From assembly GCA_965218585.1 (NCBI GenBank), contig CBDCLE010000002.1:192001-256000 (forward strand): a stretch of DNA of 64,000 nt, written 5' to 3'. Positions 1 to 64,000 of the stretch are shown in pieces (positions within the stretch are counted from its first letter, which is position 1; each line of letters opens with the position of its first letter). The position numbers were made by a program, and so were the translations under genes. The notes below the pieces were generated by a model. It worked only from the letters and a program-made list of their open reading frames with translations. It was not told where the DNA came from and made no database searches. This stretch comes from Terriglobia bacterium. Its GTDB lineage: Bacteria; Acidobacteriota; Terriglobia; 20CM-2-55-15.

Positions 1-117
1 TAACACAAGAAAACGGACGGACGGCCACGCCAGGCTTGGGAAGATCTCTATGTGGATTCCGCCGGCTAAGTCGGGAAGGAAGAGTCACGACGTAGGGAAA
101 TGTCCTCGTCTCTTATC

Positions 118-3051
118 TCAGAACGTGAACTTGAGTCCGAACTGAGCCTGGAAGGGTCGTAACACTGAGCGGGCCTGCCCAAAGGACGACGACGACTCGT
201 TCCCCTGGAAACGGAGCAGGTTGGCGGTGTTGAAGACATTGAACATCTCCCACAACACTTCAACGTTCTTGGTTTCGTCTATGAAGAACCTCTTGCTCAA
301 TCTCAGATCCGTGTTGAAGAAATTATCGCCCCTCTCGGAATGGACACCCACCCCGGGGGAACGATCGTTTCGGAACCCGTCGCCGTTGTTGTCCCGGCCC
401 GTCGTCTTATCGTAGGGTGGGGCGCTGTTGGCCGTAACAATCGTGCTCACGTTTATGTCGAAAGGCGCCTGATATATCAGGTTAGCCGTGAGCCGGTGGC
501 GGACATCGTTCTCTGCCGGGCCGAAGTGTACGTCTCCAAACTTGTCGTTCGGGTCGGATGGCGCGACACCGATGATTACCGGAAACCCTCCCCGGTTGAA
601 CTCCTTCGCGCTACCCAACGTGTAACCGAGGAGAAAACCGAAACGGTTTGAAAACGATCGGTCCAGCCTGAGAGAAAGCGAGTTCACATGGATCCGTCCG
701 CTCTGGTCGTGACCCAGCCTCATACCAAAGTCGCAGAGAGAGTCTGTTATTCCGTTGGCGATGAGATCGGCATCGAATGGACAAATTCCATTGGGCAGGG
801 GCGCGTTGACGTTCCGGCTCATCAAAAAGTTCAGCCCCAATATATGCGTAAAGTCGGCCGAAAAGGCCGTGTTGGGCGAGACCTCGTATTGGAAACCCGC
901 ACTCGTGTGCTGTGTGTAGGGTGTGTTGCCGCTTGGAGAGGGCACGGTCGTCGAACCGGCCGGGAGGGCATCGCCTGCCGGGGCGTTCGGGAAGAAACTC
1001 TGGACGACTAGCGGGTCCCGTTCTCTGACGGTCTGAATATTGAGACCGTTGTAGCCATTGACGATACTCCGATGGGTCAGCGTCGGGACTCGGTCGTGGT
1101 AAATTCCGTAGCTGCCACGAATCACTGCCTGTCCGGTTCCAAGAACGTCCCAGGCAAAGCCCACCCTCGGAGACACATCCATTGTGTCGGTCGGGGTTGG
1201 ACGCCACGGCTGGAGGCCCAAAGTTCCCGCTGCTCCCAGAGCTACGTTCAACCAGACGTCTTCAGGCCTGTCGCGGGAAAAGCCCGGCTGTTCGAAGGGA
1301 TCGGGACCGCCAAGATCTCCTTCGAGAACACGCAGGTCGTACCGCATCCCCAGGTTGAGGGTCAGGGTCGGAGTCACGCGCCAGGTGTCGTTAACGAAAA
1401 GACCGTACATATCCATGTCACGATCCACCTGGGTAAGCGTAGGGTCTCGGGAATCTCCCCGGGCGAACTGCAGGTTGAAACCGGCCTCGTATTCGACGGG
1501 CAGAAACGGGGCCTCGTCGGTTTCGAAAACAAAGGAACCGTTGAAGTCTTCGTTGGTATCGTTGGTGGCCACCACGTCGTTCATCTCCCCGCCCCACTTC
1601 AGCGTGTGGTTACCCCACTGGTAGGTCGTCGTATTGGTGATGATCCAGTTCTTCTGGTTGCGTCCTTGCGGCACTGCGCTGCCATCCAGACCGATGTTGA
1701 CCGAGGGAAAGATCAAACCAGGGAGGAATTTGGAGGCTTCCCGAATGCTGCGGAAGAGCCGTTGGCTTGAACGATTGATGCGAAATTCGTTAACCGTGTT
1801 TGCGCCTATCAGCGAGGTCCAATTCGCGGTCGCGAAGTAAGAGTTGTTGAGATCGTCGAAACCGCGGTCGGCGGCGTCTTCTCCCCCGATGTCCTTGTTT
1901 ATGTCGTTGTCGTCGTCATAGAGATAGGTGAGATGCAGCGTGTTTCGCTCGTCCAGATTGAACGTGAACTTGCCGATCGCGTTGAACTGTTCCCTGTCCT
2001 GCGAGACCACGCTACGTGTGTCGTAGCCGAGGTTGAGGGAGTCCACGAACGTCTTGACCGTATCTGGGATCGTGATTACGGAGCTCTCCTTATTCGTCTT
2101 GCGTTCGAAGGAAAGGAAATAGAATGCCCTGTCGCGCGCGATCGGCCCACCGATCGTTCCGCCATACTGCTTGGTCTTGAACTCGGGAACGTCTCCATCC
2201 TGGAACGGAACGCCGCCCCTCAGTCGAAACGCCGGCTTGTCGAAGGCGTCGTCACGGATGAAGTAGAAGGCGCTTCCGTGGATTTCGTTACCTCCCGATT
2301 TCAGGACAACGTTGATCGCTCCGCTGCCGCTGCGGCCGAACTCCGGCGAATAACCGGTGGACATCACCTGAAACTCCTGAATCGCTTCCTGCCCCAGGCG
2401 GGTTCGGGTCGCCCCGGATATATTCGTGCCACCACCAACCACTTCGTCATTGAAGTCGACTCCGTCAAGCCAGATGGCCTTGTGCGGTTCATCCATGCCG
2501 AAGAAGCTGATGGAATCGGTGGCACCCGACCGAACGGAACTCTGATCGAGTACGACCCCTGGGGCCAGCAACGCGAGATCCATAAAATCGCGAGCCTTCA
2601 GGGGCAGTTCCTCGACCCGAAAGTTGTCGACGACGGTTCCGACACTGTGTTCGGTCGTCCGGACAAGAGGGGCATCACCGGTAACCGTGATGGATTCGGT
2701 CACCTGGCCGACTTCCATCGTGAAATCGATCTTGATCTCACCCTGGATTGGAAGAGTCACGCCGGAACGTGTGGCCGAACGGAAGCCCTCCAGTTGGACC
2801 GCGACCTCGTATCCTGCTGGCTGCAATCCTGTTGCTCTATAGGCACCGGCCCCGTTAGTAATTACGTCCCTTTGGGCACCGGTCGTCGTGTTCCTTATAC
2901 GAACGGAAACGCCGGGAAGCGCGGCGCCCGTACTATCAACAATGTCACCAATGATGGAGCCGGTTGTCGATTGGGAGTAGCCAGTAGCTGTTAAACCGCC
3001 TGTGAAACCAAGGCTGAGTACAACCGTCAGAATTCCTTCAACAAGCCGCAT
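118..3051 (-). CDS. TonB-dependent receptor (Oar-like, N-terminal carboxypeptidase-regulatory-like domain)
   Basis: 977 aa; signal peptide, 'GSIIGDIVDSTGAALPGVSV' CarboxypepD_reg-like domain, plug motif 'EAIQEFQV...YSPEFGRSGSGAINVVLKSG', C-terminal 'QFGLKFTF' barrel signature. Confidence 0.92.
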   Translation of the reverse strand: MRLVEGILTVVLSLGFTGGLTATGYSQSTTGSIIGDIVDSTGAALPGVSVRIRNTTTGAQRDVITNGAGAYRATGLQPAGYEVAVQLEGFRSATRSGVTLPIQGEIKIDFTMEVGQVTESITVTGDAPLVRTTEHSVGTVVDNFRVEELPLKARDFMDLALLAPGVVLDQSSVRSGATDSISFFGMDEPHKAIWLDGVDFNDEVVGGGTNISGATRTRLGQEAIQEFQVMSTGYSPEFGRSGSGAINVVLKSGGNEIHGSAFYFIRDDAFDKPAFRLRGGVPFQDGDVPEFKTKQYGGTIGGPIARDRAFYFLSFERKTNKESSVITIPDTVKTFVDSLNLGYDTRSVVSQDREQFNAIGKFTFNLDERNTLHLTYLYDDDNDINKDIGGEDAADRGFDDLNNSYFATANWTSLIGANTVNEFRINRSSQRLFRSIREASKFLPGLIFPSVNIGLDGSAVPQGRNQKNWIITNTTTYQWGNHTLKWGGEMNDVVATNDTNEDFNGSFVFETDEAPFLPVEYEAGFNLQFARGDSRDPTLTQVDRDMDMYGLFVNDTWRVTPTLTLNLGMRYDLRVLEGDLGGPDPFEQPGFSRDRPEDVWLNVALGAAGTLGLQPWRPTPTDTMDVSPRVGFAWDVLGTGQAVIRGSYGIYHDRVPTLTHRSIVNGYNGLNIQTVRERDPLVVQSFFPNAPAGDALPAGSTTVPSPSGNTPYTQHTSAGFQYEVSPNTAFSADFTHILGLNFLMSRNVNAPLPNGICPFDADLIANGITDSLCDFGMRLGHDQSGRIHVNSLSLRLDRSFSNRFGFLLGYTLGSAKEFNRGGFPVIIGVAPSDPNDKFGDVHFGPAENDVRHRLTANLIYQAPFDINVSTIVTANSAPPYDKTTGRDNNGDGFRNDRSPGVGVHSERGDNFFNTDLRLSKRFFIDETKNVEVLWEMFNVFNTANLLRFQGNESSSSFGQARSVLRPFQAQFGLKFTF

Positions 3052-3259
3052 CTTGTAGTCCCCTTACGAAAGCAAATGTCCGAGAGTGAATCCGGGCTAT
3101 GAATATGCGGATAAATATATCATGGGATGTCTTTTAGCGAAGGAGGCGCGCTTCCGGCCCAGCGGTGGAGTTGGGGGACTTGAAAAGAACGGACGCACTG
3201 GCTCTGACTCAGCCTTAACCGCTAGAAACGGCAAAGCCAAAGCGTCCATCCGTCGAAAG

Positions 3260-3538
3260 CTAGTGACCTGTGCCACCCATATTGGGACCAGCGTTGCGGC
3301 CAAACGGCGCCGGATTCTAGGAGCCGATGAGGAGGGAATGCTCCTCATTCCGACAAGTCGGCGACAACGAAGACGGCGCCGTTTCGCCGCCACCCTCCGG
3401 GCCGATGGGGGTTGCGGGCGATATCTTTGTTGCGAGCCGTCGTCGATGCAAAAACATCGCCTTCCGTCTCCCGCCGCGATCTCACCCGCAAAACCCATCG
3501 GCGCTGGTCCCAATATGGGTGGTAGTACAGGCCACTAG
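3260..3538. mobile_element. MITE-like structured non-coding element, copy 1 (CTAG-bounded, ~34-37 bp terminal inverted repeats)
   Basis: Left CTAGTGACCTGTGCCACCCATATTGGGACCAGCG (3260-3293) pairs with right CGCTGGTCCCAATATGGGTGGTAGTACAGGCCACTAG (3502-3538); homologous copy at 49919-50182. Confidence 0.8.
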
Positions 3539-4062
3539 TTCCCGATCTCGACTTCCTCCCCGTTGCTCAAGCTCGCAACGTAGGCGGCCAGATCACTGGA
3601 ATCTTCACTAGCAAGATCCAACGGCTGCCCCATCATGAACATCTGGAGGCAGTTGTTATTCATGACTGACAGCGTGATGACGGAGTCGTTGGGAACCTTG
3701 TACTTGGGGTACGTCGCACCAGCCCCAACAAGCGTCGGGATCGGCATCGCCGGCCGCATGCCGTTGCTCAGCGGCATCGGGATCTGGGTCGTACCACCTG
3801 TTGTCTCACCGCCGGGATGGCAGCTGTTGCAGGAAAAACCGTTACTTCCCAGGTCAGCGTTGTTGAACAGCTCCTGACCATGCTGGACGCCTTCGCGCTG
3901 CTTCGTCATCATGTACTGCATCCGCTCTTCTTCGCTCATGTCCACCATGACTCTCGACATGTTGTCCAACGCCATCTGCATGGCGGGACTCGGCCCCTGG
4001 GCCGTTGCGACCAACGAGACGACTAAGACAAAACCTACCGCAATCAATAAGATCTTTTTCAT
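3535..4062 (-). CDS. Monoheme c-type cytochrome, SoxA/TsdA-heme-domain-like, Met-rich
   Basis: Signal peptide, single CNSCH heme motif, 'YPKYK...VITL...NNNCLQMFMMGQPL...DLAAYVASLS' resembling SoxA/TsdA domains; SD AAGGAG. Confidence 0.8.
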   Translation of the reverse strand: MKKILLIAVGFVLVVSLVATAQGPSPAMQMALDNMSRVMVDMSEEERMQYMMTKQREGVQHGQELFNNADLGSNGFSCNSCHPGGETTGGTTQIPMPLSNGMRPAMPIPTLVGAGATYPKYKVPNDSVITLSVMNNNCLQMFMMGQPLDLASEDSSDLAAYVASLSNGEEVEIGN

Positions 4063-4192
4063 TTAAATGCTCCTTTTGGTTCCGGGACTGGCTCTTCTTG
4101 TTTGTCTGGATGTTCAGGCGCCTGGTCGGGCGGATGTCGAATCAAACGTGAAGCGCATGACAATCAACATACGTTTGCGCGAAGAAGGATTC

Positions 4193-4208
4193 TGTAAGCT
4201 GGCGCACA
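4193..4208. promoter_or_regulatory. Crp/Fnr-family box 1 (TGTAA-GCTGGC-GCACA)
   Basis: Centre 4200.5 lies at -41.5 relative to a minus-strand -10 TATGTT (4171-4166) upstream of the cytochrome gene. Confidence 0.6.
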
Positions 4209-4256
4209 TCGCACGTTGCGAAAACGAACGGAGAGGAAAAATTAAAAACTAAGAAC

Positions 4257-4272
4257 TGTAAGCGGTGTTACA
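4257..4272. promoter_or_regulatory. Crp/Fnr-family box 2 (perfect TGTAA-GCGGTG-TTACA)
   Basis: Perfect 5-6-5 palindrome between the crp-like gene and the cytochrome gene. Confidence 0.65.
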
Positions 4273-4279
4273 CCGGGGA

Positions 4280-5029
4280 CTAGATAGCGGCTTTTCGCTG
4301 GAGTCCCGTGATATTGTCGATCTGAACACGCTTGCGGCCGATCGATACCAGGCCCTCTCTTTTCAGGCGATTCAACGCAGTCGTAACGGTCTCTCTATAG
4401 ACCCCAAGATGGTCGGCCAGTTCTTCGTGAGTTGTGGCTATGGTGTCTGTACCGTTCTCGGACCTTAATCTCAAAAGGAGGGCGGCCAACTGGTTGGGAA
4501 CTTCGTGGAAGAGAGTCTGTTCGAGCCTTTCCTCAGATTCACGCAACCTTCCACCCATCGTTTCGAGCAAACGCACAGCAATTTTGGGCTTGGAAAGGAT
4601 GAGCTTTTCCACATCCTGCCGGTTCATGACGCATATGAGCGAGTCTTCGAGAGCCTCGGCAAAGGCGTCGTAGAGCCCTGTTCCGACAAGGCTCATCTCG
4701 CCGAAGATCGTCCCTGGACCCAGGGTTTCGATAACGAGTTTCCTGCCTTCAGAGGACATCCTGTAGATCTGGACCTTGCCTTTCTTCAGGATAAAAATCA
4801 CATCGCCATACTGGTTCGGCGAATAGAATATTTTTCCAGCCTGACAGGTTGTCATCGCTGTAGACTCTGCGATCTCCTTCATCTCGTCAGAGCTGAGATC
4901 CCGGAATATGTCCACTGTGGCGAGGTAACCGATTTTAGTTTCTGGCTGCGAACTGTTGGTTCGCAGCAGAGAAAGCATCTTCTGAGATAGTTTCAATGTC
5001 CTAACCCCGAATCCATGCGATGGCCACAA
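4280..5029 (-). CDS. Crp/Fnr family transcriptional regulator (start uncertain, may be downstream)
   Basis: cNMP-binding beta-roll 'LGPGTIFGEMSL' and HTH 'THEELADHLGVYRETVTTALNRLKREGLV'. Confidence 0.92.
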   Translation of the reverse strand: MWPSHGFGVRTLKLSQKMLSLLRTNSSQPETKIGYLATVDIFRDLSSDEMKEIAESTAMTTCQAGKIFYSPNQYGDVIFILKKGKVQIYRMSSEGRKLVIETLGPGTIFGEMSLVGTGLYDAFAEALEDSLICVMNRQDVEKLILSKPKIAVRLLETMGGRLRESEERLEQTLFHEVPNQLAALLLRLRSENGTDTIATTHEELADHLGVYRETVTTALNRLKREGLVSIGRKRVQIDNITGLQRKAAI

Positions 5030-5054
5030 ACTGGATCGGCAAAAAGGATCCTGT

Positions 5055-5097
5055 TGTAGGTCGCATTACGTATTTGGTATTCAATCTGCGGTAGCCT
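5055..5097 (+). promoter_or_regulatory. Crp/Fnr-family box 3 (TGTAG-GTCGCA-TTACG) plus -10 TAGCCT
   Basis: Box 5055-5070 centred at about -41.5 from a start near 5104-5105; -10 at 5092-5097; ATG at 5105 (leaderless geometry). Confidence 0.55.
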
Positions 5098-5104
5098 GAT
5101 CAAC

Positions 5105-5353
5105 ATGCAAGGGAGACGGCTCGTTGTTTTTGTCAGCGATCACTGCCGAACATGCCCCGATGCTGTGGACACCGCCAAGAGACTAGATGAGCGATATCCC
5201 GAACTGGAAGTCGAACTCTTCAACATCGACGACCGGAAACCACGGGACGAAGTGTTCGCTGTTCCAACCTACATGTTGGACGATGAGATCATCTTCCTTG
5301 GAAATCCAACAGACAAGCAGATCCACGAATTATTGGAACCTGCATCGAAGTAG
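5105..5353 (+). CDS. Small thioredoxin/glutaredoxin-like protein
   Basis: 82 aa, CRTC (CxxC) motif, cis-Pro 'VFAVPTY', 'FLGNP'. Confidence 0.8.
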   Translation: MQGRRLVVFVSDHCRTCPDAVDTAKRLDERYPELEVELFNIDDRKPRDEVFAVPTYMLDDEIIFLGNPTDKQIHELLEPASK

Positions 5354-5359
5354 TCACCT

Positions 5360-6067
5360 TCACAAGAGATCCTCAATCACGCCCCGTAACTCCTCTTCGT
5401 CCGCAATCCCGACGTGCTTATAAGCGACTTTTCCGTTTCGATCCAGAATGAAGGTCGTGGGAATGCCATAGATGCCGCCCGCTTCAGTCTCGATCTCAAA
5501 GTCACTCATCACGATCGGATAGTTGACGCCGAGATCGTCCAGAGTCTCCACGATGGCGGCCGTGTTTTCGGGGTCTTCCGTAATGCCGATGACCGCAAAC
5601 TGTTCGGCGTCATATAGATCCACCATTTCAACAAACCAGGGCATCTCCTCGCGGCAAGGCGCGCACCATGAAGCCCAGAAGTTGATTACGGAAACCTTCC
5701 CAGAAAGATCGGATGAAGAAATGGTCTCGCCAGCAAGAGTGCTCAATTCGAACTCGGGGAAGACCTCGTCATAGCCGGGTGCCTCTTCAATCTCATCGAT
5801 CACAGCCCCATCGGCGTCGACGACAAGGTGAAACCGAACCTCCTTACCTCTCTCGATACCATCGAGGAGAGAGGGGTCGGCAACGGAAAAGGGCATCGTC
5901 ATCGATTGCATGTATCCGGGGATGGTGTCGTGAAGCAAGGTCACGCTTTGTCGGTCCGGGGAGACTTCTGAAACGACGCCTAACACATCGTAATCTCTCG
6001 GGATCACAGGCTCCGCAGCGCAACCGGCCAGCGCAACAAGCCCCGCGACTACAGCAAATGTTTTCAT
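5360..6067 (-). CDS. Lipoprotein: CusF-like copper-binding domain fused to TlpA-type thioredoxin
   Basis: Lipobox 'LAGC'; 'HDTIPGYMQSMTMPF' CusF-like motif; 'NFWASWCAPCREE' TlpA motif. Confidence 0.85.
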   Translation of the reverse strand: MKTFAVVAGLVALAGCAAEPVIPRDYDVLGVVSEVSPDRQSVTLLHDTIPGYMQSMTMPFSVADPSLLDGIERGKEVRFHLVVDADGAVIDEIEEAPGYDEVFPEFELSTLAGETISSSDLSGKVSVINFWASWCAPCREEMPWFVEMVDLYDAEQFAVIGITEDPENTAAIVETLDDLGVNYPIVMSDFEIETEAGGIYGIPTTFILDRNGKVAYKHVGIADEEELRGVIEDLL

Positions 6068-6115
6068 GACCTTCTACTCACAAAAATCATTCGAACCGAA
6101 CCACTCACAACGGAA

Positions 6116-6131
6116 TGTAATCCAGACCACA
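6116..6131. promoter_or_regulatory. Crp/Fnr-family box 4 (TGTAA-TCCAGA-CCACA)
   Basis: Matches boxes 1-3; ~50 bp upstream of the CusF-TlpA start. Confidence 0.5.
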
Positions 6132-6252
6132 TAATTTCTTCACCGGCCAGTATTTGAGACGGGTCCTATCCAAAATTGTTTACCTATTTTTTACGGAAGG
6201 CTAGAGAAAAACGGGGCAGGTGCCTTAAAGGCGAAAACACGAAGAGTCTTTC

Positions 6253-6330
6253 ACCGCAAAGAAGCGAAGGCGCAAAGAAATCTTTTTCGGAACCGGGCAA
6301 AGACCCTTTGCGTCTTCGCGCCTTTGCGGT
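6253..6330. repeat. GCAAAG/GCAGAG-unit inverted repeat, copy 1
   Basis: ACCGCAAAGAAGCGAAGGCGCAAAG ... CTTTGCGTCTTCGCGCCTTTGCGGT just downstream of thrS. Confidence 0.75.
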
Positions 6331-6339
6331 TAATCCCTC

Positions 6340-8130
6340 TTATGTTCGATCTGCTATGGCACCCTTTGCCAGGGCGAGGAATTCGTCAATCGGTTTGGCC
6401 TTGAGGTCTTCTCCGGATCTCAGTCGAACCGCCACAGCGCCCGCCTCCACTTCCTTATCTCCCGCAACAAGCATGTAGGGGATCTTCTGCAACTGAGCCT
6501 TACGGATCTTGGCGTTCATGCGATCACGACCATCGTCGATGTCGACGCGAAGCCCCTCGGCTTTCAGCTTCTCGACCAACCCACGGCAGTATTCTACATG
6601 CCGGTCGGCGATCGGAATCAGAACAGCCTGAACCGGCGCCAGCCAGACCGGGAACGCGCCGCTGTGGTGTTCGATCAGGATTCCAAAGAAACGCTCCATA
6701 CTTCCCAACAGGGCTCTGTGAATCATGTACGGGCGGTGGGGGGCTCCGTCTTCACCCACGTAGTTCAGATCGAAGCGTTCCGGAAGATTGAAGTCGAACT
6801 GAATCGTACTCAACTGCCATTGCCGGCCGATAGCATCGTCGACGTAGATGTCGATCTTGGGCCCGTAGAACGCGCCGTCGGCTTCGTTAATTTCAAACGG
6901 CAGGCCCGAACGCTTCAACGACTCTTCCAGCGCCGCTTCGGCCTCGTCCCAGTTGGATTCCGCTCCGACCCGCTTTTCGGGACGCGTGCTCAGAAACAGC
7001 GTGAACTCTTCAAACCCAAACGCGCGCAAAATGTCCAGGCTGAAGTTCAGGACCTTGTCGATCTCGGCGGGCATCTGATCCGGGCGACAGAAAAGATGCG
7101 CATCGTCCTGGGTGAATCCCCGCACGCGGGTCAACCCGTGCAAGACTCCACTTCTCTCATAGCGATACACCGTGCCCCACTCGGCAAGCCGAATAGGCAA
7201 ATCCCGGTAAGAGCGAACGCCGCTCTTGAATATGTCTACGTGGAACGGACAGTTCATCGGCTTCAGGTAGAACTCCTGCTCATCGATTGTCACCGGCGCG
7301 TACATGCCGTCGGCGTAGAAGTCGAGGTGGCCACTGGTCTCCCACAGCGACGCCCGCCCTATGTGCGGTGTGTAGACGAAATCATAACCACCCTTCAGGT
7401 GTTCTGCCTTGCAGTATTCCTCGACCAGATAGCGGACCAGTCCTCCCTTGGGGTGCCACAGAACAAGGCCGCCGCCGATCGTGTCGGGGTTGATGCTGAA
7501 CAGATCCAGATCCACGCCCAGGCGGCGATGGTCTCTCTTCTTGGCTTCTTCGAGTCGGACGAAATACGCCTTCAGTTCCTTCTTGTTGTCGAAAGCGACT
7601 CCGTAGACGCGCTGCATCTGGTCCCGCGACTGGTCTCCACGCCAGTACGCGCCCGAAACGCGGGTCAGCTTGAACCCATCCGGACGAACCGAGCCGGTAT
7701 TCTCGATGTGAGGGCCGCGGCAAAGATCGACGAAATCTCCGGTCTTATAGACAGTGACGGTGTCGACGTCACTACCGACGAGGTTTTCGTCCTCCAGATC
7801 CTTGACGGCCGTCGTCCCACGGCTCTTCAGATCATTCAGCAGTTCGACTTTGAAACTCTGCCCCATCCTGTCGAAGCGCGCTATGGCCTCCTCGATCGGC
7901 ATCTCCGACCGCTCGAACGTAAGCTTCTCGCTCACTTTCTGCCGAATCTTCTGCTCGATCTTCTCCAGATCATCGGGCGTCAACGGAGTGTCGAGATAAA
8001 CGTCATAGTAGAAACCGTCCTCGATGACGGGACCGACGCCGAACTTCGCTTCGGGATGAAGCTCCTGAATGCTGGCCGCCATCAGGTGGGCCAACGAGTG
8101 CCGTATTGTCTCCAGATCTTCCTTAGCCAT
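6340..8130 (-). CDS. thrS: Threonine--tRNA ligase (short N-terminus, no TGS domain)
   Basis: 'IRHSLAHLMA', 'DLCRGPH', 'KPMNCPFH', 'GAFYGPKID', 'MIHRALLGSMERF'; likely start MAKEDLE at 8130. Confidence 0.97.
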   Translation of the reverse strand: MAKEDLETIRHSLAHLMAASIQELHPEAKFGVGPVIEDGFYYDVYLDTPLTPDDLEKIEQKIRQKVSEKLTFERSEMPIEEAIARFDRMGQSFKVELLNDLKSRGTTAVKDLEDENLVGSDVDTVTVYKTGDFVDLCRGPHIENTGSVRPDGFKLTRVSGAYWRGDQSRDQMQRVYGVAFDNKKELKAYFVRLEEAKKRDHRRLGVDLDLFSINPDTIGGGLVLWHPKGGLVRYLVEEYCKAEHLKGGYDFVYTPHIGRASLWETSGHLDFYADGMYAPVTIDEQEFYLKPMNCPFHVDIFKSGVRSYRDLPIRLAEWGTVYRYERSGVLHGLTRVRGFTQDDAHLFCRPDQMPAEIDKVLNFSLDILRAFGFEEFTLFLSTRPEKRVGAESNWDEAEAALEESLKRSGLPFEINEADGAFYGPKIDIYVDDAIGRQWQLSTIQFDFNLPERFDLNYVGEDGAPHRPYMIHRALLGSMERFFGILIEHHSGAFPVWLAPVQAVLIPIADRHVEYCRGLVEKLKAEGLRVDIDDGRDRMNAKIRKAQLQKIPYMLVAGDKEVEAGAVAVRLRSGEDLKAKPIDEFLALAKGAIADRT

Positions 8131-8232
8131 AACCGTCCATTCTACAAGCGTTCGGTTCGCCCGACCCAAGGAGGGCGACACCTCGCCTATTGTGCCATTA
8201 GATGATGAAAGCCGGTGCGGTGTCTCCAGCTA

Positions 8233-8754
8233 CTAAAACAGAGCAGGTTGGGAAGGCGTGGAACGGCCACGCGAGCGCGTGGCTTGGGTCCTCTTAGATC
8301 TAAACGCGCCCTCGAGCGCGAGGAGTGAAGTCTTTATGTCCAGACCGCCGCCGTAACCGACCAGGCTACCGTCGGCACCGATCACACGATGACAGGGAAC
8401 GATAATCGAGATGGGATTTCTGTTGTTGGCCATCCCCACGGCTCGCGCCGCCTGGGATTTTCCGATCACGCGCGCAATCTCTCCGTAACTGCGCGTTTCG
8501 CCATAAGGGATGTCCTGGAGCGCCCGCCAGACGCTCTGCTGAAAAGGAGTTCCGACCAGATCCAATTCGAGATCAAAATCACGTCTGGCGCCCGAAAAGT
8601 ACTCCTCCAGCTGTGCCACTACAGACGTGTTCGCCCCTCGATCGAGCGTCGCGCCGGAAGGCACCTTCCGCCCAAACGACAGCGAGCGTAGACGTCGATT
8701 GTCTGAAATTATGGTGAGTGGACCGACAGAGGTTTCCATGACGACATATCCCAT
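8233..8754 (-). CDS. ogt: Methylated-DNA--protein-cysteine methyltransferase
   Basis: 'GTPFQQSVW', 'IPYGETRSYGEIA', 'IIVPCHRVIG' active site; likely start MGYVVMET at 8754. Confidence 0.93.
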   Translation of the reverse strand: MGYVVMETSVGPLTIISDNRRLRSLSFGRKVPSGATLDRGANTSVVAQLEEYFSGARRDFDLELDLVGTPFQQSVWRALQDIPYGETRSYGEIARVIGKSQAARAVGMANNRNPISIIVPCHRVIGADGSLVGYGGGLDIKTSLLALEGAFRSKRTQATRSRGRSTPSQPALF

Positions 8755-8856
8755 AGGATCAAGGTATCTCAATGAAAGCGGTAGGACAAGCCCATTGAGC
8801 AGGAGAAACGGAATAGGCGGCATGATATATTTATCGCCATCCTCGGGCCCCTTGGA

Positions 8857-8885
8857 TTGCAATGATCCCGTTGTTTTGTTATATT
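8857..8885 (+). promoter_or_regulatory. Sigma70 promoter of the infC operon
   Basis: TTGCAA-17 nt-TATATT with an extended -10 TG. Confidence 0.65.
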
Positions 8886-8891
8886 TAGCGA

Positions 8892-9434
8892 TTGTCAAGA
8901 GTGAAGAAATTCTCCGGGCGACAGCGTAACGACCGAACCAGAGTCAACCACCGAATCAGGGCGAGGGAGATTCGTGTGATCGACGAGGAAGGTACCCAGC
9001 TCGGAGTAATGACACCGGGAGACGCGCTTGCATTAGCCGAAGAAAGAGGCCTGGATCTGGTCGAGGTCGCACCGAACGGAACTCCTCCAGTCTGCCGGAT
9101 CATGGACTACGGCAAGTACCGCTACCAGATGAAGCGGAAGGCTCACGAAGCGAAGAAACACCAGAAGAGCATTACCGTCAAAGAGGTTAAGTTCCGACCG
9201 AACACCGACGAACACGATTACGAGTTCAAGAAGAACCACATCATTCGTTTCCTGAATCAGGGCGACAAGGTCAAAGCGAACGTCTGGTTCCGAGGTCGTG
9301 AAATCATCCACAAAGAGATTGGAAGAGCCTTGATCCAAAGATTAATGGAAGAGCTGGAAGAGATCGGGACGGTGGAAAACAGGCCCAAGATGGAAGGCAA
9401 CAATCTCGTCGCCATATTTGCCCCAAAAAAATAG
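8892..9434 (+). CDS. infC: Translation initiation factor IF-3
   Basis: '[15 protein letters not shown]', '[19 protein letters not shown]', 'KEVKFRP'; TTG start. Confidence 0.97.
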
Positions 9435-9452
9435 CGAAGTAAGGCAGCAGTC

Positions 9453-9650
9453 ATGTACAAACTTAAGACACACAGGGGTGCGCGCAAGCGTTTCAAACTG
9501 ACGGCCACAGGAAAGGTGAAACGACGCCATTCCTTCGCGCGTCACATACTTACCAAGAAGTCACAGAAGCGAAAACGGCACTTGGGCAAAGCTGAGATTC
9601 TTGACAGCGCAGATTTTCAGAAGGTCCGGGAAATGCTTCCCTACGGATAG
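9453..9650 (+). CDS. rpmI: 50S ribosomal protein L35
   Basis: '[19 protein letters not shown]'; synteny. Confidence 0.97.
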
Positions 9651-9671
9651 GACGTTTGAGGTTTATTAGAA

Positions 9672-10037
9672 GTGCCAAGAGTTAAGAGAGGAACCAAGAG
9701 GCACGATCGCCGGAAAAAGATTCTGAAGGCAGCCAAGGGCTACTACCTGAACAAGAGTAAGCTCTTCAAGTTCGCCACTGAATCGGTCGATCGCGCACTC
9801 CAGTACGCTTATCGTGACCGTCGAACGCGTAAACGCGATTTCCGCCGGCTTTGGATCATTCGAATCGGAGCAGCAGCGCGCGAAAACGGCATCACCTACA
9901 ACCGGTTCATCTCCGGTCTGAAGAAATCCGGGATTGAGCTGGACCGCAAGGTTTTGGCAGACATCGCCATGACGGACCCGGCAGGTTTCGCCCAACTGGC
10001 AGAAAAGGCAAAGGCTGCTACCGGCGAAGCCGCATAG
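9672..10037 (+). CDS. rplT: 50S ribosomal protein L20
   Basis: 'MPRVKRG', '[20 protein letters not shown]', '[10 protein letters not shown]'. Confidence 0.98.
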
Positions 10038-10052
10038 TAAGCAGCCTGTGCC

Positions 10053-11090
10053 ATGGCTCCCGGTTCAGGAATCGACAAGCTCCACAAAATCGGCGAGCGA
10101 TTCGAAAAGGACAGAAGTTCGGTCACGGATCGCCGCTCGTTGGACGAACTCCGCACCCGATATCTCTCTCGCAAATCGGGTCTCCTGACCCTCGAGCTGC
10201 AGTCGCTTCGTTCACTCCCGAAAGAAGAGCGATCCGAATTCGGCAAGTTTGGCAACGAGTTGAAACAGAAGATCGAGGCTTCGATCACTGAACTGGAAAC
10301 TTCGATTGCTTCCCAAACCCGGGAGAAACAGATCGAGGAGGAAACCCTCGACGTCAGCCTTCCGGGTTCGGCCCCACCCATCGGACACCGACATCCGATC
10401 ACACTCGTCCGAGCCGAGATGGAGGATATCTTTGTTTCGATGGGCTACACGGTGGAGGATGGCCCGGAAGTCGAATCCACATACTACAACTTCGAAGCCC
10501 TGAACATACCTGCCGGACATCCGGCGCGCGATCCCTCCGATACCTTCTACGTCTCCGAGGAGCTGGTGCTCAGGACCCACACGTCGCCCGTGCAGGTAAG
10601 GACGATGGAGCAACAACAGCCCCCGATCCGGATCATTTGTCCGGGTCGCGTCTTTCGGCATGACGACCTGGACGCAACGCATTCACCGATGTTCCACCAG
10701 ATCGAAGGGTTGGTGGTCGACAGCGGCATCAACTTCGGGGATCTGAAAGGCACTCTGGAGCTCTTCCATCACCGGTTCTTCGGTGAAAAGACTGAGACAC
10801 GTTTTCGGCCAAGCTTCTTCCCTTTCACAGAGCCCAGTGCAGAAGTCGACATCTCCTGTCCTTTCTGCGAAGGGAATGGCTGTCGTGTATGCAAGCAGAC
10901 CGGCTGGATCGAAATGATGGGTGCAGGCATGGTGAATCCAGTCCTCTACAGCTTCGTCAACTACGATGCGGAACGTTACAGCGGGTTTGCTTTCGGGATG
11001 GGCATCGACCGCTATGCGATGATGAAATACCGCATCAGTGACATACCCTTGCTTTTCGAAAACGACTTACGTTTTCTCGAACAGTTTTAA
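10053..11090 (+). CDS. pheS: Phenylalanine--tRNA ligase alpha subunit
   Basis: 'HPARD..DTF', 'LRTHTSPVQ', 'FRPSFFPFTEPSAE', 'GFAFGMG'. Confidence 0.98.
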   Translation: MAPGSGIDKLHKIGERFEKDRSSVTDRRSLDELRTRYLSRKSGLLTLELQSLRSLPKEERSEFGKFGNELKQKIEASITELETSIASQTREKQIEEETLDVSLPGSAPPIGHRHPITLVRAEMEDIFVSMGYTVEDGPEVESTYYNFEALNIPAGHPARDPSDTFYVSEELVLRTHTSPVQVRTMEQQQPPIRIICPGRVFRHDDLDATHSPMFHQIEGLVVDSGINFGDLKGTLELFHHRFFGEKTETRFRPSFFPFTEPSAEVDISCPFCEGNGCRVCKQTGWIEMMGAGMVNPVLYSFVNYDAERYSGFAFGMGIDRYAMMKYRISDIPLLFENDLRFLEQF

Positions 11091-11098
11091 CGAACGAA

Positions 11099-13120
11099 AT
11101 GCGAATCAGCCTCAATTGGCTCCGGGAATACGTCGATACCCCAGAGGACGCCTCTCGACTGGGCGAGAAGCTTTCTCTCTCAGGCCTGGCAGTAGACGAG
11201 ATAGAAGAAAGCGGGGACGACCTCATTCTCGAGTTGGACATCACGACAAACAGGGGAGACTGCCTCTCACACCTGGGCGTGGCTCGGGAAGTGGCGACAA
11301 TCTACGGAACCCGCGCTCGCCTCCCCAAGATCGAAATTTCCGAAACAGGGCATCGCGCCGATGCTACGTTTTCGATTTCGATTGCCGATGAGGATCTCTG
11401 CAAGCGCTACTGTGGCCGTTACATCGAGGGCGTGACGATTGGGAAATCCCCCGACTGGCTTGTCCAGCGTATTGAAGCTGTGGGCATACGCTCGATCAAC
11501 AACGTCGCTGACATCACCAACTATGTCCTGATGGAGCTGGGGCACCCGCTGCATGCTTTTGATGCCGACACTCTCGGAAACAACCAGATCATAGTTCGAC
11601 GAGCGGAACCCGGCGAGAAACTCACTACGCTGGACGGTGAAAAGAGAGAACTGAACTCGTCGATGCTGGTCATTGCCGATGCAAGGCACGCGGTTGCGTT
11701 GGCCGGCGTCATCGGCGGCGAAGAGACTGAGATCTCCGCGTCTACAAAGAACGTTCTGCTGGAGTCTGCCTGGTTTGATCCGCTGTCTATTCGTAAGACT
11801 GCGCGGGCGGTAAACACCAGCACCGAAGCCTCCTATCGTTTCGAACGCGGGGCTGACATCGAGATGGCCGCTACAGCCTGCGACCGCGCTGCTCAGCTCA
11901 TCGCGGAACTGGTTGGCGGAAAGGTCTACGAAGGCGTCATCGATGTTTATCCCGCGGAGAAGAATCAGAGACCGAAGGTCCATCTGCGGAGGAAACGTAT
12001 TCGCGAATATCTCGGCATGGAGATACCCGATGACGAAGTCACACGTATCTTCACGGGGCTGGGATTCGATGTCGGTGTGGGGACCGACTCGAAGAGTTGG
12101 ACCGTTGGCGTCCCAAGCTATCGCCACGATGTTTCCCGAGAGGAAGATCTGCTCGAGGAGATCGCACGCATCCACGGCTATGACCGCTTCCCGTCGACAC
12201 TGCCTGCATGGACCGGACAGGGAGAGCGACTCCCCTGGCATGTAGAAGAAACACGGATGAGAGACCTGCTGGCCGGTATGGGATATTCGGAGGCCTGTAG
12301 TCTTGCTTTCAGCGACAGGAACATCGAAGAACGATTCGCCCCGGGAGTCGAACCTGTTGCTCTCCAGAACCCACTCTCTGAAGAAGCACCTATCCTGAGA
12401 ACGTCTCTGGTTCCAAGCGCACTGCGCTCGATTCAGTGGAACCTCAACCGTGGCTCACAGAACGTACTGCTATACGAGATAGGCAAAGTCTATCCGGCTG
12501 CGGGCGAAAACCGACGGCTGATCATCGCCCAAACCGGGACGGCGCGGTCCGGATTCATTCACCACGCGCCGCTTGAAGCCGATTTTTACAATCTGAAAGG
12601 AAACGTCGCAGCTTTGTTGGGCAGCTTTGCCGTCGAAGGAGAAGGGTCAACAAACGACCTGCCCGCCCACTACCATCCGGGCCGCAGCATTCGGATGGGA
12701 TCGGTAGCGACGCTGGGCGAGCTGTCCCAGGAAGCGACCGATCTCTTCAAGATTCGACAGAAGGTTTACGTGGCCGAGCTCGCAATCGAAGAACTCTACC
12801 GCGCGGGGCTCAGGAACGTTGCAGCGGCAGCGATTCCGAAGTACCCTGCCATACGACACGATCTATCGCTACTGCTCGATCGAAAGATTCGATACTCCGA
12901 GGTCCTGGCGGCCATCCGGGCAGCGGAAATCGCCGAGCTTGTCTCGATCGAACCGTTCGACAGGCTTAACGCGGGCCCATTCCCCGAGTCGTGTTACAGC
13001 CTCGCGGTAGGGCTCGTGTATCAGTCGTCGGAACGCACATTGACTGACGCTGAAGTGGGCGAGTTCGATCGGACGATCCTTACCGAGCTCGGGGGAATCG
13101 GAGTGAAGCTACGGAGTTAG
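11099..13120 (+). CDS. pheT: Phenylalanine--tRNA ligase beta subunit (short form lacking the B2 domain)
   Basis: 'MRISLNWLREY', 'NRGDCLS', 'NNVADITNYV', 'EEDLLEEIARIHGY'. Confidence 0.97.
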   Translation: MRISLNWLREYVDTPEDASRLGEKLSLSGLAVDEIEESGDDLILELDITTNRGDCLSHLGVAREVATIYGTRARLPKIEISETGHRADATFSISIADEDLCKRYCGRYIEGVTIGKSPDWLVQRIEAVGIRSINNVADITNYVLMELGHPLHAFDADTLGNNQIIVRRAEPGEKLTTLDGEKRELNSSMLVIADARHAVALAGVIGGEETEISASTKNVLLESAWFDPLSIRKTARAVNTSTEASYRFERGADIEMAATACDRAAQLIAELVGGKVYEGVIDVYPAEKNQRPKVHLRRKRIREYLGMEIPDDEVTRIFTGLGFDVGVGTDSKSWTVGVPSYRHDVSREEDLLEEIARIHGYDRFPSTLPAWTGQGERLPWHVEETRMRDLLAGMGYSEACSLAFSDRNIEERFAPGVEPVALQNPLSEEAPILRTSLVPSALRSIQWNLNRGSQNVLLYEIGKVYPAAGENRRLIIAQTGTARSGFIHHAPLEADFYNLKGNVAALLGSFAVEGEGSTNDLPAHYHPGRSIRMGSVATLGELSQEATDLFKIRQKVYVAELAIEELYRAGLRNVAAAAIPKYPAIRHDLSLLLDRKIRYSEVLAAIRAAEIAELVSIEPFDRLNAGPFPESCYSLAVGLVYQSSERTLTDAEVGEFDRTILTELGGIGVKLRS

Positions 13121-13127
13121 AAACGTA

Positions 13128-13382
13128 ATGAAATCTGGAGCGAAAGACGCGCTCGAAAAATTCAAAGCTCTTGAGGACCACATAAGTTGGGTTCTGGACT
13201 TGCTGCGGAAGACCCGCGGAGAGAGGGAATCGGCCGAGAACGAACTCCGAGAAGCGCGTAGCCAGATCAAACTGCTCGAAAAGGAAATTAGTGGTCTACA
13301 GAAGGAACGCACTCAGGTCCGGGGCCGTGTTGAGAGCCTGATCGAGAGTATTTCCGATCTCAACGAGAAGCAAATTGTCTAA
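13128..13382 (+). CDS. zapB: Coiled-coil cell division protein, ZapB-like
   Basis: 84 aa coiled coil between pheT and zapA. Confidence 0.7.
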   Translation: MKSGAKDALEKFKALEDHISWVLDLLRKTRGERESAENELREARSQIKLLEKEISGLQKERTQVRGRVESLIESISDLNEKQIV

Positions 13383-13677
13383 GAAAGAAAGAGACGTCGT
13401 CGTCGTCGAAATCGAGGTTTACGACCAAAAATATCCGCTGCGCCTGAGCACGCCGGCCGAACGAAAAGACATCCTGCAACTGGCCGAGGAAGTGGATCAT
13501 CGAATGCGTGAGATTGCTGACCAGACCGGCACAGTCGATTCGCTCAAGGTAGCCATCCTCACGGCCCTGCACCTGGCCGAAGAAACTCGTACTAAAGATG
13601 GCGGTTCGAAAAAACTCGAATCTGCAGTCCGCACGGGCACCAAGAAGTGGATCGCCGCGATCGAGAAAGAACTCTGA
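13375..13677 (+). CDS. zapA: Cell division protein ZapA
   Basis: 'IEVYDQKY', 'LAEEVDHRMREI', 'KVAILTALHLAEE'. Confidence 0.9.
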   Translation: MSKKERDVVVVEIEVYDQKYPLRLSTPAERKDILQLAEEVDHRMREIADQTGTVDSLKVAILTALHLAEETRTKDGGSKKLESAVRTGTKKWIAAIEKEL

Positions 13678-13710
13678 CCTGCACCCGAAAGACCCTTGAA
13701 CAGATCCTTC

Positions 13711-13857
13711 AACGCAGAGGCGCAGAGACGCGAAGCTCTTAGGTCGCCCCCAGTTTCTCTTACCAGCCTCGTGGGTTTTCTACGACGTCGTTGCTAACCC
13801 GAACTAACCTTAGTGAACTGGCTGCAGGAACCTTGTCTTTCTCTGCGTCTCTGCGTC
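13711..13857. repeat. GCAGAG-unit inverted repeat, copy 2
   Basis: AACGCAGAGGCGCAGAGACGCGAAG ... CTCTGCGTCTCTGCGTC. Confidence 0.7.
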
Positions 13858-13894
13858 TGATCCGTCTTCCCTCTTGGTTAATCTCACGGGTTGT

Positions 13895-13924
13895 TTGACG
13901 TGGTTTCAGACATTCACCTACAAT
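13895..13924 (+). promoter_or_regulatory. Sigma70 promoter of 6S RNA
   Basis: TTGACG-18 nt-TACAAT. Confidence 0.65.
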
Positions 13925-13929
13925 CAGGG

Positions 13930-14112
13930 TGGCCCTGCAAAGTACGTGTTGGTACCAACATTATTTGACCTTAGTCTTATTTGAAGGGGTCCGATTCTCG
14001 CGTGGTGTGCGAGTCATCCCTACGGGTTAATGGTTCCCTGAAGCGCGGATAGGACACCCACCCTGTTTTCGACAGGTTCAAATAAGCGGTGCCACACGGC
14101 CAAGCGGGGTTT
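13930..14112 (+). ncRNA. ssrS: 6S RNA
   Basis: Canonical position downstream of zapA; ~180 nt; ends pair (CCCTGC..CGTGTTGGTACC / GGTGCCACACG..GCGGGG), inner stem ATTTGACCT/AGGTTCAAAT. Confidence 0.8.
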
Positions 14113-14121
14113 TTTATTTTT

Positions 14122-14898
14122 ATGAAGATCCTCTTTATCGGTGACATCGTGGCTAGGGCAGGGAGGGAGGCCCTCCGCGATCATCTCGAGTCAATCAAGC
14201 GGGAGTACTCGATCGACTTCACGATATCTAACTGCGAAAACGCGGCCGCCGGTTTTGGTATCACCCCGAAGATCGCCGATGAATTGCTGGGCTGGGGGGT
14301 GGACGTACTGACCTCAGGCAACCACATCTGGGACAAAAAAGAGATCCTACCGTATTTGGATTCACAACCCCGGATTCTTCGACCCATCAACTATCCACCC
14401 CCGAATCCAGGACATGGTGTGGTTGTCGTCGAGACAGCGGGTGGGGAACCTGTTGCAGTGGTAAACGTCCAGGGCCTGTCGTTTATGCCATCGATTGACG
14501 ATCCGTTTCGGGCGATCGAAGAAGAGTTGACCCGAATTCCCGAACACGTCCGGGTGGTCGTGGTCGACATGCACGCGGAAGCAACCGCGGAAAAGGTGGC
14601 CATGGGTTGGTATCTGGATGGAAAAGTGTCGGCTGTCCTGGGAAGCCACACCCATATCCCGACTGCAGATGAGAGGATCCTTCCCGAAGGTACGGCCTAT
14701 CAGACCGACGTCGGCATGACCGGGCCCTTCGATTCTGTCATCGGAATGAGCCGGGAATCGGTAATGGAACGGTTTCATAGGCAGGTCCCGGTCCGGTTTG
14801 AACCGGCAACCGATGACGCCCAGGTAAATGCTGCCGTCATCGATGTGGATTCAGGAACGGGCAAAGCCCTCTCAATCCAACGGGTCCGCCGCGGCTAG
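14122..14898 (+). CDS. ymdB: YmdB-like (TIGR00282) metallophosphoesterase
   Basis: 'MKILFIGDIV', 'NCENAAAGFG', 'SGNHIWD', 'DMHAEATAEK', 'GSHTHIPTAD'. Confidence 0.92.
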   Translation: MKILFIGDIVARAGREALRDHLESIKREYSIDFTISNCENAAAGFGITPKIADELLGWGVDVLTSGNHIWDKKEILPYLDSQPRILRPINYPPPNPGHGVVVVETAGGEPVAVVNVQGLSFMPSIDDPFRAIEEELTRIPEHVRVVVVDMHAEATAEKVAMGWYLDGKVSAVLGSHTHIPTADERILPEGTAYQTDVGMTGPFDSVIGMSRESVMERFHRQVPVRFEPATDDAQVNAAVIDVDSGTGKALSIQRVRRG

Positions 14899-14925
14899 AT
14901 ACGATAGGATGATGCAGAAATGCTT

Positions 14926-15009
14926 AACCGAGAGACGCAAAGGACGCTGAGGACGCAGAAGCAGACAGAAAATAGATTTCGGTCTCTGCGTCTGTGCGCC
15001 TCTCTGTTG
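14926..15009. repeat. GCAGAG-unit inverted repeat, copy 3
   Basis: AACCGAGAGACGCAAAGGACGCTGAGGACGCAGAAG ... CTCTGCGTCTGTGCGCCTCTCTGTTG. Confidence 0.7.
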
Positions 15010-15037
15010 GATCCGGCCTTCTAAGTTTCCAAGGCTT

Positions 15038-16405
15038 ATGTTCGAAAACTTATCTGACAGGCTCCAGAAGGTCTTCAAGAACCTTCGTGGCGAAGGCAAA
15101 CTCACCGCCGAGCACATTGAGGAATCTCTCAAGGAAATACGGATGGCTCTGCTCGAGGCGGACACCAATTTCAAGGTCGTCCGCCAATTCACCGAGCGCG
15201 TCAAGGAGAAGGCACTCGGGCAGGAAGTCCTTCAAAGCCTCACCCCTGGACAGCAGGTCATCAAGGTTGTTCGGGACGAAATGGTGGAGATGCTGGGTGG
15301 AGAGACGGCCAGGGTAGGGTTCGCGTCCCAGCCACCCACCGTCATTCTGCTGGTCGGTCTCCAGGGATCGGGCAAGACAACCACCAGCGGAAAACTCGCC
15401 CGGTGGCTTCAGAAACAGGGTCACCGCCCCATGTTGGTGTCGGTAGACGTTTACCGGCCGGCGGCCCGCGACCAGCTTAAAGTTATCGCGGGTGAGATCA
15501 AGGCACCTGTATGGGAAGGCGCCGACGGTGATGGCCCGCTCAAGCTGTGCCAGCAGGCCCTACAGGAAGCCAAAGACACCGCGCACGACGTACTGATCAT
15601 CGACACGGCCGGGCGGCTCCATATCGACGAAGAGTTGATGGGGGAGTTGACCCAGATCAAAGACTCCCTGAGTCCCCAGGAAATCCTGTTCGTGGCCGAT
15701 GCAATGCTTGGTCAGGACGCAGTTCGAAGCGCTGAAGAGTTCCACGGGCAACTGGGTTTTACAGGTTTCATCCTGACAAAACTGGACGGCGATGCCCGCG
15801 GCGGTGCGGCCTTATCGATCAATTCGGTCACAGGCAAACCGATCAAGTTCGTAGGTACGGATGAAAAATACGAAGCGTTGGAACAGTTTCATCCGGACAG
15901 GCTCGTGTCCCGAATCCTGGGAATGGGCGACATCCTCTCGCTGATCGAGAAGGCCGAAGAGACGATCGATAAGGAAAAGGCCCTCGAACTTCAGAAGAAG
16001 GTCCTGAAAGACACTTTCACGCTGGAGGATTTTCGCGACCAGCTGAGGCAAATTCGAAAAATGGGTTCCCTGGAACAGATCCTGGGGATGCTACCCAGCA
16101 TCGGGCCGTTCAAGGACATGGCCAACGTTCAGGTGGATGAGAAGGAACTGGGGCGGACCGAAGCCATCATCGACTCGATGACGCCTAGGGAACGCCGTAA
16201 CCACCAGATAATTAACGGGAGCCGGCGGAAGCGGATTGCGAGGGGAAGTGGGACCTCGGTCCAGCAGGTGAACCAGCTTCTGAAGCAATACATCCAGACC
16301 CGCAAGATGATGAAGAGCATGACGGCAGACGGAACCAAGAAAGGAAAAAAGGGGAAAAAAGGCAGAAGAATGAGAGGTTTCCGGATGCCGCAGATGCCGA
16401 TGTAG
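15038..16405 (+). CDS. ffh: Signal recognition particle protein
   Basis: 'GLQGSGKTTT', 'DTAGRL', 'TKLDGDARGGAALS', M domain 'SRILGMGD'. Confidence 0.98.
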   Translation: MFENLSDRLQKVFKNLRGEGKLTAEHIEESLKEIRMALLEADTNFKVVRQFTERVKEKALGQEVLQSLTPGQQVIKVVRDEMVEMLGGETARVGFASQPPTVILLVGLQGSGKTTTSGKLARWLQKQGHRPMLVSVDVYRPAARDQLKVIAGEIKAPVWEGADGDGPLKLCQQALQEAKDTAHDVLIIDTAGRLHIDEELMGELTQIKDSLSPQEILFVADAMLGQDAVRSAEEFHGQLGFTGFILTKLDGDARGGAALSINSVTGKPIKFVGTDEKYEALEQFHPDRLVSRILGMGDILSLIEKAEETIDKEKALELQKKVLKDTFTLEDFRDQLRQIRKMGSLEQILGMLPSIGPFKDMANVQVDEKELGRTEAIIDSMTPRERRNHQIINGSRRKRIARGSGTSVQQVNQLLKQYIQTRKMMKSMTADGTKKGKKGKKGRRMRGFRMPQMPM

Positions 16406-16528
16406 GCGCCTGCCTCGCGGTTGGGCGCCCCCTCGGCGCTCAGCCCTCGGCCAGATCCGAATCGGGACGACAGTCCCACCGGCTGAACTGATAGCCGAGG
16501 TCTGAGGGGTCGGGGCCGACCAATTCCT

Positions 16529-16578
16529 TATTGACGCCGTTTTCGCTATTGACGCCGTTTTCGCTGGAAAACTATAAT
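16529..16578 (+). promoter_or_regulatory. rpsP operon promoter with a tandem 18-bp duplication containing the -35
   Basis: TATTGACGCCGTTTTCGC x2 (16529-16564); second TTGACG-18 nt-TATAAT (16573-16578). Confidence 0.7.
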
Positions 16579-16675
16579 TTTAGGATATTTAGCAGGGACT
16601 CCGAGAGTCTTCTCGACTGCGGTCGAACGGCTCGGTGTCTCCTGTAGTATTGATAACTATTTAGGAGGCCGAATT

Positions 16676-16915
16676 TTGGTAGCGATGCGTCTGACCCGGA
16701 TCGGGTCGAAGAAGCGCCCTTATTACAGAATCGTTGTGATTGAAAAGAAACGGGCGCAAAACGGCCGCTTCCTGGAGGTTCTGGGCCAGTACAACCCCCT
16801 TTCCGACCCTGCCCATATTGAGGTCAATGAGGATCGGGCCCGCTACTGGCTGTCCAAAGGAGCAAAGCCGTCTGACACCGTACGAAGCATTCTGCACAAG
16901 AGGGAAATTGTGTAG
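16676..16915 (+). CDS. rpsP: 30S ribosomal protein S16
   Basis: 'MRLTRIGSKKRPYYRIVV', 'LGQYNP'; SD AGGAGG, TTG start. Confidence 0.97.
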   Translation: MVAMRLTRIGSKKRPYYRIVVIEKKRAQNGRFLEVLGQYNPLSDPAHIEVNEDRARYWLSKGAKPSDTVRSILHKREIV

Positions 16916-17000
16916 CGCTTAGCAGTCCGTCGGGAAGTCCTCACTCAAGTTTAGTCTGCTGGCTCGAACACGTTCCCTTGATGCTGTACTTGGAGGTGAC

Positions 17001-17231
17001 ATGAAAGAGCTCATTGAACAGATCGCTAAAGCGCTTGTGGACAATCCCGATGAAGTCGTTGTTCGCGCGGTCGAAGGGGAACAGACGACTGTTCTTGAGT
17101 TACGCGTTGCTCAGAGTGACCTCGGAAAGGTGATCGGCAAGCAGGGCCGGACTGCACAATCCATTCGAACCATTCTCAGCGCGGCCGGAATGAAGCTGAA
17201 GAAACGGTTCACGCTGGAAATCCTGGAGTAG
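17001..17231 (+). CDS. khpA: KH-domain RNA-binding protein KhpA
   Basis: '[13 protein letters not shown]' GxxG motif; synteny. Confidence 0.93.
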
Positions 17232-17235
17232 CGCC

Positions 17236-17769
17236 ATCAGCCGCCAGGAAACTCTCGTTCCCATCGCCAGCATCACACGAACCCAGGGCCTTAACGGCAT
17301 GGTTCGCGTCCGAATCGAATTCGATGATCCGCGGCTATTCGAAACCGGACGGGCTGTGATTCTGACGCTCGAAGGAGCGCGGGAAAGAAGAGTTGAAACC
17401 GAAATCGAACTATTTCGATTTCAACACGGACGTTGGGTCGCAAAGCTGAGGGACATCGATTCAGTTTCCGAAGCCGAAGAATGGATCGGGGGACGGATCT
17501 GGATTCCCAAAGACGAGTGGCCTGAAGCAGAAGAAGGCTCGTTCTTCAGCTTTGATCTGGAAGGATGTGCGGTCTACGCCGGGGAAGAATTGATCGGAAC
17601 GGTGGTAGGAGTCCTCGATTACGGAGGCACCACACTGTTGAGGCTTGATCGCAATGACGAGGAAATACTGGTCCCCTTTGCTCGGTCGTTTCTAAAGAGG
17701 ATCGATACCGAAGGAAAACGAATTGACGTCGAGCTGCCCGAGGGCCTGATCGAACTGAACCGAAAATGA
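17236..17769 (+). CDS. rimM: Ribosome maturation factor RimM (probable ATC start at 17236)
   Basis: In-frame upstream extension 'LVPIASITRTQGLNGMVRV' matches the RimM N-terminal motif; PRC barrel 'EILVPFARSF..ID'. Confidence 0.9.
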   Translation: MSRQETLVPIASITRTQGLNGMVRVRIEFDDPRLFETGRAVILTLEGARERRVETEIELFRFQHGRWVAKLRDIDSVSEAEEWIGGRIWIPKDEWPEAEEGSFFSFDLEGCAVYAGEELIGTVVGVLDYGGTTLLRLDRNDEEILVPFARSFLKRIDTEGKRIDVELPEGLIELNRK

Positions 17770-17775
17770 AAATTT

Positions 17776-17863
17776 CAACGCAGAGACGCAGAGACGCAGA
17801 GGAAGAAAGAATCTTCATCTCGGATTTCACTGCATCCTCTGCATCCTCTGCGCCTCTGCGTTG
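17776..17863. repeat. GCAGAG-unit inverted repeat, copy 4
   Basis: CAACGCAGAGACGCAGAGACGCAGAGG ... CTCTGCATCCTCTGCGCCTCTGCGTTG between rimM and trmD. Confidence 0.8.
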
Positions 17864-17887
17864 GTTCGAATATCAAGTTGGTTGGAC

Positions 17888-18610
17888 ATGTCGACGCTGA
17901 CAACATTCGACATCATTACGATCTTCCCGGGGTTTTTCGAAGGTCCGCTCAACCACGGAATCATCCGCAGGGCTCGGGAACGTGGACTGGTTGACACTCG
18001 GGTTCACGATTTGAGAGATCACACAGAAGACCGCCACAACACGGTCGATGACCGGCCGTTTGGGGGTGGCGAAGGCATGGTCCTGAAACCGGAACCGATC
18101 TTCGACGCGGTCGAGACGCTTCCCAGGGCTGGAGAATCGATTGAAATCGTCGTGCTTGGGGCATCGGGCCGTCCTTTTTCACAGGCTGAAGCGCTCAGGC
18201 TATCGAAGGCCAATCAGATTGTTCTGATCTGTGGCCGCTACGAAGGCATCGATGAACGTGTAGTCGAACACCTCGCAACAACAGAGATATCTATTGGAGA
18301 CTACGTTGTTTCGGGAGGAGAAGTGGCTGCGGCCGTGGTCGTCGACGCGGTTACCCGTTACGTGCCGGGTGCCGTTGGTAAAGAGGAATCGATCCTGAAG
18401 GATTCTTTTTCCGATCCCGGGACTATCGGTACGCAGGTGGAACACCCCCATTACACCAGGCCAGCGGAATTTCGTGGTCTGCGCGTCCCAGACGTCCTTT
18501 TGTCGGGTAACCATGCGGCTGTTTCCGAGTGGCGAAGCAGGGAATCCCTGAAAAAGACATTGAAGAATCGACCGGACCTGATCAGTGCCGGCGAACTCGC
18601 TGAGGGCTGA
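17888..18610 (+). CDS. trmD: tRNA (guanine-N1)-methyltransferase
   Basis: 'VDDRPFGGGEGMVLK', 'CGRYEGIDERV', 'SIGDYVVSGGE', 'PHYTRP'. Confidence 0.97.
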   Translation: MSTLTTFDIITIFPGFFEGPLNHGIIRRARERGLVDTRVHDLRDHTEDRHNTVDDRPFGGGEGMVLKPEPIFDAVETLPRAGESIEIVVLGASGRPFSQAEALRLSKANQIVLICGRYEGIDERVVEHLATTEISIGDYVVSGGEVAAAVVVDAVTRYVPGAVGKEESILKDSFSDPGTIGTQVEHPHYTRPAEFRGLRVPDVLLSGNHAAVSEWRSRESLKKTLKNRPDLISAGELAEG

Positions 18611-18633
18611 TTGCTCGAACGAAGTGAGGCATT

Positions 18634-18978
18634 ATGAACGTCATTGACACAGTGGAAGAACAGCAACTGAGAACGGACCTGCCGGACTTCAACCCCGGGG
18701 ACACCCTGAAGGTTCACGTCCGTATACGGGAAGGTGAGAAGGAACGCATCCAGATTTTCGAAGGTGTGTGTATCGCCCAGAAGCACGGGGGAATCCGGGA
18801 GACATTCACTGTTCGAAAGATCTCTTTTGGACAGGGAGTCGAAAGAGTGTTCCCTATCCATTCGAAAATCATCGACAAGATAGAGGTTATTCGTAAAGGC
18901 CGCGTCCGCCGGGCAAAACTTTACTATATCCGTCAGTTGCGCGGGAAAGCGGCTCGGATCAAGGAACTCAAGAAGTAA
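18634..18978 (+). CDS. rplS: 50S ribosomal protein L19
   Basis: '[10 protein letters not shown]', '[17 protein letters not shown]', 'VRRAKLYY'. Confidence 0.98.
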
Positions 18979-19032
18979 TTTCGGCCCCGCCCGTATTCAT
19001 TCCGTGGACTGCATCGCACAGAACCGAGCGTC

Positions 19033-19269
19033 ATGAGTCGAGTGTTTGGCGTCGCAGTCATCCTTTTCTGTTTCGAGATCGGGTTCTTTCTCGTCTTCGT
19101 TCCCTGGTCCACCCTCTGGGAAAACAATCTACTCTTCGTATACGCCCCCGGTATGAGAGCCATTCTTTTGGGGACCCTCGTCCGTAGTGCAGTCACAGGA
19201 TTAGGCTTCCTGAATTGCCTGATCGGTGTGTCGGAACTTCGACGTTTTCTTGCTGCGTACTTTTCCTGA
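19033..19269 (+). CDS. Small hypothetical membrane protein
   Basis: 78 aa, two hydrophobic segments; TGATG coupling to thiE. Confidence 0.7.
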   Translation: MSRVFGVAVILFCFEIGFFLVFVPWSTLWENNLLFVYAPGMRAILLGTLVRSAVTGLGFLNCLIGVSELRRFLAAYFS

Positions 19270-19799
19270 TGATCCGCTGCTATGTAACCAACCGTCGAGC
19301 TGGGGACGTTCTCGAGACGGTCGAACGCGCCGTTGCCGACGCGGTGGACATGATCCAGGTCCGTGAAAAGGACATGGAAGCCGGCGCTCTGTTCGATCTC
19401 GTCCGAGCAGTCCTTCGGCTGGCTCGCCCCACGCCGACGAAGGTCCTCGTAAACGACCGTCTGGACGTGGCGCTCGCTGCTGGCGCACACGGCGTTCACC
19501 TGCCCTCGAACGGTCTGCCGATTTCCACGGTTCGACCTCTGATTGATCTCGTCGGTGTTTCCACACATACGCTCGAGGAAGTTCAACGCGCCGAGGCCAA
19601 CGGCGCCGACTTCGCGCTGTTCGGTCCGGTTTTTGAAACGCCCGGCAAGACGCCGGTCGGAGTAGATCCGCTGCGGGAGGCTACACGGGTCGCCGGAAAA
19701 ATGCCGGTCCTTGCCATAGGCGGCATCACATCCGACAACACCGAACAGGTGATCGAAGCAGGGGCAGCGGGGATAGCCGGAATCCGCCTCTTTCAGTGA
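19269..19799 (+). CDS. thiE: Thiamine phosphate synthase (ThiE/TenI family)
   Basis: 'IQVREK', 'VNDRLDVA', 'GVHL', 'STH', 'GPVFETPGK', 'AIGGI'. Confidence 0.85.
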   Translation: MIRCYVTNRRAGDVLETVERAVADAVDMIQVREKDMEAGALFDLVRAVLRLARPTPTKVLVNDRLDVALAAGAHGVHLPSNGLPISTVRPLIDLVGVSTHTLEEVQRAEANGADFALFGPVFETPGKTPVGVDPLREATRVAGKMPVLAIGGITSDNTEQVIEAGAAGIAGIRLFQ

Positions 19800-19887
19800 C
19801 GCTTTATCGGGTTCGCAGATGATGCGGATGAGGGCGGATTAGGCTGATTGAAGCCACGATTCGTCTGGAGGTGCGAAGGCCGTCCAC

Positions 19888-19925
19888 TTGACATGTGAAC
19901 CACATGCAAATATGCTGTTCACATG
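19888..19925 (+). promoter_or_regulatory. vapBC promoter with operator inverted repeat (leaderless)
   Basis: TTGACA-17-TATGCT, ATG 6 nt later; CATGTGAAC (19892-19900)/GTTCACATG (19917-19925). Confidence 0.8.
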
Positions 19926-20153
19926 GCCAAAATGATCCAATTAAGGCATGTCCCCGACGAGCTTCATCGAAAACTGAAAGCCCGGGCCGCGATGGAAGGG
20001 CTTTCGCTCTCCGACTACCTGCTCCAGGAAGTCGCACAGATCGCAGAGCGTCCCACAGTCAATGACTTGCGACGGCGATTGGAAGGCAGGAAGTCTGTCC
20101 GGCCACGAGTTCCTCCCGCCAGGGCCGTGCGGGCCGAGCGCGAACGCCGGTGA
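19923..20153 (+). CDS. vapB: Ribbon-helix-helix antitoxin (FitA/VapB-like)
   Basis: 'IQLRHVPDELHRKLKARAAMEGLSLSDYL'; overlaps PIN toxin. Confidence 0.88.
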   Translation: MAKMIQLRHVPDELHRKLKARAAMEGLSLSDYLLQEVAQIAERPTVNDLRRRLEGRKSVRPRVPPARAVRAERERR

Positions 20154-20554
20154 TTGTCGTCGATGCCTCCGCCCTTCTCGAAGTGCTGCTCCAGACACCG
20201 GCATCGGAGAAGGTAGCCGAGAGGCTGTTCGATCCCGGCGAAACGCTGCATGCCCCGCATCTGCTCGACCTCGAAATTGCTCAAGTCTTGCGACGTTACA
20301 CGCTCTCCGGCGAAATGCAATCGAAGCGGAGCGATCAAGCGTTAGCCGATCTCGCCGACCTCGGCCTGAACCGTTATCCGCATGACGTATTTCTCCCGAG
20401 GATTTGGGCACTACGCCGCAACCTGACAGCATACGATGCGGCCTACGTCGCTCTCGCCGAGGCGCTCGATGCACCCCTCATTACACGAGACGCTGTGCTG
20501 GCAGGGGCCCCCGGACACGTCGCACACATCGAACTCATTCAGCCGGAACGCTGA
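20150..20554 (+). CDS. vapC: PIN-domain toxin VapC
   Basis: 'IVVDASA', 'LTAYDAAYVALAE', 'LITRD'. Confidence 0.92.
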   Translation: MIVVDASALLEVLLQTPASEKVAERLFDPGETLHAPHLLDLEIAQVLRRYTLSGEMQSKRSDQALADLADLGLNRYPHDVFLPRIWALRRNLTAYDAAYVALAEALDAPLITRDAVLAGAPGHVAHIELIQPER

Positions 20555-20595
20555 AGGTCGATTTCGGTTTGTCCAGAGACTGATCGGTCGGAAAA

Positions 20596-21306
20596 CTATT
20601 TCAAAGACTCGAGAACTTCCGACAACGCCGCTGCCGGATTCTCTGCACTGTTTACGTAGCGCCCGACGACCAGCCAATTGGCACCGGCTTCGAGAGCTTC
20701 CCTGGGAGTTCGGACGCGCTTCTGGTCGTCTGCCGATTGCGTTGGCATTCGGACGCCGGGTGTCACGATCGTGGGACTCGAACCGAGGTCGCTGCGAAGC
20801 AACCGTATTTCCTGGGCAGAGCACACAACCCCGTCGGCGCCCGCTTCAACAGCCATGGCAGCAAGACGACGCACCTGGTCTTCAGAGGTGGGGGACACGC
20901 CTATCCGCGGAAGAGTTTCCTCGTCAATGCTGGTCAGGACGGTGACCGTGACAACGACGGGCCGTTTCTCTCCGAACCGGTCCTCGAGAGCCTTCCGCGT
21001 GGATCGGATCATCTCGGGCCCACCCGAAGCGTGTATGGTCAGCATTGAAACTCCAAGACCCGCGGCTTCAACTGCTGCCCTGGAAACCGTGTTTGGAATG
21101 TCGTGGAGCTTCAGGTCCAGAAAGACGTGCTCCCCGTCGTCGACGATGGCTCGGACGATGTCGGGGCCTTCTGCCACGAAGAGTTCGTTGCCAACCTTGA
21201 ACATCCCGGCGAGGCCCTTGAGGTTGGTTACAAGACCTGACGCATCGGCGCGAGAACCGACGTCGAGAGCGACGATGACCGGAGAGGCACGGCGCTCGCT
21301 ATTCAC
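20596..21306 (-). CDS. pyrF: Orotidine-5'-phosphate decarboxylase
   Basis: 'VALD', 'FLDLKLHDIPNTV', 'VTPGVR', 'LVVGR'. Confidence 0.97.
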   Translation of the reverse strand: MNSERRASPVIVALDVGSRADASGLVTNLKGLAGMFKVGNELFVAEGPDIVRAIVDDGEHVFLDLKLHDIPNTVSRAAVEAAGLGVSMLTIHASGGPEMIRSTRKALEDRFGEKRPVVVTVTVLTSIDEETLPRIGVSPTSEDQVRRLAAMAVEAGADGVVCSAQEIRLLRSDLGSSPTIVTPGVRMPTQSADDQKRVRTPREALEAGANWLVVGRYVNSAENPAAALSEVLESLK

Positions 21307-22250
21307 GATTGTTCCGATTGTGACGTCTCGATCCGTCCGACGAGGTCCTTCACCGCTGAAATATTCTTCCGCTTCAGGAACTGTTCAATTTCGGTAACGA
21401 TCCGGGCCGAAGATCCCGGATCCTTGAAGTGTGCCGTTCCCACCTGGATGGCCGAAGCGCCGGCAAGGAAGTACTCGACTGCGTCGTTTCCTGAATCGAT
21501 CCCACCCAGACCGAAAACGGGAATCCCTACCTCAGCCGCACACTCGTAAACCATCCGAAGCGTGATCGGGCGGATGGCTGGTCCGGAAAGCCCCGCTGTG
21601 ACGTTCCTGATCCGAGGCTGGTACGTCTCAGGGTCGATCGCCATCGCGACGAAGGTGTTGGCTACCGTTAGGGCGTCGGCGCCGGCGCCTTCAGCCGCGC
21701 GAGCGATGGCCGCAATGTGGGTGACGTTGGGCGACAGCTTGACGATCAATGGCCTGGAAGATCTGGCACGTACGCGATCGACCAACTCGCGCGTCGCGTC
21801 CTCCCGCGTGCCGAACACCATGCCGCCCTTCTCGGCGTTGGGACAGGAGATGTTCAGCTCGTAGGCCACGATGCCGTCGCAGTCGTTCAACTTCTCAACG
21901 ACGCCAACGTAATCGTCGGGAGCAAATCCAAAAACGTTGACGATAACCGGACACCCACTCTTCCTCAGATAAGGCATCTTGTCGTTGATGAACCGATCCA
22001 CGCCCACGTTCTGGAGGCCGATCGAGTTCAACATGCCGGATGGCGTCGGGAAAAGGCGCGGAGAGGGGTTCCCTTCAATGGGATGGAGTGATGTGCCCTT
22101 GACGGCTATTCCACCGACTCGGGAGAGATCGATGAGACCTTCAAACTCCTCCCCGTAGCCGACTGTGCCGCTAGCAAGTATGACGGGATTCGGAAAAACC
22201 ACACCCGCAATTTCCACGGACAGGTCCGGAATCTTCAGGTCCTCTGCCAC
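21303..22250 (-). CDS. pyrD: Dihydroorotate dehydrogenase, family 1
   Basis: 'NPVILASGT', 'MLNSIGLQNVG', 'ELNISCPN', 'VKLSPN', 'GLSGPAI'. Confidence 0.96.
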   Translation of the reverse strand: MAEDLKIPDLSVEIAGVVFPNPVILASGTVGYGEEFEGLIDLSRVGGIAVKGTSLHPIEGNPSPRLFPTPSGMLNSIGLQNVGVDRFINDKMPYLRKSGCPVIVNVFGFAPDDYVGVVEKLNDCDGIVAYELNISCPNAEKGGMVFGTREDATRELVDRVRARSSRPLIVKLSPNVTHIAAIARAAEGAGADALTVANTFVAMAIDPETYQPRIRNVTAGLSGPAIRPITLRMVYECAAEVGIPVFGLGGIDSGNDAVEYFLAGASAIQVGTAHFKDPGSSARIVTEIEQFLKRKNISAVKDLVGRIETSQSEQS

Positions 22251-22283
22251 ACTTAAATGAATCTATCATATAATCTTACGCTG

Positions 22284-22829
22284 ATGGCATTGAAGGCCCG
22301 CAACCAGCTCATGAGCGCCGACGAGATGCGGCAAACGCTGGAGGCAATGGCTTCAAAAATCCTCGCGGCCAACCCCGACCGTCCCATCATCCTCCTGGGC
22401 ATAGAACGCAGAGGTGGCCCTTTGGCGATTCGCCTGTCCGAAATAATGCAGGGTCAGGGCCGGGCCACCGAAGTCGGCTCACTCGACATCAACCTCTACC
22501 GCGACGATCTCACGATGGTATCGGAGCAACCCGTCGTTCGAAAAACCGAACTGCCCACTGACATCACGGATAAAGACGTGATCTTGGTCGACGACGTCCT
22601 CTACACCGGACGGACGATTCGGGCGGCGATGGAGGCATTAAACGACTACGGCAGGATTCGTTCGCTTCAGTTGGCGGTTCTTATCGACCGTGGACATCGC
22701 GAACTACCGATTCAACCCAACTTCGTCGGCCGCACGGTGGAATCCCAGCACGACGAAATCGTCGATGTCCGCGTTGCCGAAATAGATGGAGAAGACGGCG
22801 GATGGGTGATGGACAAGGTCGGGACATGA
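22284..22829 (+). CDS. pyrR: Pyrimidine regulatory protein / UPRTase PyrR
   Basis: '[10 protein letters not shown]', '[15 protein letters not shown]', 'DRGHRELPI'. Confidence 0.95.
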
Positions 22830-23773
22830 GCTCGCAACGCAGAGAAAAACGGGATCTGCTCGGGATAACGGGAATGAGGGCGGAAGAGATCGTTCAGATA
22901 CTCGATTCCGCCGAATCCTTCGAGGAAATCGCCCAACGGCCGGTCAAGAAGGTACCGACGCTGCGTGGGAAGACTGTGATCAACCTGTTCTTCGAGGCAT
23001 CCACCCGGACACGCACCTCGTTCGAAGTCGCAGGAAAGAGGCTTTCTGCCGACGTCATCAACGTGTCGTCCACGGGAAGCAGCCTCTCCAAAGGCGAGAC
23101 CCTCCGCGATACTGCACAAACTCTCGATGCTATGGCGCCCGACTGCATCGTGATCCGCCACGAATCGGCGGGTGTGCCCCACGAGATCGCGAAACATACC
23201 AAAGCCTCAGTCGTAAACGCGGGTGACGGTGCACACGAGCACCCGACACAGGCTCTGCTGGACGCTTACACGATACGCAAGCATAAGGGTCGGCTCGAAG
23301 GCCTCAAGGTGGCTATCATAGGCGACATTCTGCACAGCCGCGTCGCTCGATCCAATCTCCTTGCGCTGACCGAGTTCGATTCCGACGTCTGGCTCGCTGC
23401 CCCACCGACGTTGATACCGCCGGACATCGATCAGATCACATGCAGTGAGAATCCCTATCTCCACGCGACCTATTCGATGGAGGAAGCACTCGCCGACGCT
23501 GACGTCATCATGATGCTGAGGGTTCAGTTCGAGCGAATGGTCGATTCCTTTTTTCCGTCGACACGGGAATACTGCCGATATTTCGGGCTGACGGCGAAGC
23601 GCATGAAGCTGGCGAAACCCGACGTCGTAGTCATGCATCCGGGTCCAATCAACAGGGGAATCGAAATCGACGCCGAGGTGGCGGATGGCCCCTACTCTGT
23701 GATTCTCGAACAGGTTTCCGCGGGCGTGGCTGTCCGAATGGCGATTCTTTACCATCTCCTGGGAGGGCATTGA
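22826..23773 (+). CDS. pyrB: Aspartate carbamoyltransferase catalytic subunit
   Basis: '[13 protein letters not shown]', '[16 protein letters not shown]', 'MHPGPINRG'. Confidence 0.97.
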
Positions 23774-25053
23774 TGCCTCTTGACGGAGCAAAGCGGATCG
23801 TCGTCCGAGAGGGCCGCCTGCTCGACCCGGAACGAGGCGTGGACCAGACCGGCGATATCCTGATCGAAGACGGGAAGATCCAGGCCGTCGGCGAGGTGGA
23901 GGTTTCCGACGCCGAAACTCTCAATGCGAAAGGCCTGGTCGTAGCTCCCGGCTTTTTCGACATCCACGTCCACCTGCGAGAGCCGGGCACCGAAGAGGCC
24001 GAAACGATTCGTACTGGAGGAGAGGCGGCCGCGGCCGGCGGTTTTACGGCCGTGGCAGCGATGCCCAACACGAGACCACCTATTGACAATGCTTCGCTTG
24101 CGCAGTTCGTCGTCTCAGAAGCACGCCGCCATTCACCGGCACGCGTGTTTCCGATCGGAGCGATTACGAAGGGGCAGGCCGGTGAAACACTGGCCGAGAT
24201 CGGAGAGATGGTGGCCGAAGGTATTGTCGGCATTTCCGATGACGGCAAACCCGTCATGAACGCACGCCTCTTCCGGCGTGCCATGGAGTACTCGAAGCTG
24301 TTCGACCTGCCCGTTATCCAGCATTGCGAGGACCTGGATCTTTCGTCCGGCGGCGTGATGCACGAGGGGGCAGTTTCGACCCGAATGGGGCTGAAGGGGA
24401 TTCCCGCCGCCGCAGAGGATTCCATCGTTGCGCGCGACCTGACGCTTACTGAGCTAACAGGTGCCAAATACCACGTGGCCCACCTGAGCACGGCCGGCGC
24501 CGTGGAAATGGTCCGACGCGCGAAAGCCCAGGGTCTTCCTGTGACGGCCGAAGCCGCGCCCCATCACTTTGCTCTGACTGAAGATGCCGTGGAAAACTAC
24601 AACACGAACGCCAAGATGAAACCTCCGCTACGCTCCGAGGAAGACGTGAAGGCGGTGATCGAAGGCCTTCGTGAGGGGACGATAGACACCATTGCCAGCG
24701 ATCACGCGCCTCATCATGTAAACCTAAAGATGCTGGAATTCGACCGCGCGCCGTTCGGCATAACGGGTCTGGAAACAGCTGTGGGACTGGCGATGACTCG
24801 GCTAGAACTTTCAATGGACCGTCTTGTCGAGTTATTCTCGACAAACGCTCAACGGATCATGCGGATCGAACCTTGGGGGCTCTTCGCAGGATCTATTGCG
24901 GACGTGACAATCCTCGACCCGGCACGGGAGTGGACGTTCGACGTCGGAGAATCACGGTCATTAAGTCGGAACAGCCCCTTCGATGGCTGGACCTTCAAGG
25001 GAAAAGCCGTAGCGACGATCGTAGGTGGCAGTGTTGTTTATGAAGATCTTTAG
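23773..25053 (+). CDS. pyrC: Dihydroorotase
   Basis: 'DIHVHLREPG', 'MPNT', 'KMKPPLR', 'SDHAPH'. Confidence 0.96.
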   Translation: MPLDGAKRIVVREGRLLDPERGVDQTGDILIEDGKIQAVGEVEVSDAETLNAKGLVVAPGFFDIHVHLREPGTEEAETIRTGGEAAAAGGFTAVAAMPNTRPPIDNASLAQFVVSEARRHSPARVFPIGAITKGQAGETLAEIGEMVAEGIVGISDDGKPVMNARLFRRAMEYSKLFDLPVIQHCEDLDLSSGGVMHEGAVSTRMGLKGIPAAAEDSIVARDLTLTELTGAKYHVAHLSTAGAVEMVRRAKAQGLPVTAEAAPHHFALTEDAVENYNTNAKMKPPLRSEEDVKAVIEGLREGTIDTIASDHAPHHVNLKMLEFDRAPFGITGLETAVGLAMTRLELSMDRLVELFSTNAQRIMRIEPWGLFAGSIADVTILDPAREWTFDVGESRSLSRNSPFDGWTFKGKAVATIVGGSVVYEDL

Positions 25054-26338
25054 CCAAGGGTTCATTGGACTCGGCGCGTTGTCGCTCCTCGGCGTCTCCA
25101 CAGCGATGGCCCAGACTCCGGACGAACTCGTCGAACAGATCCAGGAAAACGACCGATACCAGGAGGCTCTCGAGTATATCGACACAGACTACCCCCGCTA
25201 CGTCGAGGAGTTGATAGAACTGACCGAGATTCCCGCACCCCCGTTCATGGAATCCGAACGCGCCGCTGTTTACCTGGAAAAGCTTGCCGAACTGGGACTG
25301 GAATCGGTGGGAATGGACGCTGAAGGCAATGTCATGGGCGTCCGTGCTGGCGGGGACGGACCTTTGATCGCTGTAGCGGCCCACCTCGACACTGTCTTTC
25401 CCGAGGGAACTGACGTGCGTGTTCGGCGTGAAGGCACACGGTTATCGGCACCAGGGGTGGGAGACGACACGGCGGGTTTGGTTCTGTTGCTTGCCGTGAT
25501 CCGCGCGATGGACGCCGCAGGGATCCAGACCTCTGGAGACATTCTCTTTGTGGGCGACGTCGGCGAGGAAGGGCCGGGGGACCTCCGGGGCATGAAATAC
25601 CTGTTCGGCGAAGGCCCGTATAGGGATCGGATCGAAGGGTTTGTCTCGGTCGAAGGCGGCCGCCAGATGGACATCACCAACGCCGCCCTCGGGAGCAAAC
25701 GATACCGCGTGACCTTCCGGGGACCCGGAGGACACAGCTACAACGCGTTCGGCCTCGTCAGCCCTTCGTTTGCCATGGGAAATGCGATCAGGAAGCTTTC
25801 GAGCCTCGAAGTTCCCGACGATCCCAAAACAACGTTCAACGTGGGGGTCATCGGAGGTGGAACCTCGGTCAACTCAATCCCCTTTGAATCGTGGATGGAA
25901 GTCGATATCCGGTCTGAAGAGCGTGAACGGCTCGAAAATACGGCGGAGATGTTCCTCGATCTGATGTACCAGGCGGTAGATGAAGAAAACGAGGCGCGGT
26001 CCACCGGGCAGGGCGAGATTGAACTTGAAATCGAGGTCATCGGAGATCGCCCTTCGGGAGAGATATCAATAAACACGCCACTCGTCGAAAGAACTGCGGC
26101 GTCCTTTCGAGCCTTCGGGATCGAGCCTACATACAGCCGCTCCAGCACCGATTCTAATATTCCGATCAGCCTTGGAATTCCGGCCGTCACGATCGACCGA
26201 GGCGGCATGGGAGGCCGCAGCCATTCACTGGATGAATGGGTGGACGTGGAAAAACCGGGAACCGTGGAAGGAATACAGGTCGTCCTGACGACGATTCTCG
26301 CCATTAGTGGCCTGGAAGAAGACCGCACCACGGACTGA
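25040..26338 (+). CDS. Secreted M20/M25/M40 family metallopeptidase
   Basis: Signal peptide, 'AAHLDTVFP', 'GDDTAG', 'GEEG.GDLRG', 'GGHS', 'STDSN', 'HSLDEW'. Confidence 0.9.
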   Translation: MKIFSQGFIGLGALSLLGVSTAMAQTPDELVEQIQENDRYQEALEYIDTDYPRYVEELIELTEIPAPPFMESERAAVYLEKLAELGLESVGMDAEGNVMGVRAGGDGPLIAVAAHLDTVFPEGTDVRVRREGTRLSAPGVGDDTAGLVLLLAVIRAMDAAGIQTSGDILFVGDVGEEGPGDLRGMKYLFGEGPYRDRIEGFVSVEGGRQMDITNAALGSKRYRVTFRGPGGHSYNAFGLVSPSFAMGNAIRKLSSLEVPDDPKTTFNVGVIGGGTSVNSIPFESWMEVDIRSEERERLENTAEMFLDLMYQAVDEENEARSTGQGEIELEIEVIGDRPSGEISINTPLVERTAASFRAFGIEPTYSRSSTDSNIPISLGIPAVTIDRGGMGGRSHSLDEWVDVEKPGTVEGIQVVLTTILAISGLEEDRTTD

Positions 26339-26431
26339 AACCTATAACCTTCAGCCAGTCAGATCCGCGTATCTCCTCTGGAACGATCGTTGCTTCACCT
26401 TCGACGGGTTCAACGGAAGCCAACCTCACTT

Positions 26432-26462
26432 ATATTGTAAGTAATGTTATGATTTACAATAT
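26432..26462 (+). promoter_or_regulatory. mazEF-like promoter/operator (leaderless)
   Basis: ATATTGTAA/TTACAATAT inverted repeat enclosing extended -10 TGtTATGAT; ATG at 26461. Confidence 0.7.
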
Positions 26463-26700
26463 GAAAACTATTTCGATTACGGTGGACGAGGATACGCTCG
26501 CCCGACTCGACCGGCTTGCCGGCAAGGGCTCAAAGCAGCGATCGAACCGTTCCAGCATGGTTCGCGCCGCGATGCGCGAATATGTGTCCCGCATGGAACG
26601 TCAGGTCGAAGAAGAACGGGAACGTGAAGTTTTCCGGCAACAGCGAACCCAACTCGAGAAGGAAGCAATCGCACTGGTTCGGGAGCAGGCGACGCCGTGA
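26461..26700 (+). CDS. CopG/RHH antitoxin (MazE/NdoAI-like)
   Basis: 'MKTISITVDEDTLARLD...NRSSMVRAAMREY'; GTGA overlap with the toxin. Confidence 0.85.
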   Translation: MKTISITVDEDTLARLDRLAGKGSKQRSNRSSMVRAAMREYVSRMERQVEEEREREVFRQQRTQLEKEAIALVREQATP

Positions 26701-27029
26701 ATCGCGGGGAAATCTATAAGTCGCGGGAGAAAGTCCCGGAACGTGGCCATAAACCGGGATTCTATGTCGTGGTTTCGCGCGATTTTGTGGCCACCAATGA
26801 CGACATTTCAACCGTGGTCTGTGCACCCGTCTATCGGCAGATTCTGGGAATCCGGAGTGAGGTGATTCTCGGTCCGGATGATGGCCTTGTTCAGGAGAGT
26901 TCTCTCCGCTGCGACTTCCTCTCGTTGATGTTTAAACGAAAACTGGCTCGGAAGGTCGGATCGCTCTCGGAGGAAAAGCTCAACCAGCTCGATCACGCTC
27001 TCGGGTATGCGCTGGGGCTGGGAACGTAA
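26697..27029 (+). CDS. mazF: PemK/MazF-family toxin
   Basis: 'MNRGEIY', 'VVVSRD', 'VVCAPV', 'VGSLSEEKLNQLDHALGYALGL'. Confidence 0.85.
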   Translation: MNRGEIYKSREKVPERGHKPGFYVVVSRDFVATNDDISTVVCAPVYRQILGIRSEVILGPDDGLVQESSLRCDFLSLMFKRKLARKVGSLSEEKLNQLDHALGYALGLGT

Positions 27030-27171
27030 AGCGACAGGTAAGGCTTGAATTTGGGATGTGACTCGTGGATGTCACAATCCGCTTGTCCGTTTCCGTGAGT
27101 TCTTCACCCCAACTTCTAGTCGCTACGCCGCATTTGAGGTGTCTGGCAGCATTTGATCGGAAATCGATAGT

Positions 27172-27209
27172 TCTCAACGTCCGGGAAGATGATTTCTCAG
27201 GATCTGAGA
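27172..27209 (-). repeat. 38-bp bulged palindromic site A
   Basis: Minus strand TCTCAGATCCTGAGAAATCATCTTCCCGGACGTTGAGA; homologs at 30514 and 32274. Confidence 0.8.
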
Positions 27210-27226
27210 ATCATTTTCAAGCTCAT

Positions 27227-27285
27227 CTAGGGCACCGGCACACGCTCCATCAGTTCTTCAAACCAGTTGAACAAGAACGACGTTG
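27227..27285 (-). pseudogene. 3' remnant of a Ser/Thr kinase-TolB propeller-type gene
   Basis: Decodes as NVVL(+4 nt)NWFEELMERVPVP*, resembling the C-terminus of acidobacterial kinase-propeller proteins (recognised from memory). Confidence 0.65.
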
Positions 27286-27387
27286 GCTTGCTCGCAGCCT
27301 TTCGTTGATCAAGGTGCGCACCGTGCTCGCTTTCACGCGGAGAAAGTCGGCAGCATCGTGAACGGTAAAGAGGGGTCTGGTTAGCAT
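27250..27387 (-). pseudogene. Truncated excisionase-like (HTH_17) DNA-binding protein
   Basis: 45 aa ORF below the track cutoff: MLTRPLFTVHDAADFLRVKASTVRTLINERLRAS..., running into the kinase remnant. Confidence 0.65.
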
Positions 27388-27628
27388 CGCGACATGCCGG
27401 CGCGGTTTTTGCGCTGTTTCTGGGGTTGCTTATGCTTATATATACGTTCTTATCTGTCACTGCTTCGTTGTACCTGTATATCAGTCAGCTGGGGGCGATT
27501 GTCTGGCACGGCGCTGGAGTCATGAATGGCTATCAAAACCTTGGTCCGCTCTTATAATCGCTTGTGGCGCACGTACCGCCGCTAAAACTGTCCACTGAAT
27601 CCGCTAAACACTAAAAAGGCCCATTGCC

Positions 27629-30463
27629 ATGAATCCCAAAAACAATTTGTCCTGCCTGGCGCTGGTATTGTCGACTCTTCTGCTCCCATCACTGGTACTG
27701 GCACAGACCAGGGTGGGGGACTTACCGATTGATGAAGTGGCCACCCGCAGCATCCGCGAAGCAACCACTTCCGAGGACTTCCTCAGCCCCTGGGTGGAGG
27801 TGTTGCCGGAACACGCTACCGTGCCCAGCCCCCGTGATGTGCTGGGATATACGGTGGGTACTCCCGGTGAGCTAACCCAGGTGGAAGACATCTATCGCTA
27901 CTTCGAAGCCCTGGCGGCGGCCTCTGACCGGGTGGAAATCTTTCAGCTTGGCCAATCCTTCGAGCGACGGGACATGCTGGTGGTGGCCATCGCCGAGCCC
28001 GAGCATCTGGCCAACGTGGAGACCTACAAGAACTACCTGCGGCAACTGGCGGACCCAAGGCAGACTGATCGCGCCACAGCCGAGACGATCATCGCCGAGG
28101 CCATGCCCATCTACTGGATGACCGCCGGGCTACACTCCCCGGAACTGGGCCCGCCGGAGATGGTCATGGAGTTAGCCTACCGCCTAGCTGTGGAAAACCG
28201 GGAGCCCTTTGTCGATATTCGCGACAAGGTCATCACCCTGATCACTCCAGTGTTCGACGTGGACGGACGCGCTCGCCAGGTGGACTGGTACAAACGCAAC
28301 ACCAAGGGCCATACCGATTACTTCGATATGCCGCCGCGCAGCGTGCCCTTCTGGGGGCATTACACTTATCACGACAACAACCGCGACGGCATTTCCATTA
28401 CCCAGCCCATTACCAAGAACTTCGTGCGCGGCGTGTACGAATGGATACCCACTGTGTCCCTGGACCTGCACGAGTCCGTGCCCCTTTTATATGTGTCAGG
28501 TGGCACCGGCCCCTACAACGAAGGCATCAGTCCTATCACTATCGGTGAATGGCAACTGCTGGCCAGCTACGAGGTCTCTCGCCTTACCGGCCTGGGCCTG
28601 GAAGGCGTGTGGACCTGGGGGTTTTATACCGGCTGGTATCCCGGTTACATGCTGTGGACTACCAATAACCACAACGGCATGGGCCGCTTCTACGAGACCT
28701 TCGGCAACAACAGCGCCGACACCATGGAGCGGGACCTGGCCAACTCCAACTACGCCGGCGAACTTATCACCGAACGGACCTGGTACCGGGCGGCGCCCCC
28801 GCCGCGCAAACTCACCTGGTCCATGCGCAACAACACCAACTACATGCAATCGGGGGTGATCGCCTCTCTGGAGATGGTGGCTCAAAACGGCTCCTTGTTT
28901 CTGCACAACTTCTACCAAAAAGGAGTGGACGCCCTGGAGCAGGGTACCAAAGAGCCGCCCTACGCCTTTGTCATTCCTCAGGAACAGACCGACCCCGATT
29001 CGACCAACTTCATGGTAGGTGCCTTGAGCCGTCATGCCATTGAATTGCAGCGCTCCACCGAGGCCCGCTCCTACGGCGATATTGACGTAGCCGCGGGCGA
29101 TCTGCTGGTGAAACTCAATCAGCCTTACGGACCGTTGGCCAGGACCCTGCTGGAAACGCAGGAGTTCCCTGCCGATGTCCAGGTGCCACCTTATGACGAC
29201 GTCTCCTGGACATTCGGCTTGGTCTATGGCGTCGACGTCGAGGCGATTGACACTGAAAACGTGTTGCAGCACGACAGCACGCCTTTTGGCGCCGGTGACG
29301 CTTTTGACGACGAGCTTCGTTTTCTCCCCAGCACTCAGTTACCAGACTCGGGCGGCTACTGGATCGTCCCCCACCGCGGTCAGCGGGAATTGGGGCCCGC
29401 GCGCTTCGCTATGGGCGATAACGAAGTGCATGTGGCCGAAGCGCCTTTTACGGTAGGCGGCCAAGAGTATCCGGCCGGCTCACTCATAATTGACATTGAC
29501 GAGGTGGACCGAGACGAAATCGCCGCGGCGTTAGAGGGCACCCGCCTGGTAGTCATCGGCGCCGATAACCGGCCCGAGGTAACCACCCATGAACTGGATC
29601 TGCCGCGCCTGGGCGTCTACCAGTCCTGGACCTCCACCCAGAACCCTGGCTGGGTGCGTTACAGCCTGGATGAGGCAAATATACCCTACACGCTGTTCTC
29701 CAAGGATCGGGCCCGGCGCGGCAGCTTACTGCGGGAATTCGACGTGATCCTGGTACCGCACATGAGCGGCGGCACCAGCCTGGCCACCATCGTCGGCGGC
29801 ATCGACCCCAAGTGGTCGCCCCTACCTTACAGCAACACCTCCGAGTCACCGAACCACGGCCATATCCTCAGTTCCGAGGACATAACCGGTGGCCTCGGCT
29901 TCGAAGGCATGGCGGCCTTCGAGGAATTTGTCCGGGACGGCGGCACCCTCATCACCTTGGGCTCCGCCGGGGTCATGGCCACCGACTCCGGCATCCTCCG
30001 TGGGATCATCAAGCGGGACGCCGGCAGGATGAATACCCCCGGCTCCATCATGACCGCCAAGGTTACCGACCGCAGCTCACCTCTGGTCTACGGCTACGAC
30101 GAAATCACTCACGTCATGCGCGGCAACATGCCCGTATTCTCGGTGCCCGATTACGACCGCGAGTACGCGCCGCTACAGTTCGGCACCAAGCACTGGGATG
30201 AGGACGAGTCCGAAGATGCCGCCGAACTGCGCAACGAGGATGACGAAGACAGCCAATCGCCACCGACGCCACCGCTGGTCTTATCTGGCGGCATCGTCCT
30301 CGGCGCCGACGTCATCGATGGTGAACCGGCGATTGTGAGCAAGCCGCTGGATGATGGGCATGTCGTGCTATTCAGTTGGAACCCATTGCATCGGCATGTG
30401 AATCTACACGATCATGGGTTTGTGTATAACGCGATTCTGAATTGGAATGATTTGAGGGATTAG
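27629..30463 (+). CDS. Secreted M14-family zinc carboxypeptidase-like protein with C-terminal GATase-like domain
   Basis: Signal peptide; 'GLHSPE' (HxxE), 'DNNRD', 'DLHES'. Confidence 0.88.
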   Translation: MNPKNNLSCLALVLSTLLLPSLVLAQTRVGDLPIDEVATRSIREATTSEDFLSPWVEVLPEHATVPSPRDVLGYTVGTPGELTQVEDIYRYFEALAAASDRVEIFQLGQSFERRDMLVVAIAEPEHLANVETYKNYLRQLADPRQTDRATAETIIAEAMPIYWMTAGLHSPELGPPEMVMELAYRLAVENREPFVDIRDKVITLITPVFDVDGRARQVDWYKRNTKGHTDYFDMPPRSVPFWGHYTYHDNNRDGISITQPITKNFVRGVYEWIPTVSLDLHESVPLLYVSGGTGPYNEGISPITIGEWQLLASYEVSRLTGLGLEGVWTWGFYTGWYPGYMLWTTNNHNGMGRFYETFGNNSADTMERDLANSNYAGELITERTWYRAAPPPRKLTWSMRNNTNYMQSGVIASLEMVAQNGSLFLHNFYQKGVDALEQGTKEPPYAFVIPQEQTDPDSTNFMVGALSRHAIELQRSTEARSYGDIDVAAGDLLVKLNQPYGPLARTLLETQEFPADVQVPPYDDVSWTFGLVYGVDVEAIDTENVLQHDSTPFGAGDAFDDELRFLPSTQLPDSGGYWIVPHRGQRELGPARFAMGDNEVHVAEAPFTVGGQEYPAGSLIIDIDEVDRDEIAAALEGTRLVVIGADNRPEVTTHELDLPRLGVYQSWTSTQNPGWVRYSLDEANIPYTLFSKDRARRGSLLREFDVILVPHMSGGTSLATIVGGIDPKWSPLPYSNTSESPNHGHILSSEDITGGLGFEGMAAFEEFVRDGGTLITLGSAGVMATDSGILRGIIKRDAGRMNTPGSIMTAKVTDRSSPLVYGYDEITHVMRGNMPVFSVPDYDREYAPLQFGTKHWDEDESEDAAELRNEDDEDSQSPPTPPLVLSGGIVLGADVIDGEPAIVSKPLDDGHVVLFSWNPLHRHVNLHDHGFVYNAILNWNDLRD

Positions 30464-30513
30464 CGCGATTGTGCCATCTGGGCGCCGCATTTTGCTCTAC
30501 TGGTGAGTTCGAT

Positions 30514-30551
30514 TCTCAACGTCCGACAAGATGATTTCTCAGGACTTGACC
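30514..30551 (-). repeat. 38-bp bulged palindromic site B
   Basis: Minus strand GGTCAAGTCCTGAGAAATCATCTTGTCGGACGTTGAGA; same orientation as A. Confidence 0.8.
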
Positions 30552-30558
30552 TCGAAAA

Positions 30559-30610
30559 TCAGGGCACTGGAACCGTTCCTTCAGTTCTTCAAAACCGCTT
30601 CAGACGACCT
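30559..30610 (-). pseudogene. Second decayed kinase C-terminal remnant
   Basis: gtcgtctgaagcggttttgaagaactgaaggaacggttccagtgccctga reads as a degenerate VVLNWFEELKERVPVP*. Confidence 0.6.
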
Positions 30611-30630
30611 GGCTCCGGGATGGTGGCGCA

Positions 30631-32154
30631 TCACTGACTGGATGTCGCTGCGGTTTCCGAGGGTGTGCGCTTCATCAGGGACAGAGCAGCGCGGCCGATC
30701 AACGTTGCCAGTCTGCGTTTCGTACCCTTTACGGCACTGTCCGCTGAAAGTCCGTAGCGCTTGTAGCGTGTCAGCAGCCCTCGGCAAATCACGAAATGAG
30801 TCAGGAACTTCCTCCAGTCGGCAAAAAGCCCGAAGCGCTTCGATCGCTTGAGCACTGCCGACAGGCTGTAAAAGCTCCGCCAGGCGGCCTCCACTTTGCC
30901 CAGCAACTGCTCTGCGGTGAGATTGGGGTGGTGATAGAGGATGCGTGGGTGGTCGGGATCCAACCAGTAATCGTAATCTTGTTTGATGGGTTTGAGCGCC
31001 ATCTTGCCACGCCGCATCTGGTGGAAGTCAACTGTGCCCGGAAGCGGAGTCATCGGAATGAACTGCGCCAGTGTGATACCGGAGTCCCGCGCAAACTGAA
31101 TCGTGTAGTCGAGCGACGCTTCGGTGTCAGTCTCGATTCCAAAAATAAACGCGCCCATGATGTAGTCAAAACCATCGCGCCGAATCAGGTTGAGCTTGTC
31201 CATCAGGTCTTGCCCTGTGGAGTTGAACGTCTTGTTGGTCGCTTTGAGCCCCTCGGCCGTCACGGTTTCGATCCCGATCAATGCTCCCTTAACGTTACCT
31301 CGTCTCATGGCCGCCATGTATTCGGGGTCGTCGGCTACGTCCATCGTGATCTGCGTGAAGAAGTTCATGCCCTTGGGAATTTCCGTTGCAAGGCGGTCGA
31401 GCAAGTCGAAGCGCTGCTCGAGACCGGCCTCGAGGGTGCGTCGGTCCTCTGCAGTGCGGGCGTTGGCAATGTCCTCTCGACTGTAGGGATAGAAGTTGTC
31501 GTCGGCGAACATCACGAACCGGAAACCGGCGTGGTAAAGCTCTTGAACTTCCTGGATGATCCCGTCGTTCGTACGTAGGCGCGGCACCTGACCGTCCTGC
31601 ACCCATACAGAGCAGAACGAGCACTGCTTTGGACATCCCCTCACAGTCTGAATGGAGGCGACCAGGTATCGGTCGAGTGACATGAGATCCCATCGTGCCG
31701 GAGTGAACGAGTCCGGCGCCACTCGACCCCCGCGATACTGCTTTTCGAGTTTGCCCGTGGCGTAGTCGTTGAGCACCTGTGACCAGATTTCCTCGGCGTC
31801 GCCTGTCACAACCGCATTCCCGTGCAGCAAAGTCTCCTCGGGGAAAATCGACGAATGCGGGCCACCAAAGACGACCGTGGCTCCCCGCTCGCGAACCCTC
31901 TTTGCCAGCGCATAGCCATGGATGGCGTTAAAAGTGTGAATACTGATCCCGACCAGGTCTCCGGCCCGCACCTCCTCGATAGGGAACGGTTCGACCGCCT
32001 GATCCGCAAGCCTGAGTCGCTCGACGCAGCCGTTCTGGGGAGTGACAGCTGCCATAACAGGGAGGGCCCTTGGCGTAATGAACGAAAAATTGATGCGTTC
32101 CGCTGCTGGTGCCGGGTTGGCAAGGAAGATCTGAAATTCCTTCAGGCTCACCAT
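30631..32154 (-). CDS. Cobalamin-binding radical SAM protein
   Basis: B12-binding domain 'VVFGGPHSSIFPEE', 'RGCPKQCSFC' CxxxCxxC, 'FADDNF'; likely start MVSLKEF at 32154. Confidence 0.92.
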   Translation of the reverse strand: MVSLKEFQIFLANPAPAAERINFSFITPRALPVMAAVTPQNGCVERLRLADQAVEPFPIEEVRAGDLVGISIHTFNAIHGYALAKRVRERGATVVFGGPHSSIFPEETLLHGNAVVTGDAEEIWSQVLNDYATGKLEKQYRGGRVAPDSFTPARWDLMSLDRYLVASIQTVRGCPKQCSFCSVWVQDGQVPRLRTNDGIIQEVQELYHAGFRFVMFADDNFYPYSREDIANARTAEDRRTLEAGLEQRFDLLDRLATEIPKGMNFFTQITMDVADDPEYMAAMRRGNVKGALIGIETVTAEGLKATNKTFNSTGQDLMDKLNLIRRDGFDYIMGAFIFGIETDTEASLDYTIQFARDSGITLAQFIPMTPLPGTVDFHQMRRGKMALKPIKQDYDYWLDPDHPRILYHHPNLTAEQLLGKVEAAWRSFYSLSAVLKRSKRFGLFADWRKFLTHFVICRGLLTRYKRYGLSADSAVKGTKRRLATLIGRAALSLMKRTPSETAATSSQ

Positions 32155-32273
32155 GAAGGTTTCGTTAGAGCGGTTCCGAGTCGGGTGTCGGTTCCATCGT
32201 TTAGAGTGCCTCGTGTCGAACAGCAAAAAACTCGGAAAAGAATACTAGCGGAGGAGGCTAGAAGCAATCACTG

Positions 32274-32311
32274 TCTCAAGTCCTGACAAACGAACTTCCC
32301 GGACGCTGAGA
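32274..32311 (+). repeat. 38-bp bulged palindromic site C (inverted relative to A and B)
   Basis: Plus strand TCTCAAGTCCTGACAAACGAACTTCCCGGACGCTGAGA. Confidence 0.7.
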
Positions 32312-32371
32312 TTTCTTGGCCAACGGGAGATGTCTGAACCTGCTACGCAGCTCGTAGCTCAGACTTCTTCT

Positions 32372-34804
32372 CTAACCGATAACTAGGTTAAGAATCTTGT
32401 TCTTAACGTAGATCTTCTTGCGGATTTCTTTGCCGTCCAGGTGCCGGCTCACGACGGAGTCTTCCATTGCGGCATTGAGGACGACGGATTCTTCAGAATC
32501 CATGTCGACGGTAACCGTGCCGCGCATCTTGCCATTGATCTGAACGGCCACTGTAACAGTGTCGAACTTCGTATAGGCGTCATCCCAGCCGGGCCACGTC
32601 TGGTTGAAGATCGACGGCTCGTGTCCCGTTCGCTCCCAGAGTTCATCGGCAAAATGGGGCGCAAAGGGAGACATCAGAATCAGGAATGTCTCAACGGTCT
32701 CCCGGTCGGGAGCTTCCCCAATCGCCTGAACTTCATTCAAGAACTCCATCATCGCGCTGACTACGGTATTCAGACGAAATCCTTCGAGCCGTTCGGTGAC
32801 CTTCTTTACGAGGAGATGCCGCTGAGTCAGGATCGGGCGGGACCCAGACTCGGGCCATGACCCGTTGTGATCGAGAACCCAGACCCAGGCGCGTTTCAGG
32901 AAACGATGGACGCCGTCGATACCGCGGTCGTTCCATTCGGCATCCATTTCAGGAGGACCAACAAAAAGTTCGTAAAGTCGTAGTGAGTCGCAGCCATGAC
33001 TGCGGACCAGGTCGTCCGGGTTGACGACGTTCCCTTTGGACTTGGACATCTTCTCGACGCGTCCACTCTTGCCCTTGCGCGTGATCATGCCCTGGTTCAA
33101 GAGACGGACGAACGGTTCTTCGAACTCGACGACGCCGATGTCGTAGAGAAACATCGTGAAGAAACGGGCGTAAAGGAGGTGGAGAATGGCATGTTCGACA
33201 CCTCCCACGTACATGTCTACCGGCAGCCATGGCTTTCCGGTTTCGTTCAGCAGATGGTCGTCGTCACGGGGTGAGGTATAGCGCAGGAAGTACCAGGAGG
33301 ATCCGGCCCACTGGGGCATAACATCGGTTTCACGCCGCCCCTCGGCACCGCACTTGGGACACGGCACCCGGATCCAGTCTTCGATTGCGGCCAGCGGAGA
33401 CTCCCCCGTGCCGGTCGGCTCATAGCGCTCGACCTCCGGCAGTCGAACGGGAAGATCCGCTTCGTCCACTGGGACCTGCCCACACTTTTTGCAATGGATG
33501 ATCGGAATAGGTTCTCCCCAATACCGTTGGCGCGAGAACACCCAGTCGCGCAGCCGGTATTGAATAGTTCCCTTCCCCAGTTGCTTGTCTTCCAGAAACG
33601 CAGTGATTGCCTTCCGGCCTTCGGCCGCATCCATGCCGGTGAAATCGTCTGACTGGATCATCTTGCCGTCGCCGGTGTATGCCGCTTCGGCTATGCCCTG
33701 CTCGGACGAAATCACTTCCCGGATTTCTAGGTCGAACTTCTTTGCGAACTCGTAGTCGCGTTCGTCATGAGCCGGAACAGCCATGATTGCGCCGGTTCCG
33801 TAACCCATGAGGACGTAGTCGGCGACCCAGATCGGTATCTTTTCGCCGTTCACCGGGTTGATCGCATAAGACCCGGTGAAGAGTCCGGTCTTGTCTTTAA
33901 CTACTGCAGTTCTGTCGATCTCTGAGGCGTTTCGTGCCGCTTCGACATAGGCTTCAACGCCAGACATGCGATTCGTCTCTGTCAGAGTCGGAACCAGAGG
34001 GTGTTCCGGTGCCAACACCATGTAGGTCGCACCAAAGAGCGTGTCAGGTCGGGTTGTAAAAATGACCAGGGGATGTTCGTTGCCGTCGGGATCGAGAGCG
34101 GTAAACGTCGTTTCCGCACCTTCGGATCGTCCGATCCAGTTCCGCTGCATCGTCTTGACCTTCTCCGGCCACTCCAGAGGTTCCAGGCCATCGAGCAGGC
34201 GGTCGGCATACTTCGTGATCCGAAGCATCCACTGCTTCATGTCTTTCTTCCCAACCAGAGTGCCACAGCGTTCGCACTCACCGCCGACGACTTCCTCGTT
34301 CGCCAGGACTGTCTTACAACTGGGGCACCAGTTGATCGGCATCACGTCCTGGTAGGCCAGGCCTTCCCTGAACATCTTGACGAAGATCCATTGAGTCCAC
34401 TTGTAGTAGTCCGGATCGGTTGTGTCGATCTCACGAGTCCAGTCGTACATCGGACTCATTTCGATGAGCTGACGCCTGAACGTTGCGATGTTCTTCCGGG
34501 TGTTGATTGCGGGGTGAATGCCGTTTTTTATAGCATCGTTTTCCGCGGGCAGACCGAAGGCATCCCATCCCATCGGATGGAGGACGTTATGACCTTGGAG
34601 CGCTTTGTAGCGGGACCACGCATCGGGAAGGACATAGCTGCGCCAATGACCCACATGGAGGCCGGCTCCGGACGTGTAGGGAAACATGTCCAGACAGTAG
34701 TACTTGGGGCGCGGATCGTCGTTCCGTGCTTCGTAAAGGTTGGCCTCCGCCCAGTACTTTCGCCATTTCTCTTCGATTTCTTTAAAGTCGTATTCAGGGG
34801 ACAT
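32372..34804 (-). CDS. leuS: Leucine--tRNA ligase
   Basis: 'MFPYTSGAGLHVGH', 'GYGTGAIMAVPAHDERD', 'KMSKSKGN'. Confidence 0.98.
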   Translation of the reverse strand: MSPEYDFKEIEEKWRKYWAEANLYEARNDDPRPKYYCLDMFPYTSGAGLHVGHWRSYVLPDAWSRYKALQGHNVLHPMGWDAFGLPAENDAIKNGIHPAINTRKNIATFRRQLIEMSPMYDWTREIDTTDPDYYKWTQWIFVKMFREGLAYQDVMPINWCPSCKTVLANEEVVGGECERCGTLVGKKDMKQWMLRITKYADRLLDGLEPLEWPEKVKTMQRNWIGRSEGAETTFTALDPDGNEHPLVIFTTRPDTLFGATYMVLAPEHPLVPTLTETNRMSGVEAYVEAARNASEIDRTAVVKDKTGLFTGSYAINPVNGEKIPIWVADYVLMGYGTGAIMAVPAHDERDYEFAKKFDLEIREVISSEQGIAEAAYTGDGKMIQSDDFTGMDAAEGRKAITAFLEDKQLGKGTIQYRLRDWVFSRQRYWGEPIPIIHCKKCGQVPVDEADLPVRLPEVERYEPTGTGESPLAAIEDWIRVPCPKCGAEGRRETDVMPQWAGSSWYFLRYTSPRDDDHLLNETGKPWLPVDMYVGGVEHAILHLLYARFFTMFLYDIGVVEFEEPFVRLLNQGMITRKGKSGRVEKMSKSKGNVVNPDDLVRSHGCDSLRLYELFVGPPEMDAEWNDRGIDGVHRFLKRAWVWVLDHNGSWPESGSRPILTQRHLLVKKVTERLEGFRLNTVVSAMMEFLNEVQAIGEAPDRETVETFLILMSPFAPHFADELWERTGHEPSIFNQTWPGWDDAYTKFDTVTVAVQINGKMRGTVTVDMDSEESVVLNAAMEDSVVSRHLDGKEIRKKIYVKNKILNLVIG

Positions 34805-34825
34805 CGCTACTCAAAAAAGGAGCCC

Positions 34826-34926
34826 AAAATGGGGTCAGAGCCCTATCTCCCTATTCCTAAACTAGAATAAACGGAACGCCAAATCGGGGAAATAGGGCTC
34901 TGACCCCATTTTTCTGACCCCATTTT
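34826..34926. repeat. GGGTCAGA/TCTGACCC-family inverted repeat with a tandem duplicated arm
   Basis: AAAATGGGGTCAGAGCCCTAT ... ATAGGGCTCTGACCCCATTTT followed by a second TCTGACCCCATTTT. Confidence 0.8.
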
Positions 34927-34927
34927 C

Positions 34928-35332
34928 TCATTCCCACTCTATGAGGTTGCCCTTTAGGTCCATAGCGTCGTTGGCCAGTCCGTCGGCATCTTTATTTAAC
35001 TCCCGACGTACGTGCTGAATAGAAAAATCAGGGATCAACGCGATCCACCGACGGGCGCTTTCATATAGCGGACGAATGTTTTCGTTCCGCACCTTATAGC
35101 TTCCCTGGATCTGCTTGACGACGAGTTCGGAATCGGAATACACCTTCAGCGTTTCGGAACGTTGTGCAACGGCGAACTTCAACGCCACTATCAGTGCAGA
35201 ATACTCCGCGAAGTTATTCGTCTGCGTTCCCAGATACTCGGCAATCCGCGCCACTCCCGGAAAATATACGCCAAGACCGGCGGGGCCAGGGTTTCCCCTG
35301 GAGCCACCGTCGATATAGACCTCCATGGTCAT
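34928..35332 (-). CDS. rnhA: Ribonuclease HI (RNase H-like)
   Basis: 'YIDGGSRGNPGPAG', 'TNNFAEY', 'SDSELVVKQ', 'NKDADGLAN'. Confidence 0.92.
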   Translation of the reverse strand: MTMEVYIDGGSRGNPGPAGLGVYFPGVARIAEYLGTQTNNFAEYSALIVALKFAVAQRSETLKVYSDSELVVKQIQGSYKVRNENIRPLYESARRWIALIPDFSIQHVRRELNKDADGLANDAMDLKGNLIEWE

Positions 35333-36060
35333 GCCACTTCGAAAGGATGATCTAGGTTTTCCGGATCGTATAGGATGCGGCTACAGCTGTCGCAGCTGAT
35401 GATGGTGGAGTTCTTGCGCACTTCCTGAAAGACCTGTGGTCGCATGCGGACGTTGCAGACGTCGCAGGCCTCGTCGCTGGCGGATGCCAGCGCAACGCCA
35501 CCACGTGCCCCCCGCACACGCTCGTAACGCGACAGGATGTCCTCATCGATGTCTTTCTCCAGGCCGGTCCGCTCTTCAAGATAGGCCTCAAGCGTGCCAG
35601 TGTCCTGCCGGTTCGACTCTTCCAGGCTCACCCGTTCGGTCCGGACCATCTTCTGGTCTTCGGTGAGGACAGTTTCAGCGCTCTCGAGGTCCCAGGTCAG
35701 GGACTCGGATTCTTCCATAAGGACAAGGATCTGGTCTTCTTCCTTCTGAATCCCTTCCTGGCTGTAGTCGATCTCCTTGACCATCGCCTTGTATTCCTCG
35801 TTGGTCTTAACCGACATCAGTTGCTCACGGTACTTGGAGATCTTGGCTTCGATGTCGGCGACTTTCGACTCAAGTTCTTTCCGTCGTGCCTGATTTTTCT
35901 TGATGGCATCCTTTACCTGGTCCACTCCAGCAATGGCATTGCTGAGCTTTTCATCTAAGGCTTTGGACTTCGCCGGAAACGCACCTGTCTTGTCGCGTAG
36001 CTCCTGGACTGCAATGTCGACTGCTTGCAGTCGGATCAGTTTCTTCAGATCAATGTGCAT
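35329..36060 (-). CDS. Coiled-coil protein with C4-type zinc ribbon (DUF164-like)
   Basis: Long coiled coil, CDVC...CDSC. Confidence 0.9.
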   Translation of the reverse strand: MHIDLKKLIRLQAVDIAVQELRDKTGAFPAKSKALDEKLSNAIAGVDQVKDAIKKNQARRKELESKVADIEAKISKYREQLMSVKTNEEYKAMVKEIDYSQEGIQKEEDQILVLMEESESLTWDLESAETVLTEDQKMVRTERVSLEESNRQDTGTLEAYLEERTGLEKDIDEDILSRYERVRGARGGVALASASDEACDVCNVRMRPQVFQEVRKNSTIISCDSCSRILYDPENLDHPFEVA

Positions 36061-36218
36061 CGTTCAACATGCGTCCAACACTCATCCAATTATGTATCCG
36101 ATATGCATCGGGTGGGGGGTTCGGACAGGCGGAGCAACCGGATTGGGGACGATCCCGACACGGGCATCGCTCACAGGGTCACCTCAGACAACTCTCCCAT
36201 TGCTGCATCCCAAAAAAA

Positions 36219-36292
36219 TGGGCCCAGTAGGACTCGAACCTACGACAACCCGGTTATGAGCCGGGGGCTCTAACCGACTGAGCTATGGGCCC
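36219..36292 (-). tRNA. tRNA with CAT anticodon, probably tRNA-Ile2 (lysidine); CCA not encoded
   Basis: GGGCCCATAGCTCAGTCGGTTAGAGCCCCCGGCTCATAACCGGGTTGTCGTAGGTTCGAGTCCTACTGGGCCCA; C4/C5 acceptor pairs, no initiator features, downstream of rpoD. Confidence 0.9.
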
Positions 36293-36365
36293 GATTGCGC
36301 GGATTACGGCGGATTGTTTCGATCGACCCATGCCATCCCCGTAGTCAACCCGCGCCATCTGTGTA

Positions 36366-38073
36366 TCAGTCGTGACCAGTACCATCAAGAAACGCTCGGA
36401 GCCGACGGCTCCGGCTGGGATGCCTCAGCTTCCGGAGCGCCTTGGCTTCGATCTGCCGGATCCTCTCGCGTGTCACAGCAAAGTTCTGTCCCACCTCTTC
36501 CAGCGTGTGCTCGGTACCGTCTTCAAGACCGAATCGCATCTTGATCACTCGTTCTTCGCGCGGCGTGAGCGTATTCAGAACCTGCTCGGTCATTTCCTTC
36601 AAGTTGACGTTTATGACTGCGTCAGACGGAGAGACCACACCCCGGTCTTCGATGAAGTCACCCAGATGGGAATCTTCTTCCTCGCCGATCGGCGTCTCCA
36701 GTGAAATCGGCTCCTGAGCGATCTTAAGGACCTTTCGAACCTTGGATACATCGATGTCCATCCGCTCGGCGATCTCTTCGCTGGTGGGTTCTCGTCCCAA
36801 CTCCTGCACCAGAGCACGCGACGTACGGATCAATTTGTTGATCGTCTCGATCATGTGAACGGGAATACGGATCGTCCTGGCCTGATCGGCAATCGCACGC
36901 GTAATAGCCTGCCGGATCCACCAGGTCGCGTACGTCGAGAATTTATAACCTCTCCGATACTCGAACTTGTCGACAGCCTTCATCAAACCGATATTGCCTT
37001 CCTGGATCAGGTCAAGAAACTGCAATCCGCGGTTCGTATACTTTTTGGCGATCGACACCACCAGCCTCAGGTTGGCCTCAACGAGTTCCCGTTTGGCGTT
37101 CTCCGCTTCGATCTGACCGCGAACGACCGTCTGCAGCGTCCGACGCACCTCCAGTGCCGTCGTCTTGTTTTCCTCTTCGAAAGCTTTCAGCTGTTGTTTG
37201 ACCGCACGGATCTCCTTTTGGACATTCTTACGATAGTCCTTTTTCGTGTGGTCGGCCTTCCTCTGCAAACGGGCCAACTCACGCTCGAGAGGGCGGACTG
37301 TGCTGACTGCCTCACGCACGAGAACAATCAGTGCCGTCTTCTTATTCGCGGAGTATCCCAGGCTCCGAACGAGACGGGAGAGCTTCACCCTGTGCCGACC
37401 CAGTTTCCAGCGCGCTTTACGATGCTCCTTGGATTTTCGGGTTTTGGGAATCGAATCCAGCTTTGTGCGAAGCGTGTTCGCCCTGCGATACCCCTTGCCA
37501 ATACCGGCGATAGTGTCGACCGTCTCAGCGTGCTTGGCCTCGACTCTGTCTTCAGTAAGATCCTCTTCCGTAAACTGAATGATGTCCTTGATGATGCTGG
37601 GATCCTTCTTGAGTTGATCACCCAGACCCATGATCTCCCGAATCACGATGGGCGAACGGGACACGGACTGGAGGGCCCTCAGATGCCCCCGCTCAATCCT
37701 TTTCGCAATCTCGACCTCGCCGTCGGCGCGTCAACAGCGGCACAGTACCCATTTCCCGGAGGTACATCCGAACCGGATCATTCGTCTTTTCCAAGGCACC
37801 TGGCGTCAGATCCAGTTCGACAGTGGCGGGCTTACTGTCCCCTCCAGCTTTCTTATCTCGAGCGGGTTTTTCTGAAGCGAAAGACTGGTCTTCAGTTTCG
37901 ATGACTTCGATTCCGACGGCGCTGAACGCAGCAAACAGCTCCTCAAGATCCTCGGCAGACGCTGTGATTTCCGGGGGAAGGATGTTGCTCACTTCGTCAT
38001 AGAGCAAGTAACCCTTCTCCTTGCCCATGTCGATCAGCTTCTGCACTTCGTCGTACTTTTCTTCGAGTTTCAT
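36366..38073 (-). CDS. rpoD: RNA polymerase sigma factor RpoD (one +1 indel near 37725, probably an assembly error)
   Basis: '[17 protein letters not shown]' continues as '[13 protein letters not shown]' after removing one C; regions 2-4 intact ('[12 protein letters not shown]', '[14 protein letters not shown]', 'TRERIRQIE'). Confidence 0.95.
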
Positions 38074-38248
38074 GATCCTCCAGGTGCTAACTGTCTAATT
38101 TATGAAGCATTTATGCGTAATCGCCGCGCTTGGGGAATCCTGTTTTCCGTGGTGAGTAAATCGGGCGCATTCCGACAGATAACCAAAATAGGCATGGATT
38201 ATTCATTTTCAAGAGTTTAAGCACGATTTTTTTCACAATTCTCAGTAT

Positions 38249-39964
38249 TTATGACTGCATGGCCTTGAGTCTGGATTTCTCGGTGGCAATCTCCATCTGC
38301 CGCCGAACTAGCTCGGGTGGCGCAGACCCGGACTTGTAAGTTTCCAGCTCGGCCCGAATGGCCTTCTCTGTTTTGACGAGATGCGCCTGATAGAGCTGCC
38401 CCATGGAGACAATGGCGACTTCCGGGGAGATCTTCCCGAACGGCTCCATCACCGCTTCACGAACTTCCCTTTCCAACTCTCCATCCTCCAAACCATCGAG
38501 CGCCTGTTCGATATTCACCCGCGGATCCTGGATCAACTTCTCGATCAAGCGGCCCGCCCAGATACCGGAAAGGAACTCACTCCCCTCGCCTCCAACGAAT
38601 CGCTCAAGCGAGGTCGCGATGCCCGGATCCTGAAGCACGGCCTGGATAATCTGCTTTTCGGCTAAAGTCAGCCTCTGTTTTCGAGGCGCCCTTCCAGCAG
38701 CAGCCGTCGGCTTCCGTCCGGTCTTGAGCTGCTCCATGACCAGGTCCGGGGGCAGATGGAATCTCTCGCTGACGGCTCGAGCGATTTCCAGTTGCACCAC
38801 CCGATCTGAAATACGTGTCACGTATCCCAGGATCTCTCCGACCATGCGGGACTTCACCTCTGGCCGGGAAAGATCCGCCTCAGCCTCAGCCCTCTCTATC
38901 AGGTGTTCCCAGAAATAGGGGGCCTGATCCAGTTGGAGACGATACTTGTCGGCGCCTTCGGCGCGGACAAAGTCGTCGGGATCCATGCCTCCGGGCAGAG
39001 TCAGGATCCGAACCGTCAACCCCCGTTCGAGCAGGAGCTCGATCGACCGTTTTGCTGCATTCTGGCCAGCAGCGTCGGGATCGTAATTGACAACCACCTC
39101 CGGAACGTAACGCGCCAGTATCCCGACCTGCTGCGCGGTCAGGCTGGTACCACAGGACGCTACGACGTTACGCACCCCGCTCTGATGCAGGCTCAGACAA
39201 TCGAAGTAGCCTTCCACAACCACCATTCGGCCAGCCTTCCGGGCCTCGTTCTTGGCTAGATGCAGGCCGTATAAGACGAACGACTTCGAGTAGAGCGGAG
39301 ATTCCGGCGAATTCAGGTATTTGGGTTGGCCGTCTCCAATAATGCGCCCGCCAAAAGCGATGACCTTTCCTCTCTCGTTCCATATCGGGAACATCAGGCG
39401 TCGGCGAAAACGATCGTAAACCTCTCCATTGTCGTTCTTCTGGAAAAGGCCGGAACCGAGAGGATCCTTCGGCTTCAGAAGTTTCAGCAGGCCGTAGGGC
39501 GGTGCATAGCCCAAACCGAACCGCTCGATAAACTCGGGACGAATTTCCCGATCCTCCAGAATCCTCTGCGCACCCTGCGCTTCGGACGTGCCGAGGCGCG
39601 TTGCGAAATACCCCGCGGTCTTTTCATAGATCTCCAGAAGCGCTTCACGCTCCCGGGCCGAAGCGTCGTCCTTCGAGGAAACCTTGGGAACAGGTATGCC
39701 GCACTTTTCGGCCACGATCCGGATCGATTCCGGGAACGAGACGCCTTCGGCCAGCATCACGAACTTGAAAACGTCACCCCCAACGCCACATCCGAAGCAA
39801 TGGAATATCTGCTTCTCTCCATGAACGGAAAAAGACGGCGTCTTCTCGGTATGAAACGGGCAGAGACCCTTCAGACTCTTAGACGTTCCCTTCAGCGTGA
39901 CGTAGTCGGAAATCACGCGCACGATGTCGGCGGACAGACGAATCGATTCAGCTAAATTGCTCAT
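38249..39964 (-). CDS. dnaG: DNA primase
   Basis: 'CPFHTEKTPSF', 'CFGCG', 'KYLNSPE', TOPRIM 'VEGYFD', 'DPD'. Confidence 0.97.
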   Translation of the reverse strand: MSNLAESIRLSADIVRVISDYVTLKGTSKSLKGLCPFHTEKTPSFSVHGEKQIFHCFGCGVGGDVFKFVMLAEGVSFPESIRIVAEKCGIPVPKVSSKDDASAREREALLEIYEKTAGYFATRLGTSEAQGAQRILEDREIRPEFIERFGLGYAPPYGLLKLLKPKDPLGSGLFQKNDNGEVYDRFRRRLMFPIWNERGKVIAFGGRIIGDGQPKYLNSPESPLYSKSFVLYGLHLAKNEARKAGRMVVVEGYFDCLSLHQSGVRNVVASCGTSLTAQQVGILARYVPEVVVNYDPDAAGQNAAKRSIELLLERGLTVRILTLPGGMDPDDFVRAEGADKYRLQLDQAPYFWEHLIERAEAEADLSRPEVKSRMVGEILGYVTRISDRVVQLEIARAVSERFHLPPDLVMEQLKTGRKPTAAAGRAPRKQRLTLAEKQIIQAVLQDPGIATSLERFVGGEGSEFLSGIWAGRLIEKLIQDPRVNIEQALDGLEDGELEREVREAVMEPFGKISPEVAIVSMGQLYQAHLVKTEKAIRAELETYKSGSAPPELVRRQMEIATEKSRLKAMQS

Positions 39965-40138
39965 TCAAGAACGGTAGGGCGTCCTGTAAAGATGGAAATC
40001 AGACAATTTATACTATCGCCAGTGGAAATAGCAACACTAGTGTCCTTCCAGAATGGGACTGATGGGGTCATAGTCGGGGCGAGATAAAACGCATCGTTAG
40101 GAAAAGACGCTCGATCCCTGACTAACCTCAATTTTTTC

Positions 40139-42485
40139 TCAGTTTTTCAACGTGGCAACAGTAGCGCCAGATCCACCCTGATTCTGAGGTGCGGCCCGAA
40201 ACCCTCGACTTGAGCGTGCGTCTCCAGAAACTCCGATATCGCGCGCCGGAGAACGCCCATCCCCGAGCCGTGGACGATACGGACGATTGAAAGCCCGGTC
40301 AGGAAGGCGTCATCCAGGAATTTGTCCAACCGCTCGATAGCTTCCTCAACCCGACAACCGATCAGGTTGATTTCGTTTGAGTCCATCTGCTTTTCAGAAA
40401 AATCATAGCTGACGTTTCGGGGTAGTTCCACCGGAGGCGACACAACCTCGATGTCATTGAGAGGCCGACGCATCTTCATGTTGCCAACCCTCACCTCGAC
40501 CTCAGAGGTCATGACTTCTGAAACGAGCCCTTCGACACCCAAAGAAACTACACGGACACGGGAACCGGGGCTAGGAGGCTCGGCCACCGGGACTGGAGGT
40601 GAGTCAGTAGCTTCCGCTTCGGTTTCCTTCTGCTCGCGGCGGATCTGAGCACTGGCCTGTACCCGCGCCCGCTCCAGCGTTCTCTCGAATCGTTTCTTAG
40701 CCTCGCGGCCTGCCACTTTAAGCTCTTTGCTCGCGGCGTCGCGAATCTCTTCAACGATCGCGTCCAGCCGGCTTTCTATCCGGGCCAGTTCTTCGCGACG
40801 CTCACCCTCTAACCGGACGCGCATACCGGCCTTCCAATCTTCGAACTCCCGCCGTTCGGCCTCGAGTTCTCGTTTTTCACCTTCCAGGCTTCGGACCCGC
40901 GCCTTGAGCTCTTCGACGTACCGGGCGGCATCCAGTTCGCTTCGATCCAGTGACGTTCTCGCGGTTTCGATCAGGGTTAACGGTAGGCGCAAGCGCTCGG
41001 CAATTTTCAAACCGCTCGACTGTCCCGCCAGACCATCGATCAGCAGGTAGGTCGGTTCCAGCGTCTCATCGTTGAACTCCATTGCGGCATTCCGGACACC
41101 ATCGGTGGTCTCGGCGTACATCTTCAGCCGGTTGTAGTGGGTCGTAGCGAGAGTGAGGGAACCGACACCCCGAAAATGCTCGAGAACGGCGGCGGCCAAT
41201 GCAGCGCCCTCTGTCGGCTCGGTGCTCGAACCGATCTCGTCAAGCAGGATCAAAGAGTGCTCCGAGGCCGAGGCGACCATTTCCGAAACCGTGAGAACGT
41301 GGGCCGAGAATGTGCTGAGCTGGTTCGCGATGGATTGCTGGTCGCCGATGTCCGCAAATACGTGATCGAGAATCGGTAGCCGGGCTTTCTCTGCAGGGAA
41401 CGGGAATTCCGGACTGAGCCATCAGCGACAGCAGGCCGAGGGTCTTCAACACGACCGTTTTTCCCCCGGCATTCGGGCCACTGATCACCAGGACACGCTC
41501 ATTCGGCTCCATTTCCAGGGTCAACGGGACGGTTTTCGCGCCTTCAGATCGCAAGCCTGAATCCAGAAGGGGGTGGCGGGCAGAAACCAGGGAAAGGCCC
41601 ACCGTCGGAAAACTCCGGGCTCATACAGTTAAAAGTCCCGGCCCCAGCTGGCAATGCCGAAGAGCACATCCATCTCAGAACGCAAACGAGCCGCAGCCTT
41701 CAGATCGTCAGTCGAAATCTGAATCCTGTCGGTCAACTCGCCCAGTATCCGCCCGACCTCGTGCATCTCCTCGTCTTCCAGATGCACGATGTCGTTGTTC
41801 ATCTCGAGGGTTTCGAGCGGCTCCATGAACACGGTGGCTCCGCTGGAAGAAGTGCCATGAACGATTCCGTTCACACTCCGTTTCTGTTCGGTCCGGATCG
41901 GTATGACATATCGTCCGTTACGTATGGTGACCAGCTGATCCTGAAGTTGGTCGGAGAACTCTTCGCTCTTGAGGATCGATTCCAGCTTGCGGTTGAGTCG
42001 CGCCCGCGCCTTTTCGAGTTCACGCCGCAAACGTTTGAGCGTCGGGCTGTAGTCCTCGTTGACCTCGCCCCCGCGGACAGCACGCCCCAACAGGTCGCGA
42101 AGATCCTTGAAGTCGGGGTAAGCCCTGGCCTTCCGAGCAAGCAGGGGAAAGTCGGAATCGTCTGCCTTCCACCGTGTCCTGAAGGCTTCGGATTCAGAGA
42201 GAAAATCTCCGACAGCCTCTATTTCGCCGATGGTCAGAGTAATTCCGGGGAGACCGATTCGATCGATGACCGAGGGCAGGAGCGTGATGTCGGCAAACAC
42301 GACACGGTGTTCACCCAGATACGCCATCGCCTCTCGATTCAGGGCATGACTTGCGATAAGCGTGTCTTTATTATTTGTCGGTTTGAGACCCTCCAGCCTG
42401 TCCCGTCCTCCCGGACTTCGGACGTAAGGGCTCCAGGAGTTCCTTGAACCGGGTTGTATTCGAGAGGTTCGGGCGAGAAATCCAT
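40139..42485 (-). CDS. mutS2: Endonuclease MutS2 (about six single-base indels, probably assembly errors)
   Basis: Fragments give '[17 protein letters not shown]', 'ARHPLL', 'SGPNAGGKT', '[11 protein letters not shown]', 'TTHY', Smr '[11 protein letters not shown]'; rejoined frame ends '[13 protein letters not shown]'. Confidence 0.9.
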
Positions 42486-43231
42486 CAAAGACGGTTGATC
42501 AGACTGGCAACGACACCTGCGCCGTAGCCGTTGTCAATGTTCACCACAGTCACATTCGAGGCACACGAATTGAGCATTCCCAGCAGGGCGGCGACGCCTC
42601 CGAAACTCGCGCCGTAACCCACGCTGGTGGCCACAGCGATCACCGGCATTCCGACCAATCCGCCCACTACGCTGGGTAAGGCCCCCTCCATTCCCGCGAC
42701 AACTATCAGAACACGCGCATCCGCAAGGCGGTCGCGTCGGTCGAGAAGCCGGTGCAATCCCGAAACACCAACGTCGAATAAGGCGTCGACTTCGTTTCCC
42801 ATCACATTGAGGGTCACAACGGCCTCCTCAGCAACGGGGATATCTGAGGTGCCGGCCGAAACAACCATGACCGTTCCCTTTCCTTTAACTTCCTGGTCCT
42901 TGATTATCGCAATCGCACCCGAACGGGCATGGAAGCAGGCCTCGGGTGCCAGTTCCCGGACGCGCTCATACGCGGAGGCATTGGACCGGGTGACCAGAAC
43001 ATTGTGGTCCTGCCGCAGCATGACGCGAACGATTTCGACCAGTTCCTCTTCTGTCTTGCCCGCCCCGAACACAACTTCCGGATAGCCCTGCCGAAGAGAC
43101 CGGTGATGGTCAACGTTGGCAAAGTCCAGATCTTCGAACGGCAGATTTCGAAACCGGTCTATGGCGTCGTCCACCGACATCTCACCGTTCCGATAGTTCT
43201 CCAGAACACGCCTGATTTCGTCTTCAGTCAT
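42485..43231 (-). CDS. larB: LarB-family (AIR carboxylase-like) protein
   Basis: '[20 protein letters not shown]', '[12 protein letters not shown]', '[10 protein letters not shown]', '[11 protein letters not shown]', 'VNIDNGYGA'. Confidence 0.9.
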
Positions 43232-43356
43232 AAGAAGAAGCGCCAGCGAAAAGTTAAGAGGGACGAGCCAGGAAAAAACTCCGGTTCCCCGCGGGTGACG
43301 CGTCACTCACAGCACTATACCCAAAAACTACTGGCGTTCCATACTGAGGTTTGGCT

Positions 43357-44236
43357 ATGGTGAGGCTTCGGGGACTGTACGCTGTGTGGCACAAACTCAA
43401 GATAACATTAGAGATGATCGCTTTCGAACACACTGTGTTTGCGCTGCCCTTTGCCCTGATCGCCGCACTTCTGGCCCAGGACGGCATCCCTGGTGGTCGG
43501 CAGATCTTCTGGATCGTGGCGGCGATGGTTGGCGCGCGTAGTGCCGCGATGACCTTCAATCGGATTGTAGACCTGGACTATGACCGGGCCAATCCCCGGA
43601 CCCGGGGTCGCGCCCTGCCGTCCGGCCGGCTGTCGATGGGCTTCGCCATAGCCTTTACGGTGGCCATGTCCGCACTGTTCGTCGTTTCTGCCGGAATGCT
43701 GAACCGGCTCTGTCTCTACCTGTCCCTGCCCACGCTCATCATCCTTCTGGCCTATTCCTATACGAAACGGTTTACGCTGCTCAGCCACCTGGTCCTGGGG
43801 TTCGCAATCGGACTGGGCTCCGTTGGGATCATGGCTGGCCATCCGTGGGGAGTTTGCGCTGTCTCCGATACTGCTGGGGTTCACTGTCATGCTATGGATC
43901 GCCGGATTCGATCTCATCTATGCTTGCCAGGATGTGGAGTTCGACCGTCGATCCCGATTGTTTTCAATTCCGGCCGGGTGGGGTAAATCCCAGGCGCTGG
44001 GCCTGTCTTCGCTCCTTCACGTCGGTACAGTAGTGGTGCTGGTCGGTATCGCCTGGCTCTCGGGCCTGGGAGCAGTTGCGTATGGCGGGATCGCAATCGT
44101 TGCTGCGATACTATATTGGGAACACCGCATCGTCAGACCGGACGATCTGAGCCGTGTGAACGTCGCGTTTTTTACGCTTAACGGGTATGTGAGCCTGCTG
44201 TTGCTGGTGGCCTTCGCGACGGACATACTCATCTGA
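43357..44236 (+). CDS. UbiA-family prenyltransferase (MqnP-like); +1 indel near 43817
   Basis: 'FEHTVFALPFA', 'NRIVD..D..NPRT..R.LPSG', 'YSYTKRF', then 'GFDLIYACQD' in the shifted frame. Confidence 0.88.
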
Positions 44237-44249
44237 ACCCGAGGTAGCC

Positions 44250-45482
44250 ATGAAACGAATCACATTCGTGTCGCTGATGCTTGTTACGACTCTCGCGTTA
44301 GGAACCGAGCGGGAGCCATTGGAGCAGTATCAGGCCCGCCGGTTGCAGCTGGCATCGCAGCTGGATGGCGCAGTCGTACTCTACGCAGCACCCTCAGCGG
44401 ATCTTGTCCAGTATCAGCAGGAGGACAATTTTTACTATCTGACGGGGTTTACCGAACCCAACGCCATTCTTTTACTCGACGCAACCGGTGACGAGATGCG
44501 CGAATTTCTCTTCATTCCACCTCGTGACATGGATGAAGAACGCTGGACCGGAGCGAAGCTGGGTCCCGGTCCGGAAGCCGCCGAGGAAACCGGTTTCATG
44601 GCGGTCGAAGAGCTGGACGCGTTTCGAGATCGACTCGAAGCTGTCCTCGAGGACGTAGATACCATTTACGCACTGACCGATCGGGAGTCCGATCTCATGC
44701 GCCTCAGTGAGGCGGCACCCGAGGCCGATTTAGAAGATGTCCGACCAACAATAGCGGCTATGCGACAGGTCAAGTCTGCTACCGAAATCGCGCTGCTTCA
44801 GAAAGCGATCGAGATAACAATGACGGCTCAGGAAGCGGCCGCCAGCATCATTCGGCCGAACGCTTTCGAATACGAAGTGGAGGCCATCATCGAATACGAG
44901 TTCCGGCGGGGTGGTGCCGAAAGGCCCGGCTTCCCCTCAATCGTGGGCTCCGGCCCGTTTGCCTCGATCCTCCACTACGACCGCAATGATCGCCAGATGC
45001 TTGATGGAGACATGGTCGTGATCGACATCGGTGCAGAATACGGGGGATACACGGCCGACATCACGCGGACCTATCCCGTCAATGGAACGTTCACCTCGCG
45101 GCAGCGGGAGATATATCAGATTGTCCTGGATGCGCAGAAAGCCGCCCTGGAAAGAGTAAGGCCCGGGGCGAGCATGGGCGGCGGCGACGACGGCATTCGC
45201 AGTGCAGCCCGGGACTACATCGAATCGAAAGGCTACGGCGATTACTTCTTTCACGGTACCAGTCACCATATCGGTCTCCAGGTTCATGATGTGGGCGACA
45301 CGCGGCGGGAGTTGGAACCGAACATGGTTTTGACCGTGGAACCTGGAATTTATCTCCCGGACGAAAACATCGGTGTACGGATTGAAGACGACGTGATCGT
45401 AACTGAAACCGGGTACCGCATACTTTCAGACTTTCCCAGAGAGATCGATGAGATCGAAGCGTTGATGGCGGGGGATCGGTAA
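44250..45482 (+). CDS. pepP: Xaa-Pro aminopeptidase (M24B), likely exported
   Basis: 'FYYLTG', 'LHY', 'DIGAEYGGYTADITRT', 'HGTSHHIGLQVHD', 'TVEPGIY', 'GVRIEDD'. Confidence 0.92.
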   Translation: MKRITFVSLMLVTTLALGTEREPLEQYQARRLQLASQLDGAVVLYAAPSADLVQYQQEDNFYYLTGFTEPNAILLLDATGDEMREFLFIPPRDMDEERWTGAKLGPGPEAAEETGFMAVEELDAFRDRLEAVLEDVDTIYALTDRESDLMRLSEAAPEADLEDVRPTIAAMRQVKSATEIALLQKAIEITMTAQEAAASIIRPNAFEYEVEAIIEYEFRRGGAERPGFPSIVGSGPFASILHYDRNDRQMLDGDMVVIDIGAEYGGYTADITRTYPVNGTFTSRQREIYQIVLDAQKAALERVRPGASMGGGDDGIRSAARDYIESKGYGDYFFHGTSHHIGLQVHDVGDTRRELEPNMVLTVEPGIYLPDENIGVRIEDDVIVTETGYRILSDFPREIDEIEALMAGDR

Positions 45483-45490
45483 GACCATCG

Positions 45491-45562
45491 ACCACCGAGG
45501 CACGGAAAGCCCAGAGGAAACCAAAGATTCTTGATCTTTGCGTCTTTGCACCTTGGCGGTTA
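45491..45562. repeat. GCAAAG-unit inverted repeat, copy 5 (degenerate)
   Basis: ACCACCGAGGCACGGAAAG ... CTTTGCGTCTTTGCACCTTGGCGGTT. Confidence 0.55.
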
Positions 45563-45605
45563 AATTCCCTCGATCCTATAGATAACCAGAAAAGGCACTA
45601 ATTTC

Positions 45606-46169
45606 ATGATTCAAGCGACTCAACTGCGTAAAGGAAACATCATCCTGCTGAACAAGGACCTTTTTCGCGTCGTGGGTTATCAACACCTGACCCCCGGAAA
45701 GGGGCATGGGTTCATGCAGACCAAGCTGAAGAACCTGCGCTCAGGTTCGATCATCGAACACCGTTTTCGTTCTGACGATACAGTCGAGCGAGCGATCCTC
45801 GACAAACGCGAAATGGAATATCTCTACAGCGAAGGCGACACGCATTTCTTCATGGATACCGAGACATACGATCAACTTCATTTCACGTCCGACGTCCTTG
45901 GAGAGTCCATGCAGTACCTTGTTGCCAACGCCCGGATCGAAGTCGAGTTTTTCGAGGAGAAGGCTGTCGGCATTTCACTGCCCACCACCGTGGATCTCAA
46001 GATCACCGAGACCGAACCAGGTATGCGCTCGGCGACCGTGAGCAACGTCCTCAAGCCGGCCACGACCGAGACGGGTCTGGTCGTTCAGGTGCCACACTTC
46101 ATATCGGAAGGAGAGGTCGTACGCGTCGATACCGACGAAGGCAAGTACGTCGAGCGCGTAAGAGAGTAG
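45606..46169 (+). CDS. efp: Elongation factor P
   Basis: 'HLTPGKGHG' PGKG loop, 'KPATTETGLVVQVP.FI'. Confidence 0.96.
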   Translation: MIQATQLRKGNIILLNKDLFRVVGYQHLTPGKGHGFMQTKLKNLRSGSIIEHRFRSDDTVERAILDKREMEYLYSEGDTHFFMDTETYDQLHFTSDVLGESMQYLVANARIEVEFFEEKAVGISLPTTVDLKITETEPGMRSATVSNVLKPATTETGLVVQVPHFISEGEVVRVDTDEGKYVERVRE

Positions 46170-46227
46170 TCCGGTGGGGACTGACGCCTGTCCCCCGCCC
46201 GAGCCGTCTCGGCCTCCTTACGGGCGT

Positions 46228-47609
46228 CTAAGGTGTCATCACTTCGGCAATCACTTCAAGAAGCGTTTCTTCCTCATCCCTGGAAACCGTACGTAAATCG
46301 ATCAGAACGCGATCGTCCTCTATCCGGACAATAACCGGGGGCTCCGCATCCCGAAGCCGTTTTTCCAGTTCCGAGGCAGATAAGTCTTCGCCGAAAGCGC
46401 GACACCCCAGGATGGGATTTCCACCTCTGGCACGGAGCCCCCACCCACGACCGACTTTAGAGGCACCGGGACCGCAACAGAGTTCACTGCCCGATCCGCG
46501 AAAGTTTCAGCCCGGTCGCGAAGCTCGGATTCATCGGTCAGAAGCATCCCGGGTACAGGAACATCTGTTTGCTCTCCTCTCAGATGCATGAGCAGAACGA
46601 TTTCCAGCGCCGAGAGAGTCAGCTTGTCGACGCGGAGTGCGCGGAAGAGCGGATTTTGTCGAATCCTATCGACCAGCGCCTTGCGGCCGGCAACGATCCC
46701 GCACTGCGGCCCCCCCATGAGCTTGTCCCCACTGAACGAAACAACGTCCACGCCGGCTTCAACGCTTTCCCTCGGAAGCGGCTCGTAGGTAAGCGCAGCG
46801 CTGGTCATGCCGGACAATCGCCCGCTTCCAATATCTTCATAAGTCGGGATCCCGGAGCTGCTGCCCAGTTCCACAAACTCCTCGATCGACGCCCGTTCCG
46901 TGAAACCGATGACCCTGAAATTGCTCGGGTGCACCCTGAGCAGAAGACGCGTCTCGGGACCGGCGGCCTCCTTGTAGTCTTCGATCCGGGTCCGGTTGGT
47001 CGTCCCAATCTCGCGCAGCTGCGCGCCGCTCTTGACCATGACTTCGGGAATCCTGAAGGAACCTCCGATCTCAACCTCTTCGCCACGAGACACGAGAACC
47101 TCTCCTCCCTCGGCTAACGAATTGAGAACCAGCAGAACAGCCGCGGCGTTGTTGTTGACCACCAGCGCCGCCTCCGTTCCCAGCAATTCGTTGATCAGAC
47201 CGGCAACGTGGTCGTCCCTCTTTCCCCTTCTTCCCTTTCCGATATTAAACTCGAGATTGGAATAGCCTATCGACACATCCTTCAAATGATCGATGGCAGC
47301 CGTTGGAAGGGGCGCCCGTCCAAGATTCGTATGAAGGACGACTCCCGAAGCATTGATGACGCGCGTCAGCGACGGAGCGAGAAAATCCTCGATCCGGTGA
47401 CGGAGGTCGAGGGCGATTGTACGGGTCAGGTCTTCTCTCGACGCTTCGCTATCCTCCGCTCGCAAGCGGACTCTGGTTTCCTCCAATACCTCGTTCAAAA
47501 GCCGAGTGGCGAACGGTTGTTCGAGAACCGAACCAAAATCGGACAATGCCTCGCTTGCCAAAACTTCGTTGACCGGAGGAATCTGACGGAGGGCTTTCAT
47601 GACGGCCAT
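46228..47609 (-). CDS. selA: L-seryl-tRNA(Sec) selenium transferase (indel near 46395)
   Basis: 'VINASGVVLHTNLGRAPL', 'VNNNAAAV', 'EIGGSFRIP', 'FSGDKLMGGPQ'; shifted frame continues 'PPVIVRIEDDRVLIDLRTV'. Confidence 0.93.
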
Positions 47610-47696
47610 TTCAGCATACAGGACCCTGATTTACAATGAGCGGACCATCAGGGACCGGTGTTGGTATAGGACCCGTAGAAAATCTCGATGGAAATC

Positions 47697-48293
47697 ATGC
47701 TGCGTCTTTCGATCATTTACCTGTCCGGGGTAATAGTCCTGGCTTCTGCACAGCCCGCAAGAGCCTGGCCCGAGACTGCATACCCGGAAATCTTCGACAA
47801 CGCGATCCGCGTCCTGCCAACACCTCTGAGACAACTCCTGGAGGACATGGAGTCGTCGCTCCACCAGGCGTGCTCACCGACCCGGACAGACCAGGCTGTG
47901 GCACAGGCGATCGAGGAACTCCGAAGCCCAGACGGTAATCTCGAACGGGCCGTCACCGCCATGAAGGACGCCGGCTGCGCCATCGCAGCGATGAACGATC
48001 CCAACATGGACGTGCTGGTGGAATCTGAACGGAAGAATTTTGCAGTCGTCTTCTATGGGTGGCATCCCATCATCGAGTGCGGCGACCTCCCCGAGTACCT
48101 GCGGATCCGGGAAGAAGAGCATCAACGACTTCTCGACCGTTTTGGGCGTAGTTCCCAGCTTCCCAGCCGATCCGACAATGTGGAACTTTCCCCGGAGTTC
48201 AGAATGGCATCCATCGCCTTTTCCCATGCGGTTACCGATGTTGCCAACGTCTGGCTCTACGTTTGGACCTCAGTTAACGGCGCACTGGACTAG
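47697..48293 (+). CDS. Exported hypothetical protein (possible degenerate S1/P1 or PLC-like helical fold)
   Basis: Signal peptide ending 'ARA-W'; C-terminal 'SHAVTDVANVWLYVW'. Confidence 0.55.
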   Translation: MLRLSIIYLSGVIVLASAQPARAWPETAYPEIFDNAIRVLPTPLRQLLEDMESSLHQACSPTRTDQAVAQAIEELRSPDGNLERAVTAMKDAGCAIAAMNDPNMDVLVESERKNFAVVFYGWHPIIECGDLPEYLRIREEEHQRLLDRFGRSSQLPSRSDNVELSPEFRMASIAFSHAVTDVANVWLYVWTSVNGALD

Positions 48294-48338
48294 CCACCGT
48301 TTCTGGACAACTAGATACACCGCTGTTAGGAGTACAAG

Positions 48339-49922
48339 TTGAAGAAAATCGAGCGAGCGCTGATCAGCGTTTTCGACAAGCGTGGCATCGTAGATTTTGC
48401 GCGTGCACTTATAGCCATGGGCGTCGAGATTCTTTCTACCGGGGGGACTGCGCGGTTACTGGGAAAGGAAGGAATCGAAGTCCGGGAAGTCTCCGAGATC
48501 ACGGGCTTCCCCGAGGTTCTCGATGGCCGGGTCAAGACCCTGCACCCACGCATTCACGCAGGCATCCTTGCGGTTCGTGATAATCCGGACCACCAGGCAC
48601 AACTCGACGAACACAACATCGGGCATATCGATTTGATATGCGTGAACCTGTATCCGTTCGTCGAAACCACCCGGAAGGCCGGCGCAACATTCGAAGACAT
48701 CGTCGAGAACATCGACATTGGGGGCCCCTCAATGTTGCGTGCCGGTTCCAAGAATTTTCGTGATGTTGCCGTCGTCACGGACCCGGACGACTATTCCGCC
48801 GTCATCAAGGAATTGGAAGAGGCTGGCGGCATCCTCTCCCCGCAACAGCTGTTTGCGCTGGCACAGAAGAGCTTTGTTCACACCGGACAGTACGATGGCG
48901 CAATCGCCGAGTATTTATCTCAAGTGGATTGGAAGGATGAGAGTCCCTCACTGCCCGAAAACACCCTGTTCCCCCCCAAGCTGTTTATGGATTTCGAGCG
49001 GGTTGCCCAACTCCGGTACGGCGAAAACCCCCATCAGAGTGCTGCTTTCTACCGTTGGGGTTCCGATCCTGTTCACGGACTTGCAGACGCCGGACAACTC
49101 CAGGGGAAGGAACTTTCCTACAACAACCTGGTGGACCTCCAGGCTGCATGGGCACTGATTCTGGAGTTTGAGGATCCGGCGTGCGCGATTATCAAACATA
49201 CGAATCCCTGTGGCGCGGCCCTCGGCAGTGATCTTCGGGATGCATACCTGAAAGCGCTGGATGCCGATCCCGTGTCTGCGTTCGGATCGATCATAGCCGT
49301 GAATCGCCCGCTCGATGGAGAGACGGCGGAAGAGATGGCGAAGCTTTTTGTTGAAGCCATCATCGCGCCCAGGATCGAAGACGAAGCCAAAGAAGTCTTT
49401 GCCGCAAAGAAAAACCTGCGCGTACTCGAACTCAAGGACGATACCGATCCGGCAGGCACCGCCAGCCTCGAAATTCGCCGTGTTCTGGGAGGCATACTGG
49501 TTCAGGACACCGACGCCTCACGGGAACTGGAGGGTCCCGCCGTTAAGGTAGCCACACCGAGGGAGCCGTCCGAGGCCGAGTGGCGGGATCTCCGCTTCGC
49601 ATGGAAGGTAGCCCGTCACGTTAAATCCAATGCGATCGTCCTCGCTGCCGACGGACGTACCTCAGGCGTGGGAGCAGGCCAGATGAGTCGTGTCGATTCG
49701 GTCAAGATAAGCGTCGAAAAGGCCCGCCCGAGTGCGAAGGGGACAGTCATGGCGTCGGATGCCTTTTTCCCTTTTCGTGATGGGCTCGACGCTGGGGCCG
49801 AGGCCGGAATTCGTGCCGTGATCCAACCCGGGGGGTCCCGCCGGGACGAGGAAGTTATCGAAGCCGCCGCCGAGCACGACATCGCGATGGTCTTTACCGG
49901 AACCCGCCATTTCAAACACTAG
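48339..49922 (+). CDS. purH: Bifunctional AICAR transformylase / IMP cyclohydrolase
   Basis: 'RALISVFDK', 'GRVKTLHP', 'ENIDIGGP', 'LRYGENPHQ', '[10 protein letters not shown]', 'SDAFFPF', 'RHFKH'. Confidence 0.98.
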
Positions 49923-50182
49923 TGGCCTGTACCCCCCATATTGGGACCAGCGTTCGGGCCAAACGGCATTGGATTCTAGGAGTCGGCAACGAGGAAATGC
50001 TCCGTCATTCGGAGGAACCGACGACAACGAAGACGATGTCGTTTCGCCCGAACCCTGCGGGCCGATGGGGGTTGCGGGCGATATCTTTGTTACGAGCCGT
50101 CATGGATGCGAAAACATCAATTTCCGTCTCGCGCCGCGATCTCGCCCGCGCTGGTCCCAGTATGGGGAGTACAGGCCACTCG
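49919..50182. mobile_element. MITE-like structured element, copy 2, followed by a partial extra TIR (to ~50196)
   Basis: CTAGTGGCCTGTACCCCCCATATTGGGACCAGCG ... CGCTGGTCCCAGTATGGGGAGTACAGGCCACTCG; left CTAG contains the purH TAG stop. Confidence 0.8.
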
Positions 50183-50221
50183 TGGCCTGTACTCCCTTTT
50201 CGGTAGCTGAAAACACAAGGG

Positions 50222-50254
50222 AAAATAGGGACACAGGTGTCTGACCCGATTTTA
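50222..50254. repeat. GGGTCAGA/TCTGACCC-family repeat
   Basis: AAAATAGGGACACAGGTGTCTGACCCGATTTT; near reverse complement of 63975-64000. Confidence 0.65.
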
Positions 50255-50311
50255 TTGACGTATAATGAACAAAATTCAATGGTTGTTGACAGATTGTCTG
50301 GATCAGGAACT

Positions 50312-52258
50312 ATGAAAAGACTCCTCGCTGTTCTCCTGCTGTCCGCGATGGCCCTCACTCCTGGATTTTCACAATCTCAGGAAGAGGTGTCACCGGTAGC
50401 CGAAGCCTACTACCACTTCGCCATAGGCCACGTGCTCGAAGCGGAAGGTGACTGGGAGGGGGCTCTGGACGAGTACGAGCAGGCGCTGGCACTGGATCCG
50501 ACGAATTCCTCGATATATTCCGAAATGGCGGCCAGCTATCTCGCCCAGCAGCAGATCTCGGACGCGGTCGACTACGCGGAACGGGCAATCCGTGCGGATG
50601 CGGACAACCTGGACGCCCATCAGCTCCTGAGCTCGATATACACCGGCCTTCTGAACAACGCCACAAACGGCCGCGGGGTCGCCCCCGAAATCGTTGACCG
50701 TGCAGTCGAAGAACTCGAAGAGGTCGTTCGACTGGACCCCACCGAGCGGGATGCGTATCTCATGTTGGGACGTCTGTATCGATTCCGGGAGGAACCCGAA
50801 CGAGCCGCCGAAGTTTACCGGGACTTTCTCGAAGTCTCTCCTGGTTCTGAGGAAGGTGCGATAGCACTGGCGGAATTGCAATTGGAATCCGGCAACGTAG
50901 ACGAGGCCATCCAGATACTCCGGGAATTCTCCGAATCCCAACCCGAATCCGTTCCGGTCCTGGCTCTTCTTGGCGAGGCCTACAGGCGCGCCGAAGACTG
51001 GGACAGTGCAGCCAGCGCCTACACCGACGCACTGGCTCTGGATCCCGAAGATACCGACCTGCTCCGGGAAGCTGCCCGCGCACTGCTGGTTTCAGGGCGT
51101 CTGGACGAAGCGGCCGAGCGTTTTGAGCAACTCATCGATCTGGAACCGGACGACCCGACCGCTCACCTGAGGCTTGGACAGATCCAACGGCAGAGGATGA
51201 ACTATGAGATCGCACGGGACCACCTGGAGACGGCCAACCGACTGGTTCCGGACAGCCCCGAGATCCATTTCGACATGGCGTTACTGGAACGTGACGAAGG
51301 GAACTTTGAACAAAGTCTCTCCCAGCTCCTCGAGCTGCTCGAAGACACCGAACAGCCGAACGGCCGCTACAATGGCGGTGAGCGGCAGAATCGAAGGATC
51401 TTCCTGACCAACGTCGCGCTGCTTCAGACGCGTCTCGAAGCGTACGACGATGCTGTAGGAACGTTCGAGGAGATGAAGGAACTCACGTTGAACCGGGACG
51501 GGTCGATTGAGGCATTCATTGTCGACACCTATCAGACCGCAGGAGAAATCGATCTTGCCCTCCAGTTCTGTAACGAAGCACTGGATGTATTTCCTACAAA
51601 CCCCCAGTTGCGCCTGCAGCGTGTTGACCTGATTGCGAAACAGGGCCGCGTGGAAGCAGCGCTTGAGCTACTCGATGCGATGGCAGCAGCCGAAGAGAAC
51701 AACTTCGGTGTCTACTCGACCATGTTCTCGATTCACGAACAGGCCCAGGACTACACCCAGGCACAGGAAGTCGTCGATGAAATGATGGAGCGGTTTCCCG
51801 GCAGCGAGCAAGTCTACTTCCTGCAGGGAGCGCTCTACGAGCAGCAAAAACAATACGAAGAGGCGGAAGCCGCGTTCCGTATGGCATTGGACCTTAGCGA
51901 AGACAATGCGGCCGTTCTCAACTATCTCGGTTACATGCTGGCCAATAACGACACCAAGCTTCGAGAAGCTCTATCGATGATCGAGGTTGCCGTTGCCGCA
52001 GATCCGATCAACGGAGCATATCTGGACAGCCTGGGGTGGGTGTACTACAGGCTGAACGAACTGGAACTGGCAGAACGCTACCTCGAACGGGCCGTCGTTT
52101 TCTCACCGAAGGACCCCGACCTGCACGAACATCTGGGCGACCTCTACCTCCTCACGGGCCGTCCCAATGAAGCCCGAGAATCCTACGAAACCTCACTTGA
52201 ACTGGCAGAGGAGGCGGAAAAGCGGGAAGCCGTTCAGGAGAAGCTCGACGGATTCTAG
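50312..52258 (+). CDS. Exported tetratricopeptide repeat protein
   Basis: Signal peptide MKRLLAVLLL; many TPRs; 'LNYLGYMLA', 'AYLDSLGWVYY'. Confidence 0.9.
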   Translation: MKRLLAVLLLSAMALTPGFSQSQEEVSPVAEAYYHFAIGHVLEAEGDWEGALDEYEQALALDPTNSSIYSEMAASYLAQQQISDAVDYAERAIRADADNLDAHQLLSSIYTGLLNNATNGRGVAPEIVDRAVEELEEVVRLDPTERDAYLMLGRLYRFREEPERAAEVYRDFLEVSPGSEEGAIALAELQLESGNVDEAIQILREFSESQPESVPVLALLGEAYRRAEDWDSAASAYTDALALDPEDTDLLREAARALLVSGRLDEAAERFEQLIDLEPDDPTAHLRLGQIQRQRMNYEIARDHLETANRLVPDSPEIHFDMALLERDEGNFEQSLSQLLELLEDTEQPNGRYNGGERQNRRIFLTNVALLQTRLEAYDDAVGTFEEMKELTLNRDGSIEAFIVDTYQTAGEIDLALQFCNEALDVFPTNPQLRLQRVDLIAKQGRVEAALELLDAMAAAEENNFGVYSTMFSIHEQAQDYTQAQEVVDEMMERFPGSEQVYFLQGALYEQQKQYEEAEAAFRMALDLSEDNAAVLNYLGYMLANNDTKLREALSMIEVAVAADPINGAYLDSLGWVYYRLNELELAERYLERAVVFSPKDPDLHEHLGDLYLLTGRPNEARESYETSLELAEEAEKREAVQEKLDGF

Positions 52259-52288
52259 TCGAGTAGTCCCGGCGAATCCCATTTAACC

Positions 52289-52875
52289 GTGAACTCTTTA
52301 GCCCCTAACACTGTCATTAAAAGTAGCGACCAGGAACAAGCTGTTTCCAGGCAGGCAGATAGCCCTGTTGATTTCGAGCAAGCCGCCGAGGAACACCGAC
52401 CGTTCCTGATGCGCATTGCCGTCGCTTCGACCCGGAATGTGTCCGATGCGGAGGACATTGTCCAGGAAGCCCTGATGCGAGCTCACCGCGGACTCAAGAA
52501 TTTCCGCGGCGATTGCGCGCTCCGGACCTGGATGTCGAGAATCATTGTGCGCGTCTCGATCAACCATCGCAAGAGTTTCATGCGGATGGCGAAACGGTGG
52601 ACGTTTTTCAGCGACCTCGAAAGGGAAGACTCCGACGGGCAGGTGCGCGCTTTCGATGCCGGAGATGGATCGACCCCGGTCGGCCGTGAAGCACTTATTG
52701 ATGTGGAAAGGCAAATGAACCGCCTGCCGGAAGAATTTCGGATACCGCTGCTGATGCTCGCGGTCGAAGGCATGACGATTCGGAAATCGCCGAGATCCTC
52801 GAGATTCCGGAAGGCACCGTAAAGTCGCGAATCTTCTACGGGAGAAAGCGCCTGAAGAAGGCCCTGAAGCTATGA
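52289..52875 (+). CDS. ECF RNA polymerase sigma factor (-1 indel near 52781; start uncertain)
   Basis: 'DAEDIVQEALMRA...FRG....TWMSRI'; shifted frame 'EIAEILEIPEGTVKSRIFYGRKRL' ends overlapping the next ATG. Confidence 0.88.
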
Positions 52876-53702
52876 ACGAAGCTATGACGAATGAATGTCA
52901 GTGGGTTGAATCCAAACTAGAAGACTATCTGGTAGGGAGCCCCGATGCGGAGGTTCGCAGTCGGATCGCTTCTCACCTCGAAACGTGTGACACGTGCAGG
53001 CAAGAGGTGGAAGCCTACGGCAAGGTCGATACACTGGTGCGAGCGCATTTCGAACGTCAGATGGCCCGTGCCGAGAGCCGAACCCGTTTGGGCTTCCGCC
53101 CGATGCGCCTGGCTGGAGCGTTTGCGGGTGTCGGAGCTCTCGCGCTCGCCCTCTGGGTGGGAATGAGCGCATCTCGGTCCGAGCTGCAAGGCGAAGAGAC
53201 TGCCCTCGCCCAAGCCAGCGCCGCAGACTCCCTCGACAAGGCCACCGAAGAACCGGATGTTCTTCGAGCCAAGCCGACGGAAGGGGAAGGGGGAACGGGT
53301 TTGAATTCGATCGGTGCCGGTGCATTGACTGCCCCACCGGAAGCCGTCGATCTCTACATCGCAGATGCCGCCGGTTACCTGCAGACACTGGCAGACTACT
53401 CGGGTTCGATACTGGTACTCGGAGTTTTTGACGGAACCGGGCATGAAGCCTTCGAAGAAGCCTATGCCGCCTACGGTGCAGACGAACGTTTCAGCTTTGT
53501 AGGAGTTCGGTTGGATTCGGACACGCGTCCGGAAAACACTACGTTTCCATTGATGGCAAACCGGGGCTCTTCGCTGCTGGAAACACCGGTAGGGGGTTTT
53601 ACGATCGTGGCGCCGGACGGGGGCATATACGGACGCGGGTTGCTTGAGGCCTCTCTCGTCGACACACTTCGGTCAAGCCTTGAAGAGTTAGGAGTTCGCT
53701 AG
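52872..53702 (+). CDS. Zinc-finger (zf-HC2) anti-sigma factor with a TM helix and a degenerate redoxin-like periplasmic domain
   Basis: 'HLETCDTC' ZAS motif, TM segment, C-terminal 'TLADYSGSILVLGVF...FTIVAPDG'. Confidence 0.8.
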   Translation: MNEAMTNECQWVESKLEDYLVGSPDAEVRSRIASHLETCDTCRQEVEAYGKVDTLVRAHFERQMARAESRTRLGFRPMRLAGAFAGVGALALALWVGMSASRSELQGEETALAQASAADSLDKATEEPDVLRAKPTEGEGGTGLNSIGAGALTAPPEAVDLYIADAAGYLQTLADYSGSILVLGVFDGTGHEAFEEAYAAYGADERFSFVGVRLDSDTRPENTTFPLMANRGSSLLETPVGGFTIVAPDGGIYGRGLLEASLVDTLRSSLEELGVR

Positions 53703-53780
53703 ACAACGTTTTCCTTCTGTAGTTGCAGTCTGTGACCGCACAATCAATAGGAAACGTGCGGCCATAGACCGCATCCCCAG

Positions 53781-55016
53781 TTATTTCTCCAGCCGGATCA
53801 AATCTTCGTATGTCTCCCGACGACGTACGAGGGAAAAGCTGTCGCCATCGACGAGGACTTCAGCCGGCCGTGGCCGGGAGTTGTAGTTCGACGACAGGCT
53901 GAACCCGTATGCTCCCGCGCTCATGACCGCCACAAGGTCCCCGGATTCGAAGCGGTCCACCTCACGATCCTGTGCGATAAAATCGGCGGACTCGCAGATG
54001 GGACCGACGACGTCGACGACTTCCCTGCCCTCTCGCCGACGCACCGGCATCAGCCGGTGGAACGAGTCGTATAAAGCCGGCCGGATGAGATCGTTCATTC
54101 CAGCGTCAACGACGACGAAGCGTTTTCCGCCGTGCGTCTTCTTACGGATCACACGGCAAAGAAGAACACCTGCGTTCCCGGCGATGACACGTCCCGGCTC
54201 GAGTATGAGCGTCAACCCGAGGTCCTCGCTCGCACCGCGCACGGTACCGGCATAGGCCTCCAGCGAAGGCGGCTGCTCAGCGTCGTATTCGATTCCGAGG
54301 CCTCCGCCCACATCCAGATATGACAGGTCGACGCCCTGACTCTGAAGATCCCGGGCCAGGTCGACAATGCCGGCGATGGCTTCTTCAAACGGTCCTAGCT
54401 CCGTGATTTGGGAACCGATATGGCAACCGATTCCCACAACGGAGACGCCGGTCATCGACGTCGCGGCATCGATTATCGAAGAGGCGTCAGAGAGACTGAT
54501 GCCGAATTTGTTTCGCTGAAGTCCGGTGGATATGTATGGATGTGTCCGTGGGTCCACGTCCGGATTGATCCGAAACACAACCCGGGCAGGGCGTCCTGTC
54601 TGAGCGGCTACTTCCGATATCAATTCCAGTTCAGGTCTGGATTCGACGCTCAGGAAAAGAACGCCCGTCTCCAGAGCGTAGCTGATTTCATCACGTGTCT
54701 TTCCCACGCCTGAAAAAATGACGGCATTGGGCGATGCGCCGGCCTCCAGAACACGAAACAACTCGCCGCCGGATACGACTTCAAAGCCGGTTCCCCACTC
54801 GACAAAGCGCCGCAGCAGCGTCAAATTGGAATTCGCCTTGACTGCGTAACACAGACGATAGGGTGTATCGCCCAGCGCTTCACCCAGAACCTTCACGTGA
54901 CGCCTGAGCGTGGCCTGGCTGTATACGTAGACGGGCGTGCCCACCGATTCGGCAATCGTTTCGAGCCCAACGCCTTCACAAGCCAACCGATCGTTGTTGT
55001 AATCGAAATAGTGCAT
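53781..55016 (-). CDS. lysA: Diaminopimelate decarboxylase
   Basis: 'YAVKAN', 'HIGSQI', 'DVGGGLGI', 'EPGR', 'GPICESAD', 'SNYNSRPRP'. Confidence 0.97.
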   Translation of the reverse strand: MHYFDYNNDRLACEGVGLETIAESVGTPVYVYSQATLRRHVKVLGEALGDTPYRLCYAVKANSNLTLLRRFVEWGTGFEVVSGGELFRVLEAGASPNAVIFSGVGKTRDEISYALETGVLFLSVESRPELELISEVAAQTGRPARVVFRINPDVDPRTHPYISTGLQRNKFGISLSDASSIIDAATSMTGVSVVGIGCHIGSQITELGPFEEAIAGIVDLARDLQSQGVDLSYLDVGGGLGIEYDAEQPPSLEAYAGTVRGASEDLGLTLILEPGRVIAGNAGVLLCRVIRKKTHGGKRFVVVDAGMNDLIRPALYDSFHRLMPVRRREGREVVDVVGPICESADFIAQDREVDRFESGDLVAVMSAGAYGFSLSSNYNSRPRPAEVLVDGDSFSLVRRRETYEDLIRLEK

Positions 55017-55072
55017 GGGAATGGTTTCAAAAAAGACGCACTCACCAGTAGGGCGCGTCCCATTATAGACAC

Positions 55073-55109
55073 AAAAACGGCGCGGGACCTTTCGATGGCC
55101 CGCGCCGTT
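55073..55109 (-). terminator. Intrinsic terminator of the ECF operon
   Basis: Minus strand AACGGCGCGGGCC-ATCGAAA-GGTCCCGCGCCGTT followed by TTT. Confidence 0.75.
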
Positions 55110-55162
55110 CAGTTCAAGAAATAACTCTATGCGATGAGGTCGATCACTCCAGAGTCGGGGAC

Positions 55163-55561
55163 CTAACGACCCGACTGTCTAAGCGCCCGGTCAGCCTCCC
55201 TCTGGCGTTCCTCTTCGATCCACTGGTCGTAGAGCTCGCGCTGCGACTCGGTCAGCAGTTCCCGGATTTCGCCACGGGAAGTATCTTTCAGCTCTTGATA
55301 CAGCGGCCGTGTCTGCTCCCTCAGGTCCCGGAAACCATCCCGGGTGCCTTCAAGTATGGCCGCGACCCGAGCTTCCTGTTCCGCAGTCAATCCGAGGTAC
55401 TCGCCATAGGAGACGCCACCCAGAAACCGACCTCTGCGACCACCCTGATTGTCGTCGCTGAAGACTCGGGTCTCATACACATCCATCAGCACAGCGCCCG
55501 TCAGGGCACCCACAACGAAGACAGCTAAGATCAGCAGTTTTGCCTGAAGAGTTCGTTTCAT
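55163..55561 (-). CDS. Periplasmic Spy/CpxP-like protein
   Basis: N-terminal TM helix, 'LGLTAEQ' and 'LLTESQ' LTxxQ motifs. Confidence 0.75.
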   Translation of the reverse strand: MKRTLQAKLLILAVFVVGALTGAVLMDVYETRVFSDDNQGGRRGRFLGGVSYGEYLGLTAEQEARVAAILEGTRDGFRDLREQTRPLYQELKDTSRGEIRELLTESQRELYDQWIEEERQREADRALRQSGR

Positions 55562-55566
55562 TGTAA

Positions 55567-55914
55567 TTAGTCCGAAAGGCTGATCTCGACGAGGAGATCA
55601 CTCCCTTGAGGCAGTTCAGCCTCTCCATACATCCACTGGTCCGAGGGTCCGTGCTCCATTTCCAGATAAAAATCCACGAGGCCCACTTCAGGCGGCCCGG
55701 GAAGGAAAACCTGAACACCCAGCATGACCAGAACAACCAGTGTCATGACAGCGATCGTCGGGCGGGCGAAGCTAGGTACGAAATCCCACACTGCGCCTGC
55801 AGCCTGGTTGACGGGTTGGATCTGTCGAACAACCCGACGCGCGAAAGATCCATCAGGCATAAAAGTGCGGCGACGTTCGTGCTCGACGAACCGTTTTGGA
55901 AGAAATTCATTCAC
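55567..55914 (-). CDS. Small membrane anti-sigma factor candidate
   Basis: 'FARRVVRQI' plus one TM helix; coupled to the ECF sigma. Confidence 0.65.
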   Translation of the reverse strand: MNEFLPKRFVEHERRRTFMPDGSFARRVVRQIQPVNQAAGAVWDFVPSFARPTIAVMTLVVLVMLGVQVFLPGPPEVGLVDFYLEMEHGPSDQWMYGEAELPQGSDLLVEISLSD

Positions 55915-56468
55915 GATGAACTCCTCTGGGCTGAAGGCAATCGACCTTCAACCTGGTCTCCCAACACTACCGCCAGTTTTTTTCGAGCACGGTAAAGGCG
56001 AATCTTTACGTTTGAGGTACTAATGCCCATTATGTCCGAGATCTCCTTAATTGACAACTCTTCTACCTCCTTTAAAAGCAGAGGTATCTGCAGTTTGGCA
56101 TCCAGCGTATTGACCGCTGACCGGACCCACTCGTAATCGTCGGTCTGGGGCGCGTTGGGAACCGTCGGCTGAGCCCGATAGCTTTCAAAGGCCAGCTTTT
56201 CGCGACGTAGCTTCCTGAGGCGATCGTAGCAAACGTTGATCGTCACCCTGGAAACCCAGCCCGCTACGTTGTCATCCGGACGAACCTGGTCGATCTTACC
56301 GAAAAACCGAATGAACGCCTCCTGGGAGAGATCTTCGACCTCCTCCCGGGAGCGAAAAAATCGGCTCGCCAAACGAAAGACCATCGGGGCCAGCTGGGCT
56401 ACGAGCTCTTCCTGAGCGACGGTTTCGCCGCGCTTGGCCCGAACGACAAGTTCGCGATCAATCTCCAT
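55911..56468 (-). CDS. ECF RNA polymerase sigma factor
   Basis: 'EDLSQEAFIR', 'WVSRVTINVCYD', 'EISDIMGISTSNVKIRLYRARKKL'. Confidence 0.92.
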   Translation of the reverse strand: MEIDRELVVRAKRGETVAQEELVAQLAPMVFRLASRFFRSREEVEDLSQEAFIRFFGKIDQVRPDDNVAGWVSRVTINVCYDRLRKLRREKLAFESYRAQPTVPNAPQTDDYEWVRSAVNTLDAKLQIPLLLKEVEELSIKEISDIMGISTSNVKIRLYRARKKLAVVLGDQVEGRLPSAQRSSS

Positions 56469-56476
56469 TAACTAGA

Positions 56477-56523
56477 TACGTCCTGGATTTCAGTGAAGTT
56501 ACTATTTTGACCTATGTCAAAAT
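56477..56523 (-). promoter_or_regulatory. ECF-type promoter plus an adjacent perfect palindrome
   Basis: Minus strand GTAAC-N17-CGTA just upstream of the ATG; ATTTTGAC-CTAT-GTCAAAAT at 56504-56523. Confidence 0.55.
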
Positions 56524-56831
56524 GTTTGACTGACTGCTCCCGGAAGAGTTTAACGGCAACCGGTCGACGAACAGACACACATCCACTATATTGCAGGCCG
56601 CAGGGTATCTGTTGAGGATTCTGCTAAAACCAGCCGGATTGAGGTTCCGGACTAAGGCAGGTCAAAAACAACAACGGAGAGGAACAAGTCGTTCAGGCCT
56701 CCACCATCCCACTCGCCCTCTCCTCCACTCATCTCATCTCGTCCCGTCTTCGAATGCCGGCTCCTAATCTTGGAATGCCTTCCCTGGCAAACCGGCCGAA
56801 CGGGCTATTAGTGCCATCCCGCCGTATAAGA

Positions 56832-56847
56832 AGCACATTTCGTGCCA
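56832..56847 (-). promoter_or_regulatory. Sigma54 (-24/-12) promoter
   Basis: TGGCACGAAATGTGCT vs consensus TGGCACG-N4-TTGCW; AT-rich tract upstream. Confidence 0.6.
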
Positions 56848-56962
56848 AACCAATCGGTCAATTAAATGTGTACCTTACGAGAAGACACGCCCCACAAAAT
56901 ACAAGAATCCATAGAAATTGTCCGTCATACGGGATTTCTGAGGACTTTGGTAGGAAAATTCT

Positions 56963-57523
56963 TCACCCGCCCACCCAATTCAACCATCGATCGTGGATCG
57001 GTTCGAGTTCCCGTTCCACCTCGTCCCATCGCGCAAGAAAATCCAGATCCATTGCCAGACTCATCTCGGTTCTGAGAATGGCAAAGTGCTCGTTGACCAA
57101 CTCGTAGTACAGAATGAGATCACCATGAGCCTCCATGCCAGGGCTGGTGACCGGCTTCCGCATTCTCAGATAATCGAGGACGTCCCCGGCCCTGCGGTGT
57201 GCATCGATAAAGTGGAAGAGCTGCCAGTTGTCGGTGGGACCGTCTTCGGAACGCCTGAGCGCAGCCTGGTAATTCCGCTCGAGACGTTCAATTTCCGGAA
57301 GAATCACCTGCCGATACCGGGGCCGCTCGTCGTAGCGTATCCCCGTCAGCGGTATGAAAACCAGAAGAGCTACAAGGGCCAGGAAGGCAGACAGCTTGTT
57401 CTGTCGGATACTATCGCCGATGCTGGAGGCAACGGCCTTGACGAGTCCGCCGACGGAGGGCTCGGCGGACCGAAGACGGGTTGATGGATCGGGCTCCTGT
57501 GGCTCTCTGTGCAAGATGGCCAT
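56963..57523 (-). CDS. Hypothetical membrane-anchored protein
   Basis: 186 aa, single TM helix, helical C-terminal domain. Confidence 0.65.
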   Translation of the reverse strand: MAILHREPQEPDPSTRLRSAEPSVGGLVKAVASSIGDSIRQNKLSAFLALVALLVFIPLTGIRYDERPRYRQVILPEIERLERNYQAALRRSEDGPTDNWQLFHFIDAHRRAGDVLDYLRMRKPVTSPGMEAHGDLILYYELVNEHFAILRTEMSLAMDLDFLARWDEVERELEPIHDRWLNWVGG

Positions 57524-57536
57524 GCCAGCCTACGGG

Positions 57537-58895
57537 CTAGTCCACGTCATTGTTTGATGCCTGCAAGTCAAGGAGGTCTTCGGCAGTAATGTCGAATCGG
57601 TCGAAAACATCCTTGGAGACGACCTTGACCCCCACTTCCGACTCGGACTTCCAATAAAGCTCTTCGCCGTCGGCAACGTCGTCGCCGAAACCGAAGGCCA
57701 GTGTCTCGTCACCGTCCACCTCGAAAACAACCCGCAACCGAGGCGGGTCCAGACCGTATGTACCCAGAGGTCCGGGGACATCTATGATGTCAGTGATGCG
57801 CTCGAACTCCACGGCATTAAACATGAGGGAAATCGTGTCCAGTTTCGCTGGCCGCTGGTCAGGTAACTCCCAGCCCCCAGGCCCCATGGCCAGTACAAAG
57901 CTGTCCTCTTGTCGTTCAAACCGGATACGCGTAACGCTGGGTCGATCAAATTCGGCAATCGTTTTGTCGCGCCAAGCGAAGAGCCTCTGTTCAGCGTTCT
58001 CCACGATATCGCTGTTTACGATGAGGACCGCACCCCGTGAAGTGTCTCTTGCGAAGTAGCTGCCCGCTTCCGGGTCGGATTGACTGCCAATGAGCAAGAC
58101 ATGCTCCAAGTCGGTTACGCCATCGTGAAGAACGACGCTCAGCCGGGGCGAATCCAGACCCGTCTGCTCATCGGTGAGTTCTTCGCCGGCAAAATCAGTC
58201 GCACGGGCAAACCCTACGGTGCCCAGAAAAGTGCTGACCTCGGCGAGCATCGCGGGTGCGGTAATCGGGGTCTCCAGAGACCACTGTTCGCCCTCGAGGC
58301 TGAGGCTTACATTAACGCCACCGCTGATATCGATGCGGTCGATCGCATCCTGATCGAAACTCATCACCGTCTTGTCACGGAGGTCGTTGACCTCTTTACT
58401 TACCGTAGAGATCCACGAACTGGGTGCCAGAAACACTTCATCGCTGGAGGCAAGCTTGGCGTAATAGTGTGTCCCACCGGGATTTTCCCGACCAAACAAG
58501 ATCTCTTCCTCCCGACCATCTTCTAACTCGATTCCGACCCCGATACTGGGACTGTCCAGGCCGAAGGTGGAGAGGTCGGTGGGCTCGGACGCGATCGTCT
58601 CCTCTCTCTCGATCCTGGGAACGTTAGAGGCCAATAAGTCCCACGAACTGGAGTCGGCTTCGAGACCGGGAGGGGAAACGAACTCCCACTCCCCGTCATT
58701 TCGGAGGCCTTCGATGGAACGGTCTGGATAAACCAGCCGTATCCGTCGGATATCTTCGTAATCGGCTGGAAAAGCGAGGGTCGCCTCTTCAGCAGCGAGT
58801 TCCCGTTCTTCGCGGCCCCGGATGTCGGTCCAGTAGACCCACAGGCCCAGAACGACGAGAAGTCCAAACAGTGCGAACGTTCCTTTGAACTGCAT
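57537..58895 (-). CDS. DUF4340 domain protein (Gld-type ABC accessory)
   Basis: Repeated 'GLDSP/GLDPP' units; operon context. Confidence 0.82.
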   Translation of the reverse strand: MQFKGTFALFGLLVVLGLWVYWTDIRGREERELAAEEATLAFPADYEDIRRIRLVYPDRSIEGLRNDGEWEFVSPPGLEADSSSWDLLASNVPRIEREETIASEPTDLSTFGLDSPSIGVGIELEDGREEEILFGRENPGGTHYYAKLASSDEVFLAPSSWISTVSKEVNDLRDKTVMSFDQDAIDRIDISGGVNVSLSLEGEQWSLETPITAPAMLAEVSTFLGTVGFARATDFAGEELTDEQTGLDSPRLSVVLHDGVTDLEHVLLIGSQSDPEAGSYFARDTSRGAVLIVNSDIVENAEQRLFAWRDKTIAEFDRPSVTRIRFERQEDSFVLAMGPGGWELPDQRPAKLDTISLMFNAVEFERITDIIDVPGPLGTYGLDPPRLRVVFEVDGDETLAFGFGDDVADGEELYWKSESEVGVKVVSKDVFDRFDITAEDLLDLQASNNDVD

Positions 58896-58912
58896 ACGCA
58901 GATTCCGCTGAT

Positions 58913-60481
58913 TTACTGGCTACGGCGCTTGAACCACACGGAGATTCCCGCCGCCACAATGGAAAGCGGTAGCAGCACCAATGAAATGTAGTATGTGATT
59001 CGACCCTGAGACTCGGTCAGGTTGAGAGGTCGATCGTCGGGCGCTTTCGGCCGGATCGAAATGAAGCTCTCATCCTCGGCCAGCCAACTCACCGCGTTCA
59101 GGAAAAGGTTGCCGTTGCCCTGCAGGCTGAAGAAACCGTTGGAAGCGAAATCGGAGTCCCCCACGACAATTAATCGGGACCGGACCTCCGGAGCGGTCTC
59201 CCGGGTAACAACCACACCGATGTTCACCGGCCCCCCGAGGTCAACGCTCGGATCGAAACTGGCTTCCGTACTGTCCAGGTTGCTTTCTCCCCAACTGTTG
59301 TTACCTGTAGTCAGCAGATTGTCGGAAGTTAATCCCTCCGGACCTTGGGCGGCCGCGTCTATTGAACGGGCCAACGGAAAGAAGGTCATCACATTGAACC
59401 CGTTCGTGATCGCATGTGTGCCGTACTGTGAGACCAGCGGGATCTCAGGACCCGCTCCCAACAAACGGCCCACGCCGCTGGCATCCACGACGAAGTTGTC
59501 ACCCGCAGAAACAGCCCAGCGCTCGAGCAGGTCGTCCAGCGATGCCGCCGGCGGCGGATCGAGCATGACCATCACGCTGCCTCCCGCGTTCAGATACTCG
59601 TCCACCATGTCGATTTCTTCAGGAAACGGTTCAGTTTCAGGCCCGGCCCAGATCAACACCGCAGCGTCAGAAGGCACCTCATCAACCAGAACGAAGTTCA
59701 AACTCTCTACAAGGTAGCTTTCTCTCTCCAGCGCGTTGCGCGCCGCGTCAAGGCCGTTGCGCTCAGTCTGGGCGATGAGTTTCTCTCCATGTCCCTCGAT
59801 GAAATAGATCGCCTTCTGCTCCCCCTTAACCAACTTCATCAGCGCGTTCGTGACATCTTCTTCCAGAAGCGGCTCGGACTGCTTCTCAATGCGTTCCTGG
59901 AAACCTTCGGTCTCGAGGACGATCGTCCCGAAGTTTAGACCCTCCCCCGTAAGCGGATTGTTGAAACTACCGTAGACGGTGACATCGAACTGTTCGGCCA
60001 ACTGTGGCCGGCGGTCAGGATCGACAAACTCATAGCTGATTCGAGAACTCCTGCCGCGGTAAAGATCCAGCAATTCACGAGCTGCCCGATCATCCCCACC
60101 GGGGAAAAACACCAGTATCTCGACGTCCTGTTCAAGTTGATCGGTCACGCTTACGGACTGATCAGACAGGCTGTAAATGCGTTGGGTGGTCAGGTCCAGA
60201 CGTTGATCGTTCTGAAAACCGATGTAGTTCACAAAACCCAGGACGCCAACAAGGAGCAGAACCGAAGTCAGCGAGTTGGCTCCGTACCGCGCCCTGCGGC
60301 CGGTCACACCGGCCCGGATTTCTGAACGTTTTGAAACAAGCGCCACGATGATGAGCACAGCTCCGAGCGCGATGGCAACAGTTTGATAAACGCCCCAGAT
60401 CGTTCGCACCGAGTAGCTGACCAGAGCCGCGGCAACCACGACCAACCCCAACAGATCGAGCTTTTTAATCCATTCTTTCAA
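58913..60481 (-). CDS. GldG-family ABC transporter auxiliary component
   Basis: 'RLDLT..RIYSLS.QS', 'YFIEGHGE', 'GDSDFASN', 'NLFLNAVSWL'. Confidence 0.88.
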   Translation of the reverse strand: MKEWIKKLDLLGLVVVAAALVSYSVRTIWGVYQTVAIALGAVLIIVALVSKRSEIRAGVTGRRARYGANSLTSVLLLVGVLGFVNYIGFQNDQRLDLTTQRIYSLSDQSVSVTDQLEQDVEILVFFPGGDDRAARELLDLYRGRSSRISYEFVDPDRRPQLAEQFDVTVYGSFNNPLTGEGLNFGTIVLETEGFQERIEKQSEPLLEEDVTNALMKLVKGEQKAIYFIEGHGEKLIAQTERNGLDAARNALERESYLVESLNFVLVDEVPSDAAVLIWAGPETEPFPEEIDMVDEYLNAGGSVMVMLDPPPAASLDDLLERWAVSAGDNFVVDASGVGRLLGAGPEIPLVSQYGTHAITNGFNVMTFFPLARSIDAAAQGPEGLTSDNLLTTGNNSWGESNLDSTEASFDPSVDLGGPVNIGVVVTRETAPEVRSRLIVVGDSDFASNGFFSLQGNGNLFLNAVSWLAEDESFISIRPKAPDDRPLNLTESQGRITYYISLVLLPLSIVAAGISVWFKRRSQ

Positions 60482-60485
60482 CTCG

Positions 60486-61268
60486 TTAACCCCTCCAGCG
60501 CATCGAATCCACGGATCGATAGGTCAGGAACAATCCCAATATCACCAGCGACAGGTAAAAGATGACGTGCGACGTCGTCAGAACGCCGCGGATGAATTCG
60601 TCCAGATGTCCCAGAATCGACAGGTAGGTCAGGACGGCTCGTGTAGTTGCCGTGGCGCTCTGCGCGACCACATCTACCATCCAGAGCATGAGAATCGCTC
60701 CAAAACTCAACACACCGGCAACGATCTGGTTTTCTGTGAGCGTCGAGATAAAGAGACCCACGGCCAGCAAGGCGGTTCCGTAAAGCAAGAGCCCCAGATA
60801 ACCGGTCAACATTGGACCCCAGGCCGGATCGGCGTAGAGAAACAGCACCGAAATCGGCACCCAGGTCGTCGCCAGCATGATCGCGTAGAAGGAAACGGCG
60901 GCCAGATACTTCCCCATTACGACTTGGAAGTCCGTCAGAGGCGCCGTCAACAGGAGCTCGATCGTCCCTCTCTTTTTCTCCTCGGAGAACAGACCCATCG
61001 TGATCATGGGCAACATGAACAGCAGGATGACGCTCATGGTCCCCAGAAAACTCTGGCCGATCAAACCCGGCACGTCCATAGGTCGTGGAGCGCCTCCGAA
61101 CTGCTGGCTCTGGAGGGCATTGATCGTCGCCATCTGTATGATCTGACGCAGCATCGTCTGGAAGAAGACTCCGGACAGAAGGACGAAGATCGTGAGGACC
61201 ACGTAAGCGACCGGAGAAATAAAATACGCTCGCAACTCTCTTTCAACAATGGCCAGAATGTTCTTCAT
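60486..61268 (-). CDS. GldF-like ABC-2 permease
   Basis: 'RELRAYFISPVAYV', 'EEKKRGTIELLLTAP', 'TENQIVA'. Confidence 0.9.
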   Translation of the reverse strand: MKNILAIVERELRAYFISPVAYVVLTIFVLLSGVFFQTMLRQIIQMATINALQSQQFGGAPRPMDVPGLIGQSFLGTMSVILLFMLPMITMGLFSEEKKRGTIELLLTAPLTDFQVVMGKYLAAVSFYAIMLATTWVPISVLFLYADPAWGPMLTGYLGLLLYGTALLAVGLFISTLTENQIVAGVLSFGAILMLWMVDVVAQSATATTRAVLTYLSILGHLDEFIRGVLTTSHVIFYLSLVILGLFLTYRSVDSMRWRG

Positions 61269-62299
61269 GCTTCGGCCTCGCCGTCGTCAGAACCCATTTC
61301 CGGAAGGATGTCTCCCTCACTCCCATCTTCGGCCCTATCCTCGCTGACTTCAACCGACGATGCCTCGGTGTCGCTCGTCGTCAACTTGATAAAGATGTCT
61401 TCCAGGCTCATCCGGGAGGACTGCATCTCGAACAACCCCCATCCATTCTCAACGATCGTTTGGGCCAGGCGTGGACGAATGTCATGGGCCAGGTTTGTCT
61501 CGACCTGGATGCGATGCCGACCTTCGGACACTCCAATACCGCTGGCACTTCCAACGCCCTCCATGGATCGAAACCGCCTCAGGATGCTATCTAATGGTCC
61601 CGCAACTTCGACGAGAGTCTGTTCGGCCCCTTTCAACTGCTGTACAAGATTTTCCGGGCTGTCCATCGCGATGATCCGGCCGCGATCGATAATAACGACG
61701 CGACTGCATGTCTGTTCGACTTCCGGGAGGATGTGGGTGGAAAGGATGACTGTATGGTCCCCCGACCATTCCTTGATCAACTCGCGTACCTCGTGGATCT
61801 GTTTGGGATCCAATCCAACCGTTGGCTCGTCCAGAACCAGAACGGGAGGATCGTTCAGCAGGGCCTGGGCGAGACCCACACGTTGCCGATAGCCCTTGGA
61901 CAGGCGCCCGGTAATCCGATTGGCAACGTCGAGGATACGTGCCGTTTCCATGACACGCGTAACTTCGTCAGCGATTTCAATCCGGGGCACGCCCTTAATC
62001 TTGGCGACAAAGCGAAGGTAACCCTCTACAGTCATTTCCAGGTAGAGGGGCGGACTTTCCGGGAGGTAACCGACGCGGCGCCGGACTTCGAGAGGTTGCC
62101 GAAACACGTCGAACCCATCGACCGTGATGCGGCCCTCCGACGGCGGAAGGTAGCCTGTTATGGCCCGCATCGTCGTCGTCTTCCCCGCACCGTTCGGTCC
62201 GAGGAAGCCAAGCACCTCGCCAGCCTCGACGGTAAAACTGACGTCCTCTATCGCAATCGTCGTGTCGTAGCGTTTCGTTAGGTTCTGAACGTTGATCAT
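61265..62299 (-). CDS. GldA-like ABC transporter ATP-binding protein
   Basis: 'GPNGAGKTT', 'LSKGYRQRVG', 'LDEPTVGLDP'. Confidence 0.93.
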   Translation of the reverse strand: MINVQNLTKRYDTTIAIEDVSFTVEAGEVLGFLGPNGAGKTTTMRAITGYLPPSEGRITVDGFDVFRQPLEVRRRVGYLPESPPLYLEMTVEGYLRFVAKIKGVPRIEIADEVTRVMETARILDVANRITGRLSKGYRQRVGLAQALLNDPPVLVLDEPTVGLDPKQIHEVRELIKEWSGDHTVILSTHILPEVEQTCSRVVIIDRGRIIAMDSPENLVQQLKGAEQTLVEVAGPLDSILRRFRSMEGVGSASGIGVSEGRHRIQVETNLAHDIRPRLAQTIVENGWGLFEMQSSRMSLEDIFIKLTTSDTEASSVEVSEDRAEDGSEGDILPEMGSDDGEAEA

Positions 62300-62382
62300 A
62301 TTGTTGGCGTTTTTCCCCGGCCCGGCCCGATCCACGTGGGGACTGTCGGGCTGCTACAATTAGCCTCGATTCTATCGAACGA

Positions 62383-63141
62383 ATGAAAACCTATTCAACT
62401 CTGATATTCGATGCTTTCGATACAGTCATTCATATCGACCGCGAACGGCTTCCCAAACACAAGATTGGAGAGACCACTTTTCACACAACCGCTCCTAAGG
62501 TGTATGAAGTCTATCGAAAGGAAGGCGGGGAGCTCGGGTTCGAAGAATTCGTAGGTGCATTTCTCGAAAGCTCCGCCGAAGCCTACCGCCGACGCAGCCA
62601 AGACCTCAGGGAGATCCCGAGTCCCGACCGGTTTCGAATCATGGTGGAACTACTGCAGAAGAGTCCCGTCGACTTCGCCCCGGGTTTTACCGAGCGGCTG
62701 GCCAAAACCCACATGGAAAACTTCCAGCCGGCACTGGAAATCCGCCCCAAGAGTCGCCAGTTGCTGGAATGGGCGCTTGGCGCGGGTTATCGGCTTGCCA
62801 TGATATCCAACTTCGATTACTCGCCAACCCTGTATGAATGCCTGGAAAAACATGGTGTACTGCAGATGTTTGAGATCATTGTGGTGTCGGACGAAATAGG
62901 CTGGCGCAAGCCCCACCCGAAAATATTTGAAAACACTCTGGAACAACTCGGAATCGGTCCTGCCGATGCGCTTTTCATCGGTGATCGGCTGGACATCGAC
63001 GTGGACGGAGCTGCCCGGGCCGGTATGGATTCAGCATGGATCGACACAGGCCGGCACGAATGGACCGCTCGACACTCGCGGCCACAATATACGATTGGGT
63101 CATTGGGTGATCTGAGAGGAATTCTGGAGGGCTTGGACTGA
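62383..63141 (+). CDS. HAD-superfamily hydrolase
   Basis: 'FDAFDT', 'ISN', 'KPHPKIF', 'IGDRLDIDVDGA'. Confidence 0.9.
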   Translation: MKTYSTLIFDAFDTVIHIDRERLPKHKIGETTFHTTAPKVYEVYRKEGGELGFEEFVGAFLESSAEAYRRRSQDLREIPSPDRFRIMVELLQKSPVDFAPGFTERLAKTHMENFQPALEIRPKSRQLLEWALGAGYRLAMISNFDYSPTLYECLEKHGVLQMFEIIVVSDEIGWRKPHPKIFENTLEQLGIGPADALFIGDRLDIDVDGAARAGMDSAWIDTGRHEWTARHSRPQYTIGSLGDLRGILEGLD

Positions 63142-63168
63142 CACTTGTCCCTTCCTTTGGAGTCGGAG

Positions 63169-63981
63169 ATGGACTACGAAAACGGACACCTTCTTTGGTC
63201 AGTACAGGATCTACGCAATGAACTCGGCGACACCGAATTGGTGACGCTGGACCTCAGACCTCCAGAAGACTTTGCGATGGGACACATACCCGGCACCGGG
63301 AGTCTCGACATCTTCGGCATCAGCCTGATCGATACGCGCCCGGAGCCGCTGGCTGCGTTTCTGTGGATTATCGAGCACTTGATCGGGGCCAAGGGCGTAT
63401 CGACTCATAGCCCGGTCGTCGTTTACGACCGGATCAGCGGCGAGCGCGCGTCTCGATTGTTCTGGTTTCTGGAGTTCTTTGGTCATGCGAATGTGCGTTT
63501 TCTGAATGGAGGTTTCCAGGCATGGTCGGAGGCGGGATTTGAGACGACTCGGGACGCAGAGGTTTCCGCGCGGGGAAACTTTAAGGCAAATCCTCAGAGC
63601 GAACTCCTTGCGACGGCAGATGACATCCTCGAACGACTCGGAAATGCCGACACAGCCATAGTCGACGCCCGGTCCGAAGCCGAAAACAACGCCACACTGG
63701 TTCGGTCGGCGAGGGGCGGACGGATTCCAGGCGCGATCCACATGGAGTGGAAAAACAACCTGAACTCTGACGGGACGTTTAAGTCAGCCTCCGGACTCGC
63801 AGCCCAATACGCCGAGATTGGCGTGACGCCGGATCGCGAAATAATCCCCTATTGCCAGGGAGGATACCGGTCAGCCAACACTTACCTGGCGCTGCGCCTG
63901 ATCGGCTATCCACGAGTCCGGAATTACTTGGGCTCGTGGGGCGAGTGGGGTAACCGCGACGGGCTCCCAATCGAAAAATAG
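63169..63981 (+). CDS. Tandem-rhodanese sulfurtransferase (SseA/TST-like)
   Basis: 'GHIPG', 'LNGG', 'GRIPGA', active site 'YCQGGYRS', 'YLGSWGEW'. Confidence 0.92.
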   Translation: MDYENGHLLWSVQDLRNELGDTELVTLDLRPPEDFAMGHIPGTGSLDIFGISLIDTRPEPLAAFLWIIEHLIGAKGVSTHSPVVVYDRISGERASRLFWFLEFFGHANVRFLNGGFQAWSEAGFETTRDAEVSARGNFKANPQSELLATADDILERLGNADTAIVDARSEAENNATLVRSARGGRIPGAIHMEWKNNLNSDGTFKSASGLAAQYAEIGVTPDREIIPYCQGGYRSANTYLALRLIGYPRVRNYLGSWGEWGNRDGLPIEK

Positions 63982-64000
63982 GGTCAGAAACCGGTGTCCC
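63975..64000. repeat. GGGTCAGA-family repeat (truncated by the window edge)
   Basis: AAAATAGGGTCAGAAACCGGTGTCCC overlapping the rhodanese TAG stop. Confidence 0.55.

What the first reader, a model, noticed from the sequence alone, without database searches (positions are those of the whole stretch)
26432..32311. Candidate gene-capture hotspot marked by three 38-bp bulged palindromes
Seen: A (27172-27209, minus), B (30514-30551, minus) and C (32274-32311, plus) share the consensus TCTCAAGTCCTGAGAAATCATCTTCCCGGACGTTGAGA. This folds as TCTCAA/TTGAGA, one extrahelical G, then GTCC/GGAC. A and B are direct repeats enclosing an Xis-like relic and the M14 peptidase; B and C are inverted around the radical SAM gene. 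A MazEF pair sits at the left edge, and the patch lies between core pyr and leuS genes. I saw no copies elsewhere in the window. Established: bulged hairpins are the substrates of integron integrases (attC) and HUH transposases, and TA modules stabilise cassette arrays; these sites lack attC RYYYAAC/GTTRRRY ends. Inference: sites of an undescribed excision/inversion system whose recombinase is encoded elsewhere.
Basis: partly seen in the sequence, partly recalled or inferred. Interest (0 to 1): 0.75.

Follow-up and report, generated by a model that had tools for sequence, protein, structure and literature searches.

The report
Lox-like sites bounding acidobacterial gene cassettes
The three 38-base palindromes belong to a genus-wide family of short DNA sites that separate swappable genes in a soil acidobacterium, and they look like the joints of a gene-cassette system that is not an integron.

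Summary
The three copies are real, at the stated places and strands. They are not local: this genome (an uncultured Terriglobia/Solibacteraceae-like acidobacterium) holds 84 copies, and two sister species hold over 100 each. There are two subtypes. T1 (copies A and B) follows genes, in co-oriented arrays. T2 (copy C) has the same arms but a different centre, and lies inverted about 95 nt upstream of Ser/Thr-kinase/PD40 gene starts.

A and B each follow a relic kinase C-terminus. C is followed by a promoter-like box and a relic kinase start, so the radical SAM gene sits inside a kinase "shell".

Single-gene segments bounded by T1 recur in sister species at 85-95% identity (core genes about 80%), with different neighbours. 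At three compared cassettes the T1 copy is chimeric: its left half follows the upstream cassette and its right half the downstream one. The exchange point is therefore in the conserved centre, not at the attC G|TT.

My reading: lox/dif-like sites (16-bp arms, 6-bp spacer) of an integron-independent cassette system. The recombinase is unidentified. No integron integrase, RAYT or other recombinase is linked to the sites.

At this locus the 6-kb insert is absent from three sister species. Its left edge has no site.

The parts
26337..32371 (.). Insert relative to three sister species (G001, G003, G004), between the M20 peptidase stop and the leuS stop
   Evidence: blastn of the syntenic regions and the junction sequences. 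Of this stretch only A+relic and B+relic match sister genomes at DNA level, at dozens of places each.
26449..27029 (+). mazE-like (RHH, 26449-26700) and mazF-like (PemK, 26697-27029) toxin-antitoxin pair. It is the last unit of the insert, has no site beyond it, and is opposite in strand to the sites.
   Evidence: Pfam RHH_1 5.8e-6 and PemK_toxin 8e-9
27172..27209 (-). Copy A, T1-type site
27227..27268 (-).
   Evidence: no Pfam family
27629..30463 (+). M14-family peptidase gene (944 aa), cargo between B and A, on the strand opposite to the sites
   Evidence: Pfam Peptidase_M14 2.7e-12; no NCBIfam match
30514..30551 (-). Copy B, T1-type site
30559..30593 (-). Relic of the kinase/PD40 C-terminal tag (FEELKERFQCP, then stop), 7 nt upstream of B and out of frame with the radical SAM gene
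30631..32154 (-). B12-binding radical SAM gene. The listed ORF runs to 32226, but the likely start is the ATG at 32154 (MVSLKEFQ..).
32165..32197 (-). Degenerate relic of a kinase start codon region, in the place where intact family members begin MESGTKLGHYEI
   Evidence: only 13 of 30 identical without a gap, so placed mainly by its position after the conserved leader
32225..32247 (-). Conserved promoter/leader-like box (begins TAGTAT) shared by the kinase genes of the family, 26 nt downstream of the inverted C copy
   Evidence: Its promoter function is inferred, not shown.
32274..32311 (+). Copy C, T2-type site: same arms, different centre. It is inverted relative to A and B, so it lies 5' of the radical SAM unit.
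25025..26338 (+). M20 peptidase, the conserved left flank (core gene)
32372..34804 (-). leuS, the conserved right flank (core gene)

Best explanation
A, B and C belong to a genus-specific family of about 38-bp double-stranded recombination sites. Each site has two imperfect 16-bp inverted arms around a conserved, asymmetric 6-bp spacer. The spacer is ATCATC in T1 and ACGATC or ACGACA in T2.

T1 sites stand in the same orientation between single genes or small gene groups, in arrays of up to about 17 kb. A site-specific recombinase, probably a tyrosine recombinase encoded elsewhere, would cut at the spacer. It would excise the DNA between two T1 sites as a circle and re-insert it at another T1. 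Every site in an array is then a hybrid of two parents.

The family grew out of a Ser/Thr-kinase/PD40 gene family. T1 directly follows that gene's stop codon. T2 lies inverted upstream of its promoter-like leader. Many cassettes are kinase 'shells' whose body has been replaced by a foreign gene.

In the window, read on the minus strand, the order is: leuS; inverted C with leader and relic kinase start; radical SAM; relic C-terminus and B; M14 (reversed); relic C-terminus and A; mazEF (reversed); M20.

Shown here: the family, its arrays, cassette sharing between species, and the hybrid sites. Inferred: the enzyme class, the circular intermediate, that spacer identity is required, and that the leader drives the captured gene.
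For: 1. Family and arrays. There are 84 copies at E<1e-4 in this genome, in co-oriented runs. A 22-mer with up to 2 mismatches occurs 59, 149, 106, 9 and 2 times in the five species of the genus, and 0-2 times in each of the 36 other genomes searched. The reversed control pattern gave 0 everywhere.

2. Cargo is unrelated, as in cassette arrays: arylsulfotransferase, amidohydrolases, cupin, DUF3024, DUF6152, cytochrome c, outer-membrane barrel, esterase, ankyrin protein, methyltransferases, glyoxalase, metallo-beta-lactamase fold, molybdopterin oxidoreductase.

3. Array segments of one gene recur in G001 and G003 at scattered places at 84-95% identity. pyrBC-M20 and leuS are only 78-81% identical. 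Homology ends at or within T1 for DUF3024, PCMT, the cyclase (3' end only) and the arylsulfotransferase.

4. Hybrid sites.
- Downstream of DUF3024, all three species share positions 1-24, including the rarer TCTCAGG start. Positions 25-38 differ, along with the downstream neighbour.
- Upstream of DUF3024, all three share the right end with the rare GTTGACA, while the left halves differ.
- Upstream of PCMT, G001 and G003 share a right half with the rare A at position 31, beside different left halves. In G001 the DUF3024 and PCMT cassettes are adjacent and share one site made of the DUF3024 left half and the PCMT right half.
- Downstream of the cyclase, G000 and G003 share a rare left half, while the right halves and neighbours differ.

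5. Linkage among 60 ungapped T1 copies. Positions -6 to 14 are tightly linked to each other. None of them is linked to positions 25-41 at p<=0.01.

6. The most invariant run, positions 15-24, lies between the two blocks.

7. The T1 homology edge is sharp at the 3' end of the site (+0 to +2) in most copies.

8. Single-strand folds of the window copies are no better than shuffles. Only 39 of 60 and 36 of 60 copies keep pairs 14-25 and 13-26. Shuffled halves would give this; a conserved hairpin would not.
Against: - No recombinase is tied to the sites. G000 has no integron integrase over cut-off, only two Xer-type recombinases and three broken or unrelated ones, none next to an array. Three array heads in G001 and G003 hold only IS elements and cargo.
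- No excision product was seen. Only contigs were available, and the joints they showed are paralogous copies.
- Some breakpoints are not at sites. These are the 96.8%-identical amidohydrolase duplicate, the 5' edge of the 554-aa amidohydrolase cassette, which lies 121 nt after a T2, the 5' edge of the cyclase segment, more than 100 nt from the nearest T1 with no T1 at that place in G003, and the left edge of the window's own insert.
- At the arylsulfotransferase cassette the right halves differ between species, so that junction says nothing.
- The hybrid-site argument rests on three cassettes and on variants present in 5-15% of copies.
- Right-half positions are also poorly linked to each other, so part of that variation may be mutation.
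- The kinase link means a role in the transcripts of these genes cannot be excluded.
Confidence: 0.52

Rival explanations
1. The repeats are passive dispersed repeats: the conserved ends of an expanded kinase/PD40 gene family. Cassette shuffling arises from ordinary homologous recombination between them, helped by gene transfer between sister species and by the many IS elements. No dedicated site-specific recombinase is involved.
For: T1 and T2 are the normal 3' and 5' flanks of the kinase genes. Relic kinase ends extend the shared homology to about 100 nt at many copies. The arrays are full of IS256, IS91-like and other transposase genes. No recombinase is linked. Several breakpoints lie outside the sites.
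Against: At the DUF3024, PCMT and cyclase junctions the shared homology is only the 38-bp site. No kinase relic is visible in the sequence printed beside these sites (25-175 nt), except upstream of G001's copy at the DUF3024 5' junction. Yet exchange mapped to the same central interval each time. Linkage is tight over 20 nt on the left and then vanishes across 10 nt. A 38-bp imperfect repeat is a poor RecA substrate (established knowledge, not tested here).
Confidence: 0.2
2. The palindromes act in RNA or in transcription. T1 would be a 3'-end stabilising or processing hairpin. T2 would be an operator or leader element of the kinase genes. They were copied along with gene duplicates, and recombination at them is incidental.
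For: T1 has the same strand as the gene upstream in 39 of 53 intergenic copies. The gene on the 5' side of T2 reads away from it in 14 of 19. T1 sits at fixed distances (30 or 38-41 nt) after the conserved tag in 12 cases. T2 lies a fixed 26 nt from the TAGTAT box and about 95 nt from the kinase start. Well-kept copies fold well as RNA (z -2.4 to -3.05).
Against: Site orientation stays constant through arrays even where the enclosed gene is reversed (M14 and mazEF here; the 423-aa amidohydrolase in L001). Inner stem pairs are kept in only 60-65% of copies. The loop is the most conserved part. No run of T follows the hairpin. There is no Rfam match. This reading does not explain the hybrid sites.
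Confidence: 0.12
3. They are REP/REPIN-type elements spread by a RAYT (REP-associated tyrosine transposase).
For: They are short imperfect palindromes, extragenic, in many copies. Some form inverted doublets of T1 plus reversed T2 with a spacer of about 20 nt. IS elements sit next to them, as is known for REPs. Two RAYT-like genes exist (NF047646 at 72 and 56 bits).
Against: Both RAYT-like proteins are below the family cut-off of 80 bits. They are not flanked by the motif. One or more such genes occur in all five species, whatever the motif count of 2 to 149. REPs move alone; they do not explain cassettes shared between species with hybrid joints.
Confidence: 0.06
4. They are unusually short attC sites of integron-less cassette arrays (CALINs), served in trans by an integron integrase.
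For: The ends resemble the R'' and R' boxes at 6 of 7 positions (consensus recalled). The arrays are co-oriented, with diverse small cargo and a toxin-antitoxin pair. G001, G002 and G003 each encode a full integron integrase (440-458 bits against a cut-off of 265).
Against: No copy lies within the 20-40 kb scanned on either side of any of the three intI genes, and no repeat array lies next to them. G000 (84 copies) and G004 have no intI over cut-off. G002 has one but only 9 copies. At 38 nt the sites are below the attC size range (57-141 bp, recalled). Only 15 of 60 T1 copies carry AAC at the left box. The exchange point lies before position 25, not at G|TT at positions 32/33. The ssDNA fold is weak.
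Confidence: 0.04

Closest known systems
Acinetobacter dif modules (pdif sites, XerC/XerD)
   Same: Short sites made of two recombinase-binding arms around a 6-bp spacer bound discrete accessory modules, including toxin-antitoxin modules. The recombinase is encoded elsewhere in the genome. Sites at module junctions are hybrids of two parents, and identical spacers are needed. Certain IS elements insert next to the sites. (PMC13141974, passages read; PMC10132070, abstract in the listing.)
   Different: pdif is 28 bp (11+6+11), resembles chromosomal dif, and the sites alternate in orientation (C and D modules) on plasmids. T1 is 38 bp, and its arms do not resemble the dif arms listed in that paper's Table 1. 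T1 sites are direct repeats in chromosomal arrays. A second subtype, T2, marks array heads. There is also a link to a kinase gene family. No Xer dependence was shown here.
Integron cassette arrays and CALINs (attC sites, IntI)
   Same: Co-oriented arrays of mostly single-gene cassettes with unrelated functions and a toxin-antitoxin unit. Each cassette ends in an imperfect palindrome. The head of the array carries a different site next to a promoter-like region. Cassettes are shared between species.
   Different: There is no linked integrase. The site is shorter and its sequence, not only its structure, is conserved. The exchange point is central rather than in the right-hand box. The single-strand fold is weak. 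Many cassettes carry their own promoter-like leader.
loxP/FRT-type simple tyrosine-recombinase sites
   Same: Architecture: inverted arms around a short asymmetric spacer that sets direction. Direct repeats would give excision.
   Different: The likeness rests on architecture and on the mapped exchange interval only. No cognate recombinase is known. The arms carry a conserved one-base offset: an extra T on the left and an extra C on the right-arm complement.
REP / BIME / REPIN elements
   Same: Size, imperfect palindrome, extragenic position, inverted doublets, IS elements nearby.
   Different: No RAYT link was found. The sites stand in oriented arrays in accessory DNA, and they act as joints between shuffled genes.

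Membership tests
Integron attC site | An integron integrase (IntI) in the genome, typically next to the array | tested here: not met
   TIGR02249: best hit 83.7 bits against a cut-off of 265 in G000. Sister-species intI genes have no motif within the 20-40 kb scanned on either side and no adjacent repeat array.
Integron attC site | R''/R' boxes RYYYAAC ... GTTRRRY with conserved AAC/GTT (consensus recalled) | tested here: inconclusive
   6 of 7 positions match at each end. GTT is kept in 47-56 of 60 copies, but the C of AAC in only 15 of 60.
Integron attC site | Crossover between G and TT of the right-hand box, so that only the last 6 nt belong to the next cassette | tested here: not met
   Positions 25-38 travel with the downstream cassette at three compared cassettes.
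Integron attC site | Stable folded single strand; length 57-141 bp (range recalled) | tested here: not met
   The site is 38 nt. ssDNA energies are -3.5 to -4.5 kcal/mol, with z +0.17 to -1.17.
REP/REPIN with RAYT | A RAYT gene flanked by the REP sequences | tested here: not met
   Two RAYT-like ORFs, both below the NF047646 cut-off. No T1 or T2 flanks them. The gene is present in all five species regardless of motif count.
REP/REPIN with RAYT | Inverted doublets as the unit that spreads | tested here: inconclusive
   By my reading of the table and the flanks, there are about six T1 plus reversed-T2 doublets with a spacer of about 20 nt. Most copies are single.
Xer-dependent dif modules | Sites resemble dif: 11-bp XerC arm, 6-bp spacer, 11-bp XerD arm (PMC13141974, Table 1) | tested here: not met
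   By eye, T1 arms next to the mapped exchange interval do not match the listed arms. A scan for the XerD arm with at most 1 mismatch found 5 places in G000, none with a dif-like partner arm. One of them lies inside a T1 copy, in a register that does not fit the exchange interval.
Xer-dependent dif modules | Recombination depends on host XerC/XerD | not testable with these tools
   Two Xer-type genes exist in G000.
Xer-dependent dif modules | Sites alternate in orientation around modules | tested here: not met
   T1 sites are direct repeats through whole arrays.
Simple tyrosine-recombinase core site (lox/FRT type) | Inverted arms around an asymmetric 6-8-bp spacer, with exchange at the spacer | tested here: met
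   Arms at positions 1-16 and 23-38, spacer at 17-22. The exchange interval lies between positions 8 and 24 and is consistent with the spacer. Linkage breaks between positions 14 and 25.
Simple tyrosine-recombinase core site (lox/FRT type) | A cognate recombinase that binds and recombines the site | not testable with these tools
   No candidate is linked by position or by copy number.
Terminal inverted repeat of an insertion sequence | The motif forms the two ends of a unit that encodes a transposase | tested here: not met
   IS256-family and IS91-family/integrase elements lie beside the sites at varying distances, with their own ends. The units between sites carry unrelated cargo. ISfinder could not be consulted.

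The most novel reading that the evidence does not exclude
A third kind of bacterial gene-cassette platform, independent of integrons and unlike dif modules. In one genus of soil Acidobacteriota, about 100 lox-like 38-bp sites per genome let a recombinase encoded elsewhere (possibly the host Xer pair) excise, exchange and stack single genes between species. New cassettes are born when a foreign gene replaces the body of a Ser/Thr-kinase/PD40 gene. The new cassette then inherits that gene's promoter-bearing 5' site (T2) and its 3' site (T1).
Probability: 0.35. Interest if true: 0.85.

Novelty: new variant of a known kind. Interest (0 to 1): 0.7.

Why it matters
Acidobacteriota are among the most abundant soil bacteria, and how they gain and shuffle accessory genes is poorly known. 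Integrons and the Acinetobacter dif modules are the two cassette systems based on short recombination sites that I compared this with.

A further system would show that this strategy arose more than once. Its features would be a different site architecture, no local integrase, and a visible route by which new cassettes form (gene replacement inside a kinase shell that supplies a promoter and sites). It would also give a direct way to find mobile genes in metagenomes of these organisms: search for the site. And it would point to a recombinase-and-site pair worth testing.

If the sites turn out to be passive repeats, the finding still explains why assemblies of these genomes break at these places and why kinase-gene relics flank unrelated genes.

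Tried and rejected
- Rfam scan of 26000-33000 at E<=1: no match.
- Integron integrase: none over cut-off in G000. Those of G001, G002 and G003 have no motif within the 20-40 kb scanned on either side and no repeat array within the 15 kb on the side where a cassette array would be expected.
- RAYT: two weak homologues, not flanked by the motif.
- IS91-linked tyrosine recombinase of G001: it abuts T1-like copies. G000 has no close homologue. G002 has 20 copies of its version but only 9 sites. I rejected it as the general enzyme, though it may target the sites.
- Heads of three divergent arrays in G001 and G003: only IS elements and cargo.
- dif-like site search in G000: nothing usable.
- Whole-collection scans of genome contigs: a 22-base pattern gave 0 matches. 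Records of the genus itself appear to be withheld, so this says little about spread.
- Sequencing runs: no RNA holder is listed. All four runs laid were contigs. Contigs break at A and B. The 'goes back' joints (30551 to 27227, 32311 to 30516) carry extra letters and are other copies of relic+T1, or of T1-T2 doublets, in the sample. They are not circles.
- Earlier notes of this scan: nothing on this repeat.
- Literature: two full-text searches found no description of such sites in Acidobacteria. The terms were 'Acidobacteria, integron, attC, gene cassettes' and 'gene cassettes, tyrosine recombinase, integron-like, inverted repeats, spacer'.
- sigma-54 and sigma-70 readings of the leader box were considered by eye only and left open.
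- The metagenome scan, structure prediction and protein-database searches were not used.

Full report
OBSERVATION

They diverge more than the consensus suggests. Only A lies within three mismatches of it, and no shuffle of the window gave any match. Pairwise the copies differ at 6-9 of 38 positions.

Pfam confirms most gene labels: RHH/PemK toxin-antitoxin pair, M14 peptidase, B12-binding radical SAM and M20 peptidase. The 'Xis-like relic' is the exception. It has no family match and ends in the tag ..NWFEELMERVPVP.

THE MOTIF IS A GENOME-WIDE, GENUS-WIDE FAMILY

The window lies in a 4.55-Mb, 26-contig genome with 57% G+C. A profile built from 73 fuzzy matches finds 122 hits at E<=10 and 84 at E<1e-4. 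Only the three known ones lie in the window.

The copies cluster in co-oriented runs: C2 94.8-111.7 kb, C4 186.6-202.4 kb, C24 149-161 kb, C9 66.6-80.4 kb, C1 139.9-142.4 kb and others.

A 22-mer from the right half, allowing two mismatches, gave these counts:
- 59, 149, 106, 9 and 2 in the five species of the genus (G000-G004);
- 0-2 in each of the 36 other related genomes;
- 0 everywhere for the reversed control.

The nearest named relatives by leuS are uncultured Solibacteraceae/Terriglobia bins. A scan of the species-level genome collection found the 20-base core once outside the genus. Records of the genus itself seem to be withheld there.

TWO SUBTYPES AND A LARGER UNIT

- T1: 64 copies, including A and B. 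The centre reads AAATCATCTT.
- T2: 20 copies, including C. The centre reads AAACGAyCTT or AAACGACATT.

T1 often follows, at a fixed 30 or 38-41 nt, the coding tag ..WFEELKERVPVP plus stop. That tag occurs about 20 times in the genome, but only three occurrences close a long open frame. The rest are relics.

Intact owners of the tag are Ser/Thr kinases fused to, or followed by, PD40/TolB-like beta-propellers.

T2 always lies inverted relative to neighbouring T1 copies. Read in reverse, it is followed after exactly 26 nt by a conserved box beginning TAGTAT. About 95 nt on comes the kinase start (MESGTKLGHYEI), either intact or as a relic.

Some T1 copies are followed, after about 20 nt, by a reversed T2 and then this leader. 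In others the reversed T2 is partly deleted.

In the window, the reversed C is followed by:
- the box (32225-32247);
- a degenerate kinase start (32165-32197);
- the likely true start of the radical SAM gene at 32154.

B is preceded by a relic tag at 30559-30593, and A by one at 27227-27268. The radical SAM gene therefore sits inside the shell of a former kinase gene.

ARRAYS CARRY UNRELATED GENES

Between successive T1 sites lie one to three genes with no common theme. Multi-copy IS256-family transposase genes are also present.

T1 shares the strand of the gene upstream in 39 of 53 intergenic copies. The gene on the 5' side of T2 reads away from it in 14 of 19 (crude ORF calls, with 12 copies falling 'inside' a called ORF).

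Site orientation stays constant through an array even where the enclosed gene is reversed. Examples are M14 and mazEF here, and the 423-aa amidohydrolase in the C4 array.

THE LOCUS IS A VARIABLE SPOT, BUT ITS EDGES ARE NOT BOTH SITES

In G001, G003 and G004 the M20 stop and the leuS stop are only 78-150 bp apart, with no motif between them. G000 has 6,035 bp there. G002 has a different 13.2-kb insert without any motif: an H-NOX/two-component cluster, IS elements and a PIN toxin.

The right edge of the G000 insert lies 60 nt beyond C. The left edge, next to mazE, has no site.

Of the insert, only A plus relic and B plus relic match the sister genomes at DNA level, each at dozens of places. The cargo genes do not match, apart from a weak radical SAM match in G004.

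CASSETTES ARE SHARED BETWEEN SPECIES, AND THE SITES ARE HYBRIDS

Core genes at this locus are 78-81% identical between species. Single-gene pieces of the C4 and C2 arrays recur in G001 and G003 at scattered places with higher identity:

| Cassette | Identity to G001/G003 |
|---|---|
| amidohydrolase (554 aa) | 94% |
| DUF3024 | 92-95% |
| PCMT | 92-93% |
| cyclase | 90% |
| glyoxalase | 90% |
| CDO-like | 89% |
| MBL-fold | 85-88% |
| arylsulfotransferase | 84% |

Homology stops at or inside T1 for DUF3024, PCMT, the cyclase (3' end only) and the arylsulfotransferase.

Junctions at three cassettes are informative.

1. Downstream of DUF3024, all three species share positions 1-24 of the site, including the less common TCTCAGG start. 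Positions 25-38 and the next cassette differ. Upstream of DUF3024, all three share the right end with the rare GTTGACA, while left halves and upstream neighbours differ.

2. Upstream of PCMT, G001 and G003 share a right half with a rare A at position 31, beside different left halves. In G001 the DUF3024 and PCMT cassettes are adjacent. Their common site is the DUF3024 left half joined to the PCMT right half.

3. Downstream of the cyclase, G000 and G003 share a rare left half, with different right halves and neighbours.

In G000 these marker variants occur in about 2-15% of copies, so chance sharing is unlikely.

The exchange point therefore lies after position 7 and before position 25. That interval is the invariant centre (positions 15-24 are the best-conserved run).

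Linkage among 60 ungapped T1 copies agrees. Positions -6 to 14 form one tight block, and none of them is linked at p<=0.01 to positions 25-41.

MECHANISM

Read as duplex DNA, the site has two 16-bp arms that are inverted copies of each other apart from a conserved one-base offset. They surround a 6-bp asymmetric spacer. This is the layout of simple tyrosine-recombinase sites. The mapped exchange interval fits the spacer.

Direct repeats of such a site allow excision of the intervening DNA as a circle and its insertion at another site. That would produce exactly the hybrid sites seen.

T2 has the same arms but another spacer. By analogy with other systems, it should not recombine with T1. This is an inference. 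The need for identical spacers is documented for dif modules in PMC13141974 (passages read).

The hairpin reading is weaker:
- As ssDNA the three window copies fold no better than shuffles.
- As RNA only well-kept copies stand out.
- Inner stem pairs are kept in only 60-65% of copies.

WHAT ARGUES AGAINST, AND WHAT IS MISSING

No enzyme is identified.
- G000 has no integron integrase. It has two Xer-type recombinases, a phage-type integrase cut by an IS, a fragment, and a 470-aa integrase. None lies near an array.
- G001, G002 and G003 each have a true integron integrase, but no site within the 20-40 kb scanned on either side and no cassette array beside it.
- RAYT-like genes are weak, unflanked, and present in all five species.
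- A multi-copy element of G001 (tyrosine recombinase plus IS91-family transposase) abuts T1-like copies in either orientation. Its relatives do not track site numbers.
- Three array heads in sister species hold only IS elements and cargo.

No excision product could be sought, because only contigs were on hand.

Several breakpoints lie outside sites. Other processes also shape these regions.

COMPARISON WITH KNOWN SYSTEMS

In function the system most resembles integron arrays and the Acinetobacter dif modules. It fails the tested defining features of both, as set out in the membership table. It also fails the REP/RAYT test.

Two full-text searches found no description of such sites in Acidobacteria. 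That is a limited search. Subscription journals and supplements were not covered.

VERDICT

The local 'three-site' picture is too narrow, and the hairpin mechanism is probably wrong. The core idea survives in a changed and broader form: these are recombination joints of an undescribed cassette system whose enzyme lies elsewhere.

My odds:
- about 0.5 for site-specific exchange at lox-like sites;
- about 0.2 for passive repeats recombining homologously;
- about 0.1 for a purely transcript-level role;
- less for the REP and attC readings.

Noticed in passing
L127 (G001:C1:91500-95500) 1352-3860; also L128-L132: A two-gene mobile element present in at least six identical copies: a 293-aa tyrosine recombinase followed by a 394-aa IS91-family (Y2) transposase. 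Its end lies 0-30 nt from a T1-like site in four of the six loci compared (about 200 nt away in a fifth, none found in the sixth), in either orientation. G000 keeps what looks like a relic of that end after the T1 at C24:160947.
   Followed up: partly
G000 contigs C1, C2, C9, C24 (e.g. L002 2367-3665, L004 5895-7193, L003 4202-5500): A 432-aa IS256-family transposase gene in several copies. It is inserted at varying positions inside the conserved kinase leader just downstream of T1 or T2 sites. One copy is 98% identical to a copy in G003, far above core-gene identity.
   Followed up: partly
L116 (G002:C41:4666000-4685500) 3305-16537: At the same M20|leuS spot, G002 carries a 13-kb insert with an H-NOX sensor, histidine-kinase and response-regulator genes (EAL, HD, HDOD), two DDE transposases and a PIN toxin gene. 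It has no T1 or T2.
   Followed up: partly
G000 C10:115435-116193 and C3:160188-160871 (L118, L124): Two RAYT-like (IS200-like Y1) genes, just below the NCBIfam cut-off. One or more such genes occur in every species of the genus. Their own REP partners, if any, were not found. A short tandem or palindromic repeat lies about 500 nt from the C10 copy.
   Followed up: partly
L026, L029, L032 (next to intI of G001, G003, G002): Three sister species carry a full-length integron integrase with no recognisable cassette array on the side where one would be expected. No proper attC search could be run.
   Followed up: partly
window 27629-30463 (+): The 944-aa M14-family peptidase has only an N-terminal carboxypeptidase match (residues 88-223) and no NCBIfam family. 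Most of the protein is unassigned.
   Followed up: no
L006 (G000 C2:546000-553585): Tandem kinase/PD40 genes, each flanked by the sites, appear broken. One is split into a kinase ORF (503 aa) and a PD40 ORF (369 aa). The next loses frame before its C-terminal tag. The founding gene family seems to be decaying in this genome: only 3 of about 20 tags close long frames.
   Followed up: partly
G001:C2, C5, C6, C9, C10 and others (matches to L002 1483-1905, matches to L004 13016-14001): Two adjoining segments match G001 at more than 30 places each, at 88-90% identity. This looks like a very high-copy insertion sequence in that species, present as one or a few copies in G000.
   Followed up: no
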